In this document: positions 1 to 64,000 of the stretch, piece after piece
Layout of the letters: each line of letters opens with the position of its first letter
Position numbering within the stretch: the first letter of the stretch is position 1
From: Candidatus Doudnabacteria bacterium
GTDB lineage: Bacteria > Patescibacteriota > Doudnabacteria > UBA920
Length of the DNA stretch: 64,000 nt
Direction of reading: 5' to 3'
Assembly (NCBI GenBank): GCA_020850635.1
Contig: JADZEH010000032.1
Coordinates: 11,421 to 75,420, forward strand
Program-made: the position numbers and the translations under genes
Notes under the pieces: model-generated
Database searches by the model: none
Told to the model about the DNA's origin: nothing
Seen by the model: only the letters and a program-made list of their open reading frames with translations

Positions 1-161
1 GCAAGGAAGAAATTGAAGCCGCTTGGAAATTTACCGACAGTCTGGTAAACAATTGGGATAACAAAAACGCGCCGATTCAAGCTTATGCTTCTGGAACTAC
101 CGGACCAAAACAAGCAGAGGCTATGATAGCAAAAGACGGCCGTAGGTGGTGGACTAAGTAA
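1..161 (+). CDS. zwf: glucose-6-phosphate dehydrogenase, C-terminal fragment (5' end outside the window)
   Basis: In-frame translation from position 3 gives KEEIEAAWKFTDSLVNNWDNKNAPIQAYASGTTGPKQAEAMIAKDGRRWWTK*. This matches the conserved G6PD C-terminus (Y..G(S/T)xGP...A..L....GR.W). The neighbouring gnd and pgl genes fit the same pathway. Confidence 0.7.
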   Translation, partial: KEEIEAAWKFTDSLVNNWDNKNAPIQAYASGTTGPKQAEAMIAKDGRRWWTK

Positions 162-173
162 TCAAAAAAATAT

Positions 174-758
174 ATGCAAAAGCGAGCTTTCATAATTCAC
201 GGATGGGAAGGCTTTCCTGAAGAAGGGTGGTTCCCATGGTTAAAGAATGAACTTGAGAAGCAGGGTTTTATAGTAGCAGTGCCTCAAATGCCCGATGCTG
301 AACAACCTAGAATTGAAAAGTGGATTCCCAAAATAGCCGAAGTAGTCGGTCAGCCCGATGATCAGACTTATTTCATTGGTCATAGCATGGGTTGCCAAGC
401 GATTGTTCGATACCTTGAGACTTTGCCACCAGAAGTAAAAGTTGGTGGTGCTGTCTTCGTTGCTGGATTTTTTAAACGCTTAACAAACATTGACGATGAT
501 CCTGCAAGCCAGGAAACTGAAAAGCATTGGTTACAGAGTCCTTTGGACTGGGAAAAGGTCATATCTCATATTGATAAAAGCGTAGCGATTTTTTCTGACA
601 ATGATCCATTCGTACCTTTGAATAATCAGGATGATTTTGTTCAGCACCTTAATTCAACAGTAATTATCGAACATGGCAAGGGTCATTTCAGTGGACCGAC
701 AGACAAAGTCACTGAGTTACCGGTGGCGTTAGAGGCATTATTAACCATATCTAAATAA
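174..758 (+). CDS. alpha/beta-fold serine hydrolase, YdeN/RBBP9-like family
   Basis: 194-aa ORF. It carries a GHSMG nucleophile-elbow motif (GxSxG), and its size and order fit the RBBP9/YdeN serine hydrolases. The start is within 5 nt of the gnd start. Confidence 0.7.
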   Translation: MQKRAFIIHGWEGFPEEGWFPWLKNELEKQGFIVAVPQMPDAEQPRIEKWIPKIAEVVGQPDDQTYFIGHSMGCQAIVRYLETLPPEVKVGGAVFVAGFFKRLTNIDDDPASQETEKHWLQSPLDWEKVISHIDKSVAIFSDNDPFVPLNNQDDFVQHLNSTVIIEHGKGHFSGPTDKVTELPVALEALLTISK

Positions 759-762
759 TCAT

Positions 763-1674
763 ATGCAACTCGCACTATTTGGGTTAGGGAAAATGGGGAT
801 GCAGATTGCTAAACGTCTGCATAAAAATGGCTTTGAGGTTTTGGCCTGGAATCGTTCGCCAGAGCCACGTCAAGCTTTTGTCGAATTTGGTGGAAAAGCT
901 TTTGAAACAGAAAAGGAAGTTATTGATGCGCTGACAGATTCACCGCGCGTGTTTTGGATAATGCTTCCCAACGATGTTGTCGAAGAATTTATTTTTGCTG
1001 ATCACGGTTTGCAACAATACCTACGTGAAGGTGATATTGTTATTGATGGTGGTAACTCGTTTTACAAAGACAGTGTGCGTCGGGCAAATACACTTCGTGA
1101 AAAAGGAATCCACTATTTTGATAGTGGAACTTCTGGGGGAGTGTGGGGCGAGAAAAATGGATTTGCTTTGATGGTTGGTGGTCCTGCCAATATTTGGCCA
1201 ACGGTTGAGCCAATTTTCAAAACCCTTTCTAGTGGAAGCAACTATGGTTTAGTCGGTGATAGTGGCGCTGGTCACTTTGTGAAAATGGTTCATAACGGGA
1301 TTGAATACGGCATGATGGAAGCCATTGCCGAAGGTTACAGCGTTATGCACGCTAGTCCGTTTAAAGTTGATCTACCTCAAGTCACCAAGATTTATCAGGA
1401 AGGTTCAGTTGTTCGTTCTTGGTTGATTGATTTGATGGCCAACATTTTTGCTAATGAAGATATTGAAAATACAACTGGCCTGGTGCGAGCAACTGGCGAA
1501 GGGGAGTGGACTATCAACGCTGGTAAAGAACTTGGGGTTGATGTCCGCGTAATTGAAGCATCACTTCAAGTTCGACGCGAGTCTGAACAACCAGAAAATC
1601 AAGACCAATTCCGTAACAAAATTTTAGCATTACTCCGTAAACAGTTCGGTGGTCATGCGGTTAATAAAAAGTAA
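763..1674 (+). CDS. gnd: 6-phosphogluconate dehydrogenase (decarboxylating), short NAD-binding form (YqeC/GndA-like)
   Basis: 303 aa with an N-terminal Rossmann motif GLGKMG and conserved 6PGDH blocks (GDSGAGHFVKMVHNGIEYGMMEAIAEGY). It is flanked by zwf and pgl. Confidence 0.85.
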   Translation: MQLALFGLGKMGMQIAKRLHKNGFEVLAWNRSPEPRQAFVEFGGKAFETEKEVIDALTDSPRVFWIMLPNDVVEEFIFADHGLQQYLREGDIVIDGGNSFYKDSVRRANTLREKGIHYFDSGTSGGVWGEKNGFALMVGGPANIWPTVEPIFKTLSSGSNYGLVGDSGAGHFVKMVHNGIEYGMMEAIAEGYSVMHASPFKVDLPQVTKIYQEGSVVRSWLIDLMANIFANEDIENTTGLVRATGEGEWTINAGKELGVDVRVIEASLQVRRESEQPENQDQFRNKILALLRKQFGGHAVNKK

Positions 1675-2284
1675 TATGGTAGCGTATTCTCCTCAAGAAA
1701 TCAAACTGTTTAAGAAGCTCAATAGTCCTGCGAAAATTCAGGACTATTTAAATACTTTAAAACACAATAAGAAAGATACGTGGCGATCTCCGCGAAACGT
1801 TATCAAACACAAAGAAGCCTATTGTATTGAAGGGGCCATTTTAGCTGCGGCAATCTTAGAGTTTCATGGCCATAAACCTTTGATTATGGACATTCGTGGC
1901 GCTCATCCTGATGTTGATCACGTTATTGCACCTTTCAAATTAAACGGTTATTGGGGAGCGATTAGTAAAACCAATTACGCCGTTCTGAGATATCGTGAGC
2001 CAATTTACAAAACACTCCGTGAATTAGTCATGTCATATTTCCATGAGTATTTCTTAGATAATGGCATTAAAACTTTACGCGATTATTCTGTGCCACTAAA
2101 CTTGAGAAAATTCAAGAAATACAACTGGCAAACTAGCGAACAAAGTTTGGAAGACATTGCGGAATACATCGATACAATCAAACACATCCCGATTATCAAT
2201 AAGAAGCAAATAAAAAATCTGCGTAAAGCAGATAGTTTAGAGATTGCGGTTGGTAAGCTCAGAGAGTGGCCAAAGAAACGTTAG
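1649..2284 (+). CDS. hypothetical protein with a possible transglutaminase-like Cys/His/Asp fold
   Basis: 211-aa ORF overlapping the gnd stop. The more likely start is the ATG at 1676 (MVAYSPQE...). Motifs YCIEGAILAAAIL ... HPDVDHVIAPF ... W are compatible with a papain/transglutaminase-like core. This reading is speculative. Confidence 0.55.
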   Translation: MVMRLIKSNMVAYSPQEIKLFKKLNSPAKIQDYLNTLKHNKKDTWRSPRNVIKHKEAYCIEGAILAAAILEFHGHKPLIMDIRGAHPDVDHVIAPFKLNGYWGAISKTNYAVLRYREPIYKTLRELVMSYFHEYFLDNGIKTLRDYSVPLNLRKFKKYNWQTSEQSLEDIAEYIDTIKHIPIINKKQIKNLRKADSLEIAVGKLREWPKKR

Positions 2285-3009
2285 TGCGAAAGCTTGAGTT
2301 CGCTACCGGCAGCATCATCGAGAAGCCAAATAACGTTGCCAGAGATTTGAGCAGCGGGAACGTTGACACTTTCGCCTTGGGTTAAAATTTTGTGAACCAT
2401 CTCAGCTTTGTCTTCTCCGGTAATGAGGAATATTACAATATAGGCGTTGTTGATAAGTTGAGAAGTAAATGACAGTCGTTCGGCTGGAGGCTTTGGTGAG
2501 TTTCGTTCAATGGCGATCATCCCCGTGCCTTCTGTAATTTCGTGATCGGGAAATAGGGAAGCGGTGTGACCATCAGGCCCCATGCCTAAATAGATAAGAT
2601 CAAGTTTTGGTAAATCACCACCAAAAACTTTTTGAATAGTTTTTGTGTAAGCATTAGCAGAATCTTCAAGTGTGGTCTCAGTTGGAATTGGGTGAACGTT
2701 TTCTGCTGGGATCGGAAGTTCATCTATAAATAGAGCTTTGGTTGAGCCGAAAGTGCTGTCGCTGTGGTCGTAGGGGACGAATCGTTCATCACTCCAAAAA
2801 ATATGAACAACACTCCAGTCAATCGCATCTTTATACTGCTGTTGTAGTAAATATTCATACATGGCTTTGGGAGTAGTGCCACCAGAAAGAGCGACTAAGA
2901 ATTTCCCTCGAGCTGCTATGGCTTCGATACCAATTTTCACGAAATGCTCAGCGCCATCACGGGCAACGCTATCGGGATTGGGGTGAAGAATGACAATTGG
3001 TCGGGCCAT
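2281..3009 (-). CDS. pgl: 6-phosphogluconolactonase
   Basis: 242 aa. The motifs LVALSGGTTPKAMYEYL and HIFWSDERFVP are hallmarks of the 6PGL/glucosamine-6-P deaminase family. It lies adjacent to gnd and zwf. Confidence 0.8.
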   Translation of the reverse strand: MARPIVILHPNPDSVARDGAEHFVKIGIEAIAARGKFLVALSGGTTPKAMYEYLLQQQYKDAIDWSVVHIFWSDERFVPYDHSDSTFGSTKALFIDELPIPAENVHPIPTETTLEDSANAYTKTIQKVFGGDLPKLDLIYLGMGPDGHTASLFPDHEITEGTGMIAIERNSPKPPAERLSFTSQLINNAYIVIFLITGEDKAEMVHKILTQGESVNVPAAQISGNVIWLLDDAAGSELKLSH

Positions 3010-3047
3010 GTGTTTTTAAATAAATATTGCTATAATAACTGTATTGT

Positions 3048-4238
3048 ATGCCATATATCCTTGCTTTGACAATTTTATTAGCACCGACTTATGTTCTTCG
3101 GTTTAATCTGTATGGACTTCCAACCAATGCGTTGATGGTTTGGCTAGGTTTGGTTTGGGTTTTCTTTGTTGTATGGTTGATGTTTACGAAGCGCGCCAAG
3201 AGTTTCTTTGCTAGTGTTTTGGGCCATGATCGACGTTTGTTGATAGCCATTGGGCTGTTCTTGTTGGCTGGACTCGTCTCACTATTTGTTGGTGGTTTCA
3301 CTGTTCCGAAGCTCGGTCAGTGTATTGTCTGGTTTATTCAGCCTATCGGCACGTACTTTATTGTAAGATTTGTGGTTACTGAAAAAGCTCGCACAAAAGA
3401 TTTACTGGTTAACGCGATGTACGCTGTTGTGGGATTGGCTGGAGCTTATGCCATCGCTCAATATTTTACTTTAGTCGGTTTGCCGTCTGATTGGTGGGGG
3501 AACAGCGCTGAGCCAAAACGAGCGATTAGTTTTTTTGCTCACCCTAATGCGTTCGCGCTTTTTATCACCCCTGTTCTTGCCTTTTTAATACCACATACGT
3601 TAGAAGCGTTTCAGCGCGTACGTCATCATAAAAATTCTGCATTTTTAGTCTTGGCTTGGGGGCTTGGTGCTGTGGGATTATTACTGTCACTGTCGCGTGG
3701 TGGTTGGCTGGGTTTACTGGCCGCCGCCGTTTTGTTCGTCATCATTAGTATGAACAAGCGCTTGATGCTTGCCGGCTTGGGTTTATTGATTGTCCTTGGG
3801 TTCATTGTGGTAGCTGTTCCGAATCTGCGCTATCGAGTCTTACTGCCGTTCCACGGTGAAAAATCTAGTGTAGCTCGTTTGAGTTTATGGGACACCGGTA
3901 CCAAGATGATTAAAGACAGTCCGCTAGTAGGGAAGGGCTTGCTTGGTTTTAATATGAACTGGGAGAAGTACAACACGGACCCAGGGCTTAATCCATACCC
4001 GGCGCCTCATAACATCTTCTTAAATTTTTGGATTGAAACTGGTCTTCTTGGTTTGATAAGTTTTTGCGCGATCTCGTTTTTTGCGTTTGTGAAGGGCGTG
4101 AAGAATCGTCGTAATTTGTTTGCGTTGGGACTCACATTGTCTATCGTGGCCATATTCGTTCATGGTCAGATTGATGTTCCTTACTTAAAGAATGACTTAG
4201 CTCTGCTGTTCTGGATTATGCTCGCAGCTTTCTTATGA
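3048..4238 (+). CDS. polytopic membrane protein, O-antigen ligase (Wzy_C/WaaL)-like
   Basis: 396 aa with at least 10 predicted TM helices. It has the characteristic LSLSRGGWLGLLAA loop motif of O-antigen polymerase/ligase family proteins. Confidence 0.55.
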   Translation: MPYILALTILLAPTYVLRFNLYGLPTNALMVWLGLVWVFFVVWLMFTKRAKSFFASVLGHDRRLLIAIGLFLLAGLVSLFVGGFTVPKLGQCIVWFIQPIGTYFIVRFVVTEKARTKDLLVNAMYAVVGLAGAYAIAQYFTLVGLPSDWWGNSAEPKRAISFFAHPNAFALFITPVLAFLIPHTLEAFQRVRHHKNSAFLVLAWGLGAVGLLLSLSRGGWLGLLAAAVLFVIISMNKRLMLAGLGLLIVLGFIVVAVPNLRYRVLLPFHGEKSSVARLSLWDTGTKMIKDSPLVGKGLLGFNMNWEKYNTDPGLNPYPAPHNIFLNFWIETGLLGLISFCAISFFAFVKGVKNRRNLFALGLTLSIVAIFVHGQIDVPYLKNDLALLFWIMLAAFL

Positions 4239-4960
4239 AATCAATTTCTAATACTGAAAAAGTTATTTATAGCGCTGGTGTGGTTTTGGCGATTATGGTT
4301 TATGTTATTACCATCCAGCAAAATCCAATTTTTGAGATAGCGTCATTACGTTTAGCTCGCAGTTTTGGTTTGATTTCTTTTGGCCTTTTGTTTTTGTCTT
4401 TAGTCGCATCGCCTTTGTACAAAGCTTTCCCCGAAGTTCCGGGCAAGCTGTGGTTTACCAAAGCGGCTAAACCTTTTGGAGTCTCTGCATTTTTCTTTGC
4501 TTTGCTTCACGGTCACTACGCGTTTTTCAAAGTTTTAAGAGGGTTTGAGGGACTATCATATCTCTCAACTCGGTATTTATTGGCAGTTGTAGTTTCAACT
4601 CTAACCTTAGGGTTGTTGGCAATTCTGACCGCAATCTCATTTGAGTTTGTGACTAAAAAACTTGGTGAAAGCTGGAAGTGGCTTCGCAAATTAGTGTATG
4701 TTGTGGCTTTCTTGGCACCATTGCATGCGTTGTTGATTGGAAGTCATTTCACGAGTGGAGATAGTCTAATCGGGCAGGTTTTTATTTTCTTGTGGTTGTT
4801 GTTGTTATTGCTTCAAGAGATTTGCTTACATCAGTATCTGTGTAAGCGGTATTCTCAAATCCATCCTAAAATTACCGGCGGTATTTTGATTATATTTTTC
4901 TCAGTAATATTTTATATAGTTCTCCTCACTGATACCTTTATTTCACATCATAATGTCTAA
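4235..4960 (+). CDS. integral membrane protein, possibly a ferric-reductase/MsrQ-like heme-binding TM domain
   Basis: 241 aa with 5-6 TM helices. Conserved His residues sit inside the helices (LLHGHYAFF, PLHALLIGSHF). The start overlaps the stop of the upstream gene (ATGA). Confidence 0.45.
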   Translation: MKSISNTEKVIYSAGVVLAIMVYVITIQQNPIFEIASLRLARSFGLISFGLLFLSLVASPLYKAFPEVPGKLWFTKAAKPFGVSAFFFALLHGHYAFFKVLRGFEGLSYLSTRYLLAVVVSTLTLGLLAILTAISFEFVTKKLGESWKWLRKLVYVVAFLAPLHALLIGSHFTSGDSLIGQVFIFLWLLLLLLQEICLHQYLCKRYSQIHPKITGGILIIFFSVIFYIVLLTDTFISHHNV

Positions 4961-5495
4961 TCAGAAACTGTCGTTATTACTTATCTGTGCTCTATTGTTT
5001 CTTCCAAACAACCTCTCGGCTCATACTCTGGAAAATGTTAGTAGTATTGGGGCAGTGTTACATATTAATCCCGATGATAACCCTGTGGTGAGACAGCCAG
5101 CGACTTTAGTTTTCTCGATGTCGGATCAAGAGAACCTTTTTAATGCAAAGCAGTGTGCTTGTACTTTAAGCATTAAGAGAGGAGAAGATGATTTAGGGAG
5201 TTTAGACGTTAGTGCTATTTCGCTTGATAAACTTGAATTGGTTTATACGTTTCCCGAAGTGGGTCTATACACTTTAACTTTAAACGGGATTCCAAAAGAT
5301 GGCGCAATTTTTGAACCATTTAATTTGGATTTTGATTTGCAAGTAGAGCGCACTGAGGCTGCTGTCGGTACAGATTTTAAAACTTTTTTACTCACGCATG
5401 GGCTTCACATTATTTTGTTTGGCGGAGCGTTTGCTGTAGTCTTTGCTATCCATTTGCGCGACTTGTATCGTAAACGAAAGCAGTCAAAACTCTAA
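4953..5495 (+). CDS. secreted protein with a C-terminal TM anchor, possibly a His-brace copper-binding YcnI/DUF1775-like protein
   Basis: 180 aa with a signal peptide ending ...NLSA|HTLENV. The mature N-terminal His is the arrangement seen in YcnI-like proteins. A C-terminal hydrophobic helix plus KRK follows. The family assignment is speculative. Confidence 0.4.
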   Translation: MSNQKLSLLLICALLFLPNNLSAHTLENVSSIGAVLHINPDDNPVVRQPATLVFSMSDQENLFNAKQCACTLSIKRGEDDLGSLDVSAISLDKLELVYTFPEVGLYTLTLNGIPKDGAIFEPFNLDFDLQVERTEAAVGTDFKTFLLTHGLHIILFGGAFAVVFAIHLRDLYRKRKQSKL

Positions 5496-5576
5496 ACTTC
5501 AGCCTTGTCTTAGAGCTATTGCAAGAATGGGGAATATGTTAAAATAGGAAGTAGATTTATTATTCACTGTGTTTTT

Positions 5577-6002
5577 ATGAAAAACTTGATAAAGCAGTAT
5601 GGTCTGTATGCCGCTTGGGGAGTCGCCGCTTTAGCGGTTATCGGGAGCCTGTATTTTAGTGAATTTTTAGACTTACCGCCGTGTGTGTTGTGTTGGTATC
5701 AGAGAGCTATGATGTACCCTATGGCTATAATTTTATTGATCGGCATGATTCGCAAAGATTTGAAAGTTTGGGTTTATGCTTTGCCGTTAAGTATTATCGG
5801 TTTACTCGTAGCTATTTACCATAACTTGTTGTACTTTAAGATTTTGCCAGAGAGTGCTGCGCCATGTGTTGCAGGTATTTCGTGTACTACTCAGTTTCTT
5901 CAATTTTTCGGATTCATAGATATCCCATTAATGTCATTAATCGCGTTTGTCGTTATAACTGCATTGCTTTCGGCTTACGCTTGGATTCAAAAGCATGACT
6001 AA
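5577..6002 (+). CDS. disulfide bond formation protein B (DsbB/BdbC family)
   Basis: 141 aa with 4 TM helices. It has the periplasmic CxxC pair CVLCWYQR and a second Cys pair CVAGISC, typical of BdbC/DsbB. It is translationally coupled to the downstream DsbA-like gene. Confidence 0.75.
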   Translation: MKNLIKQYGLYAAWGVAALAVIGSLYFSEFLDLPPCVLCWYQRAMMYPMAIILLIGMIRKDLKVWVYALPLSIIGLLVAIYHNLLYFKILPESAAPCVAGISCTTQFLQFFGFIDIPLMSLIAFVVITALLSAYAWIQKHD

Positions 6003-6648
6003 AGAAGTAAAGATTATCATTGTTGTCGCTGCGTTAGTATTGTTAGGTGGGGCCGCATTATTTATGTTTGGTAACCCTCAGCCAAAAGAGGCGGGGCAAG
6101 CGGTGGATAGCCAGTCTCTGGTTCGCGAAAATAGCCGCATGACAGGGAAACGCGATGCGAAGGTGACGGTAGTTGAGTTTGGTGATTTTCAGTGTCCAGG
6201 ATGTGCTTATGCCGATCCAATTCTGAAAGAAGTTATAGCAGCTTACAAAGACAATCCCAACTTTAACTTCGTGTTTAGAAACTTTCCTTTAAATGGTATC
6301 CATCCAAATGCGCAAGTTGCGGCTGAAGCGGCTGAAGCAGCGGGTGGGCAAGGTAAGTATTGGGAAATGCACTATCGTATTTACGAAACTCAGACCGATT
6401 GGGCTTCAAGTCAAGATGCGAAAGGCTACTTTGTGAACCTTGCTCGTGAACTTGGTCTAGATGTTGGAAAGTTTGAAAGTGAATTGAATCAAGGAATTTA
6501 TCGAGAAATTGTTCGCACTGACACTGCTGATGGTGAGTCTATCGGTGTTAACAGTACCCCAACCTTCTTTATCAATGGGGTGAAACAAACAGAAATTCCT
6601 ACATTTGAAGAATGGAAAACTTTAATCGACGCTGAGCTAGCTAAGTAA
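5995..6648 (+). CDS. thioredoxin-fold thiol:disulfide oxidoreductase (DsbA/BdbD-like)
   Basis: 217 aa with an N-terminal membrane anchor and the DsbA-type active site FQCPGCAY. The start overlaps the dsbB stop. Confidence 0.8.
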   Translation: MTKEVKIIIVVAALVLLGGAALFMFGNPQPKEAGQAVDSQSLVRENSRMTGKRDAKVTVVEFGDFQCPGCAYADPILKEVIAAYKDNPNFNFVFRNFPLNGIHPNAQVAAEAAEAAGGQGKYWEMHYRIYETQTDWASSQDAKGYFVNLARELGLDVGKFESELNQGIYREIVRTDTADGESIGVNSTPTFFINGVKQTEIPTFEEWKTLIDAELAK

Positions 6649-6710
6649 GTGATTCAAATTTAAAAAACGCTCCAGATTGAGCGTTTTTTTTCAAAGGAAA
6701 TATTTTTAGA

Positions 6711-7271
6711 TTAACGCAACTTTTTTCTTAAAGTAAAGTTGGCGAGTAAGCTTCCACAAATAATTAGAGCAACATAAATTCCAAGGAAGATAAACACAGA
6801 AGGGCGAACGGTGCGGGGGAGAATGCTAATGATGAAAATGCTGTACCAGGAGACTATTGAAATAGTTCCGCTAATAGCTAGTAACCAAATATTTTTTCCA
6901 AGAAGTCCGAGTGATAAAGTTTGACCGACTGCAGACCGTAAGACCGGAAAAATCTTTTTCATAAATACAAAACCGTTGATCAAGACAACCGCGACCATAA
7001 TTAACTTGGCTTGCCAACGTGGTGAAGCGAGCATAGGAATTGAACCACGTTCCATGTAGATTAGGGTAAACATGGTTGCGCCAGAGACAATCAAAATAAT
7101 TAATCCAATCCAAATTACACGAGATAGAGTTTTGAGTGTGTTGAACTTTTCTTGAGTGATCGTTTTTTCATTCACGCTTTTTAGAAACATGACATCGCTA
7201 ATTGTGGCACCGCCAAGTCCTAAAGCAAAACCAAGTAAATGAGCTGTGAGAGCAATGAGTTCGTAGTCCAT
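6711..7271 (-). CDS. hypothetical integral membrane protein
   Basis: 186 aa with 5 predicted TM helices and no recognisable catalytic motif. It is convergent with dsbA across a bidirectional terminator. Confidence 0.5.
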   Translation of the reverse strand: MDYELIALTAHLLGFALGLGGATISDVMFLKSVNEKTITQEKFNTLKTLSRVIWIGLIILIVSGATMFTLIYMERGSIPMLASPRWQAKLIMVAVVLINGFVFMKKIFPVLRSAVGQTLSLGLLGKNIWLLAISGTISIVSWYSIFIISILPRTVRPSVFIFLGIYVALIICGSLLANFTLRKKLR

Positions 7272-7461
7272 CTGGTTATAAAAGTTAGTGATTATAGTAT
7301 AAGCATATCAAAAATTTGCTAAATATTCAGTTTATACCGCCTAAAATTATAAATCTGCGCATAAATACAACCAAAATCTAAGTTAGAGACTAGCGGATAA
7401 GCTCTAACTTTGGGTATAATTATCAATACTGATTCGTAAACGAAAAGAAACGGAAACAAAA

Positions 7462-8973
7462 ATGACAAAAAAACATAGTTATACTATTTTTACCGCGATA
7501 TTAGCATTATCACTGCTTTTCCCAGCCTCAACCCCGGTTCGTGCTCAACTTAGCACTATCCGTACGATTGTTTTTCCGGTAATTGGTGCTGCGACATATA
7601 GTGATGACTTTGGTGATGGACGTTCTGGTGGTCGTACCCATGAAGGTAATGATATCTTCGGTAAAAAAATGTGGCCATTAGTTGCTGCTGTCGATGGTAC
7701 TATTTCGACCGTGGTTTATCCGCAAGCGACATGGGGATATAGTGTCACCATCCGTGATGCTGATGGCTATCGTTACAACTATTTGCACATTAATAACGAC
7801 AACCCTGGAACTGATGATGGGCAAGGCGGTGGGTTTTTCGCTTATGCTCCAGACGTGATGCGTGGTAATAAAGTTGTGAAGGGTCAGCTCATTGGTTGGA
7901 TGGGTGATAGTGGAAATGCCGAAACGACAACAGCGCATTTGCATTTTGAAATTCGCACTCCTGACGGCCAACCATTTAGCCCTTATCAAAGTTTGCGCAA
8001 CGCAACGAAGATAGCCGTTCCTATAAATCATCCTGCGTTACCTCACGAAATTTTACCTTTTGAATCGTTCAGTGGTGGTGCTTCTATTGCTCTTGGAAAT
8101 TTAGATGATGATAGTAGTGTAGAAGTTGTTGCTGGTGCGAGGGTTGGGGGTGGTCCTCTTGTTCGCACATACGAAACTACAAACAAAGTTATCGATTCAT
8201 GGTACGCTTACGACCCTAATTTTTTTGGTGGAGTTGATGTCGCCACAGGAGATGTAGATGATGACGGAGTTGATGATGTAATAGTGGCGCCTGGTCCTGG
8301 CGGTGGCCCTCATATCAAAGTTTACGAAGCCGATGGCAAGAAAATAATTACTGAATTCATGGCCTACGACCCGTTATTCAGGGGTGGGGTAAATGTGACT
8401 TCGGCCGATGTTTTAGGTGACGATGACGCTGAGATTATTACTTCTCCCGCAAGCAAGGGTGGTCCTCACGTGAAAGTTTTCGATAGTAAAGGAAAGTTGT
8501 TGAAAGAGTTCATGGCCTACGACGGGAATTTCACCGCCGGGATTGATATTGCCGCAGCCAAAGGACGAACTAAAAACGTCATTGCTACCGCGCCAAACGC
8601 TGGTGGGGGCCCGCACGTTAAACTTTTCGATGAAGACGGAAAAATGACTGAAGAACTCATGGCATATGATGGTAATTTTCATGGGGGAGTTCGCATTGCC
8701 GCAAGTGCAAGTAGTGCTCGTACTGAACCAACGATCCATGTAATGCCAGCGAGTAAAGGTGGTCCACATCATAGAACAATTTCGATGAGTGGGACGTTGA
8801 GTGATGGTAGTTTGGTTGCTTTTGAGCCGTGGTGGAATGGTGGTTATGATATTGCCGTTCGTGGTACTACGGTCTTTGTCAGTTCAGTTGGTGGACGCCG
8901 AACTACAATACGAAATATAAATTTCAATAGTAGTTTTAGTGACGAAGAGCCTCGTCGTCGTAGAAGTTATTAG
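7462..8973 (+). CDS. secreted M23-family metallopeptidase with C-terminal FG-GAP/VCBS-like repeats
   Basis: 503 aa with a signal peptide. The M23 motifs are HEGNDIFG (HxxxD) and HLHFEIR (HxH). Five repeats of the type D[DG]D...GGGPH[IV]KV[FY]..DGK...EFMAYD follow, in an integrin-alpha FG-GAP-like pattern. Confidence 0.8.
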   Translation: MTKKHSYTIFTAILALSLLFPASTPVRAQLSTIRTIVFPVIGAATYSDDFGDGRSGGRTHEGNDIFGKKMWPLVAAVDGTISTVVYPQATWGYSVTIRDADGYRYNYLHINNDNPGTDDGQGGGFFAYAPDVMRGNKVVKGQLIGWMGDSGNAETTTAHLHFEIRTPDGQPFSPYQSLRNATKIAVPINHPALPHEILPFESFSGGASIALGNLDDDSSVEVVAGARVGGGPLVRTYETTNKVIDSWYAYDPNFFGGVDVATGDVDDDGVDDVIVAPGPGGGPHIKVYEADGKKIITEFMAYDPLFRGGVNVTSADVLGDDDAEIITSPASKGGPHVKVFDSKGKLLKEFMAYDGNFTAGIDIAAAKGRTKNVIATAPNAGGGPHVKLFDEDGKMTEELMAYDGNFHGGVRIAASASSARTEPTIHVMPASKGGPHHRTISMSGTLSDGSLVAFEPWWNGGYDIAVRGTTVFVSSVGGRRTTIRNINFNSSFSDEEPRRRRSY

Positions 8974-9032
8974 TGAGTAAAACACCCCTAGGCAAGGGGT
9001 GTTTTATTTTAGAAAGATTTTAACTTTTTCTA

Positions 9033-9062
9033 TTGACTGTGGTTGCAGGGAATTGATAAGAT
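9033..9062 (+). promoter_or_regulatory. candidate sigma70-type promoter for the 9093 gene
   Basis: TTGACT at 9033-9038, an 18-nt spacer, then TAAGAT at 9057-9062. It lies about 30 nt upstream of the ATG. Confidence 0.35.
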
Positions 9063-9092
9063 CAAATCTTGTATTATTAACAAACAACATAT

Positions 9093-9353
9093 ATGCAAGA
9101 AACAACAACAGAGGTTCAGTCAGTAGCGACAGCAGTTCAGCCAGCAATTTTTTCCACAGTGGTTCAAGGAAGTGGAAAAACTTATTTCTTTGATGTTCGC
9201 CAGGCTAAGTCTGGCAAACAAAGCAAATATATTCAGATTACTGAGACTCGTTTGCACGAAGGCCAAAGAATTCGTCATAGCGTTACCGTGTTTTCCGATC
9301 ACTTAGACGCTTTCCTTGATGCTCTAGCCGCCGCTAAAGAGAATATGGTCTAG
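9093..9353 (+). CDS. small nucleic-acid-binding protein, bacterial PUR-alpha-like (DUF3276-like)
   Basis: 86 aa. The block KTYFFDVRQAKSGKQSKYIQITETR resembles the PUR repeat of bacterial DUF3276 proteins. This is a pattern match only. Confidence 0.5.
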   Translation: MQETTTEVQSVATAVQPAIFSTVVQGSGKTYFFDVRQAKSGKQSKYIQITETRLHEGQRIRHSVTVFSDHLDAFLDALAAAKENMV

Positions 9354-9409
9354 GATATTTGACTAGAGGTTGGCAATAATTTATCCTGAATAAAAGTAAG
9401 GCTACTGAA

Positions 9410-9637
9410 ATGAACGAAGAAAAAATCCTCTCCAAATTAATAGAACACGATGAACGCTTGGATCGCATCGAGCAGAACATGGCTACGAAAAGCGAGCTTG
9501 GTGCGCTTAGTAATGCCATAGATAAAGTTCTAGTAATTGTCCAAAAGCTTGATCAAGAGAGAATCTTTACATACAAGTGGATAAGCAGGATAGAGGGTGA
9601 TATAGATCGAATTAAACGACGATTAGATATAGCATAA
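9410..9637 (+). CDS. small coiled-coil hypothetical protein
   Basis: 75 aa, highly charged, with heptad-like spacing. An intrinsic terminator (GCCCCCAGCTGGGGGC + T-run, 9644-9665) follows it. Confidence 0.4.
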   Translation: MNEEKILSKLIEHDERLDRIEQNMATKSELGALSNAIDKVLVIVQKLDQERIFTYKWISRIEGDIDRIKRRLDIA

Positions 9638-9735
9638 ACAAAAGCCCCCAGCTGGGGGCTTTTTACATTGACCAAACCATCAAAAATAGCTATAATACTA
9701 GCACATATTCCGCAAGTCGCGGTATTTTTTAATCC

Positions 9736-11199
9736 ATGGCCAACAACAACGTCATCTTAAGATTCTCCGATGTAAGCTTCGATTACGGACACGACAAACA
9801 AGTCCTCGATGAAGCTAGTTTCAGCGTGCACGCTGGTAGTCGTATCACCCTCATGGGTCAGAACGGTGCGGGTAAAAGCTCTCTGTTTAAAATGATCATG
9901 GGTGAGCTTCAGCCTAAAGAGGGAAGTATCAATCGTACGCCAAACGACATCTCTGTGGCCATCGCACATCAGGTTATGCCTAAAGACATGAACGGCTTAA
10001 CTGTTCGTGAATTCTTCGCTACGGCTTTCAAAGAAACTAAATATAATCTCGACAAACTCATCGCTGAAGTGTTGGAAGTTGTTCATCTTACTGTTGACCT
10101 TGAAAAGAAAATTAGTGATTTGTCTGGTGGTCAGCAAGCCCGCCTTTTGTTAGCTCACGCACTTATTCAAAACCCCGACATCTTGTTACTCGATGAGCCA
10201 ACTAACAATTTAGATCAGCAAGGCATCGAACACCTGACAGGGTTTCTCATGATGTACGAAAAAACTTGTATTGTCATTTCGCATGATGCCGATTTCCTTA
10301 ACGCTTTCTCAGACGGCGTGTTGTATCTCGACGTGTTCACTCACAAGATCGAGCAGTATCAAGGTAACTACTATGATGTAGTCGAACAGATTGAAGAACG
10401 TATTAAGCGTGAAAATTTGCAGAATGCTCGAATGCAAATGCAGATAAAAGAAAAGCGTTCACAAGCTGAAGTCTTTGCCCACAAAGGTGGGAAGCTTCGT
10501 GCTGTGGCGAAGCGCATGCGCGAGTCTGCGGAAGAAGCCGAAGAGAGTATTGTTAGTGTTCGTCAGGAAGACAAAGTCATTCGTGAGTTTACCATTCCGG
10601 CACAAGAGTTTGATATTCACTTCAATGGTAAAGTTGCTGAGTTTACATCTGTCACAGCTTTGAAGAATGGCAAACCAGAAACAAAAGATATTGCTGTAAC
10701 ACTGCGTAAAAATACCCACCTGTTAATTGCTGGTCCGAACGGCATTGGTAAGAGTACTTTGTTAGAACAGATTGCTAGCGGTAAAGGCGAAGGGTTTAAA
10801 TTGGAGAAAGATGTAAAGCTTGGCTATTACAAACAAGATTTTAGTAACTTTGATTATAATCAAACTGCGTACGATTGTTTACTTGAAGTTATGCAGATAA
10901 AAGATGAGCATACGCTTCGTTCTACAGCTGCAGGGTTTTTGTTAACAGGGAAGTTGCTCGCTAACAAAATCGAAGCGCTCTCAGAAGGTCAAAAAGGTCT
11001 ACTCGCGTTCTGTCGATTATTGTTGATGAAACCAGGCTTACTTATTCTCGATGAGCCAACTAACCATATTAATTTCCGACATTTGCCCATAATTGCTAAA
11101 GCGCTGGATGAATACCAAGGCGCGATGATAATGGTCTCGCACGTTCCCGACTTCGTCTCCCAGATACGCATAGATGAAGTCATAGACTTAGATGCTTAA
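9736..11199 (+). CDS. ABC-F family ATPase (two tandem ABC domains, no TMD), EttA/Uup-like translation factor
   Basis: 487 aa. Walker A GQNGAGKSS and signature LSGGQQ with Walker B LLLDEPTN in domain 1. Walker A GPNGIGKST, signature LSEGQKG and Walker B LILDEPTNH in domain 2. A charged inter-domain linker separates them. Confidence 0.85.
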   Translation: MANNNVILRFSDVSFDYGHDKQVLDEASFSVHAGSRITLMGQNGAGKSSLFKMIMGELQPKEGSINRTPNDISVAIAHQVMPKDMNGLTVREFFATAFKETKYNLDKLIAEVLEVVHLTVDLEKKISDLSGGQQARLLLAHALIQNPDILLLDEPTNNLDQQGIEHLTGFLMMYEKTCIVISHDADFLNAFSDGVLYLDVFTHKIEQYQGNYYDVVEQIEERIKRENLQNARMQMQIKEKRSQAEVFAHKGGKLRAVAKRMRESAEEAEESIVSVRQEDKVIREFTIPAQEFDIHFNGKVAEFTSVTALKNGKPETKDIAVTLRKNTHLLIAGPNGIGKSTLLEQIASGKGEGFKLEKDVKLGYYKQDFSNFDYNQTAYDCLLEVMQIKDEHTLRSTAAGFLLTGKLLANKIEALSEGQKGLLAFCRLLLMKPGLLILDEPTNHINFRHLPIIAKALDEYQGAMIMVSHVPDFVSQIRIDEVIDLDA

Positions 11200-11200
11200 A

Positions 11201-11226
11201 ACACCCTAAAGATAGGGTGTTTTTGT
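11201..11226 (+). terminator. intrinsic terminator after the ABC-F gene
   Basis: ACACCCTAAAGATAGGGTGT stem-loop followed by TTTTTG. Confidence 0.7.
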
Positions 11227-11231
11227 ATGTA

Positions 11232-11260
11232 TTGACAAAAAAGGAAAAATGTGATACAAT
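11232..11260 (+). promoter_or_regulatory. strong sigma70-type promoter with an extended -10
   Basis: TTGACA at 11232-11237, a 17-nt spacer, then TGaTACAAT with the -10 at 11255-11260. A structured leader of about 120 nt follows, with hairpins GGCTAGAAAA...TTTTCTAGCC and AAGCGCATAGCGCTT, then GGAGG and a GTG/TTG start. Confidence 0.6.
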
Positions 11261-11366
11261 ATATATTATTTTTTATGACTAGTTTGGCTAGAAAAGCATG
11301 GAAAAAGTTCTTTGTTTTTCTAGCCTTTAATTAGGCGAAAAGCGCATAGCGCTTTATTCTGGTGGA

Positions 11367-13211
11367 TTGGAGGATACTATCGTGAAGTACTTTCTCACGA
11401 TCGTAATCATGATCGCTTGTCTCAGAGTGGACGTTGTTGCTGAGCCGGCATGGCTCCTGTGGGGTGACCCTCAGAACGTTCAGTTCGACGAACAGCGGCA
11501 AGTCTATCTCAACGGCAACACTGCTGTTGAGACGTGGCGATTTCTCACCTCTGATCCAGAACTCCGCAAGGAGTTGCTGAAACCAGAGGAAGTTCCGGTA
11601 CAGAAGACGTTCGTGCTCGTGTTCAGGTGTCCGAAAGGACTCAAGCCCGAAGACTGTTACGCTGCGATCTTCGCGGGGACGCAGTCCAGAAAGAATCGGT
11701 TTGTCTTGATCAACGTCGAGCAAACCGCGAATTACGAACGACAGTATCGCGTATGGCCACACCTCGGCGTGCTCTACGTCGGGACCGCTGTTCATCAGCA
11801 GGGGTGGGACGTGGTACTGTGGGACGAACTCGTTCAAGGCCACGTTTCGCTTGAGGAGCTCGTAGAGCCGGGCGATATTGTCGGCCTGAGTCTCGTTGTC
11901 ACGGGAATCGAACGTGGTCTTGAGTTGGCGCGACAAGCGAAGAGTTTGGGCGCTCGATATGTGATCGCGGGTAACGACTCGGCGATCTTCAGATCGAACC
12001 AGATCCTTCGACTGCCGGGTAAGCCGATTGACGTGGTGTTCACTTCCAACAGTCTCACGGCCGTGCGCCGGTTCTTTCGTGCAATCGAGTACGGAGAAAT
12101 CGGCAGCGTCAGTATCTCTGACGTAGAGACTGAGCCAATTGCCGTCCAACGTTCGAACGAACGCCAGCAGTTGTATGTCGAGATTGGGCAGCGAAATGGG
12201 CAGAGACGAGACGGGACGTTCGATAACGACGACGTCTTCGTCGTTCCACAGTTCGATCTGTTTCCTGCGAGCTACTGGAATGAGGTTTGGTCGAACTACC
12301 GCGAGGTCTTCGGACACAAGCATTCCAATCCGGAAACCGTAAAAAACGCGATCGCCTTGTTCGCTCAAGGGTGTACTCGGACGAAAGGCAAGGATGCCTG
12401 TACCTACTGCAGTATTGCAGGGGTCGCAGACGTCCGCGTTCCTTCCGAGCAGTATCTTCGAGCGACGGTGGAAGCCTATCAACGTTTTGGCATTGATGCG
12501 GTGTTTAACACCACAGACTCTGCCTACGAAATGAAGAAGGTCGTCGATCAACTTCAGAACGTTGGGGCGCGCTTCAAGGCCCTGACTATCTACGGTCGGG
12601 CTCAGGGGATTACGGAGAAGCCGGAATTGTTGGACGAGTGGCAGAAGGTCGTCAACGATCGACTGCTCATAAACGTCGGTATGGACTCTGGCGATTCGGA
12701 GTCACTCCACGCTGGCATCATCAAGTCGTCACTCAAGACGGGATCGAGAGTCAGTGAGAATCATCTGGCGGTGCGGTATATCGCTGCAAGCGATGCTCAC
12801 CTCCATTACTCTCTGATATTCGGTTCTCCTGGAGAGACGACCGACTCGTGCGAACGAAGCATCGAGTTCTTGGAGTGGTCAACGGCTACGCTTAGGCAGC
12901 AGTTGGACTTGGTTGAGACGGACATCTTCTGGCTCAACTACGGTTCACCGGCAGCCCGCGTGTTCCATGACTACCGCTATGCCCAGGAGCTCGCTGCGCT
13001 AGCGAACAAGTCGATCTCTCGAGAAGAGTGGCGTTCTACCTTCGCTCAGTATGCTGAGGAACTCGTTGTTCCCCCGCAGGCTCAGGAAGGCTGGTTCCGA
13101 CACTTCACACGAATCGACATGGACACGGCGCAGAGCTACAACCGGCGCGCCGCCGAAATCATGGCTCGACACGAAGGAGGGATATCGGGCCGTGCATTCA
13201 AGCCCTCGTAA
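11367..13211 (+). CDS. putative cobalamin (B12)-binding domain / radical-SAM-like enzyme, high-GC foreign-looking gene
   Basis: About 610 aa. The N-terminal segment (VLINVEQTANYERQYRVWPHLGVLYVGTAVHQQGWDVVLWDE) resembles the B12-binding Rossmann module of B12-rSAM proteins. A Cys cluster CTRTKGKDACTYC follows, though it is non-canonical (Cx8Cx2C, not Cx3Cx2C). GC is about 55% against about 37% in the flanks. A GGAGG Shine-Dalgarno lies 8 nt before the in-frame GTG at about 11382. The function is tentative. Confidence 0.65.
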   Translation: MEDTIVKYFLTIVIMIACLRVDVVAEPAWLLWGDPQNVQFDEQRQVYLNGNTAVETWRFLTSDPELRKELLKPEEVPVQKTFVLVFRCPKGLKPEDCYAAIFAGTQSRKNRFVLINVEQTANYERQYRVWPHLGVLYVGTAVHQQGWDVVLWDELVQGHVSLEELVEPGDIVGLSLVVTGIERGLELARQAKSLGARYVIAGNDSAIFRSNQILRLPGKPIDVVFTSNSLTAVRRFFRAIEYGEIGSVSISDVETEPIAVQRSNERQQLYVEIGQRNGQRRDGTFDNDDVFVVPQFDLFPASYWNEVWSNYREVFGHKHSNPETVKNAIALFAQGCTRTKGKDACTYCSIAGVADVRVPSEQYLRATVEAYQRFGIDAVFNTTDSAYEMKKVVDQLQNVGARFKALTIYGRAQGITEKPELLDEWQKVVNDRLLINVGMDSGDSESLHAGIIKSSLKTGSRVSENHLAVRYIAASDAHLHYSLIFGSPGETTDSCERSIEFLEWSTATLRQQLDLVETDIFWLNYGSPAARVFHDYRYAQELAALANKSISREEWRSTFAQYAEELVVPPQAQEGWFRHFTRIDMDTAQSYNRRAAEIMARHEGGISGRAFKPS

Positions 13212-13247
13212 CGGGGGAGTCGAGCAACCGACTAGATAGTTTTGCTG

Positions 13248-13280
13248 AGGAACAAGTTGCTTTGTTCCTCCCTTTTTTTA
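13248..13280 (+). terminator. intrinsic terminator after the high-GC gene
   Basis: GAGGAACAAGTTGCTTTGTTCCTC hairpin plus CCTTTTTTTT. A second hairpin (ACACTAGCTTAAGGCTAGTGT + T7) lies at 13321-13347. Confidence 0.65.
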
Positions 13281-13363
13281 ACTGATAACTTGGTTGTCAT
13301 TTGAAATACGGGACTTAAAAACACTAGCTTAAGGCTAGTGTTTTTTTGTTGAAGATTTTTATT

Positions 13364-13606
13364 TCAGAAGTTTCGATAAGTCTTCTCAGAACGTAAACCT
13401 ACTTGCAGGACTAGTAGTTTATCGTCGTCAATTTTAAAAATTATTCTTAGTTTCCCATGACGTACTCGAAATACATTTTTCTGACCTTTTAGATGTACTA
13501 TGTCTAAGCCCGAATAGTTTCTCGCTAACAATCTAACAATAAGATAATCAAAAGCTGTCTTATATTCTTTTGGTAGTTTTGCGAGAGCTTTTTTTATCTT
13601 GTCCAT
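13364..13606 (-). CDS. type II toxin, RelE/ParE superfamily
   Basis: 80 aa. The pattern LAKLPKEYK..F...I..L......LKG...FRVRHGKLRIIFKIDDDKLLVLQVGLRSEKTY matches RelE/StbE-type mRNA interferases. It sits downstream of a Phd/YefM-like gene. Confidence 0.7.
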   Translation of the reverse strand: MDKIKKALAKLPKEYKTAFDYLIVRLLARNYSGLDIVHLKGQKNVFRVRHGKLRIIFKIDDDKLLVLQVGLRSEKTYRNF

Positions 13607-13823
13607 TTCGTAGAGCGTTAGCTATGTCTTCTACAGGAATACCATCTTTTTTGATTTCTGTAAAATCGATGATAGTTTTCCAGTTTAGTTCGTCGCTAAT
13701 AGGGGATATTCTAAACAATGGCTTAGATTTTTTGAGCACTATAAATGACTGACCAGAATTAACTTTTTTGGTCACAGCTTCAACGTTTTCTCTAAATTCT
13801 TTTAATCCAATGAGTTTTTCCAT
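13560..13823 (-). CDS. type II antitoxin, Phd/YefM family
   Basis: 87 aa. The N-terminus LKEFRENVEAVTKKVNSGQSFIVLKKSKPLFRISP is typical of Phd/YefM antitoxins. Its 3' end overlaps the toxin ORF by 47 nt. Confidence 0.7.
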   Translation of the reverse strand: MEKLIGLKEFRENVEAVTKKVNSGQSFIVLKKSKPLFRISPISDELNWKTIIDFTEIKKDGIPVEDIANALRNGQDKKSSRKTTKRI

Positions 13824-13972
13824 ATATGGTACTTAATTATTTTAAGTTTATCTTAAGATTAACTTAGTGTCAAGTTGTTATTTTATAAAGATTTTAGAAA
13901 ATCTTTAGAATTTCTTGATTTGTTGTGGATTAGTATGCTAGGGTATTAAGATTTAACAATTTATCGAAATAT

Positions 13973-16900
13973 ATGAAAAGGACTCAATACCTTGGTTTGC
14001 GCAGGTTAGTAGTTAGTTTCCTAGTATTTTTGGTTATTGTAATGCCTTTAAGGCCAGTATTCGCTCAGGAAGTGGAAGCATCTGTTCCTGTGACCACAGA
14101 ACCCGTTCAGCAAGAACCTCAGGCGATTAGTGAGCCTGAGCCAACTTCTATGGCAGATGAAACTCCTATCCCAACTGAGCAAGCAGACGAATTAGGCACA
14201 GATAAAACCGAGGCTCCTATTGGAGACGAAGATCCTGTGTCAGAAGAAGCTGTGGTTAAAGAAGATGAACCAAAGCCGGAAGAAGAAGTCGCTAAAATCT
14301 TTGGAGGTACCCAGGGTGTTGGATTACAATTTAAAATTCCTTCTGAACCTCAAAACTCTGTTGATGAATCAACGGGAGCTTTGATTTATGAGTATCCAAT
14401 AGTGATGCCAGAGGGTCGTTTAGGTATGACCCCAGCGGTGTCATTAAAATATAATTCTCAGAATATTACCAAGGTAGATTCGATCGTTGGATTAGGCTGG
14501 GAGCTGACTATTCCTTACATTCAACGTGAACGTGCTAAGGGAGTAGAAGGTATTTATACAAAAGCTAATTTCGTAACGTCTTTTTCGGGGAATCTTGTCC
14601 CCACAACAGATATTAGTTCTAGCCCGTACACCGTGTATTATTCTGAGGTTGACGATGGAAGCTTTCAAAAGCACACATTCAATTCTGATAATACATGGAC
14701 AATGACAGATAAATCTGGAAGGGTTTATACTTTTGGCGCCACAGCTGCCTCACGGCAGGATAACCCTGTTGATACTAGTCAGGTTTATAAGTGGATGATC
14801 TCCAAGATTAGTGATGTTCATGGTAATGAGATTCAGTATTCTTACACAAAGGACAATGGCCAAATTTATCCCAGTCAAATAGTCTATACATATCATTCCA
14901 CTTCACCAGCTATTCACAACGTCTCGTTTACTTATAATTCTCCAAGTAGTTACGGAGCCACTACATATAATGCGGCTTTCCCAGTTGTTACTAGTAAGGT
15001 TTTGGCTACGATTGATGTCACTACAACGGCTATTAATGGTGTTAGTACAAACAGTTATTCTTTGGTAAATACCAATGCCCAATTTATTAAGCAAAAATTA
15101 GTTACACGCATTGACAGAAGCTACACAAGTACTATCACCGAATCAGTTCCATATAGTGAATCTACTAGTTTTTCTTACTCAACTAAAACTCCAGGGTGGC
15201 AGCAAGGTACTCATTCCTTAGAAGGGTATTTAGTAAGAAATTCAGATTATATTTACAAAGATATTTTTACTGCTGATTTTGATGCCAATGGGTTTACTGA
15301 TGTGTTAATTTCTCATCACGATATTCCCAGTCAAAAATATAATAGATTGATGATGAACAATGGCTCAACTTTCACTGAGTCTAGCTCCGCATGGTCTTTG
15401 CCCACACACGATTTGAGTTCAAATGCATTTATTGCAGATATTAATGGAGATAAGTACCCAGATTTATTACCTAGGCAGTCTGATCCAAACCCTGTTTATT
15501 TAAATACAGGAAGTGGTTTTTCCGTTGATAATTCAAATAATTGGAAAATTTCGACATATGTGCCTGAGGCGCTTATTTGTGGTGCCAATGTCGGTGATTC
15601 AAATTCATTTGATACCAATTCTTTCTTACATGATATTAATGAAGATGGAAAAAACGACATCGTATTCTTTGGGGGAAGTTCCGACTTCAGGGTTTTTCTA
15701 AATAATGGAAACGGTTTTACTCTCTCAAATAACTACACCTTTACTCCACAATCAGGAGCTAATTTTACTATCCCCACGGTGTGTACCGGGGATTTAGATG
15801 CGGACGGCTATCAGACATTGATAGATGTCAATAACGACGGATTAAAAGATTACTTCCATGTAACCCATGGTACTTACTTAAATACTGGTTCTGGCTTTGC
15901 TTACGCAGCATCTTACCAGATTGATACCGCGGAGATGGATCGGACTGGTTTGGGGGATGTGAATGGTGACGGATTATTAGATTATATAGGTTTTAAATGG
16001 ACAAGCGGGGGAAATTATTGCGCTCGCTTGTTATTTAATGATGGAAATGGTTTTAAACAAATCAACCCCACAAACTATCCAACAAATTGCGACAATTCCG
16101 GTGTTTGGGATTTTTCAAATCTTAGCTACACCGGGGGAAATTCCAGTTTTTTCGGTACTTTAATGGATCTCACCGCGGACGGTTTACCAGATATCGTTGG
16201 TAGATTCTCTTCTTATGATATAAGGGGAAAAGTAAGGGCTGTTAATGACGGGGTGAGTTCCTGGGTTAATAATTCAAATGCTGGAGATCAATGGGTTGAT
16301 GTTATAGCGCCCTCTTATGGAAAATATTTTGATATTAACTCTGATGGAGTATTGGATTTTATTACACCATTAACTAGTTGGGGTTATGGTACTATGCCTG
16401 CCTCGATGACGTATATGGGTAAGCCAAGTATCCCAAACAGACTTACTCAGATTACCAATAGACTTGGAGCTCAGACAGTTGTCGATTTTGATACTGCCCC
16501 CACAGATCTTTATGATCGAGATAGTGCGCCAATGCCTGTAGTAAAGAAAATTACGACTCAGAATCTTGGTAGTGGGCAACCTGATATGGTAACCCAGTAT
16601 GATTATGAAAAAGGTCATTACTCTACCAATCCACTTACTAGCCAAGTAAAATTTGCGGGATTCAGCAAAGTTACCGCCACTGAATCCGGAATTGATTTAA
16701 CACCTCTTCGTGTTACAGATACATATTTTCATCAAGGTGACAATTCTGATTCTGGAAATAGCGAATATCAAGATCACATCTCAAAAATTGGTAAAGCTTA
16801 CAGAATTGAGATAAAAGATGGAAGCGGAAATCTATATTCTAAAACCCTGAATACATGGGAGCATGATCAAATATATGAGGGTCGTGATTTTGTTAAGCTT

Positions 16901-19900
16901 GCTCAAACAATGGAATTTAGTTTTGATGGTAATACAAATCACAGAGATAAAGCTGTGAGTTATGAATATGATAACTTTCTTGGAAATACTACTAAGCGGA
17001 TAGATTGGGGTGAGGTTACTGGTTCAGCGGATGGGACGTTTACTGATGTAGGTAACGACAAAATAGTTACTGATTTAATATATGCCACTGGTAGTTCCCA
17101 CGACGTAGTAGAGATGATTTCCTCCGAAATATCTACCGACCAGTCTCTAAACAAAGTAAGCGAGACTCATTATTACTATGATAATTTGTCTCTAGGTTCG
17201 ATTGATAAAGGAAATGAAACAAAAGTAGAAAAGTGGAAATCTGGCTCTGATTATATTAACGAACAGAAGGCATATAACTCTCTTGGATTAGTAACGCAAA
17301 CAACTGATCCAAGAGGAAAGAATTTAGTTTATGCATATGATAGTCATAACCTGTTTCCAGCAACGGTTACAAATCATTTAAGTCAGGCAACGCAGTATCA
17401 ATACCATTATTTCTTTGGTAAGCCACTTCAAGTGACCGATGTAAATAACAGGGTATTTAAAACGCTTTATGATGGCGCGGGTCGTATAATTGAGCAAAGA
17501 GAGCCAGATTTAAGCAACCCTACAGCGTTGGTTTCTAAATTTGTAAACACTTATTCAACTTTTGCAGGTGGAGAATTGACACGTCATGTTGAGTACATGA
17601 GTGCTTCTGAATACATAGATTCGTATACTTACTCTGATGCCTTGGGACGTGAAGTTCAGCAACGACTAGCTACCGAAGATAGTGGTAACTATAGAGTAAA
17701 CGATAAAGCTTATGATGCGTTGGGACGTCTGCAAAAAGAGTCATCGCAGTATTTTTCATCCGGAGATGCTAAGACTGTAGCGACAACGACAACTAATCTT
17801 TACACAACCACCTCATATGATCCTCTTGATCGCGTTACTGCAATTGCCAATAATATTGGGATCATAACCAACACTTTCGATGATTGGACTACCACAGTAA
17901 CAGATGCAAGGGGTAAGGTTAAGGTTTTGTACAACGATGCTCGCGGTAATTTAGTTAAAGTTGATGAAAGTAATTCAGGTGCTGTATATACTACTAATTA
18001 CGAATACAATTCAAATAATAATCTTGTTAAAATCACAGATGCTTTGGGTAACGTCCGTAACTTTACCTATGATGCCTTAGGACGTCGTTTAACTGCTCAG
18101 GATTTACATGCCCCGACTGATGTTACTTTTGGTACTTGGACCTACACTTATGATAACAACGGTAATATTACGTCTGTTGTCGATCCTAATAATCAAACCA
18201 TTAATTATACCTACGACGATTTAGGTCGCCTACTTACAGAAGATTTTACTGGTCAGTCGGAAACAGAACTAACTTATACTTATGATTCAGGTACGGATGG
18301 TATGGGTCGGTTGTCTTCTGTAGTTTCTCCCGGAGCTAATACTAGTTACTTATACAACGCACATGGTGGCGTTAAGCAGGAGATAAAAACCATAAATTCC
18401 ACTTCGTATCAGACAGACTATACTTATGATCGTCAGGGAAATCAGCTAGAGATTACTAACCCAGATGGGTCGAAAGTTAAGTATACCTATAATTTCGGAG
18501 GACAACTGGAAACGGTGCAACGTAAAGAAACTACAGATACTTCATTTATAAATGTTGTAAATGATTTTGATTATGGTCCTCATGGAAAAATCACCCTTCA
18601 AGTAAACCAAAATGGTTCTCAAACCAGCAACATTTATGACGCTACTAAGCTTTATCGGCTATCCTCTAAAATAACTACTATTAGTGGCGGTTCTAAGGTG
18701 CAAGGACTTACATATAGTTATGATAATAATAGTAATATTACTCAGGCCGTAGATAATTCAAATACTAATTCAGTAAAAACTGTTGCATATACCTATGATG
18801 ATTTAAACCGGTTACTTAGTTCAACAGCAACAGGGGTTGCTGCTGGTCAGTCGACTTATACCGAAGTTTATAGTTACGATGCTATTGGAAACATTCTGAC
18901 TAAAGCTACTACCGTTGGGGGAGGGGCTACGATAAATACCACGTATTCTTATGCAGGAAGTGCAGGGTCAAGTTATGCAAATCCTCACGCAGTTACTAGT
19001 ATTTCCGATGGAATAAATACTACCAACTTTACGTATGACAATAATGGTAATATGATTGGAGAAGGAAGTAAGACCTTTGCGTTTGATTATAATAATCGTA
19101 TGACGCAGTCAGTTGGCGTAAGTGGTAGTGGTCCGACAACCGTTAGTTTTAATTCTCTAGCTGGCGATGGTGCTATTTATCATCAAAGTTCTTCTTGGGA
19201 TACCGCTCACGATGCTTCGGTGGGTTCGTATGCGTCGTTTACTGTTAATAATTTTTACGTTAGAGCTGGTAAGAATACAAGCACTTCAAATCGTATTGAG
19301 CGTGGGTTCTTACCTTTCGACACATCTTCGTTGCCAGACAGTGCAAATATTACGAGCGCAAAACTTAAAGTCTATGTTTATTCTAAATTGAATAATGATA
19401 ATGACGGTACAGATTGGGTAACTGTGACTCAAGCCACTCAACCCAGTACAACCGTTCTAACAACAGGGGACTACGATTTAGCAGGAAGTATAAATAATCC
19501 GGTTGAAGGGGTTGATGCAGGGCAGCGTAAAGATATTACCAATGTAAGTGTAGGTGGTTACTTAACCTTTGATCTAAATGTAACCGGCCGAGGTTGGGTA
19601 AACACCAGTGGTTCGACAAAGCTTAGTTTGCGTGAAGGCCATGACGCTACAGATAGCGCTTTTGTGGGAACTTCTGGTCAGTATAACGAGCTACGTATTA
19701 TATCATCAGAATATACGGGAACCAGCGTTGATCCAATTTTGGAAGTTACTTATGGCAGTGCCCCTCAGGTCGTTACAACAAATTATAAGTATGATCACAC
19801 TGGCCAGAGAGTTAGCTTATCCAATGGTACGAAAACGGATGTTTATCCGTCAGCTGACTACAATACGGACGGAACGACACCTGTAAAGCACATTTTTGGT

Positions 19901-20911
19901 GCTGGTCAGACCGTAGCTACAATAAAGGGTTCTGGTGTTGGCGCCACTGCGTACTTAGTTCACACTGATCACCTCACTGGGTCTAGTGCTGTAACTAACA
20001 GCGGCGGTACGCTTGAAGAATTGATGGATTACTTCCCATTTGGGAATATTCGTCTCGACCAAAAAGTAGGAAGTTTTGATGAACAGCGTAAATACACGGG
20101 GCATGAGTATGACGTGGATACCGGACTTTCCTATATGGAAGCGAGGTATTATAATCCAAATATCGGAAGATTCCTTAGCCAAGATCCGGTCTTTCTTGCT
20201 TTGGGAAATGAAGAGGGAGTACAACAGAAAACCCAACAAGAATTACAAGAAATATTATCTGATCCTCAGTTATTGAATAGTTATTCTTACGCACGAAATA
20301 ATCCGTTAGCCTACATTGACGAAAACGGAGAGTGGCCATCTTGGAGTCAAATCAAAACTGGCTTCCAGACAGCATGGAATGTAGCCAAGCCGTTTGTACA
20401 GAACAAGATCAACCAAGTACAAAACTCTTGGAACTCATACAATGCTTATATGGACACTCCCGAGGCGCAGCAGAAGTCTCGAGATGCAGCAATGGGTGGT
20501 ATGGCTTACCTTGGACCTATTGGCGGAACTGATAGATACTTTGGATTCGGAGTAGGAAGTATTAATTCTGTAGGTAGTGGCGTGAACCTAACGTCCAGAG
20601 GAGCACTCCATATACAGAAGGGTCATACTTTATCTGGCCAAGCGCCGGGTAATAATAAAAGTTACTTCTTTAATGATGTTGATTATAAAGGTATAATAAC
20701 TAAGTATGGCAATCAAGCTAAGGGTGCAATTCAGGGCAATGGCAATGTGCAAAGAATTCTTGATATGGGCCGTCCAGTAGGATGGGATGCTACTACCGGT
20801 GGAGCAACTTCATTTATGACTATTATTACCGATAAAGCAGGTACTGTAATTACAAGCCATCCTGGCTTACCAACAACAATCAAAGCTATAGTTAAAACCA
20901 TTAAAAAGTAG
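13973..20911 (+). CDS. RHS/YD-repeat polymorphic toxin (TcB/TcC-like), 2312 aa, secreted
   Basis: Signal peptide, then an acidic Pro/Glu-rich linker. An SpvB-like N-domain follows (YEYPIVMPEGRLGMTPAVSLKYNSQ). Several FG-GAP/VCBS-like Asp-rich repeats come next (DINGDKYPDLL, DINEDGKNDIVF, DLDADGY..DVNNDGLKDY, DVNGDGLLDY). A long YD-repeat shell contains many YxYDxxGRL units (YTYDDLGRLL, YDALGRL, YTYDDLNRLL). A non-YD domain of about 170 aa is inserted at about aa 1640-1800 (...YNELRIISSEY..., DNRLRE-like). The RHS core is YTGHEYDVDTGLSYMEARYYNPNIGRFLSQDPV...YSYARNNPLAYIDENGE. A C-terminal extension of about 190 aa, Cys-free, is of unknown family. Confidence 0.9.
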   Translation: MKRTQYLGLRRLVVSFLVFLVIVMPLRPVFAQEVEASVPVTTEPVQQEPQAISEPEPTSMADETPIPTEQADELGTDKTEAPIGDEDPVSEEAVVKEDEPKPEEEVAKIFGGTQGVGLQFKIPSEPQNSVDESTGALIYEYPIVMPEGRLGMTPAVSLKYNSQNITKVDSIVGLGWELTIPYIQRERAKGVEGIYTKANFVTSFSGNLVPTTDISSSPYTVYYSEVDDGSFQKHTFNSDNTWTMTDKSGRVYTFGATAASRQDNPVDTSQVYKWMISKISDVHGNEIQYSYTKDNGQIYPSQIVYTYHSTSPAIHNVSFTYNSPSSYGATTYNAAFPVVTSKVLATIDVTTTAINGVSTNSYSLVNTNAQFIKQKLVTRIDRSYTSTITESVPYSESTSFSYSTKTPGWQQGTHSLEGYLVRNSDYIYKDIFTADFDANGFTDVLISHHDIPSQKYNRLMMNNGSTFTESSSAWSLPTHDLSSNAFIADINGDKYPDLLPRQSDPNPVYLNTGSGFSVDNSNNWKISTYVPEALICGANVGDSNSFDTNSFLHDINEDGKNDIVFFGGSSDFRVFLNNGNGFTLSNNYTFTPQSGANFTIPTVCTGDLDADGYQTLIDVNNDGLKDYFHVTHGTYLNTGSGFAYAASYQIDTAEMDRTGLGDVNGDGLLDYIGFKWTSGGNYCARLLFNDGNGFKQINPTNYPTNCDNSGVWDFSNLSYTGGNSSFFGTLMDLTADGLPDIVGRFSSYDIRGKVRAVNDGVSSWVNNSNAGDQWVDVIAPSYGKYFDINSDGVLDFITPLTSWGYGTMPASMTYMGKPSIPNRLTQITNRLGAQTVVDFDTAPTDLYDRDSAPMPVVKKITTQNLGSGQPDMVTQYDYEKGHYSTNPLTSQVKFAGFSKVTATESGIDLTPLRVTDTYFHQGDNSDSGNSEYQDHISKIGKAYRIEIKDGSGNLYSKTLNTWEHDQIYEGRDFVKLAQTMEFSFDGNTNHRDKAVSYEYDNFLGNTTKRIDWGEVTGSADGTFTDVGNDKIVTDLIYATGSSHDVVEMISSEISTDQSLNKVSETHYYYDNLSLGSIDKGNETKVEKWKSGSDYINEQKAYNSLGLVTQTTDPRGKNLVYAYDSHNLFPATVTNHLSQATQYQYHYFFGKPLQVTDVNNRVFKTLYDGAGRIIEQREPDLSNPTALVSKFVNTYSTFAGGELTRHVEYMSASEYIDSYTYSDALGREVQQRLATEDSGNYRVNDKAYDALGRLQKESSQYFSSGDAKTVATTTTNLYTTTSYDPLDRVTAIANNIGIITNTFDDWTTTVTDARGKVKVLYNDARGNLVKVDESNSGAVYTTNYEYNSNNNLVKITDALGNVRNFTYDALGRRLTAQDLHAPTDVTFGTWTYTYDNNGNITSVVDPNNQTINYTYDDLGRLLTEDFTGQSETELTYTYDSGTDGMGRLSSVVSPGANTSYLYNAHGGVKQEIKTINSTSYQTDYTYDRQGNQLEITNPDGSKVKYTYNFGGQLETVQRKETTDTSFINVVNDFDYGPHGKITLQVNQNGSQTSNIYDATKLYRLSSKITTISGGSKVQGLTYSYDNNSNITQAVDNSNTNSVKTVAYTYDDLNRLLSSTATGVAAGQSTYTEVYSYDAIGNILTKATTVGGGATINTTYSYAGSAGSSYANPHAVTSISDGINTTNFTYDNNGNMIGEGSKTFAFDYNNRMTQSVGVSGSGPTTVSFNSLAGDGAIYHQSSSWDTAHDASVGSYASFTVNNFYVRAGKNTSTSNRIERGFLPFDTSSLPDSANITSAKLKVYVYSKLNNDNDGTDWVTVTQATQPSTTVLTTGDYDLAGSINNPVEGVDAGQRKDITNVSVGGYLTFDLNVTGRGWVNTSGSTKLSLREGHDATDSAFVGTSGQYNELRIISSEYTGTSVDPILEVTYGSAPQVVTTNYKYDHTGQRVSLSNGTKTDVYPSADYNTDGTTPVKHIFGAGQTVATIKGSGVGATAYLVHTDHLTGSSAVTNSGGTLEELMDYFPFGNIRLDQKVGSFDEQRKYTGHEYDVDTGLSYMEARYYNPNIGRFLSQDPVFLALGNEEGVQQKTQQELQEILSDPQLLNSYSYARNNPLAYIDENGEWPSWSQIKTGFQTAWNVAKPFVQNKINQVQNSWNSYNAYMDTPEAQQKSRDAAMGGMAYLGPIGGTDRYFGFGVGSINSVGSGVNLTSRGALHIQKGHTLSGQAPGNNKSYFFNDVDYKGIITKYGNQAKGAIQGNGNVQRILDMGRPVGWDATTGGATSFMTIITDKAGTVITSHPGLPTTIKAIVKTIKK

Positions 20912-20914
20912 TAT

Positions 20915-21226
20915 ATGCAACATATAGGAATTGAAATTGATAATGAGACATTTAGCAAAGAAAAAAGTAGTGAGAATAACTTTGCTAAGGTATTAGGGTA
21001 TGTGTGGGAGAATACTCAGAAAGAAGATTATCCGTGGATATGGGGCATAGATGCTTATGGTTTAACAGTATTTAATATTCAGCAAACCCCAAATCTCGTA
21101 AACGAGTTATCAAAACTGAAAGATAAAGTGCAAGAAGAAGATATTAAAGCAGATATTCAAAGTTTAATAGACTTTATTACAGAGAATATGGAGCAGCACT
21201 TATATTTAAAGTTTATTGGAGATTAA
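20915..21226 (+). CDS. putative immunity protein for the RHS C-terminal toxin
   Basis: 103-aa acidic protein. It starts 4 nt after the RHS stop and has no signal peptide. This is the usual position of the cognate immunity gene. Confidence 0.5.
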   Translation: MQHIGIEIDNETFSKEKSSENNFAKVLGYVWENTQKEDYPWIWGIDAYGLTVFNIQQTPNLVNELSKLKDKVQEEDIKADIQSLIDFITENMEQHLYLKFIGD

Positions 21227-21294
21227 TAGATTATAGATTGGTAAAGCAAACCACTCCGCACTATGTGCGGAGTGGTTTGACTCATGCAGAGCTT

Positions 21295-21678
21295 ATGGAT
21301 AAAAAGAAATATGTAATTGATGGAAATAATTTCGACACCTTAGAAGGGTTTTATGATGAGGTAAGTAATGTCTTAATCCCCGGTGCTTCTTGGGGAAGAA
21401 ACTTTGATGCATTTAATGACATATTATATGGTGGATTTGGTACCCCAGATGAAGGCTTTATCCTAATATGGAAAAATGTAAAGAGATCAAAGTCTGACTT
21501 GGGAGATACCGCAACCCTTAAATGGTTAGAAGGAAAATTGCATAATATTCATCCTTCAAATATACCGATATGGAAACAAAGAATAGCTATGCATAAATTA
21601 AGGTACGGCGAAACACTCTTTATGATACTAGTAGATATTATCTTAAACCATGAAGATATAGAGCTGAGATTTCAATAA
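21295..21678 (+). CDS. barstar-like immunity protein (barnase-inhibitor family)
   Basis: The tracked ORF begins at 21238, but a perfect hairpin (CCACTCCGCACTATGTGCGGAGTGG, 21251-21277) occupies its first codons, so the ATG at 21295 (MDKKKYVIDG) is the likely start. The block YVIDGNNFDTLEGFYDEVSNVLIPGASWGRNFDAFNDIL...ILIW parallels the barstar core (INGEQI..ISDLHQTL...LPEYYGENLDALWDCL...LVLEW). Confidence 0.6.
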   Translation: MDKKKYVIDGNNFDTLEGFYDEVSNVLIPGASWGRNFDAFNDILYGGFGTPDEGFILIWKNVKRSKSDLGDTATLKWLEGKLHNIHPSNIPIWKQRIAMHKLRYGETLFMILVDIILNHEDIELRFQ

Positions 21679-21681
21679 ATT

Positions 21682-21715
21682 AAAAACAGCTATCGTGATG
21701 TAATAGCTGTTTTTA
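21682..21715. terminator. bidirectional intrinsic terminator / left edge of the recombinase element
   Basis: AAAAACAGCTAT-CGTGATGTA-ATAGCTGTTTTT hairpin with A and T runs on both sides. It lies between the convergent barstar-like and recombinase genes. Confidence 0.55.
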
Positions 21716-23410
21716 ATTTGATTTTTTGCGGCCCATCCATTTATTCCCTCGTTTTATTTTACCTTCAATTTTGAATTGAATTGCGCTAGCATCAGATGTC
21801 TGATCGGGATCGTCGTATGCTTTTAGTTTTATTGGGATTGAGCCAATTACTTTCACTTCAGTGTTGTTATAAATTACTTCTTTAATGTAATCTTTTAAAA
21901 ATTCACGAGTCTTGTCGCTGTTGTTACAAAGATTTAATCTTGATCTTACTGATTCGCAATATCTTTTTATACTAGCTTCTATAACTTCTTCTTTATGAAG
22001 ACTAGGCACCTGATTAAGCAGCTTTGCTTTATTGACATTGTGATTAGTAAGTTCACTATCATAGCTTAAGCACCTTTTTACATATTCGGCTCTATTAATT
22101 TTACCGCTGGCATATTGATCAATTGTTTGTTTTCTTTTAGTAGCAAGATCAGCTATTCGCTTTCCATTCTCTTTCAGCTTAGATTCAATTTGTTTTCGGT
22201 TTTTCAATTGACCTACATTAGTAGTTAGGCATAACTCTAGTTTGCTCGAGTCAGTCATGCTTTCTTCGATCATATTCATTACGCAAGTGTCTAGTAGCTG
22301 AGTTAGTACCTCGGGATTGTTGCATCTCACCAACCCAGTATTCGCAGTTTGTGAATGCATTCGTTGTAAAGAAATTTGGCTACATCTGTAAGCAGTCTTA
22401 TGAAATATTTTATTTGGATCCGCAACTCTGCGCTTGTCTTTATAAGTCCGGAAGTATGAGGTGAAAAATCTACCACATATTCCGCAGTTAACTAAACCTG
22501 AAAGTAACTGTGTTTGCTTCGGGTTTCTATACTGTTCGCTGTTATATTTAATTCTTGCTTGTACCTTATTAAAAAGTTCCTGCGAGATGATCGCAGGAAC
22601 TTTCACTGGTATCCATTCAGATTTATTTTTGTAAACCTTCTTGCCGTACTTCAGTCCTCTTAGGGGACTATTTGGCTCTTTCACATAAGATCTCGTATTA
22701 TAGTATTTAATTCCGGTATAAGTGTGGTTTTGCAAAATGTTTTTTAGTTTAGAGGTATCCCAAAGTTTTCGACCCATCTTAGTAATAGCACCAATATTTT
22801 CCAGAGTTCGCACTAATTTTGCCCAACTAAATCCAGCAGCGTAGCTTTTGAAAATATATCTAACTGTTTTCGCTTCCTTTTCATTGATTATAAATTTACC
22901 TGGCTGAGTGTCGGTTCTGCGAATATATTCATACCCTAAAGCATTGTAACCGTAGTTTAATGGGATGCCTTGCCGTAGCTTGTGTAGCTTTCCTCGCTGG
23001 CTGCGTTCAATAATTTTAGCTCTTTCTAATTCTGATACTGCACCAAGTACTGTTAAGGTAAACTTGTTCTCAGGGTTATGGATGTAATCTTTGCCATTAA
23101 TTATTATTTGCTTTTTGTATTTGAGTATTTCCGCGATAATTAAGTTTTGGTAAGTAACATCTCTGGCTATGCGATCTGAATTTAAGAAGTAGATAGTATC
23201 AAACAGGGGAGTCTTAAGATCACTGCGTAGCTGATCAAGTGCAGGTCTGTCGATCTTGGCTCCACTATACCCATCGTCAATGTATTCTTTCGTTAACACA
23301 TCGCCACTTTTAGAAACTTGCTTTTTAAGTTCCTCAATTTGGCTTTCAATGGTTCGCTCTTTTTCTTGCAGAGCTGTACTTACTCTGGCATAGATCGCTG
23401 CTTTCTTCAT
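21713..23410 (-). CDS. large serine recombinase (resolvase/invertase catalytic domain + recombinase domain + zinc ribbon)
   Basis: 565 aa. The N-terminus MKKAAIYARVSTALQ carries the catalytic Ser. A long recombinase domain and a Cys-rich ribbon (CGICGRFF...C) follow. It overlaps the upstream paralogue by 4 nt (ATGA). Confidence 0.85.
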   Translation of the reverse strand: MKKAAIYARVSTALQEKERTIESQIEELKKQVSKSGDVLTKEYIDDGYSGAKIDRPALDQLRSDLKTPLFDTIYFLNSDRIARDVTYQNLIIAEILKYKKQIIINGKDYIHNPENKFTLTVLGAVSELERAKIIERSQRGKLHKLRQGIPLNYGYNALGYEYIRRTDTQPGKFIINEKEAKTVRYIFKSYAAGFSWAKLVRTLENIGAITKMGRKLWDTSKLKNILQNHTYTGIKYYNTRSYVKEPNSPLRGLKYGKKVYKNKSEWIPVKVPAIISQELFNKVQARIKYNSEQYRNPKQTQLLSGLVNCGICGRFFTSYFRTYKDKRRVADPNKIFHKTAYRCSQISLQRMHSQTANTGLVRCNNPEVLTQLLDTCVMNMIEESMTDSSKLELCLTTNVGQLKNRKQIESKLKENGKRIADLATKRKQTIDQYASGKINRAEYVKRCLSYDSELTNHNVNKAKLLNQVPSLHKEEVIEASIKRYCESVRSRLNLCNNSDKTREFLKDYIKEVIYNNTEVKVIGSIPIKLKAYDDPDQTSDASAIQFKIEGKIKRGNKWMGRKKSN

Positions 23411-25119
23411 AATTTTTCAATTACTAATTTCCCATATTCCTTCTTTGGAATTTCTTTGCCGTTAATGGTTTGATCATCTGTATTTAATTGCTTCACTCTA
23501 TTCAGTGCTTCTATTCGGTTGATTACTTGTTCAATCTTGAATTCAATTGGAACTGTTTCATCTTTTGAGACTTCAATCGCAATAGCACCTATCAGTTTGA
23601 TTTTGTCATCGGATTTGCCGTTTTTGCGGTATTCCACCTTGGCGATGTAGTCCAGTAAGAATTGTCGTTTAGAATTAAAATCTCCACATCTAGTAAATTG
23701 AGACTTTAAAGTTTTACAGTATTGTTCAGTACTCGCTTTGATAACTTCCGGTTTTTGAAATAGAGGTAGATATTTTAATAATTCAGCTCGCTTAGTTTGC
23801 AGGTTGCCAACTTCTTCATCATAGATAGAGATTCTCTTAACATATTCTTCTCGTTCCAAATCCCCAAAAGAGTAGAGATCAATTATCCGTTCTTTTTGTT
23901 TGCTAACTGTTTTGATTTTACTCTCCACATCTTTAATCTGTTTATCTAGTTTAGATTGATTCTTTTGATTATTGCCTAAGCTAATATAATTTCGGAGCTC
24001 ATTAGGTTTAAGTAATATACTCGTGACCATTTCAACTACCGTTGAATCTAGTACCCTGGTATCAATCTCAGGGTTATGGTTTATGCCTTTAGTTCTGCAT
24101 CGGTATACCGCTTTTTGATATAGCTTAATTCCAGACTTTCTTTCGACTTTGTAATACCTTCGATAGGCGAAGCATCTCAGTTTGCATTTACCGCAGAACA
24201 CTAGATTAGATAGTAGCTGGGTTCGCTGTGCATTTCTAAAACATTCATAGTTATATTTCATCCTTGCTTGCACTTGGTCAAATAATTTCTTTGGTACAAT
24301 TTGCGGTATTTTTATTCCAACCCATTCCGAGCGGTCTCTGTGGATTTTCTTGCCGCGCTTAGTTCTGCGGATTACATTTCCAACCGCATTCGTATCCGTC
24401 ATGGTATTGAAATACTTTGTGCCTGTATAGGTCTCGTTTTGTAGAATGTATTTTAGATGCCCATCACCAAGTTTGTTTCTTTGCTCTTTGGCTAGACCCT
24501 TCGTTTTTAGCTGTCTCGCTAATTCTTTCAGTCCAATATTTCCTTTTGCATACGTTTCAAAAATATACCTTACTATTTTTGCCTCGTGTTCGTTGATTGC
24601 ATAAGAGGGGGAAGAGTCTGTTGTTCTTGGCGTGTATATATAACCATAAATATGACAACCGTTGCTTAACAGATATCCTTGTTTTAATCTGTGCTGCGAT
24701 CCGCGCCTTGTTCTCTCTAACGTTTTAGCTCGCTCCAATTCTGATACCGCACCTAATACCGTGAGTGTGAATTTGTTTTCTGGGTTATTTACATAATCCT
24801 TCCCATTGATAATGATCTGCTTTTTGTAATGCAGAAATTCGCTGATAATAATATTCTGGTAAGTTACATCTCTGGCAATGCGATCAGCATTCAAAATGTA
24901 GATAGTCTGAAATCCCAGAGTTCTAATATCTCTCCTCAGGTCATTCATAGCTGGTCTATCCAGCAAGCATCCGCTGAATCCATCGTCGATGTATTTTTTT
25001 ACCAAAACATCCCCAGAAGCTCTAATTTGCCTTTTAAGCTCCGATATTTGGCTTTCTATAGTTCGCTCCTTCTGCTGGGCATCGGAGCTTACTCTTGCAT
25101 AAAATACTGCTCTTTTCAT
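23407..25119 (-). CDS. large serine recombinase (paralogue of the downstream gene)
   Basis: 570 aa with N-terminus MKRAVFYARVSSDAQ. It is about 60-65% identical to the 21713-23410 product over the first 150 aa (…IARDVTYQN.II.E.L.YKKQIIINGKDY.NPENKFTLTVLGAVSELERAK…). This is a tandem pair reminiscent of CcrA/CcrB-type two-recombinase elements. Confidence 0.85.
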   Translation of the reverse strand: MKRAVFYARVSSDAQQKERTIESQISELKRQIRASGDVLVKKYIDDGFSGCLLDRPAMNDLRRDIRTLGFQTIYILNADRIARDVTYQNIIISEFLHYKKQIIINGKDYVNNPENKFTLTVLGAVSELERAKTLERTRRGSQHRLKQGYLLSNGCHIYGYIYTPRTTDSSPSYAINEHEAKIVRYIFETYAKGNIGLKELARQLKTKGLAKEQRNKLGDGHLKYILQNETYTGTKYFNTMTDTNAVGNVIRRTKRGKKIHRDRSEWVGIKIPQIVPKKLFDQVQARMKYNYECFRNAQRTQLLSNLVFCGKCKLRCFAYRRYYKVERKSGIKLYQKAVYRCRTKGINHNPEIDTRVLDSTVVEMVTSILLKPNELRNYISLGNNQKNQSKLDKQIKDVESKIKTVSKQKERIIDLYSFGDLEREEYVKRISIYDEEVGNLQTKRAELLKYLPLFQKPEVIKASTEQYCKTLKSQFTRCGDFNSKRQFLLDYIAKVEYRKNGKSDDKIKLIGAIAIEVSKDETVPIEFKIEQVINRIEALNRVKQLNTDDQTINGKEIPKKEYGKLVIEKL

Positions 25120-25388
25120 ACCAACATTGATGACGCAGCTTCTTGATCTAGTCTAGGCCAGCTGTTGGTAACTTTCGACTTTACTTTAACTCCAACCCAA
25201 GCTAGGATGGACTGGATTATGCGCCCTAAATATCGTATAATTGCATTAACAACTTAATGCCTAACCCCTCAGGAATGAGGATATGGCGCTAAAACCTATC
25301 ACAGATACTGAACCCTCCGTTCAGCTACTGTGATAGGTCGTATCTGGAAACAGGTACGGGACCGCAAGGTCCATGCTGGCGGGGGGCT

Positions 25389-25997
25389 TTGTGTTTTCTG
25401 CCAGCAAGAAAGCCTATCACAAACATGGACAATCAATCTGCCTCACCAGAGGCAAAACAACCTTCCATTCTATGGAAGCGTATTAAGACTATCGCTAAAG
25501 GTATAGCTATTTTCATAGTCGTACTTATAGTTGCAGCTGTGTGGCAAAGTATGAATCAACCACAGTCACAAACGCAGTCGCAAGGCACGGCTCAACAAGC
25601 AGAAGAACCAAAAGAAGAACAAACTCCTGCTAAAGAACCTCCCGTTGAACCATTCAATATTGAAGTTACCAGTCAGATAGTCAAAAAAGTAGACGGCAAA
25701 TACCGCTACTTCTTTGACATCAGAAACAAAGACACTAAGAACTTTGAGGGAGCAGTGACTATTAATTTGCTAAGAGCAAATAACAGTAGGCTTGGCTCAG
25801 ATACGTTTACTACTACAAGAGCTATTGAACCTAATCTTGGTTTTGCTCAATACATTGAAATTAATTCAGGACCAATGCCGATGTTTGATTCAGAATCAGC
25901 AATTACTAAATTCACATACGAAGTGAAGATAGATAAGAAATCCGTGAAGAGCGGAGAAGGAGTTATTACAGATAAGTTTGAGAACTTAGATTATTAA
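25389..25997 (+). CDS. hypothetical secreted/membrane-anchored protein
   Basis: 202 aa. The likely start is the internal Met (MDNQSAS, about 25431). It has one N-terminal TM helix, then a Gln/Glu/Pro-rich linker and a beta-rich domain. Confidence 0.45.
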   Translation: MCFLPARKPITNMDNQSASPEAKQPSILWKRIKTIAKGIAIFIVVLIVAAVWQSMNQPQSQTQSQGTAQQAEEPKEEQTPAKEPPVEPFNIEVTSQIVKKVDGKYRYFFDIRNKDTKNFEGAVTINLLRANNSRLGSDTFTTTRAIEPNLGFAQYIEINSGPMPMFDSESAITKFTYEVKIDKKSVKSGEGVITDKFENLDY

Positions 25998-26560
25998 ATT
26001 GCATCTTCTTCCGTTTCTAGGCCACCAGACTCTAAATAACCTTTAACTGGTTTATCTGAGTATCTATCTTCATCATCTACATAATCAGGGTGAGTTGTAT
26101 CGTACCTATGAACTACCGCATTTGCAGCTCTAGTGAATAAATCAAAGACATTATCAATTTGCTCTTTAACTTCTTCTGTAACCTCTGGATGTTTGGCCTG
26201 TACCTTGAATTCATTAATCACAGTCCTGCGATCAGAAAATTTTGGATCACGACTCTTAAGCCAAAATATGGCAGCCGTCATATTGCCTTTACTCATTTCC
26301 TCAATGAGTTTTGATTGAGCAAGTTCATTAATAACCATAGAACCTTCACGGACTGCTTCTGTCGCAACTCTATCAAACTCAGCATCTTCCTCGCACCAGC
26401 GATAGTATGTAGACCTAGCTATGCCAACTTTCTTCACTGCTACTTGCACCACAGGCATCTTTAAAAGCACTTCTACTAATTGAAGTTTTTGTTCAGCGAT
26501 ACGCTTGGCAATCTTTTCTAGTTCCTTTTTATTCTTTGGAGTTTTGCTGGTCTTTACCAT
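25994..26560 (-). CDS. HTH DNA-binding protein, possibly a phage terminase small-subunit-like regulator
   Basis: 188 aa with the helix-turn-helix segment VGIARSTYYRWCEED and a charged N-terminus. Its context next to a phage-type methyltransferase suggests phage origin. Confidence 0.45.
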   Translation of the reverse strand: MVKTSKTPKNKKELEKIAKRIAEQKLQLVEVLLKMPVVQVAVKKVGIARSTYYRWCEEDAEFDRVATEAVREGSMVINELAQSKLIEEMSKGNMTAAIFWLKSRDPKFSDRRTVINEFKVQAKHPEVTEEVKEQIDNVFDLFTRAANAVVHRYDTTHPDYVDDEDRYSDKPVKGYLESGGLETEEDAI

Positions 26561-27893
26561 AGTCTTTATCGCTACTGATCTTAACCGCTTTAGAACCAGT
26601 TAACTTTTCCCAGCGTTTGATAATCACTTCAGTGTAAGTGGGAACTTTCTCCATTGTGTAGCAACGGCGAGCCATTTTCTCACAGGCTATGAGTGTACTG
26701 CCAGAGCCGCCATATGGTTCGACTACAAGCCCTCCGCGTTCAGTGAGTACTTTGATGTAGGGAATAAGGATTTCCACTGGTTTAGTACCAAAGATAATAC
26801 CTTGACCAGAAGACTTCTCGTCACTGGCTTTGTATTCAATAAAGTCAGTAGGACAAATCTTTTTACCTTTCTCATAGTTCTCCCAGTGCGGTTTTCCTGA
26901 AATGGCAAATAAAGCTGTTTCGTATTCTTCTTGAAGCAAAGCTTCTTCCTCAGCAGTATTAAGATGGGCATCGCCAGAAGTGCCAACCATAGCAATATCA
27001 TGCTTGTTAAAGAATTTATGTTTAGCTGCAAATCCTTGAGTACGATTGGGCAAGTGCCAGACAATCATGTTTTTCACTTTCCAATACTTTTCCATCTCAG
27101 ACCAAATGGTGCGAAGATTTTTCCAGTTCTCATATACGATGATACTGAAATCTTCTTTGGCGAATTTAGCAATGTTGGTCATCCAAAGCTCGGTGAAGTT
27201 ATCTGGCAATTCATCTGTTTCCATATACCTACGGTCGCGCTTCAAACCAAAGCCACTCTTGTCCTGACCTTTCTTTTTACCTTTCAGGTAATCCAAGATG
27301 TATGGCGGATCTGTTAAACACAAATCTGCTTTCTCGTTGTTCATCAAGCGGAGAAAATCTTTTTCAATGGTAGAGTCGCCGCACATCAGGCGGTGTTTGC
27401 CTAATTGATAAATATCTCCCTTTTGAACTTTCACTTCAGTGATATCCAACTTCTTGAGCTCTTTTTCCAGATCAAAGACTTCTGGATTTTCCTCAACAGC
27501 AAAGATCTCATCAAGTTCCTCGCTGATAAAGCCGATATCGCTCAGTAGCGATTCGTCAAAAGCAGAGAGGAGTTCCAAATCAAACTCACCACGGTTTTTA
27601 TTTAAGCGCAGGTTAAGTTCTTTTTCTTTTGTTTCATCAGGAATATTCAGATACACCACTGGTGCTTCTGTTTTCCCAAGTTCTTTTAATGCCGCAATGC
27701 GCATGTGTCCGCCGATGAGAATGTTCTTGCGGGTTTCTGCACTGTTCACGAGCAGTGCTTCTACTGTACCGAAGCGCTTAATGCTTTCCTTAAGCTGACT
27801 AAGTGCTTCTTTTGACCACTTGCGTGGGTTGTAGGTGGCAGTAATGAGCTCCTCAATTGGCACATACTGCACCTGAAGTTTTTCGTTTTTCAT
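26529..27893 (-). CDS. ParB-like nuclease domain fused to an N6-adenine/N4-cytosine DNA methyltransferase
   Basis: 454 aa. The N-terminal ParB/Srx-like segment is IEELITATYNPRKWSKEALSQLKESIKRFGTVEALLVN. The MTase motif IV is DPPY (LCLTDPPYILDY), and the C-terminal SAM-binding region is EPYGGSGST. This architecture is common in phage and plasmid orphan methyltransferases. Confidence 0.8.
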   Translation of the reverse strand: MKNEKLQVQYVPIEELITATYNPRKWSKEALSQLKESIKRFGTVEALLVNSAETRKNILIGGHMRIAALKELGKTEAPVVYLNIPDETKEKELNLRLNKNRGEFDLELLSAFDESLLSDIGFISEELDEIFAVEENPEVFDLEKELKKLDITEVKVQKGDIYQLGKHRLMCGDSTIEKDFLRLMNNEKADLCLTDPPYILDYLKGKKKGQDKSGFGLKRDRRYMETDELPDNFTELWMTNIAKFAKEDFSIIVYENWKNLRTIWSEMEKYWKVKNMIVWHLPNRTQGFAAKHKFFNKHDIAMVGTSGDAHLNTAEEEALLQEEYETALFAISGKPHWENYEKGKKICPTDFIEYKASDEKSSGQGIIFGTKPVEILIPYIKVLTERGGLVVEPYGGSGSTLIACEKMARRCYTMEKVPTYTEVIIKRWEKLTGSKAVKISSDKDYGKDQQNSKE

Positions 27894-28072
27894 GAACGTA
27901 AAGTTAATTATTTAACCTTTACAGTTCAATTTAAGTACAAGTTTAGTTCAGTCTTAGACAATTTAGGTACAAAAAAACCGCGAGCTGGGATAATCCAGTA
28001 TTCACAGTTAAGGTTCAAATAAAACAGTACTTAAAGTATATCACCATCGTCCTTTTATTGCCTGTGGAAAAG

Positions 28073-28081
28073 TGGTAAAAT
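28073..28081 (+). promoter_or_regulatory. extended -10 promoter element upstream of the 1132-aa gene
   Basis: TGgTAAAAT at 28073-28081, about 40 nt upstream of the TTG start at 28123. The preceding intergenic region carries direct repeats AATTTAAGTACAAG and AATTTAGGTACAAA plus a small hairpin CTGGGATAATCCAG. Confidence 0.4.
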
Positions 28082-28122
28082 ATAGATATTTATTGTTTTT
28101 TCCAGCATAAATTTTATAGATT

Positions 28123-31100
28123 TTGAACCCTGATCAAGAACAAAATATTGGCTCTAATGAGCCAACCCCAGTTGAAGATTTGCTATCTTCTGCTTCAGAT
28201 AAGCAGAAGAAAATTAGAGATGCCTTAATTAACCTTGACCCTGAGTTTGGAAAAAGATTGTCCCAGGTTTATGAGGGTTTAATCTTAGGATTTAATTATA
28301 AAGTTAATCCTGAGAGAATACCACAAGTTTGTCATTCTGCAAGAGAGTTATCGTCGATTCTGCCCAGGTATTTTCCTGGACTTCCAATATTAGAGCGCGT
28401 TGATAATAGAAAAAATCCTGATGAACCTAGACAAAGAGAATTACTGAAAGGGATTTTAGGCAATCATCCTGAGCGAAGCGCTTTGCCTGAATACCTCCAA
28501 GAGACATTTGTAGATGAGTGGATGAATGTTCATGACTATTTTAATAAATATTCAAAACACGATGATATCAAAAATAAAAATGGTTTAGAAATTTCAGAAC
28601 AAGAATTTGAAGCTAATGTTTGGAAGTTTGAGGACCTGCTTTACAGAACTTTAGTTGAGATACCATTCTTTGATTCGCTGGATGAGATCGAATCATTGTT
28701 AAAAATAGAAAACCCTACTGATTCTAATGTAGCAACATTATCACAGCTCATCGCTCAGCCTCAACACAACAGATATTTTTTTGAAAAATGTAACAACCCA
28801 GAATGGTTGGCACCTCTTAATAAAAGAGGGGCCTTTTCTAAACCCCAAGAGCCCCTTAAGCAGGATGGGTATGTACGTTTTATAGGATGGCCTGAATCGC
28901 AGTACTTAGTTCGTATTGTAGACAGGAAATCAAACGAGGTCTACGAGATCATAAAAACCCTAGATTCAGAAAATCAATCTGTCTTAGATGATTTTATTGA
29001 TGCAGCACTTAAGTCTCCAGTAGAAATCGCTGCTAAGTACGTGGAGTTAATAATAAAGAAGAAGTGGTTACAGAATCCGTATAATCTTTTACTGCCAGAC
29101 AAGGTCGCGGAATTAATGGAAAAGTTAGCAGCGGCTGGAAAAGTTGACGAAGCAATAAAATTAGCTAGGGTATTATTTGATGTCCATATTGTAAAACCAG
29201 TCAGTGAAACAAACGAAGAAATTCCATTGTCATGGATTCGACCCGAAGCGAAGCCTTACTTTGATGAGTGGAGATACAAAGAAGTAATTACCAAGAAAAC
29301 AAAAGAGATTGCTAAAGCAAGCCCAGTTTTATTATTTCAAACTTTGGCTACAATCCTTCATCAAGCTTTAGATTTGGAAAAAAGAGAAAATGTATCTGAT
29401 GATTTTTATGAGTATTCCCACATTTGGAGACCAAACCTCGGGCATACTAGAAACCCTAATAGAGAAGATGCTAAAAACGTTTTAATCGACGGTTTGATTG
29501 AGTTAATCGAAAATAATAAAAATGACACTACAGTTATGGAAGGATTTGTGGAAATTTTAAGTAAACATAATCAAGGTTTCTTCAGAAGGTTGGAGATGTT
29601 TCTTCACCTGAATGCAACTGAGCCGCAAACCGAAGCAATTGAAAAATTGCTTACCGAAAAAAAGATTATTACTTCGTATAATCTAAGACGTGAATATTTG
29701 CCATTGTTAGAGAAGTTCTTCTCAACAATAACCTCTCAAGGACAAAATACAATTCTTGAAGCCATAGATTCAGGCCCCAATCTAACAAAAACAGATGATA
29801 CTACAACTGAGCAATTTGATGCTATGAATAACCGATGGCGTAGTATGTATTATGGGTCAATAAAACAGGTATTGCTTTCACCGCACAAAGAAAAGTATGA
29901 AGAATTGCAGATATTAACTGGTCCAGTAGTAATTGATGATGGAGAGCTCAAAGTTACCGGTGGGTGGATTGGGGACGAAAGTCCTTTGTCTATGGAAGAT
30001 ATGAAAAGTATGAAACCAGATAAGGTAATTGATTACCTGAGAGATTTCAAGGATTCAGGCGACTTTTCTGAAAGAATGTCTTCCTCGGGGTTAGGCATTA
30101 TTTTTGGAAATGTGGTTGCAGAAAATCCAGAAACGTACATTTCAGTTGCCGGTGATTTACTAAGTAACAAATTAAAACCACTGTACATCTATCATTTTTT
30201 GAATGGCATTAAGCAAACCCTAAAAGAACCTAGGGTTTTAGATTGGAAACCTGTTATTGATTTGTGCTACTCAATTATCTTCGTTAAGTCAGGGGAATCG
30301 CTTACGAAACCTGGTAATGACAGTGAACAAAATTGGGATTCTGTGCATATGGCTATTGCTGATCTTTTAGGAGCAGCTTTGGGTGATAAAAATACTTCCG
30401 TTTCAGTAGACTTACAAAGTCCTATTTGGGATATTATTTTAGAATTGACCAAAAATGAAGAACCTACTATTGAAGATGAAGAACGGGATAATGGGGGAAA
30501 CCTTGATCCTATGACTCTCTCAATCAATACTGTGAGAGGAGAGGCATTGCATGCAGTGGTTAATTATGCACTGTGGTTAGATAGGTTTAGCGTAGATATT
30601 AAAAAACTGGGATCGAAAATTCCTAAAATTGTCGAGGATGTATTAGATTTTCATTTAGACACTAACAATGATCCTTCGCTAGCAATTAGATCTGTTTACG
30701 GATGGAGACTGCCCAACCTGTCTTACCTAAGTATGGAATGGGTTAAGTCTAGAAAAGATAAAATTTTCCCAAAAGAAAAAGGATCAGAAAAATTATTTTT
30801 ATCTGCTTTTGAAAGTTATCTGACTAATAATGTGTACCATGATCTGTTCGATCTGTTTATCGAAGAGTATCGTATTGGTATATCTCTGCTTGGAACGGTC
30901 GAAAAGGAAGGATATCATGGCGCTGATATAAACGAAAAATTACCTCAACATTTAATGATTACTTATGTGCATGATGCTAAGCACGATGATCTTATTCGTC
31001 ATTTTTTTGATGTGGCGCCTGTTAAGTCTAGAATACAAGCTATTAATTTTGTAGGAAGAGTAATCTTTGGAGAACTATCAAAATTAGATAATCCTAAATA

Positions 31101-31521
31101 CGCAATTGAACGGTCACTAAAATTATGGGATGATAGACTATCCGCAACAAATGCAAATATTGCAGAAGAGTTACAAGAATTTGGGTGGTGGTTTAAGCGT
31201 AGCCCTTTCTCTCGTCAGGATAACATTACCAGACTTGTAAAAACTCTAGAGCTCACCAATGGTTTAATTGATGCTCCTTATGAGGTGGCAGAAGAACTTC
31301 AGGAGTACTCAGCAACCTTTCCTCTGGAAGTAATTACGGCCTTGTCATTAATTGCGCATGGCATAAAAGAAGGTCATGAGATTTCTTATAAAATGAATGA
31401 GTACAGAGAAATTATTACTAAAGTAAAAGAATCTGGTAATACAGAAGCAGTCAACAAAGCAAATGAATTAATAAACTATCTTGGTTCCAGAGGCTTCATT
31501 GATTTTAGGGATTTACTCTAA
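28123..31521 (+). CDS. large hypothetical protein (1132 aa), predicted soluble and helical, no recognisable domain
   Basis: The long ORF has a TTG start, and the first in-frame ATG is more than 100 codons in. It has no signal peptide or TM segment, and no Walker, HExxH, DEAD, GxSxG or Cys-cluster motif. It is rich in Leu, Glu and Lys with heptad-like stretches, consistent with HEAT/ARM or TPR-like solenoids. It is translationally coupled to the next gene (TAATG). Confidence 0.6.
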   Translation: MNPDQEQNIGSNEPTPVEDLLSSASDKQKKIRDALINLDPEFGKRLSQVYEGLILGFNYKVNPERIPQVCHSARELSSILPRYFPGLPILERVDNRKNPDEPRQRELLKGILGNHPERSALPEYLQETFVDEWMNVHDYFNKYSKHDDIKNKNGLEISEQEFEANVWKFEDLLYRTLVEIPFFDSLDEIESLLKIENPTDSNVATLSQLIAQPQHNRYFFEKCNNPEWLAPLNKRGAFSKPQEPLKQDGYVRFIGWPESQYLVRIVDRKSNEVYEIIKTLDSENQSVLDDFIDAALKSPVEIAAKYVELIIKKKWLQNPYNLLLPDKVAELMEKLAAAGKVDEAIKLARVLFDVHIVKPVSETNEEIPLSWIRPEAKPYFDEWRYKEVITKKTKEIAKASPVLLFQTLATILHQALDLEKRENVSDDFYEYSHIWRPNLGHTRNPNREDAKNVLIDGLIELIENNKNDTTVMEGFVEILSKHNQGFFRRLEMFLHLNATEPQTEAIEKLLTEKKIITSYNLRREYLPLLEKFFSTITSQGQNTILEAIDSGPNLTKTDDTTTEQFDAMNNRWRSMYYGSIKQVLLSPHKEKYEELQILTGPVVIDDGELKVTGGWIGDESPLSMEDMKSMKPDKVIDYLRDFKDSGDFSERMSSSGLGIIFGNVVAENPETYISVAGDLLSNKLKPLYIYHFLNGIKQTLKEPRVLDWKPVIDLCYSIIFVKSGESLTKPGNDSEQNWDSVHMAIADLLGAALGDKNTSVSVDLQSPIWDIILELTKNEEPTIEDEERDNGGNLDPMTLSINTVRGEALHAVVNYALWLDRFSVDIKKLGSKIPKIVEDVLDFHLDTNNDPSLAIRSVYGWRLPNLSYLSMEWVKSRKDKIFPKEKGSEKLFLSAFESYLTNNVYHDLFDLFIEEYRIGISLLGTVEKEGYHGADINEKLPQHLMITYVHDAKHDDLIRHFFDVAPVKSRIQAINFVGRVIFGELSKLDNPKYAIERSLKLWDDRLSATNANIAEELQEFGWWFKRSPFSRQDNITRLVKTLELTNGLIDAPYEVAEELQEYSATFPLEVITALSLIAHGIKEGHEISYKMNEYREIITKVKESGNTEAVNKANELINYLGSRGFIDFRDLL

Positions 31522-32114
31522 TGCCACGGCAACAAGTTAAAGATATGTATATAGTACTTAAGGATTTTGAACCAATGGTAAAAGATCCGCGGTTCTTGAG
31601 GAATGGCCGTCCTATTCCTAACTTTTCTGTTTTACCTCGAGAGGCTTGGGCTAACTGGCTTTTGTGTGTGGTACTTAGAGATTTTTTTCAACATGATATT
31701 ACTTTCGCGGAAGATGATGAAACTGATGGAGTAATTTATGATAAGGATACTAACCAATGGTTTTTTACTGAACATGTCTGTGCGCTGCAAACTCCTGGAC
31801 CTCATGCTAGTCTAAAAGGCGAAGATCGGGTAATGTATGCAATACAACATAAAATAGATAGAGGTGTTGATTATGCTCGTGGAAAAAGGTTGGTTGTATT
31901 TATAGAAGATGCTGGTGAGTGGTTTCCTAATAGAGTAGGGAGGTCTATTCATGGAACGCATAGCTTTGATGCAGTGTACTGCATTGGTATTAGCTCGCTA
32001 ACAGATGATGGCTATACGTACTTCGTTACTCAGTTAGATCACCAAAATTCTCCAGCTTGGAAAGTTTTTATCAATATGGATTTCACTGATTGGCAAGTAA
32101 TCAGACTTCAATAA
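31521..32114 (+). CDS. hypothetical protein (197 aa), coupled to the upstream large protein
   Basis: Its start overlaps the stop of the 1132-aa ORF, and there is no recognisable motif. Confidence 0.5.
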   Translation: MPRQQVKDMYIVLKDFEPMVKDPRFLRNGRPIPNFSVLPREAWANWLLCVVLRDFFQHDITFAEDDETDGVIYDKDTNQWFFTEHVCALQTPGPHASLKGEDRVMYAIQHKIDRGVDYARGKRLVVFIEDAGEWFPNRVGRSIHGTHSFDAVYCIGISSLTDDGYTYFVTQLDHQNSPAWKVFINMDFTDWQVIRLQ

Positions 32115-32133
32115 TACTAAATTTTGATTCTAA

Positions 32134-32496
32134 ATGGACATTAATAGCTTATTAGATCAAATAATACATAATACAATATTAAATTTTTGGGCAATAATAA
32201 AAACAAGCTGGTCTTCACTTTGGCCTTATGTTTTAGGGCTTGCAGTACTTATACTTGGCGGTATAATTCTACAAATTATTATGCTACGCAGTGGTAGTCA
32301 TAATAAACTTTCTGCTGGTTTTAATAGTCTTGTTGGCAGCCTATTTTGGTTCATCTTCTTTGCCATCTTGTTAGGTATAGCTTACGTAGTATTTGGTCCT
32401 CAGGTTATTGATGAAATATGGTTCGGATTACTTAGCATGATCGCATTTTTTCTAGCAGGCGGGTTCCTCAGACTAATCGGCTTCTGGTATTATTAA
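32134..32496 (+). CDS. small integral membrane protein (3 TM)
   Basis: 120 aa and hydrophobic. It is the third gene of the cassette, 20 nt after the previous stop. Confidence 0.5.
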   Translation: MDINSLLDQIIHNTILNFWAIIKTSWSSLWPYVLGLAVLILGGIILQIIMLRSGSHNKLSAGFNSLVGSLFWFIFFAILLGIAYVVFGPQVIDEIWFGLLSMIAFFLAGGFLRLIGFWYY

Positions 32497-32763
32497 CCAG
32501 CCCTTTTTATACTGTCTCATTTGTCTCATTTTGGTGCTATACTAATCCTGAAAGCACATTCAAAATCTCTATATATTGTCTTCGGAGGATTGCAGGAATG
32601 GATCAACCCAAAATTCGGATTGCGAACCTCAAAAATGTCCTCACAGGGTCTCAAATTTCTTTCCAAGTTTGCGTTCTATGTCTCACTTTTACTCTTGCAG
32701 GAATGCGGAGCAGGTGAAGGGTAGTGTGGTTACGCAGGCTCAGAGCTAGATGCAGATACAGGC

Positions 32764-33585
32764 TTGAACTATATGCAAGCTAGGTACTATAATTCTAGTA
32801 TTGGTAGATTTATCAGCCAGGATCCAGCTTACTTGAATCTAAATAGATTAGATGTGCAGTTAAGTGATCCACAAAGTTGGAATAGTTATGCTTATGCCAG
32901 GAACAACCCACTTGCATTAGCTGATCCAACAGGGGAATTCTGGGATACTTTTATAGATGGTATATCTCTTGGGTACAGTCTGCATCAGACTTTATACAAT
33001 GGAACCAAAGCTTTGGGTGGATATGCTTCCATCGGTGCTGGGAAGGTGTTTAACAATCAGTATGCCATAAATGCTGGTAGAGCAGATGTAGCTCGGTATG
33101 GGGCAAAGACAGCCAATAGTGCTCAGGGTTTAGCGATTGATGCAGTTGGTACTGCAGTTCCTTTTGTTCCTGCTGCTGGTATTAAAGCGGCGGCTAAGGC
33201 TGATGCAGTTATAGATATAGCAAAATCTGTCAAACAGGCTGGGGTTGCTGAGGTGTCTCCACTTCTTCGTTCAGGGGATTCTTTTACACAGGCAGGAGAG
33301 CATGTGCTTAGAGATCACCCAAATCGATATCCTGGCATGTCAGCTGAGGATGTAGCAAACTTGGCAAGACAAACTCAGAAGACCGCGAATACAAAGGGAA
33401 CCATCAGAGGTATTGACCCAAGAACTGGACAACCAGTGAATAAAAATTATTATGGGAGTAAGTCTACTGGTCAAATGTTCATAAAAACTAACTTAGGGAA
33501 TTCAACTATTTTTCCTAAGCAAAATATTGGTAGTTATATATATAGACACATATCGAAAGATATTGGTAAATTTGGAAGGAGATAG
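32764..33585 (+). CDS. orphan RHS C-terminal toxin module (RHS core tail plus alternative toxin tip)
   Basis: The tracked start is TTG, but homology to the main RHS core begins at an in-frame stop near 32713. The conceptual translation there is YAGSELDADTGLNYMQARYYNSSIGRFISQDPAYL...SYAYARNNPLALADPTGE, against YTGHEYDVDTGLSYMEARYYNPNIGRFLSQDPVFL...SYSYARNNPLAYIDENGE in the main gene. A toxin domain of about 200 aa follows, Ala/Gly-rich and unlike the main tip. Confidence 0.7.
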   Translation: MNYMQARYYNSSIGRFISQDPAYLNLNRLDVQLSDPQSWNSYAYARNNPLALADPTGEFWDTFIDGISLGYSLHQTLYNGTKALGGYASIGAGKVFNNQYAINAGRADVARYGAKTANSAQGLAIDAVGTAVPFVPAAGIKAAAKADAVIDIAKSVKQAGVAEVSPLLRSGDSFTQAGEHVLRDHPNRYPGMSAEDVANLARQTQKTANTKGTIRGIDPRTGQPVNKNYYGSKSTGQMFIKTNLGNSTIFPKQNIGSYIYRHISKDIGKFGRR

Positions 33586-33586
33586 T

Positions 33587-33916
33587 ATGATTAAGTTTGA
33601 TCAATATACTTGGTTAGTTATAATTGAAGCTATCGATTCATGTTCAGAAGCTGATCCTGAGTTAATTGAAAAAGAAACTGGTTTTCAGTTACAACAATTT
33701 GAAGACTTTAAAGAAAAATACGTAAATTCTATTCAAAAGAGCATGAATCAAGATGATTTACCAATAGTAGTAGCAGCTTTAGAATGGATGTTGGTGACCA
33801 AGAATGATTCGGACATATTACAGATTCATAAGGAAGATGGATTACGTCTTCTTGAATTACTAAGTCAGAAAAGGGGTGAAATAAGAGAAGCGGCATGGTC
33901 ATTGCATTCTGTATAG
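33587..33916 (+). CDS. putative immunity protein for the orphan RHS toxin
   Basis: An ATG sits 1 nt after the orphan toxin stop, preceded by GGAAGGAG. It encodes about 109 acidic residues. The track gives a longer 33527 start that overlaps the toxin. Confidence 0.5.
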   Translation: MIKFDQYTWLVIIEAIDSCSEADPELIEKETGFQLQQFEDFKEKYVNSIQKSMNQDDLPIVVAALEWMLVTKNDSDILQIHKEDGLRLLELLSQKRGEIREAAWSLHSV

Positions 33917-34057
33917 TGATTGGATATAGTTAACCATAAAACAGGCCGTATGGCCTGTTTTAGTTTGCATCAAATAATAAAAGCCGCCGTGTCTATTTCT
34001 CCCGAGGGAAAATTAGAACACGGCGTTGTTCTGCTTGGTTCCCGAACAGTAGCGGGG

Positions 34058-34855
34058 TCATCGCTGTTTCAGTCCCTGTGTGAGACGGAAAACAGACAGT
34101 ATGCGGATGACGTACCAGTTGACGTCAAATTCGAACCACTTCCTCCCATGCTTGGCCGAAGTCGGCTGGTGATGATGGTTGTTGTGCCATCCTTCTCCGT
34201 GCGTGATCAGTGCAACCCACCAGTTGTTGCGGGAGTCGTCGTGGGTAGGGTATCGACGATAGCCCCAGCGGTGTGCTGCCGAGTTGACCAACCACGTCGA
34301 GTGCCAACAGCAGACCGTAGGTACACATATGCCCCAGCATATCGCTTGCCATCCACCGATGCTCCAGAGCATCATTGTAAGGAGCGCTGTCGGCGTCATC
34401 CAGTAGTGGTTGAGCAGGCGATAGAATGTACTTTTGAAAAGGTCGGGGGAGTACTTTTGCATCAGTGCGTGACTGTGCATAATGGCCGGTGGCTTTATGA
34501 TCCACCCTACGTGAGCCCACAGGACACCGTCCCGTGGTGTATGAGGGTCCTTGCCTGGCTTTTCTGTGGTGTTGTGATGTCTGCGGTGTGAGGTCACCCA
34601 CTTAAGCGGAGGACCTTGTAGTGCAAGGCATCCGCATAGGGCTAGGGTGTATTCAAACCACCTTGGTGTTTTGAAACCTCGGTGGGTGAGGAGTCGGTGA
34701 TAGCCTATCCCGATACCAAGACATGATATGGAAAACCACACGGTGCCCGCGATGATCAGCAGGCGAAGTTCGAAAGAGAAAAGAGCGATCACTGCTCCAA
34801 CGTGGAACAGGAGAAGAAAGAACGCGGTGAAGTAATTCACCTTGTATTTCATCAC
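34058..34855 (-). CDS. acyl-CoA/acyl-lipid delta-9-type fatty-acid desaturase (membrane di-iron)
   Basis: 265 aa. It has three His boxes, HRLLTH, HRRHH and HNNHHH, with the expected spacing and 4 TM helices. GC is about 58%, far above the flanks, and there is a strong SD (AAAGGAGG). Confidence 0.8.
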   Translation of the reverse strand: MMKYKVNYFTAFFLLLFHVGAVIALFSFELRLLIIAGTVWFSISCLGIGIGYHRLLTHRGFKTPRWFEYTLALCGCLALQGPPLKWVTSHRRHHNTTEKPGKDPHTPRDGVLWAHVGWIIKPPAIMHSHALMQKYSPDLFKSTFYRLLNHYWMTPTALLTMMLWSIGGWQAICWGICVPTVCCWHSTWLVNSAAHRWGYRRYPTHDDSRNNWWVALITHGEGWHNNHHHQPTSAKHGRKWFEFDVNWYVIRILSVFRLTQGLKQR

Positions 34856-34923
34856 AGAAGGCCTCCTTTGACCTTGGGGACTAAGTATACCAGTGAATTG
34901 GTTATTTAGTAATGGTTGGCCTT

Positions 34924-35601
34924 TTAGTCGTCTCTATGGCGTATTTTTCCAGTGATCTTGGCAGGAATTTGGCCTTTGGGGTCAATCCATAGCAGGAAAC
35001 GCATCACAAACTCTTTAGCCTTGTGAATTGTGACGTGAGCTGATGATGAGTATTCTTCCAAAAATCTTTTGTAGTGTTTGTTTCTTTCGATGAGATAGTC
35101 TTCGGCGGGGAAGGCTTTTGCGGAAATGCCTTCGTTCTCAAAAAGTCTTCTCGCTCGTTCGAGTTGGTAGCCAATGGCCATCAGTGCTACTTTTCCAGTA
35201 ATATTTTTGTCTTCTAACATCTTGGCGATGTTCTCAGCGTTCTGCACAGTGTCTGTAGCTTGCTCTTCCAAGATGAGGGAGTCATCCAGAGTAAACTTAC
35301 CGGCTTCTTCAGGATATTTTTGTAAAAGATATTCCATCATCTCATGAGACTCTGATGGTTTGTTAGCCCCAGCAGTTTTACCTCCTGTGATGATAATTTT
35401 GTCGGCCATATCTGCTTTAATCATTTCACCAATGGCCAAAGTCACCATTTTTGATTCCATACTTAATTTCAAAGGCTCGTCACCTTCATGTTTGGAGAGA
35501 TAGTCTTTCCAACCCTTGGCTAAAACTATCAGGGCGTCAAAATGTTCTGGGACTTCATGTTCTTCACGATTTGGGTCGCGTTCAAATGATCGTTCGTTCA
35601 T
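34924..35601 (-). CDS. DUF218 (YdcF/SanA/ElyC-like) domain protein
   Basis: 225 aa with the blocks IIITGGK...SESHEMMEYL...TDTVQNAENI, typical of DUF218. Confidence 0.65.
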   Translation of the reverse strand: MNERSFERDPNREEHEVPEHFDALIVLAKGWKDYLSKHEGDEPLKLSMESKMVTLAIGEMIKADMADKIIITGGKTAGANKPSESHEMMEYLLQKYPEEAGKFTLDDSLILEEQATDTVQNAENIAKMLEDKNITGKVALMAIGYQLERARRLFENEGISAKAFPAEDYLIERNKHYKRFLEEYSSSAHVTIHKAKEFVMRFLLWIDPKGQIPAKITGKIRHRDD

Positions 35602-35999
35602 GCGGTTGTGTGGTAAAAATCATCTTTAGCTTCCTCGGGTTCGTTTAAACTATTGTAATCAATGGTGATTTCTTCGCCTGCTTTGATATCTCGTGCCGCA
35701 TACCATTTATAATCCTCGTCATTGATAGCGTTAGCATTACTTGAGTGATTAAGATACCAACCCACTGGCATAGCAGAGAAGTCTTTAGGACAAATAAGTT
35801 TGTTGCCACGATTCATACAGTAGTCTTGGAATATCGTTGGAACATCATTAGAGTTTCTTTCTAAAGACCTTAGTTCCATGGTGTCTTCTGGTCCAAATAG
35901 GGCAAGGTGAGTATCTTTGGAAATATCGTGTGTTGCAAAAACCCCTACACCATGTTGAGCGGGTTTTAAAAGAAAAGAAAATTCGTTGGTTGTATTCAT
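35598..35999 (-). CDS. SET-domain protein (putative protein lysine methyltransferase)
   Basis: 133 aa. It has the SET core motifs NHSSNANA (the NHSxxPN class) and EEITIDY (ELxxDY class). Its stop is coupled to the downstream DUF218 start. Confidence 0.65.
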   Translation of the reverse strand: MNTTNEFSFLLKPAQHGVGVFATHDISKDTHLALFGPEDTMELRSLERNSNDVPTIFQDYCMNRGNKLICPKDFSAMPVGWYLNHSSNANAINDEDYKWYAARDIKAGEEITIDYNSLNEPEEAKDDFYHTTA

Positions 36000-36055
36000 G
36001 CTGTTATAGTATCAAATTATAGGGGTCTTGAAAAAGAAAAATGCCCCGATTTGTA

Positions 36056-36781
36056 TCAGGGCGGAGTCGTCGTAGTGGCCAGTTCTTTCAGGGCTTTCTC
36101 TCGGTAAGCCTTAGCACCTTCTCGAAGATTATCGTAGTGATACTCGATCGGGTGGGTGATGATGTAAACAAGCCCTTGTTCGCCGTACTGTTTGATGATC
36201 GGGGCAACAATCCACCTACCTCCCATGTACGAATAATGGATATTGTCCCAGGCCAGATCTTCGGGCCCACTTGGTAGCCAGTTGAAGCCATATTGGTCAT
36301 CGTCCTTGTAGGGTGGCTGTCCTTTGTACTCAAAATAGGTTCCGACTCCTTCCGACCTGATCTTTACTGAGACTTTCTCTTTGATGGTCATGTATATGAC
36401 ACACTCGTAGTCGGGCCATGGTCGGTTAGCAGATCTTCTGCTAACTTGGTCCATCAGGGCGTGTCCAAGCTCATGATCGAGTAACGATATCTCTTTTCCA
36501 TATCGATGCATTGGAGCAAAGAGAAATGATTGAGTTTCTGGTAAGTAACACCCATCCCAATCACTTCTTTCAGACATGCTCAGGTCGTCTGGAAATCCGA
36601 ATGACACTCGTGGTTTCCAGTTGTCATCGAATTCGATGCAGTGAAGTTCTTCGATGACGGCCATCCGTTCTATCATCAAAGACTCCATGGCGTCCTCAGC
36701 TGATGCACGCTGTGTGGTTTGGCCAAGGCCCAGAGTAGACACACACAGGGCCAAGAACAGTGCGAAGAGTAGCTTGGGCAT
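36056..36781 (-). CDS. secreted HExxH zinc metallopeptidase-like protein
   Basis: 241 aa with a signal peptide (MPKLLFALFLALCVSTLGLG) and an HELGHALMD zinc-binding motif. GC is elevated at about 50%, with a GGAGGA SD. Confidence 0.6.
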   Translation of the reverse strand: MPKLLFALFLALCVSTLGLGQTTQRASAEDAMESLMIERMAVIEELHCIEFDDNWKPRVSFGFPDDLSMSERSDWDGCYLPETQSFLFAPMHRYGKEISLLDHELGHALMDQVSRRSANRPWPDYECVIYMTIKEKVSVKIRSEGVGTYFEYKGQPPYKDDDQYGFNWLPSGPEDLAWDNIHYSYMGGRWIVAPIIKQYGEQGLVYIITHPIEYHYDNLREGAKAYREKALKELATTTTPP

Positions 36782-36847
36782 GATTTCCTCCTGCCGTCGA
36801 GATTGGGGTTATCATAACAAAAAATCGCCTTGGGGGCGATTGTACTG

Positions 36848-36876
36848 TTGACTTTTATTCAGAAATATGGTACTAT
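36848..36876 (+). promoter_or_regulatory. sigma70-type promoter with an extended -10 for the small zinc-ribbon ORF
   Basis: TTGACT at 36848-36853, a 17-nt spacer, then TGgTACTAT with the -10 at 36871-36876. GGTGGAGG lies 5 nt before the ATG at 36905. Confidence 0.45.
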
Positions 36877-36904
36877 GAGCAAATCCTGACGGTGGAGGAA
36901 AGTC

Positions 36905-37072
36905 ATGCCACGAATTCATTCGGCGAATTGCCGCTTTTGCGGTTATCCGAACGACGTGACAGGGATGGCACGTGGTTACAAGTTCAGATGTGACTACTGC
37001 AATGGAAAAACACCAGTGCCGAAGTACGTCAGCGTCATGAAAGTCTCAAAGAAGTACAAGAAGAAAAAGTGA
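36905..37072 (+). CDS. small zinc-ribbon protein (55 aa), absent from the ORF track because it is under 60 aa
   Basis: MPRIHSANCRFCGYPNDVTGMARGYKFRCDYCNGKTPVPKYVSVMKVSKKYKKKK. It has two CxxC pairs (CRFC...CDYC), a basic tail, and a clear promoter and SD. Confidence 0.45.
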   Translation: MPRIHSANCRFCGYPNDVTGMARGYKFRCDYCNGKTPVPKYVSVMKVSKKYKKKK

Positions 37073-37174
37073 CGTTAGCTTCGGCCGTTAGTCATCGAAT
37101 CAGAGGGGGACATAGTTTCGAATCAACGAAGGATGGTATACAGACTCGCGGCGCCAAACGGTTCCGCGGTCTTT

Positions 37175-37480
37175 TTATATATTAAGTCCTAAAGCTAGAA
37201 CAATCAAAGCAAAAACTATTAGCCAACCAATCGTGTAAATAAAGAGCTTGATAGCTTCTACCTTTTGTCCCTCAACGTACATTAATATTGGCTTACCCAG
37301 GACTAGTCCGCTGGTGATAGAAGCAGAAATAACAAAGACTAACAAAAATGCAATGGGGGCAAACATGTTATTTATCGTACCAAAGATTTTTTCGCCATTT
37401 AGCATAAGAGTTACTAGTGTTGCTACGTAAGCTCCAGTGCCTAAAGCATTTAAGAAACTGCGTTTGATAAGTTTTTTCAT
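37175..37480 (-). CDS. small membrane protein (3 TM)
   Basis: 101 aa and hydrophobic. It is preceded on the minus strand by an extended -10, TGTTATAAT. Confidence 0.45.
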   Translation of the reverse strand: MKKLIKRSFLNALGTGAYVATLVTLMLNGEKIFGTINNMFAPIAFLLVFVISASITSGLVLGKPILMYVEGQKVEAIKLFIYTIGWLIVFALIVLALGLNI

Positions 37481-37518
37481 ATGGTTAAATTAATTATAGT
37501 AGTATTATAACAAAAATT

Positions 37519-37923
37519 TTATTCTGCTAGCAGATCGTGGGGGAAATAGTTTGCGACTGGACGTTCGTTTAAAGTACCAAATCCGCAACCACCAGCTACA
37601 GGATCTGTAAGCACAACGCCGTTATTAACGGCAGTGACGGGTTCGTCAGTATGCCAGTGCTTTTCTGGACAGCCGGGGCCATCAGCGTGCTTAGGGTGAG
37701 GTTCACCAATGCGTAATTTATTGATCAACAAGTAATTGCCTTCATAGTCGATAATTTCAACAGCTTTACCGTCGCTAAAATCAACCCCGTGTTGGACCAT
37801 GCTTTTTACGGCTGGGGTTGGTTGTTCTGTCGATTCAACTCCCTTTTTGGAATTTGAAAAATAGATTATGCCAAGGATGATAATTACAACCAAGGGCATA
37901 AAAATCAATAGCATTTTTCTCAT
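37519..37923 (-). CDS. secreted/anchored hypothetical protein, possibly metal-binding
   Basis: 134 aa with an N-terminal TM/signal and a His/Cys-containing segment HPKHADGPGCPEKHWHTDEP. It is adjacent to the copper operon. Confidence 0.45.
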   Translation of the reverse strand: MRKMLLIFMPLVVIIILGIIYFSNSKKGVESTEQPTPAVKSMVQHGVDFSDGKAVEIIDYEGNYLLINKLRIGEPHPKHADGPGCPEKHWHTDEPVTAVNNGVVLTDPVAGGCGFGTLNERPVANYFPHDLLAE

Positions 37924-38098
37924 AGTTGTTTTTTAATGTCGTAGATTAATTGGTTTGATTATAACAAAAACGAGCCTAGTTTACGAGATTTTTTATTGAG
38001 CCGCTCCTTAAGCTGGGGAATGGAGGATTTGGGAATAGAAACCAGAAATAATCCAAAAGGACTTGACAGATACCCCCAGGGGGGTATAGACTTGAAAT

Positions 38099-38365
38099 AT
38101 GATAAATCCCAACAAAGAAAAGCTTGTACGCAGGCTCAAAATTATTGAAGGTCAAATTCGAGGTCTTCAAGACTTGGTAAACAAAGATACTTATTGTATC
38201 GACGTTATCACTCAAACTTCTGCAGTTAAACAAGCCTTAACTAACGTCGAGGATATTTTAATGGAAAGTCATTTAAGTACTTGTGCTATTGATCAGGTTA
38301 AAAGTGGTCAAGAGAAAAAAGCTATTGCTGAAATTTTGAAAGTCTACCGCGTAAAACGAAAGTAA
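38099..38365 (+). CDS. csoR: CsoR/RcnR-family metal-sensing transcriptional repressor
   Basis: 88 aa with the DUF156 pattern RLKIIEGQIRGLQ..V......C.DVI.Q..AV..AL......L...HL..C. It lies directly upstream of copA. Confidence 0.75.
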   Translation: MINPNKEKLVRRLKIIEGQIRGLQDLVNKDTYCIDVITQTSAVKQALTNVEDILMESHLSTCAIDQVKSGQEKKAIAEILKVYRVKRK

Positions 38366-38392
38366 TTTATCTAATTTTAAATAGTTAAAATT

Positions 38393-40714
38393 ATGGAAAA
38401 TTCACAAACGTATCGAGTTAAAGGAATGCACTGCGCATCTTGTGCTGGTATTATTGAGAAAACACTGAAGAAAACAGCAGGAGTAGATTCGGTGGAAGTT
38501 AATTATGGTACTGAAACTTGCAAGATTGCATTTGATGAAAATAAAATCAATCCCCAAGACCTTTCTCAGAAAATTGAAAAGTTTGGATACTCTTTGGCTA
38601 CGCCAGCAGAGCAGGGGATGAACCATGAGATGACCGCAGAACAAATGGGTCATAGCCCATCAGAGCATGCCGAGCATTTAGGTTTGAATCAATCAAAAGA
38701 AGAAAAGCTTGCTGAGCTCAAAGATTTAAAGTATAAAATTATTTCTGTAATCCCATTAGCGGTTTTTAGTATCGTGTTAATGAGTTGGGATATTTTAGTG
38801 CAGTTTGGGTATGTCGGAGAAATGTCTTACACGATGAAAGAGTTTTTCCATCATCTCTTGCCAATTTTCGCGACTTATACTTTGTTTGTGGTAGGCAAAC
38901 CTTACTTACTTGGTTTTTATCGATTTCTTCGATACGGAGTTGCTAATATGGAAAGTTTGATTGGGATTGGGACTACGGCCGCATTTGTCTACAGTTTCGC
39001 TGTCACTGCTTTTGAAGAAGTCCTAGCTCCTTACCTTAACGTTGAACACACATACTATGATGTCACGATTGTTGTCATCGCTTTTATTACTCTAGGTAAA
39101 TACCTTGAAGTTCGTTCCAAGATGAAAACTGGTGATGCAATTGAGCAATTACTTAATCTTCAAGCAAAAACCGCGTTAGTAATTCGTGATGGAAAAGAGA
39201 TCGAAATTCCAGCTGACCAGGTTGTGATCGGAGATTTAGTTGTTGTTAAGCCGGCTGGGAAGTTACCAGTAGACGGTATCATTACAGACGGATCGTCCTT
39301 TGTAGATGAGGCCATGGTAAGCGGAGAACCCATTCCAGTGGAGAAACAGGTTGGTGACAAGGTTGTAGCCGGGACGGTTAATACTAGCGGTACGTTTACT
39401 TTTAAAGCTACTGGTGTTGGTTCTGAAACTTTACTTGCCCATATTGTCAAAATGGTTCAGGAAGCCCAAGGCAGCAGGGCACCAATTCAGGCTTTGGCAG
39501 ATAAAATTTCTGCGGTGTTTGTGCCGATAGTGATTGTCTTGGCATTTGTTTCACTAGGGCTATGGTTAGTGATTGGTACTCAGTATCTTGGCTTTTCCCA
39601 AGCCTTATCGTATGGTTTAGTTTCCTTTGTTGGGATTCTAGTTATTGCTTGTCCTTGTGCTTTGGGTTTGGCTACGCCAACGGCAATTATTGTCGGTGTT
39701 GGCAAAGGTGCTAAAGAAGGCATCTTAATTAAAGATGCAGGTACACTACAAAAGTTACATAAAGTAAATACTGTGGTGGTTGATAAAACAGGCACTATAA
39801 CAAAAGGAAAACCAGAATTAGGAGCTATTAAGAATTACTCTGCTGAAAGCGATAATGATCTGATTGCAATTCTAGCAACTTTGGAAAATAAATCTGAACA
39901 TCCAATTGCTCACGCAGTAGTCCAATACGCTAAAGCACATTCTGTGGAACTATTAAAACTAGATAAATTTGAAGCGATTAAAGGTAAGGGTTTGCGAGGA
40001 GTGGTAGCTGGAGAAGAATATTTTGCTGGTAGTTTGAAGTTAATTTCTGATTTAGGTTTAGAATTTAATTCTGCCGAAATTGAATCGGAAACACTTACTG
40101 GTAAAACTCCTGTGGTTTTGGCGACTAAGACTGGTGTGGTGGGTGTGGTGTTCGTGGCAGATCCAATTAAGCCAGAAGCAGTGGCCGCGGTTGCAAAGCT
40201 TCATCAGCTTGGTATAGATGTTGTTATGCTTACCGGTGACAACAAAAATACAGCAGAATTTATTGCAAAACAGGTTGGTATTGATCAAGTCCAAGCAGAG
40301 GTGTCGCCTGAAGATAAATTGAACAAGATAAAAGCACTGCAAGCTGAAGGTAAAATAGTCGCAATGGCAGGGGATGGTGTGAATGACGCACCGGCACTCG
40401 CGCAAGCCGATGTTGGTATCGCTATGGCAACTGGTACAGACGTTGCTATTGAAAGTGCTGGAATCACCTTGCTTCATGGTGATATCAGTAAACTAGTAAA
40501 AGCAATTCGCTTGTCTAAATTAACCATGCGTGGGATTAAGCAGAATTTGTTTTGGGCGTTTTTCTACAATGTTGTTGGTATACCGCTAGCAGGTGGGGCT
40601 TTCTTCCCATTGTTTGGGTGGTTATTAAATCCAATTTTTGCTGGACTGACTATGGCCTTTTCTAGTGTTTCGGTGGTCGCCAACTCACTGCGATTAAAAG
40701 TTAAGAAATTATAA
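38393..40714 (+). CDS. copA: copper-translocating P1B-type ATPase
   Basis: 773 aa. It has an N-terminal HMA domain (GMHCASCAG), a CPC transmembrane metal site ([11 protein letters not shown]), the phosphorylation motif DKTGTITKG, and hinge motifs [10 protein letters not shown] and MLTGDN. Confidence 0.9.
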
Positions 40715-40718
40715 ATCC

Positions 40719-41741
40719 ATGAATAAAACCTACACCTTTCATGTTAAGGGGATGCACTGTAAAGCTTGCGTGTTAATGATTGATAGTGAGTTAGAAGATT
40801 TGCCGAATGTAGAGAGTGTTAGCGCAAGCCTCCAAAAACATCAGGTTGAAGTGAGTGGTGATTTTGGTGAAAAAACCCCTGAGCAAATTGCAGAGGAGTT
40901 AAGTCTTCCACTCGCAAATCGTGGTTATAATCTCACCGTTGAAAAGCATGCCACGAAAAAGAATTGGTCAGAATTTATTTATGCGGTGCCAATTGCTGCA
41001 GTCTTCGCTCTGTTGTTCGTGTTGTTGCAAAAATCTGGAGTTGTAAATTTAGTAGATGCTAGTGAAATGTCTTACGGCACTGCGTTTTTAATTGGCGTGA
41101 TCGCTTCGGTTTCTACTTGTATGGCAGTGGTTGGTGGGCTAATTCTTTCCATGTCCGCCAGTTATGCAAAAACAGGTGACACGATGAAACCTCAAATTTT
41201 ATTTCACATTGGCCGAATCGTATCTTTTTTTAGTCTTGGTGGAATTATTGGGGCGATAGGTTCAGCTTTTGCATTGAATCAAGCAAGCACCTTTGTTCTA
41301 GGCTTAGTAATCGGTCTTGTGATGTTAGTGCTCGGTCTTAATTTGTTAGAAGTATTTCATTTTACCAAGAAACTTCAACCAGCTATGCCCAAGTTTATCT
41401 CTAGGCATGTTATGGGAATTTCGAAGTTTAATCATCGCTTTACGCCAATCGTGGTAGGTGTCGCGACCTTCTTCTTACCCTGTGGATTTACTCAATCCAT
41501 GCAGATTTATACTTTATCAACTGGTAACTTTTTAAGTGGTGGTTTGACGATGCTAGCTTTTGCTTTAGGAACCTTGCCGGTATTGGCATTGATCAGTTTT
41601 AGCTCTTTCAGCATCAAAAATAGTTCGAAGTCAGGAATATTCTTCAAAACTGCAGGTTTGATAGTTATATTATTTGCGTTATTTAATCTCATCAGCAGTT
41701 TTGTCGCAATTGGCTGGATACAACCTGTATTTAATTTTTAA
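40719..41741 (+). CDS. HMA-domain protein fused to a polytopic membrane domain (DsbD/CcdA- or TauE-like)
   Basis: 340 aa. The N-terminal HMA domain has GMHCKACV, and a 6-TM hydrophobic domain follows. Confidence 0.6.
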   Translation: MNKTYTFHVKGMHCKACVLMIDSELEDLPNVESVSASLQKHQVEVSGDFGEKTPEQIAEELSLPLANRGYNLTVEKHATKKNWSEFIYAVPIAAVFALLFVLLQKSGVVNLVDASEMSYGTAFLIGVIASVSTCMAVVGGLILSMSASYAKTGDTMKPQILFHIGRIVSFFSLGGIIGAIGSAFALNQASTFVLGLVIGLVMLVLGLNLLEVFHFTKKLQPAMPKFISRHVMGISKFNHRFTPIVVGVATFFLPCGFTQSMQIYTLSTGNFLSGGLTMLAFALGTLPVLALISFSSFSIKNSSKSGIFFKTAGLIVILFALFNLISSFVAIGWIQPVFNF

Positions 41742-41755
41742 TTTAGAGTATTCTT

Positions 41756-42229
41756 ATGAAGAAGTGGAAATTAAAACATCAGTACAAAATGGAACAACCA
41801 GTAGAAAATAATAAAAAAACTATTGCCGTATTAGTCTCAATTACGGTGCTTGTTATTGGCCTATTTGGAATGATAATATTTCTTAGTAAAGATAAGTCAA
41901 ATCCTAGTAGTTCTAATCAAACAAAATCAGAAACTTCAGTGAATAATGTATCTATTATAGACGGCAAACAAGTTATTGAAATTTTTGCTAAGGGAGGATA
42001 TTCTCCCAAGCAAAGCGTTGCTAAAGCGGGTGTACCCACGATTCTAAAATTTAAAACCAATGGAACTTACGATTGCTCTTCTTCATTACGAATTCCTAGT
42101 TTGAATATCAGTAAAAATTTGCCAGGCACAGGTGAGACAGAGATTGAGATTGGACCGCAGGAAGTAGGAAAATTTGCAGGAACTTGCAGCATGGGCATGT
42201 ATTTTTTTGAAATCAATTTTCAAGCCTAG
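41756..42229 (+). CDS. membrane-anchored cupredoxin-like protein
   Basis: 157 aa with an N-terminal TM helix. The C-terminal beta-domain has the motif Cys...Met (GTCSMGMYFF), which resembles type-1 copper sites. This reading is tentative. Confidence 0.45.
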   Translation: MKKWKLKHQYKMEQPVENNKKTIAVLVSITVLVIGLFGMIIFLSKDKSNPSSSNQTKSETSVNNVSIIDGKQVIEIFAKGGYSPKQSVAKAGVPTILKFKTNGTYDCSSSLRIPSLNISKNLPGTGETEIEIGPQEVGKFAGTCSMGMYFFEINFQA

Positions 42230-42247
42230 CTAAGTACTATTAAAAAA

Positions 42248-42271
42248 ATCGCCAGAAGGGCGGTTTTTTTT
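42248..42271. terminator. bidirectional intrinsic terminator
   Basis: A7 + CGCCAGAAGGGCG + T8. Confidence 0.7.
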
Positions 42272-42272
42272 G

Positions 42273-42301
42273 TGGGGTCGCATAGTGGAGGATGTTCGCA
42301 C
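42273..42301 (+). repeat. conserved 29-nt intergenic motif, copy 1 (TGGGGTCGCATAGTGGAGGATGTTCGCAC)
   Basis: Near-identical copies occur at 46891-46919 and 49564-49592. Each is directly adjacent to an intrinsic-terminator hairpin, and all three are in the same orientation. Confidence 0.7.
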
Positions 42302-42374
42302 TGCGGTTATGTCGATAATTTAATTTAGGAAGCCATATTATTTAATTCTTTTAGGGAGGGTGGTTTATAATGAT

Positions 42375-42403
42375 TTGACATGTACAGAAGAACGGTGTAT
42401 TGT
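42375..42403 (+). promoter_or_regulatory. candidate promoter of the 42469 operon
   Basis: TTGACA at 42375-42380, a 17-nt spacer, then TATTGT at 42398-42403 preceded by TG. The SD AAAGGAGG lies upstream of the TTG start. Confidence 0.4.
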
Positions 42404-42468
42404 ACAAAGATTTCTCAGTTATATAGGATATAACGAGAAGTTAGGTTGCTGAAAAGGAGGAAAAACCC

Positions 42469-42954
42469 TTGGAAAAGTTATATTTTACCAAGAAAGGGTA
42501 TGTATCGCTCAGGCAAAAAGGGCTTGAAATGGAAAAGAAGCTTTCTGAGTTGCAAGCTCAAACGGCGCACGTAGCTGACGTTGGGGGTAATCAGTATCAT
42601 GATAATTCATCCTATGAGATGTTAATTATCGATATACGAGCTGCGGACTTCCAATTGAAGCAAATACGCAACACCCTAAACAAGGCGGTAATCGTCGAGC
42701 TTCCCAGGGATAACTCGTTTGTTACTTTAGGGACTCGTGTAACCTGTGTAGTCAACGGCGAGACCAGAGTTTACACAGTAGTGGGCTATGAGGAATCGAA
42801 CCCAGAAAAAAATCGAATTGCCTACAATACTCCACTAGCCAAACTGATGTTGCGTTGCGCAGTGGGGGATGAGATAGAAGGGTCTATTTCTGGGAGACCT
42901 GTTTGCATTGAGATACTGAAAATCGAGGTCTTAGAGGAGGAAGGTGATGCATAA
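42469..42954 (+). CDS. GreA/GreB-family protein (Rnk-like regulator, nucleoside-diphosphate-kinase regulator type)
   Basis: 161 aa. It has an N-terminal coiled-coil segment and a C-terminal FKBP-like GreA domain (VVGYEESNPEKNRIAYNTPLAKLMLRCAVGDEIEG). Confidence 0.6.
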   Translation: MEKLYFTKKGYVSLRQKGLEMEKKLSELQAQTAHVADVGGNQYHDNSSYEMLIIDIRAADFQLKQIRNTLNKAVIVELPRDNSFVTLGTRVTCVVNGETRVYTVVGYEESNPEKNRIAYNTPLAKLMLRCAVGDEIEGSISGRPVCIEILKIEVLEEEGDA

Positions 42955-43507
42955 GATTGTGTGTCTAACAGGACCATCTGGAGTAGGAAAGACATCCTAT
43001 GCAAAGAGGTTGTGTCACATGAAAGGGTTTTCTGTACCAAGGGTCGCCACAACCAGACAGAGACGTGCTGATGACGGACCACAGTATGTATATGTTTGCA
43101 GGGATGTGTTTCTTAGAATGGTGGGCGATTCAACGTTTATTGAGCACGATGCATATTTGAGCTATTATTATGGGACTTTCAGAGAAGATGTAATTAGCCC
43201 CGTAATAGGTTCTCAAGCAGTTGTGCTTGATCTCACTCCGAGAGGTGTTGAGCAGGTAGTTCGAGTAATTCCTGATGCCATCGTGATTGTTATCCAGCCT
43301 GACGATCCTACCTGGTTGTTGACTCGATTGAGAGAACGTGGTACTCAAGAGGAGTCAGAGATTCTTGATAGGCAGAAAAACCTGATTGAATTTCTCAAAC
43401 AACTCGATAGACTTCCAGGCACGAGAGTGAGCGCTAGTTACAGCCCAAGTTCTTGGGACCAAACGTTCCAGGAAATTCTTGACTCAATCGGGGTGGTAAC
43501 TTTTTAA
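42944..43507 (+). CDS. guanylate-kinase-like P-loop kinase
   Basis: 187 aa. P-loop GPSGVGKTS. The Gmk-like blocks are ATTRQRRADDGPQYVYVCRDVF ... FIEHDAYLSYYYGT. It overlaps the upstream gene by 11 nt. Confidence 0.6.
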   Translation: MMHKIVCLTGPSGVGKTSYAKRLCHMKGFSVPRVATTRQRRADDGPQYVYVCRDVFLRMVGDSTFIEHDAYLSYYYGTFREDVISPVIGSQAVVLDLTPRGVEQVVRVIPDAIVIVIQPDDPTWLLTRLRERGTQEESEILDRQKNLIEFLKQLDRLPGTRVSASYSPSSWDQTFQEILDSIGVVTF

Positions 43508-43535
43508 AGGAAACCACCCCATACAATTTTATTAT

Positions 43536-44276
43536 ATGAATACCATAGAATCTATAGAAAATTTAATAAATGAAAAGGGTTTTAAAGTTGACAGGAAGGA
43601 TTTAGAAAATATATGGAACAAGGTTTGGAAAGGTATCGAGCCTGATAATTATTCAAGTTTACGTTTATATAAAACTTTGGATAAAGTAAGAAATATTGAA
43701 AATTTAGGAGTGGATTTTACAAATAAAAATATTTTAGATATTGGTTGTGGTGATGGGACTTTGATTAAATACCTAAGTAGTAAATATCAGGCTCAGTGTG
43801 TTGGAATTGATATTTCTAAAGATGTGATAAATCAAAATAAAGAAAAAAGTCTTATTAACGTACAATTTTCTATTGGCGACCATAGAGATCTTAGAGATTT
43901 TGAGTCAGAAACATTTGATCTAGTAATTAGTTTAGGTGTGGTTGAACATTTTCAAGAATACGGCTTAGCTTTGTCTGAAGCTAGGAGGGTATTAAAAACT
44001 GGGGGGAAGCTTATTTTAATACAACCTCATCTATTATCGTTTGGTGTTATCCAAGAGTTTTTGTTAAGATTAACTCAAAAATGGAAGTTTGGTAAACAGT
44101 ATGATTTTAGTTATTTCTATTATCGAAAACTATTAAAAATTTTAGGTTTTAGATTTATTCAAACGCAAACACAACCACCCTATTTTGATATGAGGGTGGT
44201 AAGAACGTTAGATATTCTTATAAAAAGATTCATCGTTAGTTGGGGACACTATCTATATATAATTGCTCAAAAATAA
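43536..44276 (+). CDS. class I SAM-dependent methyltransferase
   Basis: 246 aa. Motif I is ILDIGCGDGTL, with an acidic residue at the end of beta-2 (GIDIS) and motif IV LVISLGVVEH. It is very AT-rich. Confidence 0.7.
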   Translation: MNTIESIENLINEKGFKVDRKDLENIWNKVWKGIEPDNYSSLRLYKTLDKVRNIENLGVDFTNKNILDIGCGDGTLIKYLSSKYQAQCVGIDISKDVINQNKEKSLINVQFSIGDHRDLRDFESETFDLVISLGVVEHFQEYGLALSEARRVLKTGGKLILIQPHLLSFGVIQEFLLRLTQKWKFGKQYDFSYFYYRKLLKILGFRFIQTQTQPPYFDMRVVRTLDILIKRFIVSWGHYLYIIAQK

Positions 44277-44613
44277 TATGGAAATTTCAAAAGCCCAAGA
44301 AAATTTAAAATCTTTATTATCAAGGGTCGCTTACCCTAGAATCGGCACAATTATTGGATTACAAGAAGAGGTCGGAAAGCTTTCTAAGGTTATCATGGAT
44401 ATCGAAATTTATAATAGGGAATTAAATAAAGCAGAGTTGGACAAGAGATGTGCTAATGTCTTTGTTGCTGTTATGGATATGTGTAATTCTTATGATATAG
44501 ATTTGGAGTTAGTTATAGAAAAACGTATAGAAGAAGTTAATTCTAAAATAAAAATGTGGGAAAGTCAGTACGGTGAAGAGTTAAGAAACAAAAGAGAAAG
44601 ATTCGATGAATAG
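44263..44613 (+). CDS. MazG-like nucleoside triphosphate pyrophosphohydrolase (small all-alpha NTP-PPase)
   Basis: 116 aa. It has the EExxE/K motif in helix 1-2 (GLQEEVGKLSKVIMDIE) and a second acidic cluster (DMCNSYDIDLE). The start overlaps the upstream stop. Confidence 0.55.
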   Translation: MLKNNMEISKAQENLKSLLSRVAYPRIGTIIGLQEEVGKLSKVIMDIEIYNRELNKAELDKRCANVFVAVMDMCNSYDIDLELVIEKRIEEVNSKIKMWESQYGEELRNKRERFDE

Positions 44614-45328
44614 ACAAAACCAGAAAATATATAAGAACTCTTTCAGCCTTTTTTTAAAAAGTACTAACGAAAAGAAGGTAATTTTGGATTTTGTTAAAAA
44701 AAATATATCATTGGGAAAAGTTAAGAATGTATTAGATATTGGTGGTGGAAATGGTGCCTTGGCTTTACCGCTAGCCCGTTTAAAAAAAAATGTTACCGTA
44801 GTGGAACCCAATAAACAACTAGCTGGTAAATTAAATTCACGACGAATTAAGTATGTAAACAAAACATGGGAGAACTATAAATCATCTAAAAAATTTGATC
44901 TTGTTGTGGCTGCATACGTAGTCACTTATTTTAAAAAGAAAGATTTGCCTAAGTTAATAGATAAGATGTATGAGTTAGTTTTACCGGGAGGATGCTTGAT
45001 TATTTTTACTATTGATCCTAAAAGGGGTTCGTGGCGAGGAATACACACCTATTTTTACCAGTTGTTAGGGATTGAGCATAAATCTTCTACGTATTTACTC
45101 AAATCATATCTTTCTAAATATAAGCATGTATGTTCAAGATCAATAAAAACTCTAGTAAAGACTAAAAATATTTCTGAAATGCTCAAGATTTTAGCGTTTG
45201 ATTTTTATCAATATGAACCAAATTTTACTAAATATAAAATTGAACTTGAGAAGTACTTAAAGAAACATCTTGTAGGCAAGGGTGTGGTACTAAAAATGGT
45301 ACACGAGGTATTTATTATCAAAAAATAA
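44606..45328 (+). CDS. class I SAM-dependent methyltransferase (second)
   Basis: 240 aa. Motif I is VLDIGGGNGALALPLA and the post-I acidic residue is VVEPN. The start overlaps the upstream stop. Confidence 0.65.
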   Translation: MNRQNQKIYKNSFSLFLKSTNEKKVILDFVKKNISLGKVKNVLDIGGGNGALALPLARLKKNVTVVEPNKQLAGKLNSRRIKYVNKTWENYKSSKKFDLVVAAYVVTYFKKKDLPKLIDKMYELVLPGGCLIIFTIDPKRGSWRGIHTYFYQLLGIEHKSSTYLLKSYLSKYKHVCSRSIKTLVKTKNISEMLKILAFDFYQYEPNFTKYKIELEKYLKKHLVGKGVVLKMVHEVFIIKK

Positions 45329-45331
45329 TAT

Positions 45332-45940
45332 ATGAATAAAAATATTGAATTAGAGTTTCGTGCGAATTTGACAAAAAAACTAGCAGAGAGAGTAGATCGC
45401 CAACTGACCGCCCTAGCAAAGAGAAAAGAAGTTACAAAAAGGATTTCATTTATGTCCTTTGGTTCTCAGGGTTCAAATAATATTGACATTAGAGTGCGTT
45501 TAACAAATGGAAAATCAGAGGTCGTTATAAAGACGGGTGAATTACATTCTCATAAACGAATCGAGCTTTCACAAACCATTGGGACTGAACAATTTATGGG
45601 ATTTGTTAAACTATTTACATTATTCAATTATGAAACTAAAATAGCTGAACGGGTAACAACTAATTATTATTTGAAAAATAATATCGTAGTATCTATTGTA
45701 CAAGCTAAAAGCATTTTTTATCTAGAAATAGAAAAATTAAGTCATATAAGTGAAATTGAAAAAAACACAAAAATTTTAAAAGATATTTTGAAGAAGCTTG
45801 GCTTGAGTGATCATATAATTAATACCAAGGCAGCGTTTGATCAACTCTGCTCTTTACTATCGAAGAAAACCGATTGGACGTATAAGGGGTCCATGAGAGA
45901 TGAAAAAAGATTAAAAATGTTAATTAAGAGGTTTATTTAG
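45332..45940 (+). CDS. CYTH-like (CyaB/thiamine-triphosphatase fold) triphosphate tunnel metalloenzyme, putative
   Basis: 202 aa. The N-terminus has the ExExK/R motif (IELEFRANL), and the C-terminus has the acidic ExE cluster (FYLEIEKL). These are the two signature motifs of CYTH domains. Confidence 0.45.
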   Translation: MNKNIELEFRANLTKKLAERVDRQLTALAKRKEVTKRISFMSFGSQGSNNIDIRVRLTNGKSEVVIKTGELHSHKRIELSQTIGTEQFMGFVKLFTLFNYETKIAERVTTNYYLKNNIVVSIVQAKSIFYLEIEKLSHISEIEKNTKILKDILKKLGLSDHIINTKAAFDQLCSLLSKKTDWTYKGSMRDEKRLKMLIKRFI

Positions 45941-46048
45941 AAAAATAAAAGACATCTTTAACTAATAGATGTCTTTTATCGGTGCAGCTAGTCTAATTGG
46001 TGGAATTGAGGATACTTTAATTACCACACTTTTAGAAAATTGGTTACA

Positions 46049-46816
46049 TTAATTTAGTAGTTCTTTCAGCGCTACTCGGTACTGTTCTCTTACTACTTCT
46101 TCTTTACGCTCTTTTCCATGTTTAAAATTTTCATCTAGTACTGTTTCTTCTTTAATGAGGTTGTCGGTCATATAAATTAGACCTGCGCTTGGAACACCAA
46201 AATGCTCCGACACCGCAAAAACTGTTGAGGCTTCCATTTCGACTCCCAAAAACCCTTCCTCCGACCACTTTTTAATGTGCTCTAAAGTTTCGCCCATCAT
46301 AGCTTGTGATGTAGTAGTCGCTCCTCGATGTACTTTAAAATCTGGTTTAATCTTTTCCTGCAGACTTTGTGAAAGCTCTTCGTCGGGAAAGTGTTTATTA
46401 TCTGTCTCATCAGGACCATACATTCGTGTTGAGCTTTCATTACCAAAGCTATATGTGGGAATGATTAAGTCACCAGGGTTTACGTCTAGTGAAAGTCCGC
46501 CACAACTCCCGAGTACAATATTTTTCTTTGAGCCGAATAAACAGGCGAGGTGTAAATATTCTGACAACAAGGCACCGCCGTATGAGATGTCAAACCAATA
46601 ACGCTTACCGTCTATAACAAACTCAGTCATGCGCCCCAAGAATTCAGGTAGGGAATTAAATTCGGCTTGCTTGCCTAAGTCTGTCATGGCTTGTTTGAAA
46701 ATGGGAATTTGTTTTTGTTTGTTCCAAGTACCATAACAAAGCATGCCCTCGATCTGATAGTCTTCAGAAAAACCTAAGTATTTTTTGTAATCACTAGCGC
46801 TGAATGTTTTATACAT
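46049..46816 (-). CDS. nucleoside phosphorylase (PNP/UDP family 1)
   Basis: 255 aa. The conserved segment is IVLGSCGGL, followed by an acidic/Met-rich region typical of purine/uridine phosphorylase and MTA nucleosidase family proteins. Confidence 0.65.
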   Translation of the reverse strand: MYKTFSASDYKKYLGFSEDYQIEGMLCYGTWNKQKQIPIFKQAMTDLGKQAEFNSLPEFLGRMTEFVIDGKRYWFDISYGGALLSEYLHLACLFGSKKNIVLGSCGGLSLDVNPGDLIIPTYSFGNESSTRMYGPDETDNKHFPDEELSQSLQEKIKPDFKVHRGATTTSQAMMGETLEHIKKWSEEGFLGVEMEASTVFAVSEHFGVPSAGLIYMTDNLIKEETVLDENFKHGKERKEEVVREQYRVALKELLN

Positions 46817-46890
46817 AGCAGTATTATATCTGAAAGATTAGCGGTTTAAAAGCTTACGAAAAACACCCAGCAAAAGCTGGGTGAAATTCG

Positions 46891-46919
46891 TGGGGTCGCA
46901 TAGTGGAGGATGTCCGCAC
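46891..46919 (+). repeat. conserved 29-nt motif, copy 2 (TGGGGTCGCATAGTGGAGGATGTCCGCAC)
   Basis: 28 of 29 positions are identical to copy 1. It sits between the trmH-like stop (46922) and the hairpin CACCCAGCAAAAGCTGGGTG. Confidence 0.7.
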
Positions 46920-46921
46920 TA

Positions 46922-47746
46922 TCATTCAGTGTTCCGTCTCTGGCGGTCAATCTCATAAAGTACTATAGAGGAAGCAGCTGTTACGTTGAGGGAAGAGGCG
47001 GAACCATACATTGGTATTTTTACTATTGTATCGGCAATTTCTCGATAAGCTTCACTTAGACCTTTTGTTTCATTTCCTACTAACAATATGGTTGGCTTTT
47101 TAAAATCGTGTTGATCAATTGCGACTTTACCATTTTCGTCAGTAGCAATCACTTGGAGTGTTGTATACTGCTTTTTTAATTTATCAATCCATGGTAGTAG
47201 CTCCTTATGGGAGGGGAGTCGGACAGTTGGGACAACAAAGCTTGAACCACGTGATGCGCTAATGACCTCAGGATCGTATAAATCTGCAGCGTGACCTGTA
47301 ACAATTAGACTGTTAACTTTTAGAGCGTCCGCAGATCTAATGAGACTTCCTAAGTTACCTGGGCTTACTGGACGGTCAAAAACAATGACTAGTAAATCTT
47401 TGCTTACTGGAATTTTATCTAAGTTATCTTTAGGTATCGTGAGAACTGCTAGCAGTTCAGAGCCTTCTTCTTTTAAGCTTAGTTTATGCAGAAGGGTAGA
47501 GGAGAGCTCATAATGAATTTCTGCTTTAGAGCTATGTAAGATATCATGTGCCCAACTTGATAACTTGGAAGGGTTGTAAATAAAGGCGTGGATGTTCCAG
47601 TCGTGAGCTAGAGCTTGATTAATCGGACGCACGCCTTCAACAAAAAACAAACCTTGTTTACTCCGCTTTTCACGATTGCGTCTCAAGGTTTCAATTAATT
47701 GAAAGTCGCTATTCTCGCTATATATCTTTTTAATTTTGGGCTTCAT
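46922..47746 (-). CDS. TrmH/SpoU-family RNA 2'-O-methyltransferase (RlmB-like)
   Basis: 274 aa. The SPOUT motifs are LVIVFDRPVSPGNLGSLIRSADALKVNSLIV, IPMYGSASSLNVTAASSIVLYEI, and an N-terminal substrate-binding domain. Confidence 0.8.
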   Translation of the reverse strand: MKPKIKKIYSENSDFQLIETLRRNREKRSKQGLFFVEGVRPINQALAHDWNIHAFIYNPSKLSSWAHDILHSSKAEIHYELSSTLLHKLSLKEEGSELLAVLTIPKDNLDKIPVSKDLLVIVFDRPVSPGNLGSLIRSADALKVNSLIVTGHAADLYDPEVISASRGSSFVVPTVRLPSHKELLPWIDKLKKQYTTLQVIATDENGKVAIDQHDFKKPTILLVGNETKGLSEAYREIADTIVKIPMYGSASSLNVTAASSIVLYEIDRQRRNTE

Positions 47747-47749
47747 ATT

Positions 47750-48299
47750 CTAAGAAAGTTTTTTGATGGTTTCAATAACTCGCTCTGCTACTCGCGATGG
47801 TTCTAAGTCGCTGGTATTAATCACTTCGTATCCGTGTTTTTGAGCTTCCTCTCGGAGAATCCGAGCAAAGTTAATACTGTCTCCAATAAATTGTTCAACT
47901 GGCTTACCAGTAACCATCACTTCCGATTCAACTCCACTTCGGACCTGATACCGTCTTTCAAGTCTACTTCGAAGTACTTCGGGATTGGCGTCTAAAAGAA
48001 AGGCTCCCACCATATCTGTACTTACTTGTAGTTTGTCTAAGGCAGCATGAAGTTCCTCTGGGCGCGTGATGCCAAAGATAATTGTTTTTGATATGATGCT
48101 CAGAGTTTTTAGTACCTTCCTTGATCCAATTTTCTGTTTGTTCGATTCTCCATTGCTCATCAACGTCGTCAGGTACCCCTACTTCATCCATATCGTGGAT
48201 GTGGTACTCGGAATGGGGAAGTTTGTTTTTCACAAGATCCATAACCGTTGATTTTCCCGCCCCAGAACCCCCTGATATAAAGAAAATTTGTTTGTTCAT
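47750..48299 (-). pseudogene. P-loop nucleoside/nucleotide kinase split by a frameshift into two overlapping ORFs
   Basis: ORF 47964-48299 begins MNKQIFFISGGSGAGKSTVMD (Walker A) but degenerates after about 70 aa. ORF 47750-48163 encodes the remaining kinase body (…IIFGITRPEELHAALDKL…). The frame switch lies near 48080-48130. The cause could be a genuine mutation, a sequencing error, or programmed frameshifting. Confidence 0.5.
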
Positions 48300-48386
48300 A
48301 GACTTAGGATAACAAAAAACACCTGCTATTAACAGGTGTCTTTTGCTTGGATCATAGGGTGGGGGATGTGGAAACCATAGTTCGTT

Positions 48387-48926
48387 CTAAACACCTGATA
48401 ACTGATTTGGCAGATCACTAATCTTATTTAGAATTTTAATTCTACTAGCTTTGCTGTCTGGAATTTCTAAATATGAAGTACTCAACAGCATGCATTCAAT
48501 ACCTACAGTTTTTGCTGAAAGGTAATCATAAGTGTAATTGTCTCCAATTAAGATAGCCCTAGATTTAGGGATGTGTAATCTCTTCAGCACAGAAACCATT
48601 ACTTTTCCTTTTCCCCAAGGATATGGCCTAGCTGTATAAATGGCATCAAACAGTTTGTTAAGTTTTAGATGTTCCATTTTTGCATTCATATGAATATCCG
48701 CTTCAAGTCGAGGATGGGGATGGGTGGAGAGGGCGATTAGAGTTTTGCCCTGAGACTTTAATTTTTTGAGAGTGGCAATAATTGAAGGTGTTGCTTTTAG
48801 ATGGGGGATGTATTTTACGAATTTAGGGTGCTCCTTGTAAATCCAGTGAGGCTTCATTTTCCACTTAGTACTCTTGGGGTACCAGAGTGTTCCATCACCA
48901 TCAAAAAATATTACTTCTTTTTTCAT
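48387..48926 (-). CDS. HAD-superfamily hydrolase
   Basis: 179 aa. Motif I is FFDGDGTLW (DxDxT), and a motif IV-like segment is ILIGDNYTYD. Confidence 0.7.
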   Translation of the reverse strand: MKKEVIFFDGDGTLWYPKSTKWKMKPHWIYKEHPKFVKYIPHLKATPSIIATLKKLKSQGKTLIALSTHPHPRLEADIHMNAKMEHLKLNKLFDAIYTARPYPWGKGKVMVSVLKRLHIPKSRAILIGDNYTYDYLSAKTVGIECMLLSTSYLEIPDSKASRIKILNKISDLPNQLSGV

Positions 48927-49018
48927 GAGTTAAGTTTAACAAAAAAACATCGCAAAGGCGATTAATCGCTGGGTCGCTCCGCCAACTGGCGGGGTGGAAG
49001 ACGTGTGCACCATTGTTA

Positions 49019-49510
49019 TCAATTCACCTCACTTAGTATCTTATCTATGACCGTCTGTAACGGCTTGGTGGCATCCACTAAAATAGTTCCTGTGTCTTTG
49101 GAATGCTGTTCAGCTATTTGATTCATTTTTAGCTGAAAAGCTAACTCCTCTGGCTTTTTACCGTAGTCGTTATTGGTTCGAGTTGCAAGTCTATGTTTTA
49201 AAGTTTCGTCGTCAAGGTGTAAAGTGAAAACTTTGGTAAAATTATGCAAGAAGTCTGGCTTATTCATTGCCCCACCGCAGATAAATATTATACCGTCATC
49301 AGCTTGCTCAACAGCGTGATAGAATTTTTCTTCATTCCACAACCAGTTTTTATAATTATGGTCATCAGTAGGTAGCCCTGTTTCTGGGTCTGTGAAGCTT
49401 GCCAGTTCTTCATCTGCATCGATTACTGTATATCCTAATTTGTGCAATTCTTCACCAACCGTTGTTTTACCAGCTCCTGATACACCTTCAACAAGATAAA
49501 TCTTTTTCAT
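49019..49510 (-). CDS. P-loop kinase (AAA_33/deoxynucleoside- or adenylate-kinase-like)
   Basis: 163 aa with Walker A VEGVSGAGKTTV. Its small size and order fit nucleoside/nucleotide monophosphate kinases. Confidence 0.6.
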   Translation of the reverse strand: MKKIYLVEGVSGAGKTTVGEELHKLGYTVIDADEELASFTDPETGLPTDDHNYKNWLWNEEKFYHAVEQADDGIIFICGGAMNKPDFLHNFTKVFTLHLDDETLKHRLATRTNNDYGKKPEELAFQLKMNQIAEQHSKDTGTILVDATKPLQTVIDKILSEVN

Positions 49511-49563
49511 GAATATATTCTAACAAAAAACTGCCCAAAAGGGCAGTTTCATCTTCCTATTCA

Positions 49564-49592
49564 TGGGGTCGCATTGTGGAGGATGTTCGTGC
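49564..49592 (+). repeat. conserved 29-nt motif, copy 3 (TGGGGTCGCATTGTGGAGGATGTTCGTGC)
   Basis: 26 of 29 positions are identical to copy 1. It sits next to the hairpin CTGCCCAAAAGGGCAG at 49533-49548. Confidence 0.65.
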
Positions 49593-49687
49593 TTATTTTA
49601 TAGCCTCAAATCGGGACATAAGTCCATTCGAGTTTGGTTTCCCTTCATAACCGTAGGCGTTCAGAATGCTCGTTATGATTGAGCGAG

Positions 49688-50341
49688 TTAGAAAATCGAC
49701 AATAAGTCATTAAGGGAGCGGATTTTATAATCAACAATATTAGCTTGCACATCACGATCTTCTAACTGATACCATACTGTAGTCATGCCAATTTGTTTTG
49801 CAGGAATTAAACTTCTTTCGATGTTATCATCAATCATGACTGAGTTTGAAGCATCTGCTCCTACCTCATTTAGCGTGATACGAAAAATCTCTGGGTTAGG
49901 CTTTTCCAATTTGTAATCATCGGAAATACTTGTATGTTGGAAGTATTTCAAAACACCAGCTGTGGTTAGTTTTTCTTTAATAGCATTATGTTGATTAGCG
50001 ATCAATCCCAGTTTATATTTTTTTGATAGTTCATACGCCACTGCAGCGGCTTCAGGTCTAATTTGTTGTTGTTCAGTATATGAAGGTCCCGATTGTTTCC
50101 TTTCTCTCATTTCTGCAATAGCTTCGTCAGCTGCTTCAGGTATAAACCATCTGAACACACTTTCATCTAGCTCTGATTGAATTGCGCTAATTTTAGGCCA
50201 TATATTTAGAATGTCTTGTCGGGTTACTTCGGGTTTATACTTCTTAATTATATCTAGATCAATATTTACCCTAAAGTTAAAATAACGACTTTCATCAGAC
50301 AATACACCACCAACGTCAAAAAATATCCAATTTATATTCAT
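49688..50341 (-). CDS. HAD-superfamily hydrolase (5'-nucleotidase/phosphatase-like)
   Basis: 217 aa. Motif I is FFDVGGV (DxGxV variant of DxDxT/V), motif II is LIAN, and motif IV is MIDDN. Confidence 0.65.
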   Translation of the reverse strand: MNINWIFFDVGGVLSDESRYFNFRVNIDLDIIKKYKPEVTRQDILNIWPKISAIQSELDESVFRWFIPEAADEAIAEMRERKQSGPSYTEQQQIRPEAAAVAYELSKKYKLGLIANQHNAIKEKLTTAGVLKYFQHTSISDDYKLEKPNPEIFRITLNEVGADASNSVMIDDNIERSLIPAKQIGMTTVWYQLEDRDVQANIVDYKIRSLNDLLSIF

Positions 50342-50409
50342 AGGTTAAGCATAACAAAAAACACCTGCGATTAACAGATGTCGTCTGCTGGGTTGGATTG
50401 TGAGAGTGT

Positions 50410-50898
50410 TTACAGTTGCTTAATCCAAGCTTTCAACATCTCTCTACCGTTTTTAAAAGCAATATCAGTAGGTAGTTCGTTGTAATTGAACCATTGTAGT
50501 TCCTCTATGTCATCTCCGGCAACAGGTTCTCCATCTGCAATTGTGACAATGTAACCAACGTTTAGAATTGAAATTTTATCTGGACCATATTCGTCCATAA
50601 AGATACCTAAAAACTTTTCTATTTTAACATTTAGACCTGTTTCTTCTTTTGCTTCCCTCTTGGCGCCATCTTCTGGGTGTTCGCCATACTCTAAGAATCC
50701 GCCTATTACATCCCATTTTCCTTTTTCTGGCTCATTACGTCTTTTGCCCAGCAAAATTCTATCGTCATCAATTATCAATGTGCTGGCAGTGGGTTTTGAG
50801 TTCAAATAAACAATATGTTTGCACTTTGAACAAATGAACATTTCGGTATCTGTTTTGTCATACTTATGACCGCATTTTGAACAATATTCGTAAATCAT
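50410..50898 (-). CDS. NUDIX hydrolase with an N-terminal zinc ribbon (NudC-like architecture)
   Basis: 162 aa. The zinc ribbon is CSKCGH...CSKCKH. The Nudix box is GGFLEYGEHPEDGAKREAKEETGL (Gx5Ex7REUxEExGU). Confidence 0.8.
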   Translation of the reverse strand: MIYEYCSKCGHKYDKTDTEMFICSKCKHIVYLNSKPTASTLIIDDDRILLGKRRNEPEKGKWDVIGGFLEYGEHPEDGAKREAKEETGLNVKIEKFLGIFMDEYGPDKISILNVGYIVTIADGEPVAGDDIEELQWFNYNELPTDIAFKNGREMLKAWIKQL

Positions 50899-51064
50899 AA
50901 TTACAGCATAACAAAAAACAATAATTGAAGCTAACGGCTTTAATGCCTAGACAAAATCAATTATTCTCGGTATACTGCTATATTCATCTTGAAGCTTGGC
51001 ATGTGCTTATGCAAAAAGATGTCCTGACCAGAGGAGCTGGATTTCGGATCAACGGAGGAGAGCT

Positions 51065-51334
51065 ATGAAATGGTTCATCGGATTTCTCAGCATCGTCGGT
51101 AGTCTTGTGGTTTTCTTCTGCGGGTTGCAAATCAAGGACTATTCAACTCCTGACGCGGATTTGATGTTCGTGACGGCATTGTTCAGTTTCATCGCGGGCC
51201 TGACCTTTCTGTTTTTGGCTTTCTCGGAGTATAGGGAAGAGCGACAGCGTGCTTCCCTGACTCCCGCGGAGCTGAGAGAGGCAACCATCGCTCAGAGACT
51301 TTCTGATCGGGATTCTATTCCACCGCAGGCGTAG
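51065..51334 (+). CDS. small membrane protein in a high-GC island
   Basis: About 90 aa from the ATG at 51065, preceded by GGAGGAG. It has two TM helices, and local GC is about 55%. Confidence 0.45.
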   Translation: MKWFIGFLSIVGSLVVFFCGLQIKDYSTPDADLMFVTALFSFIAGLTFLFLAFSEYREERQRASLTPAELREATIAQRLSDRDSIPPQA

Positions 51335-51400
51335 AATGGTCTTACGCGAGAAACTGATGGGCTGGCAAACCGGCGTGGAATCGCCAAGGAGGAATAAACG

Positions 51401-51868
51401 ATGATCCAGTGGATCAAACAGTTTTTCACGATCAAGCCGCGGTCTCTGGAGGAGTTCATGAGCATTCTCCAGCGCGAAGACTGCACATACGTCAACGCAG
51501 TTGCTGACCGCAGGCTGGCAACATGGAGGGAGCGTTGGATCTTCGGAGTCGCTGGTTCCATCAGAATCGGTAACTGGGAAGACTACAATCTCTATGGTTC
51601 GAGGGCGAGAGACGGGAGACCCATCATCTACAAGGAGAGCTTCGGAGTAAGCTTCTACAGCTTGAGTGGCTATGCTGACGCAGAGAAGCGTGGCAAGCTC
51701 ACCATGAAGTGTATGATTACGGCATGGGCTCGTTTGTCTTTGATCAAGCAATGCATCCCGACGATCACCTGCAATTACGTGGCCGGAGGAGTTTCCATGG
51801 ATGAAGTGACCAAGTGGCGCTTGTTTGAGGAAGCACACGAGCACGGAATCGAGCCATTTCCTTTGTGA
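51401..51868 (+). CDS. hypothetical protein (155 aa) in a high-GC island
   Basis: A strong SD, AAGGAGG, lies 7 nt before the ATG. There is no recognisable motif. High GC, and the opposite-strand 233-aa ORF looks like an artefact of composition. Confidence 0.55.
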   Translation: MIQWIKQFFTIKPRSLEEFMSILQREDCTYVNAVADRRLATWRERWIFGVAGSIRIGNWEDYNLYGSRARDGRPIIYKESFGVSFYSLSGYADAEKRGKLTMKCMITAWARLSLIKQCIPTITCNYVAGGVSMDEVTKWRLFEEAHEHGIEPFPL

Positions 51869-51954
51869 GGTAATTCTTTCAGGCTCAGATGCAGTATTCT
51901 CAGAGGCGCTCTACGGCGATTGGTAGTAGCACGAAAGTGTTTCCCGATCGCCGT

Positions 51955-52824
51955 TTATTTTTCTGCACCTGTGTTGATAAGTTCTTGTACTTTGTTTCTG
52001 ATTCCGAATATTTCTGGGATCGTATCCAATTCTTCAGGGTTACTCCTTACCATCCAGATAAGTTTGACCATCTGTCCTGAAGTATACGATTGATCTCTGT
52101 CATGGATAGGCCCCACTACTCTAATAATTTTGTGAAGAGCACTATACAGTTCTCTATATGACTGCACTTGAGATATTAATAAGTCAGGGTTTAATTCATT
52201 TATCTCTTGTTCTCTTTTTTGATTTTGTTGCTTTCGTCCATTAATTAATCGTTGTACATCTTCAATACGCATCAGATGCCCGTGTATCCACACTCGAACC
52301 TTATACTTTTCATTTTCATGGGAAAAAGGAATGTAGAATTCTGCACCAAGAGTAACTCCTTTTTTATAGTTTATATTCTGACTATATTTTATATTGAAAT
52401 TTTCAATTATTTTTTTAATTGATTCTAGGTCATTTTTGGAAGCGGCTTCTAAAATCTCGTCTTTGGCTGTGTAGAAGTCTTGTGTCTCTTGAGCGCTTTG
52501 AAATATTTCGTCGTTCTCATCGTCATCTAATCCACCTTCAGAAGTGTTGATATTTGAGGTTAGTGTATCGTAAGCGTCGTTGATTTTCTTTGAAATTTCT
52601 TCTGCTGAAGAATGACTATTGATGTCAGGGTGATATTGTTTGATTAATTGAAGATAAGCTTGTCTTAGTTCCTTCAAAGATGTATTACGGCTTACTCCTA
52701 AAATTTTGTAGGGATCAGTCTCTGTCTCAATGCTCCTGTGTTCTGAATCATGACTGCCACCTTCAAACCGGCTTCTATTTACCATATAAGAGATGTTAAT
52801 TGTGTTTATCATAACAAAAAACAC
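51955..52824 (-). CDS. J-domain (DnaJ-like) protein
   Basis: The J-domain is DPYKILGVSRNTSLKELRQAYLQLIKQYHPD, with the HPD motif. The rest is acidic and coiled-coil. The true start is probably the Met preceding VNRSRFE (about 52776) rather than the GTG inside the terminator T-run. Confidence 0.7.
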   Translation of the reverse strand: MFFVMINTINISYMVNRSRFEGGSHDSEHRSIETETDPYKILGVSRNTSLKELRQAYLQLIKQYHPDINSHSSAEEISKKINDAYDTLTSNINTSEGGLDDDENDEIFQSAQETQDFYTAKDEILEAASKNDLESIKKIIENFNIKYSQNINYKKGVTLGAEFYIPFSHENEKYKVRVWIHGHLMRIEDVQRLINGRKQQNQKREQEINELNPDLLISQVQSYRELYSALHKIIRVVGPIHDRDQSYTSGQMVKLIWMVRSNPEELDTIPEIFGIRNKVQELINTGAEK

Positions 52825-52848
52825 CTGCTATTAACAGATGTCTTTTGC

Positions 52849-52923
52849 TGGGGTGCCTAACGGGGATCGAACCCGTGATTACTCTGCCACAGAGAGTCGT
52901 GTTACCACTACACCATAAGCACC
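52849..52923 (-). tRNA. tRNA-His (anticodon GUG)
   Basis: The reverse complement folds as G(-1)-GTGCTTA acceptor / TAGGCAC-C-CCA, a D-arm GGTGTAGTGGTAACAC, an anticodon stem ACTCT/AGAGT with loop CTGTGGC (GTG), and a T-arm ACGGG-TTCGATC-CCCGT. The extra 5' G pairing with discriminator C and the encoded CCA are the His hallmarks. Confidence 0.85.
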
Positions 52924-52931
52924 ATGTTGTA

Positions 52932-53207
52932 TTATTTTCCTAGTCCGTTTACTAGATAATTATAGGCTTCCTCTGAAAGTAACTTACCTGATTGAATTCT
53001 TCTTAATCCTAATTCTTGTTTTTGCCTCGCTCTGCTTTTACTAGAGAGTTTTAACTCATCCGCAACTTCTTGCAAGGTCATTTTTTCTGAAAACCTCAAT
53101 TCTAAAACTTTTGCTTCGATCTCTGGTAAAGATTCAAATGCGGTTTTGATTTTTTCAATTGTTTCTTTTATCGCATACTCTTTTTCTGGCGATTCACCGT
53201 ATTCCAT
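52932..53207 (-). CDS. small sigma-70 region-4-like HTH protein
   Basis: 91 aa. EAKVLELRFSEKMTLQEVADELKLSSKSRARQKQELGLRRI resembles the region 4.2 HTH of sigma-70/ECF factors, but the protein lacks region 2. Confidence 0.55.
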   Translation of the reverse strand: MEYGESPEKEYAIKETIEKIKTAFESLPEIEAKVLELRFSEKMTLQEVADELKLSSKSRARQKQELGLRRIQSGKLLSEEAYNYLVNGLGK

Positions 53208-53311
53208 AACCTATGAAATTAAAAATCCCGCACAGAATGCAGGAGTGCTGATACCTGCTGTGTCAGGTAGGATTAAATCCAAACCAATTATAGCTTATTT
53301 TAGCCGTTTAG

Positions 53312-54283
53312 TCAATCTTGATTTCTTAGAAGTTTGTTAAAGACGGTCTTTACGATTTCTAGTTTTTTGAAATCTTTCTTATCAAAAGCGTAGTAATGCA
53401 TCTGTCTAACTTGGCGAAGTATTTGTAAAGTCTTTTCAGTATCTATGATTTGTTGTTCGGTAAACTTTGTTTTTCCGTAGCCTTGGAAAAAAGCGTTTCT
53501 GGCTCGTGTGGCGCGCGCAGGATTTGTGGACCAAGACTTATCAAATAACTGTCTTCGAGAGAGTTCGATAAAATCGGCTAACCAAATTCCAGATCGAGCA
53601 TTATCCCAGTCAATCAGTATAACTTTATTCTTTTTGGTTACAATAAGATTAGTTTCGCTCATGTCACCATGTAATAATACCGGGTGAATTTTGTTTCGTA
53701 GTGGTTTGAAAGTTTGTCTAATATTTCTTGCGATGGCGGGATAGGGATCTGAATCTAACAATTTTTTATTAATCAATTGTTTTAGCACCTTTTTTATGCC
53801 AAGCAGTTGCATTTTAATGTAATCATTAAATTCGCCTTTCCCATTATTAATTAGCCCATATCGTTTTATTCGAACTCGATGTATTTTACTTGCTAAGGAA
53901 CCGAGCTCGAAATAGAGTTTGGTTTCGGTGATGATTTTCTTTTTGATTGCCGTTGTCCCATCTATGCCTGGTATGAATTCAGAAATCATAAAACCGTTTG
54001 GGAAAAAAGTTTTACTTTTGGAATAGTAAACCATCTTGGCGTGGGGGACTTTGAGCTTGCTTAGTTGTTTTTCTATCCATTCCAATTTGCCGTTTTCTGG
54101 CCAATCATGGTAGCGGAAGACGCGAGCTATAAAAAGGCCCTTGGAAGTTGATATCTTGTAAACGTGATTGATTTCACCGCTTTTAATTTTGTGAGCGGTT
54201 AAGACTTTGGTATCAAGAACCTTGGCAACCGCCACTTTTATTTTTTTATCGATTGATTTATTGTATGGAAAAATATCAGGCAT
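53312..54283 (-). CDS. aminoglycoside-phosphotransferase/choline-kinase-like kinase (APH fold)
   Basis: 323 aa. The Brenner motif is HGDMSETNLIV and the metal-binding motif is IDWDNARSG. The N-terminal Lys-containing lobe fits the APH fold. Confidence 0.75.
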   Translation of the reverse strand: MPDIFPYNKSIDKKIKVAVAKVLDTKVLTAHKIKSGEINHVYKISTSKGLFIARVFRYHDWPENGKLEWIEKQLSKLKVPHAKMVYYSKSKTFFPNGFMISEFIPGIDGTTAIKKKIITETKLYFELGSLASKIHRVRIKRYGLINNGKGEFNDYIKMQLLGIKKVLKQLINKKLLDSDPYPAIARNIRQTFKPLRNKIHPVLLHGDMSETNLIVTKKNKVILIDWDNARSGIWLADFIELSRRQLFDKSWSTNPARATRARNAFFQGYGKTKFTEQQIIDTEKTLQILRQVRQMHYYAFDKKDFKKLEIVKTVFNKLLRNQD

Positions 54284-54327
54284 GAGATAAGCATATCAAA
54301 AAATCGCTTCAGGGGCGATTTAAATAA

Positions 54328-54681
54328 TTATCTTTGTAGTTTTTGATAGTGATTTAATTCAGGGATGATTATAACCTCTTCTCCTAGAGGTATTGTGACT
54401 GTAAAAAAGGAGTGATTGGCAGAAATTTTGGCTTCGACAGATTTGAGGTCCTTCGATTTTTCCAATCTAGCCATTGCGGTATGAAATTTTTTAGATATTT
54501 CTTCTATCTGATTTTTACCTAACCAATTGTCATAGATGTTATTAAGTAAGTCATCTAATCTTTGAATGTTCTCTTCAATTTCATTTGGATCATTACGGAT
54601 AATCCATTTTTCATGAATAGGTAGATGGACTAATTTTTCTTTCTCTTGCTCTGGAACGTGACCTTTTTCAGATTCGCTCAT
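54328..54681 (-). CDS. hypothetical protein
   Basis: 117-aa charged protein with no motif. It is preceded by an extended -10 after a hairpin. Confidence 0.4.
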   Translation of the reverse strand: MSESEKGHVPEQEKEKLVHLPIHEKWIIRNDPNEIEENIQRLDDLLNNIYDNWLGKNQIEEISKKFHTAMARLEKSKDLKSVEAKISANHSFFTVTIPLGEEVIIIPELNHYQKLQR

Positions 54682-54690
54682 ATATTCTAG

Positions 54691-57372
54691 TTAATGTTTT
54701 CTATGGATAGCGCGGTATACCAACTTTCTCATTTCTTCTACAAGTATAATAGAGCTGGCGACGGCGGTGCAAATAAGCCATTCATTTGATGTCAGGGGAG
54801 TAGTGTGGAGAAGCTTGTTCATAAATGGACTGTAAATCGCAAAGACTTGCAGTGAAATAACAATTGCAGTTGCAGCTAGAAGGTATAAATTAGAAAATGG
54901 ATTCATAGCGAAGACTGATTTAGTATCACTACGACTATTCCATGCGTTAAACCATTGGTAGATTGCTAAAGTAGTCATGGCGATGGTTCCAGCAAGCGCA
55001 GGTTGTGTCCCTAAGTAGTAGTTAAACAAAACCAGAGTACCCACGGCCATGGTTAGCGCCATGATGAGAATGCGTTTGCCCATGAGCCAATCAACCAATA
55101 ACTTAGAGCGTGAATTAAAAGTTGATTGAAGTAGTCCCGATTCTTTTGGCTCCATTCCTAATGCCACAACCAAAAATCCATCGGTGACAAAGTTTAGCCA
55201 AATAATTTGTGAGGGTGTAACTGGTAAGGGAAGAGCAAGAAGAAGTGCTCCGGTAATAGTAAAGACTTCACCGATGCCAGTGGAGAACAAGTATAGAATA
55301 ACTTTCTTGATAGTTTTGTAGATACTGCGACCTTCTTCAATGGCTGAGACAATGCTGCCAAAGTTGTCATCAAGAAGAATGATGTCTGAGGCTTCTTTGG
55401 CGACTTCGGTACCAATCAGTCCCATGGACACACCAAGGTCAGCCGCAACTAAAGACGGTGCATCGTTAACTCCATCACCAGTCATGGCGATGATTTTCCC
55501 AGAGTGACGGTAAGCTTCGATGATCTTTAATTTATGTTCTGGAGTCACCCGTGCGAATACCGAAGTCTTGCGAAGTTTTTGAGCGAGTTGTTTGGCTGTG
55601 AGTGTATCAAGTTCTGGGCCGGTGATAACGTTATCGCCCTTTTTGAATATTCCCGCTTCGGTAGCGATAGCCTCTGCGGTTACAACATGATCTCCAGTGA
55701 TCATAACCACACGAATCCCAGCATTACGGGCTTTGAATAGTGCCGCTTCGACTTCAGGACGGAGTGTATCACGAATCCCAAACAAACCAATGAATGACAG
55801 TTTTTCAACATCATTAATTTCAATGGTTTTGGTATTCTTTTTCAATTCTGCAGCTATGCCGAGAACGCGTAAACCTTTTTTGGAAAATTTGTGGATCTGG
55901 GCCTCAATAGCTCGCTTGTCTTTGGGGGTGAGGTTGTGGAAAGAGTGATTGCTAAAAAATCGATTTGATTTGTCGAGAATGACTTCAGGAGCACCAATGG
56001 CGATTAACAAGTTACCATTGTCTTGTTGATGAAGTGTGGCGTGGTATTTGGTTTTTGATGAGAATGGTAGTTCGGCAAGAAGAGGTGAGTGTTTTTCGAG
56101 TGTATCTTTGTAAATCCCAAGTTTTTCAGCAAAGACTAACATAGAAGCTTCAGTAGGATCTCCTGTAACTTGCCATTGTTTAGTGTCTTCATTAAACGAA
56201 GCTCTAGCGTTGGCACAGTAAGCGGCGTAGCGTGCGACGGCAGCTAAAGAAGAATCTTTGTTAATGTGTACTTCAGAGCCGTTTAATTCAATTGCGCCAA
56301 CTGGTTCGTAACCAGAGCCTTCTATGTCGTAAGTTTTACCATCAACAAAAACTTTTTGCACAGTCATTTCGTTTTTGGTAATCGTTCCAGTTTTGTCGAC
56401 CGCAATAATTTGCGCTTCACCTAAACTTTCCACGGCTTGGAGTTTTTTGACGAGTGCGTTTTGTTTACTCATGCGACGAACACCGGTGGCGAGCACTAAA
56501 GTAATGACAACTGGTAAACCCTCCGGAATTATTGAGACTGAGAGTGAAACAACCGTCGCTAAAATGGTTAGGAATGTTAAACCTTGAATCAAGCCGATTA
56601 TCATCAAAATAGAGGCGATACTGGCCGCGACGATAATTATCAGCCTAGAAAGTTTGGCAATGCTTTTTTTGAGGGGGTCTTCGGTATCGATATTGCTGAT
56701 GGTCTCAGAGATTTTCCCGATGACTGTATTCAGACCAGTTTCTACTACTATGGCGTGTCCGTTGCCAGCGACAACATGAGTGCCCTTAAAGATCATGTTG
56801 TGTTGTTCGGTGTCTGCTAAGTTTTTGCGAGTAATCGTCTCAACAGTTTTCTTTACTGGTTCAGATTCACCAGTTAAAGAAGCTTCATCAATTGTGAGGT
56901 TGTTAGAGAGGAAGAGGCGAGCATCAGCTGGAACTTTATCACCTTCGTGAAGGAGGATAATGTCACCAACCACCACTTCCGTGTCAGAAATAATGATGTC
57001 TTTGTCATCGCGTAAGACTGTGGCTTTGGTGCTGACGAATTGTTTGAGCGCGGCAAGAGCATTTTGAGCCCGGCCTTCTTGGAACGTGCCAATAACCGCG
57101 TTAATGCTTAGAACGGAGAGTACAACAATACTATCGCTGATATCACCGATGAAGTAGACAATAACTGAAGCGCTGAACAGCAAGTAGATTAAAGGACTTT
57201 GAAATTGACGCGCAAAAATTTTAAGCAGGCTATCTGCTTTGGGTTCTGGTAATGCGTTGGGGCCATTTTCGCGCAAACGTTTGCGAGCAATGGCGGCGCT
57301 TAAGCCTTTTTTGTTTGTTTCAAGTTCGCGAAAGATCTGCTGAGCAGATTTAGCGTACCAATTTGGTCTCAT
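54691..57372 (-). CDS. P-type cation-transporting ATPase (type II, Ca2+/Mg2+-like)
   Basis: 893 aa. The motifs are [22 protein letters not shown] and [10 protein letters not shown], and there are 10 predicted TM helices. Confidence 0.9.
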   Translation of the reverse strand: MRPNWYAKSAQQIFRELETNKKGLSAAIARKRLRENGPNALPEPKADSLLKIFARQFQSPLIYLLFSASVIVYFIGDISDSIVVLSVLSINAVIGTFQEGRAQNALAALKQFVSTKATVLRDDKDIIISDTEVVVGDIILLHEGDKVPADARLFLSNNLTIDEASLTGESEPVKKTVETITRKNLADTEQHNMIFKGTHVVAGNGHAIVVETGLNTVIGKISETISNIDTEDPLKKSIAKLSRLIIIVAASIASILMIIGLIQGLTFLTILATVVSLSVSIIPEGLPVVITLVLATGVRRMSKQNALVKKLQAVESLGEAQIIAVDKTGTITKNEMTVQKVFVDGKTYDIEGSGYEPVGAIELNGSEVHINKDSSLAAVARYAAYCANARASFNEDTKQWQVTGDPTEASMLVFAEKLGIYKDTLEKHSPLLAELPFSSKTKYHATLHQQDNGNLLIAIGAPEVILDKSNRFFSNHSFHNLTPKDKRAIEAQIHKFSKKGLRVLGIAAELKKNTKTIEINDVEKLSFIGLFGIRDTLRPEVEAALFKARNAGIRVVMITGDHVVTAEAIATEAGIFKKGDNVITGPELDTLTAKQLAQKLRKTSVFARVTPEHKLKIIEAYRHSGKIIAMTGDGVNDAPSLVAADLGVSMGLIGTEVAKEASDIILLDDNFGSIVSAIEEGRSIYKTIKKVILYLFSTGIGEVFTITGALLLALPLPVTPSQIIWLNFVTDGFLVVALGMEPKESGLLQSTFNSRSKLLVDWLMGKRILIMALTMAVGTLVLFNYYLGTQPALAGTIAMTTLAIYQWFNAWNSRSDTKSVFAMNPFSNLYLLAATAIVISLQVFAIYSPFMNKLLHTTPLTSNEWLICTAVASSIILVEEMRKLVYRAIHRKH

Positions 57373-57408
57373 CTATGTTATTATAGCAGGTCTTTAACAA
57401 AAAACCGC

Positions 57409-58275
57409 CTAAACAGAGGCGGAGTTTTGAGAGTTTTGTAATTCTTGAAGTTTTTGGGCAGCTTCAAGTGGTACCCAGCGATAATGCTGATGCCCAGCTT
57501 TATCTTTTATCTTGGTAAGAAAGAGGTCTTTGGCGCCAATTTGGAAAGAAAATACTAAAGTGTTGATCATAAACAAGATTAACTCTTGAGTAGCGCGGTT
57601 CATAAAGTTGAGTACTGGTTCTTGGTAACCATCGGAGTGGGTAAAGAGTTGAGGAATAACCGTGCGATGTTTTTGTTCAAAGACAAAGGGAGTAATTGCC
57701 GTTAAATTTCCTTGCTCATCTTTTTTGTCGACAACCGTGGTTAAGTAGCCGAGCCATCGAGTGTTGCTAGAAATAAATTGTTCTAAATCTTTACCGAACT
57801 GTAATTTATTTTCTGGAGTGTTGGCTTTAATGTATTCGCCAATGGCTTTACCGCTGTGGGGGATGCTGTCTTCACCGGTTGAAGTTTCCCATTCTTTGAA
57901 AGAACTACCGAGAATGACATTCATAGCTTTGCTTAATGCGTCGAGACTAGGCTTGATCTCAGAGAAAAAGCCAATAATGTATTGTTGCAATTCTGGAACG
58001 TTCTTGGAAATGTTTTCGTCTTTAGCTTTAGTCTTTTGGCCTTCGCGTTTAAACTCTTTCCACGACGCTTTTTCATTAATCTTGTAGTTACGACGATGCT
58101 CATTCATAGCAAAGAGTCCTGTGCCGAGAGCTTCGAGCGCTTCTTCGAGTGCGGTTTCTTGTTCTGGCTTGTCTTTGTACAGAGTTTCTTTAGTGTTGAG
58201 CTGGTCGGGTAAAGATAAAAGTTCGCCAACAATTAAAGCATCTGCTAAGTCGATAGGTTTTAAAGATGTGTTCAT
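57409..58275 (-). CDS. hypothetical protein
   Basis: 288 aa, soluble, with no recognisable motif. Confidence 0.45.
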   Translation of the reverse strand: MNTSLKPIDLADALIVGELLSLPDQLNTKETLYKDKPEQETALEEALEALGTGLFAMNEHRRNYKINEKASWKEFKREGQKTKAKDENISKNVPELQQYIIGFFSEIKPSLDALSKAMNVILGSSFKEWETSTGEDSIPHSGKAIGEYIKANTPENKLQFGKDLEQFISSNTRWLGYLTTVVDKKDEQGNLTAITPFVFEQKHRTVIPQLFTHSDGYQEPVLNFMNRATQELILFMINTLVFSFQIGAKDLFLTKIKDKAGHQHYRWVPLEAAQKLQELQNSQNSASV

Positions 58276-58445
58276 AGATTGATCTATTATATGGAAAAAT
58301 ATGGCTTAAGTCAATGCTCGCGATTGACGCGACCTCATCTTGGGCAGTACTATATAGTTATGAAAAAGTTTTTTAAAGCCGTGTGGCGACAATTGGAAGT
58401 TATCATCGGAGGCATCATCAATTTTATTGGAGATAAGTTGGGTTA

Positions 58446-59624
58446 ATGCGCGTCGCTAGCAATAAATTTTATATTGGGTTTGTCGTTGTGGTCACAGCAT
58501 TTTTAGCTGTGGCTTTTGTTAAACACGATACTTCTCGTTTTGCAGAGATTCCTTTAGAAGCAGTGGCCCCAAATGTTTCGCCATTTTCTGAATACGAACG
58601 AGGAAAGGTGGTGGAAATAATTGATGAACAACGCGATGACTTAGGTGATGATTCTTCATTAGAGCGAATTGTTCAAACGGCTAAAGTTGAATTAACCACA
58701 GGAGAAAAAGCAGGGGAGACAACCGAAGTTACTCATGAGGTTGTTGACCCACGACAGGTGTTAAAGGTTAACAGTAAGGTTGTGTTGGCGTATTTAGGTG
58801 AAGAACAGATTATCTCTGGAAACGAGTACGTGGTGATTGATATCTATCGACTTCCCGGCATTGGTATTTTTGTGTTACTGTTCATTGCCTTGGCGATTAT
58901 TTTTGGAAGATGGCATGGTTTGACTGCTATTTTGGGTTTGGCTTTCAGTTTAGTTGTCTTGTTGTATTATTTAGCTCCACAAATTTTGTCAGGAGCAAAT
59001 CCTGTTGTGGCAGCGATTATTGCTGCTGTGGTGATTGCTATCGTTTCAATTTATGTGGCGCATGGATTTAATAGACGAACGACTCTCGCTGTTGTTTCTA
59101 CTATAGTTGTATTATTTTTAGCTGAAGGCTTGGCTGCCGTTGCAGTTAAAATTTTTCATTTGTTTGGCAATGGTTCGGAAGAAGTCTTTTTACTACAAGC
59201 CACATCTTTAGGCGCACTCGACTTACAAGGGGTTCTCCTTGCTAGCATTATTATTGGTACTCTAGGAATTTTGGATGATATTACGACAGCGCAAAGTGCC
59301 GCAGTCGAAGAGCTTTATTTAGCAAATTCTAGCGTTAGTTTGCGCGAGCTTTATAATAAAGCTATGTCGATTGGTCGAGAACACATTGCGTCTTTGATCA
59401 ACACCTTAGTTTTAGTTTATGCCGGAGCGTTTTTCCCGCTATTCCTTGTGATCGTCTTAAACTTTCACCAGCCAATTTGGGTGGTTATGAATAGTGAATT
59501 CATTGCCGAAGAAATTGTCAGGGCGTTGGTGGGAAGCACTGCCTTAGTTCTAGCCGTGCCTTTATCTAGTATTTTAGCTTCGTGGTATTTTACTCGACGT
59601 CATAAAAAAACAACCCCAAGTTAG
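58446..59624 (+). CDS. YibE/F-like integral membrane protein
   Basis: 392 aa. It has an N-terminal TM, an extracytoplasmic domain of about 110 aa, then 6-7 TM helices. This architecture and composition are typical of the YibE/F family. Confidence 0.55.
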   Translation: MRVASNKFYIGFVVVVTAFLAVAFVKHDTSRFAEIPLEAVAPNVSPFSEYERGKVVEIIDEQRDDLGDDSSLERIVQTAKVELTTGEKAGETTEVTHEVVDPRQVLKVNSKVVLAYLGEEQIISGNEYVVIDIYRLPGIGIFVLLFIALAIIFGRWHGLTAILGLAFSLVVLLYYLAPQILSGANPVVAAIIAAVVIAIVSIYVAHGFNRRTTLAVVSTIVVLFLAEGLAAVAVKIFHLFGNGSEEVFLLQATSLGALDLQGVLLASIIIGTLGILDDITTAQSAAVEELYLANSSVSLRELYNKAMSIGREHIASLINTLVLVYAGAFFPLFLVIVLNFHQPIWVVMNSEFIAEEIVRALVGSTALVLAVPLSSILASWYFTRRHKKTTPS

Positions 59625-59652
59625 GGGTTGTTTTTTTATGACTTACATTACG

Positions 59653-60483
59653 TTACTCGTTAGAGTCTTCTGGGCTTTCGGGTTCACCCAAGGTGGCCTT
59701 TAGTGTATCACGAGCCGCTGTCGATTCGGTTTTAAATGTTTCGATAGCCGCTTTGATAGCAGCTTGTCTCGTGTTCTTAAGTTCTTCTAATTCTGAACTT
59801 GAGCTTTCAAAAGTTTTGCGTTCAGCTGCAAACTTTTCTTTAGCCGCTTTTATAGATGCTTGTAGAGTTTGAAATACAGTTTGCTTGTCGACACCAGAAG
59901 CACAGTCGGCTTTTGCTTGTGTCACGGCGGCGTCAATAGAAGCCTTCATAGTTGCTAAAGCTGAAGCCATTTTGTCTTGGCGGCTGCCCAAGATTTCTTG
60001 TACTCCTTGGAGGTAAGCTGTAAGTGCGGTATCAATTGCTGCACGTCGTTTTGCTACTGCGGCTTCGATTTGAGCCTGGAATACTTTTATAGCAGCTTGA
60101 TCATCGCTCTCAGGATATTTTTCTAAAAGCTTGGCGATAAGTTCTTCGCGATTGTCATCGGCTTTGCCACGAAAAGTATCAAGTTTTTCGCGACCATTAC
60201 CTTTGCGAGCGATAAGTTCCTCGCGACGATGAATTTTTCGTTCTTGCCATTCTGTGCGCTTACCTTCAAGTCGTTTCTTTATACTCTCAGCGCCTTGCTC
60301 AAGGCGTAAACAAGCTTGAGCATCTTTGGGGCGTTTTTCCTCAGAGTCTTTATTTTTTAGCTGTTCAAATCTTCTTCGTTCAAGATTGCTTTTATCATCA
60401 GTACTTTCTTCGTTGGCATAAGCCGGTAAAGCTAAAGCAAACAGGAATAGTCCGACAATAAGTTGTTTAGAAGTTGATGTCAT
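59653..60483 (-). CDS. secreted coiled-coil protein
   Basis: 276 aa with a signal peptide (MTSTSKQLIVGLFLFALALPAYA). It is highly charged with Ala/Lys/Glu repeats. Confidence 0.5.
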   Translation of the reverse strand: MTSTSKQLIVGLFLFALALPAYANEESTDDKSNLERRRFEQLKNKDSEEKRPKDAQACLRLEQGAESIKKRLEGKRTEWQERKIHRREELIARKGNGREKLDTFRGKADDNREELIAKLLEKYPESDDQAAIKVFQAQIEAAVAKRRAAIDTALTAYLQGVQEILGSRQDKMASALATMKASIDAAVTQAKADCASGVDKQTVFQTLQASIKAAKEKFAAERKTFESSSSELEELKNTRQAAIKAAIETFKTESTAARDTLKATLGEPESPEDSNE

Positions 60484-60787
60484 AGTTGTCGTTGCTTGTG
60501 CTGTTAATAATCTCTTGGTCTTTAGTCACGCTTTCGTTGGCATCGGTATCAGCGCTAGCGTTAGCTGTTTCTTGTTCTTTTACAGCATCATTTGTAATTT
60601 GATCGAGAGTGCTATCAATACTTATTGGTACATTATCTTCTGAAGATGCTTCAGTTGATGATTGTTTTGTAGAATCAGAAACTGTCGTGTCTGATGCTGT
60701 CTTTTGTTTGATAGAGAGCCCAATTGCTGTTGCGGTGATTAAAACCACAAGGATAATTGGTCCCCAGATCATCACTTTTTTGTTCAT
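60467..60787 (-). CDS. small membrane-anchored Ser/Thr/Asp-rich protein
   Basis: 106 aa with an N-terminal TM helix and a low-complexity tail. It overlaps the downstream gene by 17 nt. Confidence 0.4.
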   Translation of the reverse strand: MNKKVMIWGPIILVVLITATAIGLSIKQKTASDTTVSDSTKQSSTEASSEDNVPISIDSTLDQITNDAVKEQETANASADTDANESVTKDQEIINSTSNDNYDINF

Positions 60788-61008
60788 ATATATTTAGTTA
60801 ATTTTTCTAGGTGCAAAGCGCCTAGATACATTATACCGTACTTCCCAAGTATTTATTGATTCAATGGGGGATATGCCATAACTAACCCTAAAAATCTTTA
60901 ATTTTACTAATGAAAGGAAATATGCTATAATATACGCATATTACTACTGCGGAGGGGCATGTAGTTTTTTATTTTCGATATTTTAGATTTTGAGAAAGGG
61001 AATGTCTT

Positions 61009-61500
61009 ATGGTCAAAAAAGTTAAACCAGTTCCAACTGGCTTTCCAGCTATTTCTTTGAAGTTCACGAATTGGATCGGATCAGTGTCCTCACTTATTTT
61101 ACACACGATATTTTTTGTGGGTAGTTTTGTTTTGTATTTTTGGGGTGTTGATTTGGAGAAGATTTTATTAGTGTTAACAACTGTGGTCTCACTCGAAGCG
61201 ATTTATTTAGCAATCTTTATTCAAATGACGGTCAATCGTAATACTCAAAGTTTGGAAGAAGTTGAAGAAGACATCGATGAAATTCAAGAAGACGTTGAAG
61301 AAATTGAAAAAGATATTGATGAGATGGAAAAAGATATCGATGAAATTCAAGAAGACGTTGAAGAAATTGAAAAAGATGATGAAGAGGATGACAAGCATGA
61401 CAACGCCACGATGCAATCTCTAACCGAGATTCAAACAAACTTAGTGAGACTGATGGGTGATATTGAAGTTTTAAAACAAGAGAAACAAGAAAAGAAATAA
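61009..61500 (+). CDS. membrane protein with a tandemly repeated acidic coiled-coil tail
   Basis: 163 aa with two TM helices. The repeat is (EEDIDEIQEDVEEIEKDIDEM) x2, encoded by a 63-bp tandem repeat. Confidence 0.5.
   Translation: MVKKVKPVPTGFPAISLKFTNWIGSVSSLILHTIFFVGSFVLYFWGVDLEKILLVLTTVVSLEAIYLAIFIQMTVNRNTQSLEEVEEDIDEIQEDVEEIEKDIDEMEKDIDEIQEDVEEIEKDDEEDDKHDNATMQSLTEIQTNLVRLMGDIEVLKQEKQEKK
61273..61398 (+). repeat. 63-bp tandem repeat (2 copies) inside the 61009-61500 CDS
   Basis: ATCGATGAAATTCAAGAAGACGTTGAAGAAATTGAAAAAGAT recurs with a period of 63 nt. Confidence 0.7.
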
Positions 61501-61512
61501 TATATTTAAAAG

Positions 61513-61537
61513 GCCCCCAGCTGGGGGCTTTTATTTT
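61513..61537. terminator. bidirectional intrinsic terminator
   Basis: The hairpin GCCCCCAGCTGGGGGC + T-run is identical to the one at 9644-9659. Confidence 0.7.
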
Positions 61538-63285
61538 TAACTATCTCGGCTGGCAATTTGTTGACGCCATAGCGCAGCGTACAAACCTTTTTGCTCAAGG
61601 AGGTTGCTGTGACTTCCTTGTTCCACAATTTTTCCTTTTTCTAGAACAAAAATATTTTTGGCATGAATGATAGTTGAGAGACGATGAGCGACTAAGACTG
61701 TAATAAGCCCTGGTTTTAACTTTTCGATATCGCGGATAGTTGCGGTAATTTCTTCTTCCGTTAGGGAATCCAAACTGCTTGTGGCTTCGTCAAAAATAAT
61801 TAAGTCTGGATCACGAAGTAGGGCACGGGCAATAGCCAGTCGTTGCTTTTCACCACCGGAAAGTTTCAGGCCACCTTCGCCAATTTTAGTTTCCAATCCT
61901 TGTCCACCACGTTCAATTATGGTAGTAGCCGACGCCGCTTTGAGAGCGTTGAGGCAATCTGCATCGCTGGCATCTGGTGAGGCAAATAATAGGTTTTCTC
62001 GAATCGTTCCGGCGAATAACTGGGTGTCTTGGCTGACTAAACCAATTTGTTTACGGAAGTCAGCAATATCAATAGTTTGGTTATCGGTTCCATTGATTAA
62101 AATTTTACCAGTAGTTGGTTTATACAAGCCGACAAGTAATTTAATTAAAGTAGTTTTACCGCTGCCAGAAGGTCCGACAAAGGCAACAGTGTCTCCTGGA
62201 CAGATGTTAATGTTGATATCGTTCACAGCGATTTCTGGTCCCGACTCATATTTAAAGCTCACCGCATTAAAAGCGATGTTTTTGACATCACCAATACTTA
62301 CAGGATTTTCTGGCTTTGGTTCTTTTGGTGTGTTTAGAATTCCTTCCAATCTTTCCATGCTCGCTTTGGTTTCTTGGTAAGTCGTGGTTAAATTGCCAAA
62401 CTCAGAAAGCGGATTGAATATCATGAAAGAGTAAAACAATAAAGTGAAGAACTCACCCAAACTAATGGCTGTGGTGAAGACTAGCCATAACATGAGGAGC
62501 ATTAACACAGAGCGGAGAGCATTGATGAGGGTACCTTGAATAAACGAAAATTTTCGAATTAAGCGAATCTTCTTTAATTCCAGCTGTAAAATTGTTTCGT
62601 TGACGGTATTGAGGTGAGTAATTTCTTGCTGTTCTAACCCCAAAGATTTGACAAGCTCAACGTTACGCAAGGTTTCGGTAGTGGATCCCGCTAAACTCGA
62701 GGTTTCTTTGATAATGATTTCCTGAGCACCCTTAATTTTCTTAGAAATTAAATAGGTGGCAGTTCCTAAAATCGGAATAATTAAGATATAACCAACACCG
62801 ATTGACCAGTGAACAAAGAAAGCATAGCCAATTACAAAAATTATTCCTACGAGAGATAAAAATAAAATGCCAATACTTTGGCCGATTAAAAGTTGGCTAT
62901 CGTTACGAGCTTTTTGAAGTTTGTTTAAAAATTCGCCACTGCGCTGATCTTCAAACACGGCAAAAGGTAGAGAAAAAGAATGTTCAACGCTATGGTTGTA
63001 CATTCGTGCGCCAAGTCGTTGAGTGATGACGTTGACGAAATAGTCTTGAAAGTTTTTAGCAATGCGAGAGATAAAAGCGACTCCCATGGTTGCTAATAAG
63101 AGCAGCCCCACACCCTTTAAAAATTGGTTTTGAGGGATTTTATCAATCTGGGTAGCGTAATTATCAATAATGTATCGAAAAATCTGTGGGTCGAGCAAGG
63201 AAAATAATTGGTTGGTTGTGGCTAAAACCAAAGCAATAGCCAGCAGCTTTTTGTAGTTTTTGAGGTAATTCCAAAGTAATTTCAT
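61537..63285 (-). CDS. ABC exporter, fused permease and ATPase (MsbA/LmrA-like)
   Basis: The N-terminal 6-TM domain is followed by the NBD. Walker A is GPSGSGKTT, the signature is LSGGEKQR and Walker B is IIFDEATS. The start is set at the internal Met (MKLLWNYLKNY, 63285), because the longer tracked ORF overlaps the upstream gene. Confidence 0.8.
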   Translation of the reverse strand: MKLLWNYLKNYKKLLAIALVLATTNQLFSLLDPQIFRYIIDNYATQIDKIPQNQFLKGVGLLLLATMGVAFISRIAKNFQDYFVNVITQRLGARMYNHSVEHSFSLPFAVFEDQRSGEFLNKLQKARNDSQLLIGQSIGILFLSLVGIIFVIGYAFFVHWSIGVGYILIIPILGTATYLISKKIKGAQEIIIKETSSLAGSTTETLRNVELVKSLGLEQQEITHLNTVNETILQLELKKIRLIRKFSFIQGTLINALRSVLMLLMLWLVFTTAISLGEFFTLLFYSFMIFNPLSEFGNLTTTYQETKASMERLEGILNTPKEPKPENPVSIGDVKNIAFNAVSFKYESGPEIAVNDININICPGDTVAFVGPSGSGKTTLIKLLVGLYKPTTGKILINGTDNQTIDIADFRKQIGLVSQDTQLFAGTIRENLLFASPDASDADCLNALKAASATTIIERGGQGLETKIGEGGLKLSGGEKQRLAIARALLRDPDLIIFDEATSSLDSLTEEEITATIRDIEKLKPGLITVLVAHRLSTIIHAKNIFVLEKGKIVEQGSHSNLLEQKGLYAALWRQQIASRDS

Positions 63286-63350
63286 ATCTCTTAGTATGCA
63301 TTGCTTAGGAAATTTGGTCAAAAAATAGCCACCGAGCGTGAGCGAGGTGG

Positions 63351-63989
63351 CTATCGTAGCATTCTTTGCGTTTGCAGTGCTGTCTGATCTTCTGCCAGAA
63401 ATTTGCCGTGACTCTTGTCCGCGTTCCAAAACATGATCGAGTCTTCAGAGTTGTTGTGGTCAACTCCAAAGTAGTGGAGGATTTCATGCTTAAGTGTGCA
63501 AGTCGCGACATTTTTCAGTCCCGCATTTGATAGATTCGCTTGCAGGTTAAAGTCAAACATGGCAATAGTCCTTATGTCCTTTCTAGTCAGTCCATAGAAC
63601 CTTGTAGAGTTGTCGGCGTTTCTTTTCCATCCGCCAAAGAAATCAATAAGTTGCATAACTTTGACTTCAGTTGAAATTTCTGTTCGATTGCTTACAAACA
63701 GGTGACCATCCCACTTGATGATAGAGTTTCGCATGTCGGAGCGAAGTCGTATTTCATCAAGGCTTGACCATGGACTAACTCGCATAGGCTGTGGTTTTGT
63801 AAACAAGATCCTGTAGCCCGTCTCGGCTTCAAATTCTTGAGACCCTTGATCAAGAGTTTTTTGAAGCTTTTCAAGTGACAGTGGGTTTTGGACGTCGTAG
63901 TAGACCGCGAACAGAAATATGTCCGGTGTTGATTGGTTCACTCTAAAACCTTTCGAATGCGGAAAGGAAATAGAATTCGGTGTGCTCAA
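63351..63989 (-). CDS. metzincin-like zinc peptidase (archaemetzincin/M54-like)
   Basis: 212 aa. It has the extended zincin motif HEILHYFGVDH (HExxHxxGxxH) followed by a Met-turn candidate, SIMF. Confidence 0.65.
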   Translation of the reverse strand: MSTPNSISFPHSKGFRVNQSTPDIFLFAVYYDVQNPLSLEKLQKTLDQGSQEFEAETGYRILFTKPQPMRVSPWSSLDEIRLRSDMRNSIIKWDGHLFVSNRTEISTEVKVMQLIDFFGGWKRNADNSTRFYGLTRKDIRTIAMFDFNLQANLSNAGLKNVATCTLKHEILHYFGVDHNNSEDSIMFWNADKSHGKFLAEDQTALQTQRMLR

Positions 63990-64000
63990 CAGATAGAACA

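Follow-up and report, generated by a model that had tools for sequence, protein, structure and literature searches.

A GC-rich gene of putative class-B radical SAM architecture in a strain-variable segment of a Candidatus Doudnabacteria genome

A sharp step in GC content at the ends of an open reading frame (ORF) is usually read as a sign of recent transfer or of ORF replacement. Such steps enclose a single ORF in a 64,000-nt stretch of a Candidatus Doudnabacteria genome (the whole stretch analysed, hereafter the window), and they raise the question of whether composition marks the borders of foreign DNA or a property of the gene itself. The evidence as a whole makes it probable that this is an intact gene of class-B radical SAM (rSAM) type with a family-wide GC trait, which lies in a 2.65-kb strain-specific segment holding the rSAM gene and a toxin-antitoxin (TA) pair, gained by transfer. 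The gene at issue is the following.

11382-13211, plus strand: radical SAM gene, 609 aa (MCC7356742.1, IT410_04005), annotated as 'hypothetical protein'

The ORF has a GC content of ~55% (0.552) and a GC content at third codon positions (GC3) of 0.652, against ~40% GC in the host metagenome-assembled genome (MAG). Counted per 100 nt, GC rises from 0.27-0.30 at 11200-11349 to 0.56 at 11400-11499, and falls from 0.57 at 13150-13249 to 0.34 at 13250-13349. A maximum-likelihood fit with two change-points places the GC-rich block at 11414-13232, with a GC of 0.40 to the left, 0.557 within and 0.35 to the right. The 2-lnL support ranges (11334-11447 for the start, 13217-13274 for the end) bracket both the GTG start codon (11382) and the stop codon (13211), and the change-points lie ~50 nt at most from these codons. 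The discontinuity at the ORF ends that the initial annotation had described is thus borne out. The ORF region is also the most GC-rich 1830-nt interval in the 64 kb (0.556; mean 0.400, sd 0.035, runner-up 0.474), and codon usage confirms the jump, with GC3 at ~0.33 in the neighbour genes (z = 6.1, rank 1 of 12). Additionally, TCGA, ACGT and GATC occur in the gene at 3.0, 2.6 and 2.15 times expectation and elsewhere in the window at 0.82, 0.55 and 0.86 times; this tetranucleotide signature is foreign. The excess runs evenly along the whole gene and no hexamer is strongly over-represented in it, which rules out an embedded element as the source.

An assembly chimera would be the simplest cause of such steps, and nothing beyond the composition jump itself speaks for one. 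Logan contigs built independently from three other runs (SRR13225479, DRR783843 and SRR34753046) follow the window in the same order over both junctions at 99.2-99.95% identity; those of the first two runs show no gap against the window and that of SRR34753046 a single gap opening. The independently assembled contigs span 11192-17391 (L038), 9671-13658 (L039) and 12590-14013 (L065). Since three separate assemblies agree, a misjoin is excluded for the ORF region, its chance being negligible.

The borders of the event are given by relatives that share the flanks, and the features between and at these borders are as follows.

11198-11223, plus strand: intrinsic terminator of the upstream ABC-F gene (terminator scan; 11-bp perfect inverted repeat)
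11226-13879, unstranded: strain-variable segment of ~2.65 kb in the ABC-F/RHS slot (blastn against relatives)
11232-11260, plus strand: sigma-70-like promoter, TTGACA-17-TACAAT with an extended -10 TG (11/12 consensus match)
11267-11381, plus strand: AT-rich 5' leader of ~115 nt (fold -39.9 kcal/mol, z = -4.1; inverted repeat I2)
11275-11334, plus strand: 19-codon upstream ORF overlapping hairpin 1 (translation)
11286-11325, plus strand: leader hairpin 1 (leader fold)
11339-11355, plus strand: leader hairpin 2 (leader fold)
11369-11373, plus strand: GGAGG Shine-Dalgarno sequence
13247-13270, plus strand: intrinsic terminator of the rSAM gene (10-bp stem, then CCTTTTTTT)
13317-13345, unstranded: second, bidirectional hairpin, an A-run, a 12-bp perfect stem and a T-run (inverted repeat I9, fold)
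13364-13823, minus strand: type II TA pair (GC 0.33, GC3 0.26)
13364-13606, minus strand: ParE-like toxin (Pfam PF05016, E 5e-5)
13560-13823, minus strand: Phd/YefM-like antitoxin (Pfam PF02604, E 1.2e-3)
13873-13845, minus strand: promoter-like site of the TA pair (promoter scan)

The rSAM gene is predicted to be transcribed as a unit of its own, for which the segment supplies promoter, leader and terminator. The promoter, two leader hairpins and two downstream terminators that had been noticed at the outset were all recovered, the promoter as a match to consensus. The hairpin at 13317-13345 probably also terminates the convergent TA operon. The suspicion of a riboswitch in the leader, by contrast, did not hold, as the Rfam scan gave no match at gathering threshold and, at E values up to 10, only matches far under the gathering score of each family. 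The leader structure is missing in 19 of 22 homologous leaders, where the upstream 120 nt fold with z near 0; those leaders that can be aligned are all identical and hence uninformative about covariation. A known leader RNA is rejected on the same grounds.

Around the segment, the window and its relatives have the gene order Wzy-DsbB-DsbA-M23-DUF3276-ABC-F...RHS in common. In L066-L070 and L040, the ABC-F gene is at least 90% identical and both flanks are kept, and the rSAM gene and the TA pair are absent. The ABC-F terminator is the last stretch in common and forms the left edge of the slot: blastn homology ends at 11224-11227 in L040, L069 and L070 and at 11201 in L066 and L068, and it restarts on the right at 13880. 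The slot holds 379 nt in L066-L068 and three unrelated genes in L070. Thus, the site between the ABC-F gene and the RHS toxin gene is hypervariable. As the rSAM promoter, leader, ORF and terminators and the convergent ParE/Phd pair all lie within 11226-13879, the variable unit comprises all of them together.

These borders decide between the two histories offered by the initial annotation. That of a captured cassette agrees with the relatives that have the same flanks and lack the segment. That of a precise ORF exchange, which would have left a native promoter and leader in place, draws on the coincidence of the GC change-points with the ORF ends and on the AT-rich, host-like non-coding parts, but the promoter, leader and terminators are absent in every relative sharing the flanks, the breakpoints (11201-11227 and 13880) lie away from codon boundaries, and the same GC steps recur at the ORF ends across the gene family. 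Replacement is therefore highly improbable, and the supposedly native regulatory elements belong to the variable segment, along with the AT-rich TA pair.

The variable segment has no hallmarks of mobility at its borders, such as an integrase, direct repeats or a tRNA target. Direct or inverted repeats flanking its borders were not found in the repeat search, nor was an integrase, transposase or att site at the borders, and mobile-element borders are accordingly rejected; the closest recombinase genes lie at 21713-25119, past the RHS gene. No homologue of the rSAM protein was found among IMG/VR viral contigs, which speaks against phage origin, and neither this protein nor the TA proteins match PADLOC defence models, which leaves no defence system to be assigned. 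The segment resembles TA-stabilised strain-variable islets in its presence or absence at one site between conserved flanks, in the type II TA pair within the insert, in the deviant gene composition and in the accessory context beside an RHS toxin locus. It differs from them by having no integrase, transposase or att repeat at its borders, and by a composition that deviates in the enzyme ORF only and not over the whole insert: the TA pair and the non-coding DNA of the segment have 21-37% GC.

As to its origin, we infer that the segment came in horizontally, with another CPR lineage as its source. A search for the donor by protein similarity returned homologues but no donor above 61% identity: among 5.8 billion proteins, none is 61-99% identical to the rSAM protein. 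The window copy groups with copies from Parcubacteria and Zambryskiibacteria at 57-60% identity, whereas the copy in a second Doudnabacteria MAG (L030) is only 43% identical and falls in another clade, a comparison in which both Doudnabacteria labels are those of the submitters and ancient paralogy is possible. Differential loss, by which an ancestral rSAM and TA segment would have been lost or replaced in the relatives, seems quite unlikely. Three alternative cargos occur in about equally distant strains (88-90% nucleotide identity of ABC-F), so that turnover of the slot is fast and the event may have run in either direction; insertion scars are absent. However, the relatives are well sampled (13 contigs, up to 472 kb) and hold no orthologue above 61% identity, the other Doudnabacteria copy belongs to a different clade, and other CPR lineages hold the gene in quite different, housekeeping contexts. 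A pattern-limited scan found the family in 37 of 185,579 species representatives. This patchiness fits frequent transfer, which could add to the GC pattern.

The enzyme encoded by the gene was assigned through its domains.

11382-11696, plus strand: N-terminal extension of ~105 aa, a hydrophobic N-terminal helix and a small alpha/beta domain (alignment, model secondary structure)
11697-12116, plus strand: Rossmann-type 'B12-binding-like' domain, residues ~106-245 (PF02310, fold matches)
12340-12911, plus strand: radical-SAM barrel core, residues ~320-510
12372-12410, plus strand: Cx8Cx2C motif (C331 at 12372-12374, C340 at 12399-12401, C343 at 12408-12410)

The N-terminal extension has no match in Pfam and is specific to the family. 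It is missing in one subfamily and in distant relatives of ~500 aa; some homologues match only from residue ~103-106 and the distant relatives from profile position ~105. PF02310 matches residues 129-219 with an E value of 1.5e-5 (25.2 bits, under the 32.1-bit cut-off), and the fold of the Rossmann domain matches the cobalamin domains of TsrM, TokK and MetH as well as the cobalamin-free AprD4. PF04055 reaches 20.4 bits (E 6e-4), below its gathering threshold of 29.5, and some homologues have a precomputed match to it. An AlphaFold2 model of the protein (pLDDT 85.9) has the partial or full TIM-barrel fold of rSAM enzymes and, judged by fold, the class-B architecture, in which a Rossmann domain of cobalamin type precedes the rSAM domain in one chain; its matches cover both domains of TsrM, TokK, CysS, MgmA and AprD4. 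Neither the single protein nor the family profile found a solved structure by sequence, and only fold comparison worked. Both Pfam matches being sub-threshold, the enzyme assignment thus rests on the predicted fold. On that footing, the ORF is an intact gene whose product, an uncharacterised enzyme restricted to Patescibacteria, has a predicted class-B (B12-domain) radical SAM architecture.

The family comprises more than 220 full-length homologues at 50-60% identity, and all those with an organism name are Patescibacteria. The non-canonical Cx8Cx2C spacing seen initially is real: the alignment gives AQGCTRTxGxxxCxYC as invariant in 30 homologues. The nearest relatives outside the family (~500 aa) carry Cx6Cx2C or Cx8Cx2C at this position, match BchE, HpnJ and RiPP-methylase models weakly, and have GNDH or GDDH where the family has GNDS or GNDA. 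None of the curated B12-rSAM NCBIfam models (BchE, HpnR, HpnJ, PhpK, ladderane-lipid rSAM, AprD4 and RiPP C-methyltransferases) reaches its cut-off, with scores of 12-24 bits (best 23.7) against cut-offs of 251-650; by these scores, the protein belongs to none of these subfamilies. The doubt about enzyme class that the unusual motif had raised is nevertheless smaller than thought, as the B12-domain rSAM fold is clear and the radical SAM superfamily has documented members with expanded CXnCX2C motifs, CX8CX2C among them (PMC9477430). RadicalSAM.org megaclusters with CX4 to CX11CX2C include CX8CX2C, and these subgroups share with the present protein the long loop between the first and second Cys and the retained CX2C end (PMC9477430). 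The CX8CX2C groups listed there, compared with the protein by motif only, lie in Megacluster-4-6 and not in the B12-domain subgroup Megacluster-2-1.

Among known systems, the class B rSAM methylases TsrM (6WTE), TokK (7KDX), CysS (9N1B) and MgmA (9CCB) have 13-16% identity to the protein and differ by their CX3CX2C motif and by lacking the additional N-terminal domain of ~105 aa. AprD4 (6FD2), a radical SAM 1,2-diol dehydratase, is the best structural match at 15% identity; its NCBIfam model gives 11.7 bits against a 500-bit cut-off. AprD4 reportedly keeps a B12-like domain without using cobalamin and acts in aminoglycoside biosynthesis within a gene cluster. It is clustered with partner genes, whereas the window gene stands alone. 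When the flanks of 38 loci were compared all against all, no general operon partner emerged, so that conserved partners are rejected; the most frequent neighbour is a TrmB-type regulator within 1 kb (8 of ~40 loci), followed by EamA (2 loci), a TA pair (2), a desaturase (1) and CMAS (1). A RiPP precursor is likewise rejected, as no conserved small ORF adjoins the gene across loci. By analogy with the superfamily, C331, C340 and C343 presumably ligate a [4Fe-4S] cluster that binds SAM, which would be reductively cleaved to a 5'-deoxyadenosyl radical. This radical would then attack a substrate. The Rossmann domain may, like those of TsrM and TokK, carry a cobalamin that serves in methyl transfer, or it may only shape the substrate site, as in the cobalamin-free AprD4. 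CPR organisms are generally not known to synthesise cobalamin. The gene defines a well-conserved, wholly uncharacterised clade of putative B12-domain rSAM enzymes, marked by the invariant Cx8Cx2C motif and by an N-terminal domain of its own. In such hosts, the enzyme is a candidate for new chemistry or for a class-B scaffold that works independently of cobalamin.

The composition of the gene is best understood across this family. Over 37 loci, the gene exceeds its flanks by 0.074 in GC; over 32 loci, GC3 is 0.566 in the gene against 0.436 in flanking genes (p = 6e-8), and the gene has the top GC3 in 19 of the 32 neighbourhoods. Its immediate neighbours have host-like composition across loci. 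Averaged over 22 homologous loci, GC steps up at the ORF start and down at the stop. Moreover, the excess is kept at syntenic positions, where the flanks have diverged to the same degree as the gene, and beside the conserved TrmB partner, which is not itself GC-rich. One clade (L004, L013, L014 and L015) has host-like GC3, and the trait is thus not universal. GC-richness confined to the ORF is a family trait in most carrier genomes. The sharp steps therefore travel with the gene and are not the recombination junctions for which they had been taken.

A recent arrival from a genome of ~55-58% GC, its composition not yet ameliorated and no family-specific force at work, would explain the window copy in another way. 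GC1, GC2 and GC3 of the ORF are 0.60, 0.40 and 0.65, which we take, from the Muto-Osawa relations, to fit a genome of ~56% GC. The gene is enriched in G-ending, C-ending and NCG codons alike, its tetranucleotide signature is foreign, the site is strain-variable, and the window holds at least three further GC-rich single-gene islands, one of them a desaturase. However, the TA pair and non-coding DNA of the same segment remain AT-rich, and the closest homologues (57-61% identity; L071, L072, L001, L003 and L006) are also GC-rich islands in lower-GC hosts. The excess persists in syntenic, apparently vertically inherited copies and also beside host-like TrmB partners, and the protein search returned no donor above 61% identity. 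Donor composition as the only cause is thus unlikely, though it deserves some weight.

Codon adaptation, with the family highly expressed and GC-ending codons translationally preferred, is improbable and was rejected as the main cause. The largest pooled shifts are to C-ending Phe, Ile, Tyr and Asn codons (TTC 0.69 against 0.37; ATC 0.54 against 0.33), and these four amino acids, after Sharp et al. in 2005, are reportedly the ones classically used to measure selected codon bias; the window copy also has the near-consensus promoter and the GGAGG Shine-Dalgarno sequence. Against this, the rise extends to the G-ending codons of Lys, Glu and Gln, to NCG codons and to GC1 and GC2. The signal in an Akashi-type test is weak (odds ratio 1.15-1.19, z ~1.6) and null for other codon classes, and the ribosomal-protein genes S4 and S13 of L010 gain only 0.03 in GC3 against 0.17 in the rSAM gene.

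Candidate causes of the lasting GC-richness of the family are a mutational or conversion bias specific to the gene and selection at the level of mRNA or DNA. It is possible, and proposed here tentatively, that a long-lasting gene-specific pressure keeps all codon positions, and above all synonymous sites, rich in GC and CpG across Patescibacteria, irrespective of host GC and of any co-inheritance of the neighbours, and that the enzyme is a new, possibly cobalamin-independent class-B-type rSAM with a CPR-specific substrate. Such a pressure might stem from a hot spot of recombination or biased gene conversion, or from selection on mRNA or DNA properties. If so, the 'GC island' would be a heritable property of one gene and no mark of foreign origin. 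The real breakpoints at this locus are set by empty-site relatives and lie apart from the GC steps, which the gene carries with it; composition-based calls of horizontal transfer in CPR could therefore be misled. It is, moreover, a puzzle of genome evolution that one gene should remain 13 GC3 points above the genome around it across deep divergence.

Two smaller observations concern other reading frames of the window.

11331-12551, minus strand: antisense ORF of 406 aa, a composition artefact (codon-aligned antisense frame)

Stops in this antisense frame arise only from sense TTA, CTA and TCA codons, of which the gene has 5, all in its last third. The stop-free antisense run of 440 codons compares with 242 +/- 65 in synonymous shuffles, and those of homologues are mostly 100-250 codons, so that the antisense ORF is not conserved. 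It is rejected as a gene, in agreement with its first description as an artefact. As for the desaturase island, its nearest relatives outside the CPR are of Acidobacteria type.

No other 1830-nt stretch in the 64 kb is as rich in GC as the radical-SAM (rSAM) ORF (0.556; mean 0.400, sd 0.035), and its GC at third codon positions (GC3) is 0.652 versus about 0.33 in the neighbouring genes. In 100-nt windows, GC passes from 0.27–0.30 directly upstream to 0.56 within the ORF and from 0.57 to 0.34 past its stop. In a likelihood fit with two change-points, the GC-rich block runs from 11414 to 13232, with support intervals (11334-11447 and 13217-13274) that span the ORF ends, the second to within a few nucleotides (GTG start at 11382, preceded by GGAGG at 11369-11373; stop at 13211). 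The jump at the ORF ends described in the initial annotation is thus borne out by both approaches. The window is a portion of a 77-kb contig in an NCBI MAG named Candidatus Doudnabacteria bacterium, where the ORF is annotated as MCC7356742.1, "hypothetical protein". An assembly artefact, raised earlier as a possible chimera, is ruled out by contigs from three other sequencing runs, assembled independently and colinear with the window over both GC junctions.

Independently assembled contigs matching the window
11192-17391: L038, 99.18% identity
9671-13658: L039, 99.95% identity
12590-14013: L065, 99.2% identity

The gene occupies a strain-variable position directly 3' of an ABC-F gene, for which relatives at least 90% identical are available on long contigs. 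These relatives share the gene order of the window (Wzy, DsbB, DsbA, M23 peptidase, DUF3276, ABC-F, then the giant RHS gene), and no rSAM homologue is present in their loci. The gap between ABC-F and RHS measures 379 nt in L066-L068 and holds three unrelated genes in L070. Nucleotide homology to the window stops at 11201 (L066, L068) or 11224-11227 (L040, L069, L070), a limit coinciding with the ABC-F stop or terminator, and restarts at 13880, 93 nt ahead of the RHS start; the variable unit therefore covers about 11226-13879.

Components of the variable unit, about 11226-13879
Promoter and leader: GC 0.32; promoter TTGACA-17-TG-TACAAT at 11232-11260, a consensus match
rSAM ORF, 11382-13211 (+), 609 aa: GC 0.55
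Terminators: GC 0.375
Convergent ParE/Phd toxin-antitoxin (TA) pair with its own promoter: GC 0.33

The promoter, the structured leader (folding z = −4.1) and the two hairpin terminators 3' of the ORF are all present as first described. However, promoter and leader are parts of the cassette and not native, so the earlier idea of a precise ORF replacement behind native signals has to be given up, while its alternative, a captured cassette, agrees with the relatives that carry the same flanks without the rSAM segment. Gain of the cassette at the ABC-F/RHS slot is supported by four observations together: the relatives without the gene; the absence of any rSAM protein at 61%–99% identity from a 5.8-billion-protein collection, which leaves the proposed search for a donor lineage without a candidate above 61%; the clustering of the window copy with Parcubacteria and Zambryskiibacteria copies at 57–60%, the copy of another Doudnabacteria MAG (L030) being only 43% identical and in a different deep clade; and a tetranucleotide signature that differs from the rest of the window. 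Loss in the relatives instead of gain is less likely, and neither repeats nor an integrase were found at the cassette borders. Both the gene and the strain-specific cassette that contains it are real. The gap itself forms a hypervariable slot (window 11226-13879 versus L066 9467-9845 and L070 1611-3398), with three cargos among strains 88–90% identical in ABC-F: 379 nt, a set of three genes of which one encodes an XRE-type HTH protein, or the rSAM gene with the TA pair.

A riboswitch had been considered for the leader, which has no match in Rfam; its alignable copies are all identical, without variation to show covariation. The family as a whole does not have structured leaders: 19 of the 22 loci give a z near 0. 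A 19-codon uORF at 11275-11334 (+), encoding MTSLARKAWKKFFVFLAFN and a stop, overlaps leader hairpin 1 without an obvious Shine-Dalgarno sequence; it lacks conserved counterparts elsewhere and may be a leader peptide or attenuator. The antisense 406-aa ORF is a composition artefact, as suspected from the start: the gene has only five TTA/CTA/TCA codons, and the ORF, which occupies the antisense frame aligned with those codons, is not conserved in homologues. Several palindromes exceed expectation within the gene (TCGA 3.0x, ACGT 2.6x, GATC 2.15x, CGATCG 5.7x); elsewhere in the window they are neutral or avoided (0.82, 0.55, 0.86 and 0.35, respectively).

The B12-binding and rSAM domains proposed for the protein are both seen by Pfam (residues 129-219 and 334-502), but both under their gathering scores, and NCBIfam B12-rSAM families appear only as traces (12–24 bits versus cut-offs of 251–650). 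Sequence searches with the single protein or the family profile found no solved structure; an AlphaFold2 model from 30 homologues is confident (pLDDT 85.9). The family is tight, with more than 220 full-length proteins at 50–60% identity, and all organism-named members are Patescibacteria (Microgenomates, Parcubacteria, Berkelbacteria, Uhrbacteria and others). The Cx8Cx2C spacing noted initially is confirmed within "AQGCTRTxGxxxCxYC", which is invariant in the alignment. C490 is the sole further invariant Cys, and there is thus no sign of an auxiliary cluster. Across 1.84 billion representatives, scores fall from above 690 bits to about 140 bits, where relatives of about 500 aa lack the N-terminal 105 residues, carry Cx6Cx2C or Cx8Cx2C and weakly match BchE, HpnJ and RiPP-methylase models. 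Expanded CXnCX2C motifs, CX8CX2C among them, are documented in the superfamily (PMC9477430). Taken together, the sub-threshold domains, the model, the tight family, its distant relatives and the documented motifs point to a new, uncharacterised branch with a predicted class-B architecture. By analogy, the enzyme would generate a radical from SAM, with or without cobalamin. No phage homologue and no defence-model match were found for the protein.

GC-richness is a trait of the family. Across 37 loci, one per species, GC in the homologue is on average 0.074 above that of its flanks (more than 0.05 in 30). For the 32 loci whose flanks hold enough genes, GC3 of the homologue is 0.566 versus 0.436 in the flanks (paired Wilcoxon p = 6e-8), GC1+2 is up by 0.039 as well, and the homologue is the top GC3 gene in 19 neighbourhoods. 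Gene GC3 follows 0.56 x host GC3 + 0.32. The adjoining genes are host-like, GC averaged over the family rises at the start codon and drops at the stop, and the excess is even along the gene. The two closest homologues (L071, L072) show the same excess (0.70 versus about 0.50; 0.48 versus about 0.30), while one clade (L004, L013, L014, L015) has lost it.

Four loci (L004, L011, L033, L034) have the dcw cluster, lysS, greA and two other genes in common around the rSAM gene, with flank identities (47–53%) on par with those of the rSAM gene (41–54%); L001, L020 and L023 share parAB, topA and dprA. Seven loci, and L071 as well, carry a divergent TrmB-type regulator beside the gene; its GC3 is 0.08–0.22 below that of the rSAM gene and, in 5 of 6 measurable loci, no higher than in the other flanking genes; the TA pair of the window cassette has a GC3 of 0.26. 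Syntenic copies, low-GC3 TrmB partners and the TA pair all argue against repeated recent transfer as the simple cause of the excess. The family is patchy: a pattern-limited scan found it in 37 of 185,579 species representatives, so transfer probably contributes. If transfer simply mixed copies among carriers, gene and host would have equal mean GC, which is not observed.

The case for translational selection is weak. Phe, Ile, Tyr and Asn show the largest codon shifts, towards codons ending in C, but G-ending and NCG codons, GC1 and GC2 rise as well, and the ribosomal-protein genes of L010 are only 0.03 higher in GC3. An Akashi-type test gave odds ratios of 1.15–1.19 (z about 1.6) and nothing in the remaining codon classes. 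The remaining candidates are a bias in conversion or mutation specific to this gene, selection on mRNA or DNA GC content, and an unsampled GC-rich reservoir. Most worth pursuing is this gene-confined, lasting GC-richness across an entire bacterial radiation.

No conserved small peptide gene was found adjoining the family's genes. Their commonest neighbour within 1 kb is the TrmB-family regulator (L025, L026, L031, L032, L037, L015, L018, L071), as a rule in divergent orientation at about −150 nt, with its most consistent presence in the subfamily without the N-terminal domain. A convergent ParE/RelE-like toxin with its antitoxin lies 75 nt past the rSAM stop in a Microgenomates locus (L005 11911-12463 (-)); this toxin is 30% identical to that of the window, and such adjacency occurs in 2 of about 40 loci. 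GC3-rich EamA/DMT-type transporter genes adjoin the rSAM gene at L007 8987-9841 (-) (0.53) and L012 11943-12794 (-) (0.65), and in L009 a GC3-rich desaturase lies 700 nt 3' of it. MAG H10.111 holds two rSAM paralogues (L007, L035), 60% identical and both strongly GC-rich.

Other features of the window
34058-34855 (-): second single-gene GC-rich island (GC 0.53, GC3 0.62), membrane delta-9-type fatty-acid desaturase (PF00487, histidine boxes)
36056-36781 (-): GC-rich islet, secreted 241-aa protein, GC3 0.53, no Pfam match
50996-51334 (+) and 51401-51868 (+): GC-rich islet, small membrane protein and 155-aa hypothetical protein, GC3 0.67
25258-25372 (+): LOOT RNA (RF03000), 83.6 bits
13973-20911 (+): 2312-aa RHS/YD-repeat toxin, followed by small immunity-like ORFs
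32764-33916 (+): second RHS C-terminal fragment with its own small ORF downstream

The next-best homologue of the desaturase is 71% identical, followed by Acidobacteria-type desaturases at about 50–55%. The LOOT RNA has as neighbours two genes for large serine recombinases (21713-25119) and one for a ParB-DNA methylase fusion (26529-27893), a region that resembles an integrated mobile element. Identity to the relatives is only 68–71% in the RHS body, against 89% in its first 213 nt.

Follow-up and report, generated by a model that had tools for sequence, protein, structure and literature searches.

A giant RHS gene, two small genes behind it and an orphan RHS cassette 11 kb further downstream make up the locus described here, which lies on a 64-kb stretch of Candidatus Doudnabacteria DNA (the window; all coordinates refer to it). 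The following features were assigned.

13973..20911, + strand: RHS polymorphic toxin gene, 2312 aa; NCBI MCC7356744.1
13973..14065, + strand: Sec-type signal peptide, aa 1–31, …PVFA/QE (direct reading of the translation)
End of the signal peptide to about aa 111, + strand: acidic Pro/Glu-rich linker (direct reading of the translation)
14372..14881, + strand: SpvB domain, aa 134–303 (PF03534, E 3.5e-18); TcB-like N-terminal region
15230..16372, + strand: FG-GAP/VCBS repeat region, about aa 420–800 (PF13517 and alignment with P0004)
16430..19105, + strand: first part of the YD/RHS repeat shell, about aa 820–1711 (RHS_repeat, YD_repeat_2x, RHS_core)
19106..19783, + strand: DNRLRE/CBM96-type beta-sandwich insert, aa 1712–1937, in a variable hotspot of the shell
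19784..20332, + strand: last shell strands and RHS-associated core, aa 1938–2120 (TIGR03696)
20333..20581, + strand: pre-toxin linker, aa 2121–2203, about 74% identical to relatives with other tips
20582..20908, + strand: toxin domain, aa 2204–2312, a putative RNase of the BECR/RNase-A-like fold, sister clade of Ntox50
20915..21226, + strand: predicted cognate immunity protein, 103 aa; MCC7356745.1, hypothetical
21247..21279, + strand: hairpin with a 14-bp perfect core, 17 pairs in the MFE fold; −29.7 kcal/mol, z −4.7
21238..21678 (146 aa from TTG) or 21295..21678 (127 aa from ATG 21295), + strand: barstar-family protein; MCC7356746.1
21677..21719, no strand assigned: perfect palindrome of 17 bp, resembling a bidirectional terminator, where the barstar and recombinase genes converge
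32725..33585, + strand: orphan RHS C-terminal cassette, combining a core fragment (canonical DPTGE) with a different tip of about 215 aa

The large gene, which a first-pass annotation had read as a 2312-aa ORF for a secreted RHS/YD polymorphic toxin, is indeed one uninterrupted open frame; the NCBI record labels its product “VCBS repeat-containing protein”. Its N-terminus, MKRTQYLGLRRLVVSFLVFLVIVMPLRPVFA followed by QE, looks like a Sec signal peptide, and both RHS repeats and an RHS-associated core are present. The domain order proposed at that stage, a TcB-like SpvB/FG-GAP region followed by a YD shell, the RHS core and a C-terminal region of about 190 aa, agrees with the family matches: besides SpvB, these comprise FG-GAP_3 (PF13517, E 7.4e-17, four stretches), for which a beta-propeller like that of TcB is predicted, RHS_repeat (PF05593, E 2.6e-28, seven stretches) and TIGR01643 (E 1.4e-20). 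Among proteins of known structure, the shell matches Rhs1 (7q97), RhsP (8h8a), Tse15 and Tse5. The toxin would be built like a fused TcB-TcC subunit, with the YD shell enclosing the C-terminal ~190 residues. With its YD/RHS repeats, core, variable tip and adjacent downstream immunity gene, the locus is a well-formed, intact case of a known type of bacterial weapon, a textbook polymorphic toxin system, and leaves the understanding of such systems unchanged.

The RHS-associated core (TIGR03696, aa 2020–2119, 68.4 bits versus a cut-off of 32.5) is predicted to act as an aspartyl autoprotease with D2071 and D2116 as catalytic residues. This Asp pair is retained, D2071 in GRFLSQDP and D2116 in IDENGE (aa 2115–2120), as is the Gly of the motif; the Pro of the DxxG cleavage motif is replaced by Glu. 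IDENGE in place of DPxGL had been taken for a degenerate autoproteolysis motif, a reading that does not hold: a residue other than Pro occupies the second position of DxxGx in 16 of 53 relatives and, among the 36 RHS proteins which carry the same tip family, in about 10, indicating normal variation. Self-cleavage would occur after E2120 (DENGE), freeing the 83-aa linker together with the ~110-aa putative RNase.

Searched in full by word-indexed homology, the 192-aa tip returned two matches only, both sharing the linker and not the toxin; since these matches cover the linker alone, the tip needs to be divided into linker and toxin. An exhaustive HMMER search with aa 2195–2312 recovered the tip family. 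The toxin corresponds to only the last ~110 aa, and the first ~83 aa are a linker common to relatives with different tips; P0001 and P0002 have the same core and linker and other tips. The tip is free of Cys, as had been noted, the four Cys residues of the protein being located at positions 536, 604, 683 and 706. It had also been described as matching no family, but the last ~110 aa belong to a large family related to the Ntox50/MafB2-CT/YxiD-CT RNases and show the BECR/RNase-A-like fold, with MafB2-CT and YxiD-CT as nearest relatives. The Ntox50 model (PF15542) scores 16.2–17.4 bits on the tip, below its gathering score of 22.2, and matches 6 of 38 tip-family members at E ≤0.01. An NCBIfam scan of the tip family gave no relevant model, and barnase (PF00545) matched neither the RHS tip nor the orphan tip.

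Conserved residues of the tip are H2213, H2218, K2229/S2230, R2261, D2272 and T2294. H2218, which is invariant in the 38 tip-family sequences, aligns with H335 of MafB2, the N-terminal catalytic His; H2213, five residues before it, is the second conserved His. The HxVP motif of the Ntox50 proteins (N. meningitidis MafB2-CT, 8HHJ; B. subtilis YxiD-CT, 9V8I) is represented at the same spacing by T-[AS]-[FH]-P, with T-A-F-P as the consensus of the family and T2294-S-H-P in the present tip; its Thr is the ancestral BECR Ser/Thr position. MafB2 toxicity requires two C-terminal His residues, H402 and H409; the positions aligned with them here are Ile/Val. Since H402 and H409 are not conserved, the catalytic mechanism and the substrate of the tip may differ from those of MafB2. 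Of the two characterised relatives, MafB2 cuts RNA non-specifically and YxiD is a tRNase that depends on metal. RNA breakdown by the tip would take place in a recipient cell, the presumed target, and H2213/H2218 and T2294 are the residues likely to catalyse it. The active-site motif of the family departs from that of its nearest characterised relatives, and at least 448 RHS-linked tips of this putative RNase type, along with their ~100-aa immunity proteins, have no Pfam or NCBIfam model.

Two immunity-type genes, as had been proposed, follow the RHS gene, one for the 103-aa protein and one for a barstar-family protein. The 103-aa protein has no relative in Pfam, NCBIfam or PDB, and the profile of its family did not match any PDB sequence below E 1. 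The possibility that the tip might turn out to be a well-described toxin with a canonical immunity partner is only half borne out: both fold and superfamily can be named, but the tip stays under the Pfam cut-off and its immunity protein lacks a detectable relative among Pfam, NCBIfam and solved structures. The 103-aa gene accompanies the tip at independent loci; among the loci surveyed, only three independent ones carry this tip (WIN, L005 and L002/L019). At L005, L002/L019 and L003, which share the tip family, a gene for 97–103 aa lies directly 3′ and there is no barstar gene; the L003 candidate shows weak homology (19% identity). At L001, a 103-aa homolog is found as an orphan behind a different tip-immunity pair. 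Since the 103-aa gene tracks the tip across independent loci, it likely encodes the cognate immunity protein, which would protect the producer by neutralising the tip from a position immediately downstream.

The start of the barstar gene is placed by NCBI at ATG 21295, and the product is named barstar family protein. It scores 37.8 bits with PF01337 (cut-off 23.4), and its DxxxD motif, by direct reading, is NFDAFND; comparison with PDB sequences gave no meaningful match. Some BECR-fold RNases are inhibited by barstar proteins, so a role for the gene is possible. Conceivably, the barstar-family protein inhibits the tip, or both proteins are needed and the 103-aa protein is an accessory factor or chaperone; the significant Pfam match, the DxxxD motif and the BECR fold of the tip would fit this, and a survey of polymorphic toxins lists Imm-Barstar together with barnase-like and Ntox21 BECR RNases (PMC3482391). 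However, the loci with the same tip family (L005, L002/L019, L003) pair it with the small gene directly downstream and do without barstar, the hairpin at 21247..21279 sets the barstar gene off from the immunity gene, and the behaviour of the 103-aa homolog at L001, behind another pair, is typical of an immunity gene, which makes such an arrangement unlikely. The barstar gene has no barnase-type RNase partner next to it (no PF00545 match in the tips) and is probably an immunity gene that is orphaned or additional; the 103-aa protein is retained as the likely cognate inhibitor.

The orphan cassette is 46% identical to aa 2025–2137 encoded by the large RHS gene, with the homology starting upstream of its first listed start codon, and its tip is found on full-length RHS genes at two other loci (L082 and L012). 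Membership of the orphan tip in the tip family described above was rejected (profile score about 0 bits). A self-similarity search of the window for further tip, immunity or barstar copies returned only the orphan core fragment, and repeats marking mobile-element ends between the RHS cluster and the cassette were not convincing. The barstar gene behind its hairpin and the orphan cassette may represent typical remnants or reserves of tip-immunity swapping.

The boundaries of the shell insert were set by comparison with an insert-free ortholog. An inserted domain of DNRLRE type had been recognised before; its type and its interruption of the shell stand, but its position, given as about aa 1640–1800, was ~70–140 aa off, the insert spanning aa 1712–1937 and the motif YNELRIISSEY sitting near aa 1900. 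Scanned alone, the insert scores 41.3 bits with NCBIfam DNRLRE_dom (NF033679; cut-off 34, E 1.6e-10) and 22.3 bits with Pfam CBM96, which is under the gathering score of 26, and it shows the beta-sandwich fold of solved CBM96 modules. It is assigned as a DNRLRE/CBM96 module, putatively sugar-binding; unlike the CBMs of an alginate lyase (7VBO) and for chondroitin sulfate (8WAB), it has no glycan-degrading enzyme attached. Spliced into a shell loop, it would by analogy be displayed on the outer surface, and may bind an acidic polysaccharide, either of a target cell or of the envelope of the producer itself. The site is a hotspot, where lectin-like modules differ between relatives. The shell thus has at least one insertion hotspot with interchangeable lectin-like modules, a bacterial counterpart of the cryo-EM finding on mosquito SGS1, which might serve as a handle for retargeting RHS cocoons.

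Taken together, the locus probably encodes a Sec-exported RHS cocoon toxin with a sugar-binding shell module, an RNase tip, a 103-aa antidote and a spare barstar. CPR bacteria live attached to hosts, and eukaryotic YD-shell proteins (teneurins, SGS1) function in adhesion or recognition; along with the variation of lectin-like hotspot modules between relatives, this would be compatible with a protein acting mainly as surface adhesin or attachment device of an episymbiont, the tip being vestigial or non-enzymatic. Such a role appears quite improbable, however, given that the core has kept its catalytic Asp residues and the tip the invariant His and all further residues of its family, that close relatives share the linker yet differ in their tips, and that the locus still has an immunity gene and an orphan cassette. 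Because of these catalytic residues, the tip polymorphism, the immunity gene and the orphan cassette, an active toxin system is favoured over an adhesin.

A species-level genome scan yielded 149 relatives of the RHS protein. CPR/Patescibacteria account for 62 of the best 80 of these 149, and most relatives among the best 80 are proteins of 2000–2800 aa with the same architecture. The first-pass view that polymorphic toxins of this size are unusual in small, streamlined genomes has to be revised, the RHS family being common in CPR; searches of the available literature for RHS toxins in CPR, Patescibacteria or Doudnabacteria found no description. Minimal-genome CPR bacteria spend 6–8 kb on such a gene, which makes the SpvB/FG-GAP/RHS lineage a candidate for a part in epibiont-host or epibiont-epibiont conflict. 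It is tempting, though rather speculative and of low probability, to regard the CPR proteins of this lineage as episymbiont host-interaction weapons, in which an exchangeable lectin-like module picks the surface of a host or rival and an exchangeable tip is delivered without TcA, T6SS or T7SS. If true, delivery would follow a self-contained, Sec-secreted route which has not been described previously.

With the TcB-TcC proteins of the Tc toxins (TcdB2-TccC3, YenB-YenC2), the RHS protein has in common the SpvB domain, the FG-GAP beta-propeller (here predicted), the YD-repeat shell and a two-Asp RHS core, which in the Tc toxins cuts off an encapsulated variable C-terminal toxin and would likewise do so here. 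Its N-terminal region also gives weak PDB sequence matches to SpvB (6p0x) and TcdB1 (6l7i), and a relative, P0130, contains TcdB_toxin_midN (PF12256). The protein could on these grounds be the BC subunit of a Tc/ABC toxin directed at eukaryotic cells, dependent on a TcA-like pentamer encoded elsewhere, but we consider this very improbable: TcdB_toxin_midN was not detected in the RHS protein itself, and none of the window's ORFs of 150 aa or more is TcA-like; the large ORFs on either side give no Pfam match or an unrelated one, and no other translocation partner is visible in the window. Moreover, the tight linkage of an immunity gene and its co-variation with the tip imply a toxin dangerous to producer-like bacteria, and the protein comes with a Sec signal and, in its shell, a binding module of its own. 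In contrast to TcB-TcC, the predicted cocoon toxin is a single Sec-secreted polypeptide with a linked immunity gene, an antibacterial-type putative RNase tip and a CBM inserted in the shell.

From the Ntox50 systems, it differs in its carrier, RHS instead of MafB-N or LXG/T7SS, and in its 103-aa protein, which shows no detectable similarity to the immunity proteins MafI2 and YxxD. WapA of B. subtilis and WapA-CT1 of S. suis share with it the signal peptide, the RHS shell, the order of linker, CT and immunity gene, and the occurrence of orphan cassettes, but are without the SpvB/FG-GAP part. A DNRLRE domain is also present in S. suis WapA-CT1 (PMC12704120); it is N-terminal there, beside LysM, whereas that of the RHS protein is spliced into the shell. 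Structural precedent for the shell insert comes from the mosquito salivary protein SGS1 (8FJP): a CBM and a lectin domain break up the sequence of its Rhs/YD shell, decorate the outside and are putatively receptor-binding (PMC9935623). Mosquito SGS4 (9ON3) shows a weak sequence match with the core region of the RHS protein. These proteins are, however, eukaryotic, carry transmembrane helices and not an RNase as cargo, have no immunity gene, and hold inserts of other folds at other sites of the shell.

This locus encodes an entire polymorphic RHS toxin system. Its toxin gene, an unbroken ORF on the + strand (13973..20911; window ORF translation), codes for a protein of 2312 aa, and an ORF for a 103-aa protein (20915..21226) starts 3 nt past its end. 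Searches against Pfam and NCBIfam confirmed all modules named in the first-pass annotation; the observation is real and the proposed architecture right.

Modules of the RHS protein (residue numbers of the 2312-aa protein)
aa 134-303, + strand: SpvB (Pfam, E 3.5e-18)
four stretches, + strand: FG-GAP_3 (Pfam, E 7.4e-17)
seven stretches, + strand: RHS_repeat (Pfam, E 2.6e-28)
within the RHS protein, + strand: YD_repeat_2x (Pfam/NCBIfam match)
aa 2020-2119, + strand: RHS-associated core TIGR03696 (68.4 bits vs. a cut-off of 32.5)

The N-terminus, with …VMPLRPVFA preceding QEVEAS, has the look of a Sec signal; an acidic linker comes next. All four cysteines of the protein are located within the FG-GAP region; hence the C-terminal tip is Cys-free, as had been noted. 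Identical proteins at NCBI, encoded on a 77-kb contig of a Candidatus Doudnabacteria MAG and hence of CPR origin, are titled ‘VCBS repeat-containing protein’, ‘hypothetical protein’, and ‘barstar family protein’.

Proteins of this size had been considered unusual in small, streamlined genomes. Scanning one genome per GTDB species with an alignment of aa 1280-1700 as query retrieved 149 relatives in total. Of the 80 top-ranking ones, which share 35-70% identity, 62 are CPR-titled and 15 come from other phyla. Their longest ORFs mostly comprise 2000-2800 aa, with an SpvB-like N-terminus as in the window protein. The CPR lineages include Saccharibacteria, Staskawicz-, Nomura-, Doudna-, Uhr-, Gracili-, Peregrini-, Magasanik-, Adler-, Ryan-, Harrison-, Lipton-, and Komeilibacteria, Paceibacterota, Parcubacteria, and the Patescibacteria group. 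Giant RHS toxins thus are a regular feature of small CPR genomes; no paper in the literature collection searched states this.

Both aspartates of the catalytic core, D2071 (GRFLSQDP) and D2116 (IDENGE), are kept, and the Gly of the autoproteolysis motif and the preceding NNP are likewise retained. Pro fills the second position of DxxGx in about 26 of the 36 RHS proteins bearing this tip family, the remainder having E, S, Q, V, or K; Leu is rare at the last position. Among the genome-survey relatives, Pro occupies the second position in 37/53 and other residues in 16/53; DENGE, DQNGE, and DVSGE occur in close relatives. The IDENGE motif, initially described as degenerate, is therefore a normal variant.

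When the full 192 residues past the cleavage motif were used in a word-indexed search, only two proteins were retrieved, one of which (P0001) is an orphan RHS-CT cassette of another MAG. Both have aa 2121-2203 in common with the window protein (61-74% identity) and then continue into unrelated C-termini; the C-terminal region is thus bipartite, with aa 2121-2203 as conserved pre-toxin linker and aa ~2204-2312 as the polymorphic toxin proper.

Homologs of the 103-aa protein form nine clusters (65-83% identity) from related metagenomic contigs, none with a Pfam domain, and the protein itself has no relatives in Pfam, NCBIfam, or PDB sequences. Its gene context was compared in four other loci.

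Tips and downstream genes in the loci compared
L005: tip 83% identical, on a 2061-aa SpvB/FG-GAP/RHS protein; then a 103-aa homolog, 79% identical
L002/L019 (Bryobacteraceae MAG): tip 42% identical, on the 2269-aa RHS protein P0004; then a 97-aa protein, 38% identical
L003 and L004: tips 44% identical; then small, weakly similar ORFs that match in size or in N-terminal pattern
L001: different tip, paired with a 94-aa gene of its own; 103-aa homolog second, as orphan immunity gene

The 97-aa protein of L002/L019 shares W.ID.YG.TVFN and a C-terminal YL+FIGD with the 103-aa protein. Mainly because it covaries with the tip across loci, the 103-aa gene product is likely the cognate immunity protein. 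L001 illustrates how an immunity gene can be carried as an orphan: its P0001 cassette (10001..11381) has the linker of the window protein and a different tip, and after it come the 94-aa gene and then a 75%-identical copy of the 103-aa gene. The first-pass annotation had listed two immunity-type genes, and the second indeed belongs to the barstar family (37.8 bits vs. 23.4; DxxxD motif NFDAFND). Its ORF was listed from TTG 21238 to 21678; the real start, also that of NCBI, is ATG 21295, giving 127 aa. Within 60 nt ahead of this ATG, between the two genes, lies a hairpin (21247..21279) with a perfect 14-bp core; its MFE fold has 17 pairs, at -29.7 kcal/mol (z -4.7). Since the window lacks a barnase-type tip, and the other loci surveyed have no barstar gene behind this tip, the most plausible reading of the barstar gene is an orphan or additional immunity gene.

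The module interrupting the YD shell could be delimited exactly, as aa 7-1711 and 1938-2312 align with the L005 ortholog at 45% and 64% identity, respectively, and L005 has only a 10-residue loop between these blocks. Scanned alone, aa 1702-1941 passed NCBIfam DNRLRE_dom (41.3 vs. 34 bits), with sub-threshold matches to CBM96 and TGF-beta-propeptide; the AF2 model (53-sequence alignment) has a pLDDT of 92. Sequence homologs are mostly stand-alone CPR proteins of 250-420 aa. DNRLRE-type domains occur inside the RHS protein in 19 of 80 species-representative loci surveyed, with two copies in L046 (Magasanikbacteria) and L058. At the exact junction, 39/70 alignable proteins have the 10-aa loop; a DNRLRE module of ~226-243 aa is found in the window protein, L009, L016, and L046, and about 25 others hold 140-715 aa of different modules, among them DUF2341+Laminin_G_3 (twice in L024), glycine-rich together with Ig-like domains (L066), DUF2341 (L002), and unassigned sequence. 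Because L041, L042, L044, L049, and L054 carry the DNRLRE module elsewhere and the plain loop at this junction, there is at least one further insertion site, and the shell possesses at least two insertion hotspots. Mosquito SGS1, solved by cryo-EM, has a CBM and a lectin domain inserted in its Rhs/YD sequence and located on the shell exterior (PMC9935623), and WapA-CT1 of S. suis has an N-terminal DNRLRE domain (PMC12704120). By analogy, the insert may be an outward-facing, glycan-binding module. Recurrent, exchangeable lectin-like inserts in an RHS lineage abundant in CPR bacteria are a modest novelty.

Several genes and elements flank the cluster.

11367..13211, + strand: 614-aa ORF, no Pfam match, overlapping a 406-aa opposite-strand ORF (11331..12551)
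13364..13823 region, - strand: ParE-toxin-like ORF, 79 aa (E 5e-5)
same region, - strand: Phd/YefM-like ORF, 86 aa (E 1.2e-3), overlapping the ParE-like ORF
21713..25119, - strand: two tandem large serine recombinases (Resolvase and Recombinase domains)
25258..25372, + strand: LOOT RNA (Rfam RF03000; 83.6 bits vs. gathering score 46.4)
25994..26560: HTH_Tnp_1_2 protein, adjoining the ParB_N-methylase ORF
26529..27893, - strand: ParB_N fused to N6/N4 DNA methylase
28123..31521 (+ strand), 31521..32114, and 32134..32496: ORFs of 1132, 197, and 120 aa, no Pfam match
~32725..33585, + strand: orphan RHS C-terminal cassette, core fragment plus different ~215-aa tip

The ParE/Phd-like ORFs form a type II toxin-antitoxin pair immediately 5' of the RHS gene. 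The recombinase genes, the 5' ends of which are ~70% identical in DNA, immediately follow the toxin-immunity cluster in convergent orientation, with a perfect palindrome of 17 bp (21677..21719) sitting between the stop codon of the barstar gene and that of the recombinase; the Bryobacteraceae relative L002 has two tandem tyrosine recombinases instead in the equivalent place after the immunity gene. The LOOT RNA is divergent from the upstream recombinase gene and holds a 20-nt inverted repeat (25294-25338), and the ParB_N-methylase and its HTH_Tnp_1_2 neighbour are typical mobile-element cargo. The core fragment of the cassette (…MQARYYNSSIGRFISQDP…NNPLALADPTGEF), with canonical DPTGE, is 46% identical to aa 2025-2137; the cassette opens straight after a stop codon, its homology beginning 5' of the first listed start codon. 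Its tip, at ~50% identity, ends full-length RHS genes of two Saccharibacteria (L082, L012). Either 33527..33916 or 33920..34591 could be its immunity ORF, both without a match in a Pfam scan. Possibly, insertion of the recombinase block as a mobile element broke up a toxin/orphan array, and its edge behind the cluster may mark a junction of such an element; a search for repeats on its flanks found none. Taken in order, the parts of the system would be a Sec signal, a TcB-like head, a YD shell with external CBM, an aspartyl-protease core, a linker, and a BECR RNase tip, along with the cognate immunity gene, the orphan barstar gene, and the distant orphan cassette. The ORFs of 150 aa or more in the 64-kb window include no TcA-like gene.

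An exhaustive HMMER search with aa 2195-2312 retrieved 448 cluster representatives at E<=1e-3, of which 50 reached E<=1e-10; in 125 of the best 150, the matched stretch is the extreme C-terminus. RHS repeats precede the tip in 9/10 mid-size family members, and P0004 and P0130, the two largest relevant ones, have the SpvB/FG-GAP/RHS build of the window protein. H2218 is invariant; H2213, K2229-S2230, F2232, Q2254, G2257-N2258, R2261, G2270, D2272, T2279, T2283, T2286, T2294, P2297-G2298, and P2300 are conserved. The AF2 model of the tip (38-sequence alignment) is confident (pLDDT 88, pTM 0.79). NCBIfam gave no match to the family, and Pfam Ntox50 matched the tip below threshold (16-17 bits vs. 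22.2) and 6/38 family members at E<=0.01 (best E 2.2e-5). Whereas the first-pass annotation could name no family for the tip, the family profile matched a single structure in the PDB, that of the N. meningitidis MafB2 toxin (8HHJ_B, E 1.6e-4); H2218 aligns with H335 of MafB2, and K2229-S2230 with K346-S347. The tip/immunity family, uncurated so far and with an active-site motif of the Thr type, is, again, a modest novelty. MafB2-CT is an RNase-A-like RNase requiring H335, H402, and H409 (PMC9970974); its two C-terminal histidines, however, are not conserved in the present family. The Ntox50 tRNase YxiD-CT has an HxVP motif (PMC12700104), in contrast to the tip strand T2294-S-H-P2297 (family consensus T-A-F-P), in which the Thr three residues ahead of the Pro takes the exact place of the HxVP His. 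Ser/Thr at this position is found in the generic BECR fold, according to Zhang et al. (PMC3482391). The tip is therefore best classed among the BECR RNases in a clade sister to Ntox50, outside PF15542, with predicted RNase activity.

Follow-up and report, generated by a model that had tools for sequence, protein, structure and literature searches.

The RHS protein encoded here by Candidatus Doudnabacteria, a CPR bacterium, probably carries an RNase tip of the Ntox50 branch, followed by a cognate 103-aa immunity protein and by a separate, orphan barstar-family gene. Most likely, the RHS tip is a MafB2/YxiD-type (Ntox50-like) toxin that cuts RNA, rather than a barnase. As polymorphic-toxin biology the case is ordinary, and it includes one toxin-immunity family pair that is uncurated. 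The window is the whole stretch of DNA analyzed, 64,000 nucleotides in length, and all positions refer to it.

The RHS gene, its toxin domain and the adjacent immunity gene

The RHS gene and its downstream partner contain the following features:

13973..20911, + strand: RHS polymorphic toxin gene (2312 aa) with signal peptide, SpvB, FG-GAP, RHS repeats and C-terminal tip
20297..20335, + strand: RHS core end NNPLAYIDENGEW, a PxxxxDPxG[LW]-type motif, the start point of RHS tips
20336..20575, + strand: pre-toxin linker of 80 aa, PSWSQIKTG...GFGVGSINSVG, common to relatives with a different toxin domain
20576..20908, + strand: toxin domain of about 111 aa with a pI of about 10, a predicted BECR-fold RNase, Ntox50-like
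20915..21226, + strand: cognate immunity gene as judged by linkage, 103 aa, acidic, starting 3 nt past the toxin stop

The protein matched the Pfam models RHS_repeat (2.6e-28), SpvB (3.5e-18) and FG-GAP_3 (7.4e-17), and the C-terminal stretch of the ORF reads ...RILDMGRPVGWD...TIITDKAGTVITSHPGLPTTIKAIVKTIKK. The core-end motif shows no variation across the aligned related tips and is kept unchanged in the consensus built from 22 toxin carriers. The locus has RHS repeats, the core-end motif and a variable tip with an immunity gene immediately behind it, as in RHS polymorphic toxins. When the entire tip was used in a word-index search for homologues, two proteins alone came up, P0001 and P0002, which align to the linker only and diverge after it. 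The linker is likely a recombination handle for tip swapping.

The toxin family was recovered only by a full HMMER scan and not by the word-index search. Phmmer gave 449 matches at E<=1e-3 among 1.84 billion representatives, and in 147 of the 150 best matches the alignment ended within 7 residues of the C-terminus. Among the longer toxin carriers (n=22), RHS_repeat was found in 12 and a PAAR domain in one. The toxin domain belongs to a large uncurated family of C-terminal toxin domains. Its conserved residues are H18, H23, K34-S35, R66, D77, T84, T88 and T99, numbered in a 117-aa segment whose first codon lies at 20558. T99 lies within strand 96-102 and is Thr in 145 of 150 family representatives, and a catalytic role may be assigned to it.

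The toxin is basic (net charge +7.7, pI 10.1) and the 103-aa protein is acidic (net charge -10.3, pI 4.5), so that the two are complementary in charge. The 103-aa family is likewise uncurated and has the motifs D.YGDT.FN..Q and H.YL.F.GD-COOH. Sequence comparison bore out the view of an earlier note, made from the DNA letters alone, that this protein is unrelated to barstar. In 31 of 34 loci the toxin ORF is followed immediately by a homologue of the 103-aa protein, at a distance of -4 to +28 nt. The loci span Acidobacteriota, Bacteroidota, Proteobacteria, Planctomycetota, Chloroflexota and others, and the homologues amounted to about one match per locus (1809 ORFs). This adjacency, conserved across distant lineages, indicates that the 103-aa protein is, by its gene neighborhood, the cognate immunity protein of the RHS tip. 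The sister locus L004 has the same toxin and 103-aa gene without a barstar. In L001-L003 and L005-L008 the 103-aa gene is a displaced orphan, which indicates that orphan-gene arrays exist in this lineage.

The structure of the 103-aa protein was predicted from a 9-sequence alignment and resembles YfbM and DMP12. The resemblance is tentative because the pLDDT of the model is only 69.5. Neither MafI2 nor YxxD came up in a fold search with this model, whose confidence is modest.

Predicted fold and active site of the toxin domain

The top three structural matches of the predicted tip domain were secreted RNase toxins. The predicted domain has an N-terminal helix followed by a 4-5-stranded meander, is structurally similar to other BECR members, and shares the fold of the solved Ntox50 members. 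The invariant His, His, Arg and Thr were placed on the N-terminal helix and the last strand of the model, an arrangement known from BECR RNases (PMC3482391).

At the sequence level, the tip scored 16.3-17.5 bits against Ntox50 (PF15542), below the gathering cut-off of 22.2, and only 6 of 40 toxin-family members matched the model at E<0.01. The catalytic His residues of Ntox50 include the HxVP motif (PMC9970974, PMC12700104). From this set of three His, with its C-terminal HxVP, the N-terminal His alone is present in the tip family. H23 of the tip aligns with Ntox50 His335, the position equivalent to H402 is I or V, and T-[AMS]-[FHY]-P stands in place of HxVP.

Two characterized relatives are MafB2-CT (MGI-2 of N. 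meningitidis B16B6; PDB 8HHJ) and YxiD-CTD (B. subtilis 6633; PDB 9V8I), both known as Ntox50 (PF15542) RNase/tRNase toxins. Compared with them, the tip lacks HxVP and two of the three essential His, and has instead HxxxxH, the invariant R66, D77, T84 and T88, and T-x-[FHY]-P-G. The 103-aa immunity family is unrelated in sequence to MafI2 and YxxD, and delivery is by RHS here and by MafB or LXG/T7SS for the two relatives. Sequence similarity to the tip was not detected in CdiA-CT Ykris (PDB 5E3E), other BECR CdiA-CT tRNases, colicin D/E5 or RelE, whose catalytic residues and immunity proteins also differ from those of the tip.

The locus can be read as a classical RHS polymorphic toxin of Candidatus Doudnabacteria, with core motif, 80-aa linker and a basic toxin domain that is predicted to fold as a BECR RNase of the MafB2/YxiD (Ntox50) branch. 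We infer that the toxin probably kills the target cell by cutting RNA, either tRNA or another RNA. Catalysis would likely be carried out by the two His of the HxxxxH helix (H18 and H23), helped by R66 and the last-strand T99. By analogy with MafI2/YxxD, the 103-aa protein would most likely cover the basic RNA-binding face of the toxin. The barstar gene, past a strong hairpin, is a separate orphan cassette, like those that build up 3' of RHS genes.

The barstar-family gene and alternative explanations

Three further features follow the immunity gene:

21247..21279, + strand: perfect 15-bp hairpin (inverted repeat) between the immunity gene and barstar
21295..21678, + strand: barstar-family gene, 127 aa, a putative orphan or stand-alone RNase-inhibitor cassette unlinked to the RHS toxin
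21676..21720, no strand assigned: AT-rich 18-bp hairpin with T/A runs on both flanks, between barstar and a convergent recombinase gene

The barstar core recognized in the earlier note is genuine. The ORF, with its ATG at 21295, contains GRNFDAFNDIL...FILIW and matched Pfam PF01337 at E 1.3e-9, with 38.3 bits against a cut-off of 23.4, well beyond chance. PF01337 was also found in all 370 of its homologues, and NCBI names the exact protein 'barstar family protein [Candidatus Doudnabacteria bacterium]'. As in the barstar of barnase-barstar, there is a DxxxD helix; its D38 and D42 are invariant in the subfamily and align with both Asp of the barstar LDALWD helix. Unlike classical barstar, the 127-aa protein is extended at the C-terminus by a conserved stretch, and most members of its subfamily stand alone.

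The earlier note had also considered that two immunity proteins act on one toxin. The neighborhoods speak against this, since no barstar homologue was found within 4 kb in any of 37 toxin loci, and neither the toxin nor a 103-aa homologue was found in any of 80 barstar loci. The genes upstream of barstar in these 80 loci were heterogeneous, DapB, a transposase and TsaE among them. The closest barstar homologue (72% identity) occupies the sixth place of an array of small genes that follows a related RHS gene with another tip. On this genomic evidence, the barstar gene is an orphan immunity cassette and has no bearing on the nature of the RHS tip. We infer that it is left over from an earlier tip or else stockpiled as a defense against foreign barnase-type toxins.

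The hairpin at 21247..21279 (-29.7 kcal/mol, z -5.6) is a terminator-like boundary of the toxin-immunity cassette. It has no canonical U-tract, is not scored as canonical by the terminator scan, and is not a repeated element within the window. Beyond the immunity stop codon, homology between the loci is lost, and at the equivalent site L008 carries a GC hairpin with a T-run. The hairpin at 21676..21720 (-17.6 kcal/mol, z -4.7) looks like a bidirectional terminator.

The organization resembles the known orphan toxin-immunity arrays of RHS and CdiA, in which displaced tips and immunity genes lie 3' of the main gene (Zhang et al. 2012, PMC3482391). Here the RHS gene is followed by its own immunity gene and then by a further immunity-type gene, the barstar. 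An orphan tip with its own acidic partner lies about 11 kb further on, at 32764, the conserved core end and linker offer a possible recombination handle, and the 103-aa gene is itself found as an orphan in other loci. Unlike in the known arrays, an interruption of about 11 kb carries two large serine recombinases and phage-like genes, and the host is a CPR bacterium. A fatty-acid desaturase next to the RHS arrays was considered as a sign of synteny and rejected, since identity between the two proteins is just 24% over 83 aa.

The earlier note had proposed that the tip is a barnase/T1-type microbial RNase, with the barstar-like protein as its second or true immunity protein. A genuine barstar-family gene does begin 384 nt past the toxin stop on the same strand, and barstar-paired barnase cassettes are known on RHS toxins of other genomes (PMC3482391). 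Zhang et al. 2012 place barnase within the broad BECR superfold and pair Imm-Barstar with one non-barnase BECR toxin, Ntox21. Their table entry for Tox-Barnase, 'H, H, [ST], FP' (PMC3482391), is superficially like the pattern of the tip family, and the likeness was given no weight because the profile and fold tests against barnase were negative. The tip lacks the sequence, the fold and the catalytic pattern of barnase. Structure prediction gave no barnase/T1 fold, PF00545 (barnase/microbial RNase) had no match in the tip at E<=1, and tblastn with barnase, RNase Sa and RNase T1 found nothing in the 64-kb window. The Glu/Arg/C-terminal His catalytic set of barnase is absent, with no conserved Glu in the toxin family. 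The claimed parallel between the C-termini of the tip and barnase is at chance level; hhalign of the family profile against barnase gave 0.9% probability and aligned a different stretch. The His near the C-terminus (SHPG) that was taken as barnase-like falls at position 101. Of 150 family representatives, 119 have Phe there, 24 have His and 6 have Tyr. The barnase reading is largely refuted and highly improbable. It is also quite unlikely that the tip has a BECR-like fold and is a non-nuclease, such as a ParE-like or ribosome-dependent toxin. The three top structural matches are all secreted RNase toxins, the invariant His/His/Arg/Thr sit where BECR RNases have theirs (PMC3482391), and a strongly basic toxin is paired with an acidic immunity protein.

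The barstar gene could alternatively be cargo of the adjacent mobile element (21713 to about 32500), which contains two large serine recombinases and phage-like genes, and protect against barnase-type toxins without being part of an RHS immunity array. The barstar ORF stops 35 nt short of the convergent recombinase gene and has a hairpin in common with it, recombinase, terminase-like and ParB-methylase genes come next, and the barstar subfamily is mostly stand-alone in varied contexts, sometimes beside transposases. However, the closest barstar homologues, at 72% and 64% identity, belong to RHS-linked arrays of small genes without a recombinase, and the array partners (243/256-aa paralogues and DUF7674) recur in the L008 array with the 103-aa gene. 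A search of the presumed junctions of the recombinase-bearing segment for att-like direct repeats of >=10 nt gave none. Mobile cargo is an unlikely explanation, and an orphan cassette of the RHS array remains the preferred reading.

Meaning of the toxin-immunity pair

A broader reading, held tentatively and at somewhat less than an even chance, is that the tip and the 103-aa protein form an uncurated, phylum-spanning pair (at least 449 clusters at 50% identity) that is sister to Ntox50. In such a sister family the active site may have been rebuilt, with two His of the N-terminal helix, Arg and Thr replacing His-His/HxVP. The immunity protein would have a new acidic fold like YfbM and the DNA mimic DMP12, and is possibly a nucleic-acid mimic. 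Separately, the 127-aa 'long barstar' subfamily may act as a widely distributed stand-alone defense against RNase toxins of foreign origin.

The analysis gives a toxin-immunity family pair without a Pfam or NCBIfam model a probable function, a secreted RNase and its inhibitor. The pair occurs in many phyla, mainly on RHS proteins, and here in a CPR bacterium. Its active-site pattern is unlike that of the two characterized relatives and offers concrete residues for mutation. The result also corrects an attractive but wrong inference, that a nearby barstar gene means that the toxin is barnase-like. The only gene that can be relied on as the cognate immunity gene of a polymorphic-toxin locus is the one immediately behind the tip, and later genes are often orphans.

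Locus layout and the modular tip

This is an ordinary RHS polymorphic toxin locus; its features are listed below. Both small proteins behind the RHS gene have exact copies annotated in a Candidatus Doudnabacteria MAG, where the 127-aa one is named 'barstar family protein'. Several related RHS loci were also seen in metagenomes (L004, L008, and L009).

Features of the RHS locus and of the DNA downstream
13973 to 20911, + strand: RHS ORF, 2312 aa, with signal peptide, SpvB, FG-GAP, and RHS repeats
20297 to 20335, + strand: RHS core end, ...NNPLAYIDENGEW (translation)
20336 to 20908, + strand: tip, 191 aa, directly after the RHS core end
20915 to 21226, + strand: 103-aa ORF, beginning 3 nt past the RHS stop
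21247 to 21279: perfect 15-bp hairpin in the 68-nt spacer between the 103-aa ORF and barstar
21295 to 21678, + strand: barstar ORF, 127 aa
21713 to 25119, - strand: two tandem large serine recombinases, 565 and 570 aa, with Resolvase, Recombinase, and Zn-ribbon domains
32764 to 33585: orphan RHS tip, 273-aa ORF, starting inside an RHS core end
33587 to 33916: acidic partner of the orphan tip, 109 aa, pI 4.5

A word-index search with the tip returned only two relatives, P0001 and P0002, and the common part was the first 80 tip residues, up to GFGVGSINSVG. This linker (20336 to 20575) is conserved in both relatives, with 46-79% identity across the whole tips. The linker/toxin junction lies immediately after GFGVGSINS[VA]G. 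Since the relatives share the linker and then diverge into a different C-terminal domain, the tip consists of a conserved pre-toxin linker and a swappable toxin module. The 80-aa linker probably serves as a homology arm for tip replacement. The alternative domain on the same linker, in P0001 (4932 to 5705 of related locus L001) and P0002, ends in ...VVLNKAGNVVTWFG...IKEILKSTKK, which echoes the ...TIITDKAGTVITSHPG...IKAIVKTIKK of the window toxin. It could represent a further divergent BECR domain, partnered by a 94-aa immunity protein.

Predicted fold and family of the toxin

Exhaustive phmmer recovered the toxin module in 449 cluster representatives (threshold E<=1e-3), with matches that almost always stop at the extreme C-terminus of the carrier proteins, which range from 94 to 3814 aa. 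Of 22 longer carriers, drawn from isolate genomes and MAGs, 12 had RHS repeats and 1 had a PAAR domain. The conserved positions, numbered within the 117-aa segment starting at 20558, are H18, H23, K34-S35, F37, R66, D77, T84, T88, T99, and P102-G103. The family has no Pfam or NCBIfam model, and the sole signal from these libraries was a sub-threshold match to Ntox50 (PF15542).

The earlier note had proposed a barnase/T1-fold RNase, with a tip C-terminus resembling that of barnase. The toxin family profile aligned to barnase with an hhalign probability of 0.9%, and Phe occupies the position of the proposed 'C-terminal His' in 119 of 150 relatives, so the C-terminal likeness is not upheld. The AlphaFold2 model of the toxin (40-sequence alignment) was confident (pLDDT 88.4, pTM 0.80), with both His on the N-terminal helix, followed by a beta-meander. 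The best 60 structural matches of this model included none to barnase, binase, RNase Sa, or T1, and the fold proposal is likewise not supported. No barnase-like ORF was found by tblastn in the 64-kb window.

Foldseek with the toxin model singled out 8hhj_B alone; further structural matches were other CdiA-CT tRNases, RelE, BrnT, and colicin D/E5. RNase and tRNase activity has been demonstrated for two Ntox50 domains, MafB2-CT and YxiD-CTD, each of which requires three His (PMC9970974, PMC12700104). When the family profile was aligned to MafB2, H23 fell on His335, which is essential there, and K34 on Lys346, whereas the positions of MafB2 His402 and HxVP His409 are hydrophobic or Thr in the window toxin family. 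Ntox50 carries His at the last-strand site where BECR RNases usually carry Ser/Thr (Zhang et al. 2012, PMC3482391); unlike Ntox50, the window family retains the last-strand Thr (T99). Its active-site pattern differs from that of its nearest characterised relatives. Because of the fold matches, the MafB2 alignment, and the retained T99, we assign the tip to the BECR RNase assemblage, closest to Ntox50, yet not as an Ntox50 member. We infer RNase activity and the roles of the catalytic residues.

The immunity gene and the barstar gene

A total of 37 toxin-family loci was sampled from one-genome-per-species contigs of many phyla, and HMMs were run on all ORFs. The first-round HMM, built from the window 103-aa protein and 8 close homologues, found a 94-108-aa ORF right behind the toxin in 22 loci; in L047, it matched a 238-aa ORF lying further downstream, over the C-terminal part of that ORF. 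Of the 34 loci that had a toxin ORF and enough sequence behind it, 31 had a homologue at -4 to +28 nt after the toxin when the iterated HMM was used (32 when L030, whose called start overlaps the toxin ORF, is added). Family members align over their full length and share the motifs D.YGDT.FN..Q and C-terminal H.YL.F.GD, and the 103-aa protein matched no Pfam or NCBIfam model. The barstar HMM gave zero matches in the 37 toxin loci. The sister locus L004 encodes an RHS protein with this toxin (…ALHIQRTH…TSHPGLPSTIKAVVKTLKK) and, behind it, the 103-aa protein; the next gene lies on the opposite strand, and barstar is absent. In charge the pair are opposites, with a basic toxin (pI 10.1, +7.7) and an acidic 103-aa protein (pI 4.5, -10.3). 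The adjacency across loci, L004, and the charge complement indicate that the 103-aa protein is the cognate immunity protein of the tip toxin.

The barstar core reported earlier in 21295 to 21678 is genuine: the ORF matched PF01337 (E 1.3e-9, 38.3 bits, cut-off 23.4), as did 370/370 homologues, and D38 and D42, the Asp pair of the inhibitory helix of barstar, are invariant. The subfamily is ~40 aa longer than Bacillus barstar (alignment A3), with a conserved C-terminal part (H86-P-S-N89, G105.T.F109, I115...H119..IE). In 80 metagenomic loci of this subfamily (proteins of 127-136 aa), no toxin family member or 103-aa homologue was present; the upstream genes are unrelated housekeeping or mobile genes, with no barnase among them. 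The closest homologue (72% identity) is sixth in a small-gene run behind an RHS gene with a different tip and a core end 62% identical to that of the window. The 131-aa, 243-aa, and barstar neighbours recur at a second close homologue (64%), and other homologues stand alone.

Orphan immunity cassettes are known to pile up 3' of RHS genes (PMC3482391). The barstar contexts fit this picture, as do those of the displaced 103-aa gene, which is second, behind a different tip and the 94-aa partner of that tip, in L001-L003 and occurs without any toxin in L005-L007. These contexts favour the fallback of the earlier note, in which barstar is a remnant. Barstar is either what remains of an earlier barnase tip or a shield maintained in its own right.

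The L008 array draws on the same small-gene pool as the runs around the close barstar homologues (including the 243/256-aa paralogues and DUF7674), and closes with a 94-aa gene followed by the 103-aa one. The acidic 243-256-aa family (L009 3277 to 4008 and 4418 to 5188, L133 1429 to 2160, L008 1126 to 1893) has no Pfam match and shares the C-terminal motif ...FNG.[IV].[KA][IV]E[EL].[TK]N..TG..FYW......[ND][AE]YDVV.DP... Its members flank the closest barstar homologues, and the 243-aa stop codon overlaps the barstar start. Recurrent in RHS-linked arrays, it is probably another immunity family.

Inter-locus homology ends at the 103-aa stop codon, where the window has the hairpin (-29.7 kcal/mol, z -5.6) and L008 a terminator. 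The GC-rich hairpin (AAACCACTCCGCAC-TAT-GTGCGGAGTGGTTT) is single copy in the window and lacks a proper U-tract. It falls inside the barstar reading frame when that is counted from an alternative TTG start. Its possible roles are terminator, attenuator, or RNA-processing site.

Mobile DNA and a second tip downstream

The recombinase pair lies directly after barstar, convergently transcribed, with phage-like genes next. Past the recombinases, to about 32500, are a terminase-like HTH protein, a ParB-N6/N4 methylase fusion, and a 1132-aa protein without a Pfam match. The core end of the orphan tip is 57% identical to that of the main gene (...YMEARYYN...NNPL...GE motif region). Its C-terminal domain is basic (pI 10.3) with the motifs HVLRDH, GIDPRTGQP, and STIFP, and it aligned to the main toxin family with an hhalign probability of only 25% (E 7.8e-4). 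The cassette has no Pfam or PDB sequence matches. About 11 kb of mobile DNA, which looks like an integrated element, appears to divide the RHS array; we infer the split, since no flanking direct repeats of at least 10 nt were found at the mobile segment.

The toxin-immunity pair is a member of a widespread family pair without a curated model, which is a modest novelty. The Sec-signal SpvB/FG-GAP/RHS toxin (13973 to 20911) is carried in a Candidatus Doudnabacteria (CPR) genome. For a presumably small-genome organism, a 2312-aa toxin is a big outlay on interbacterial antagonism.
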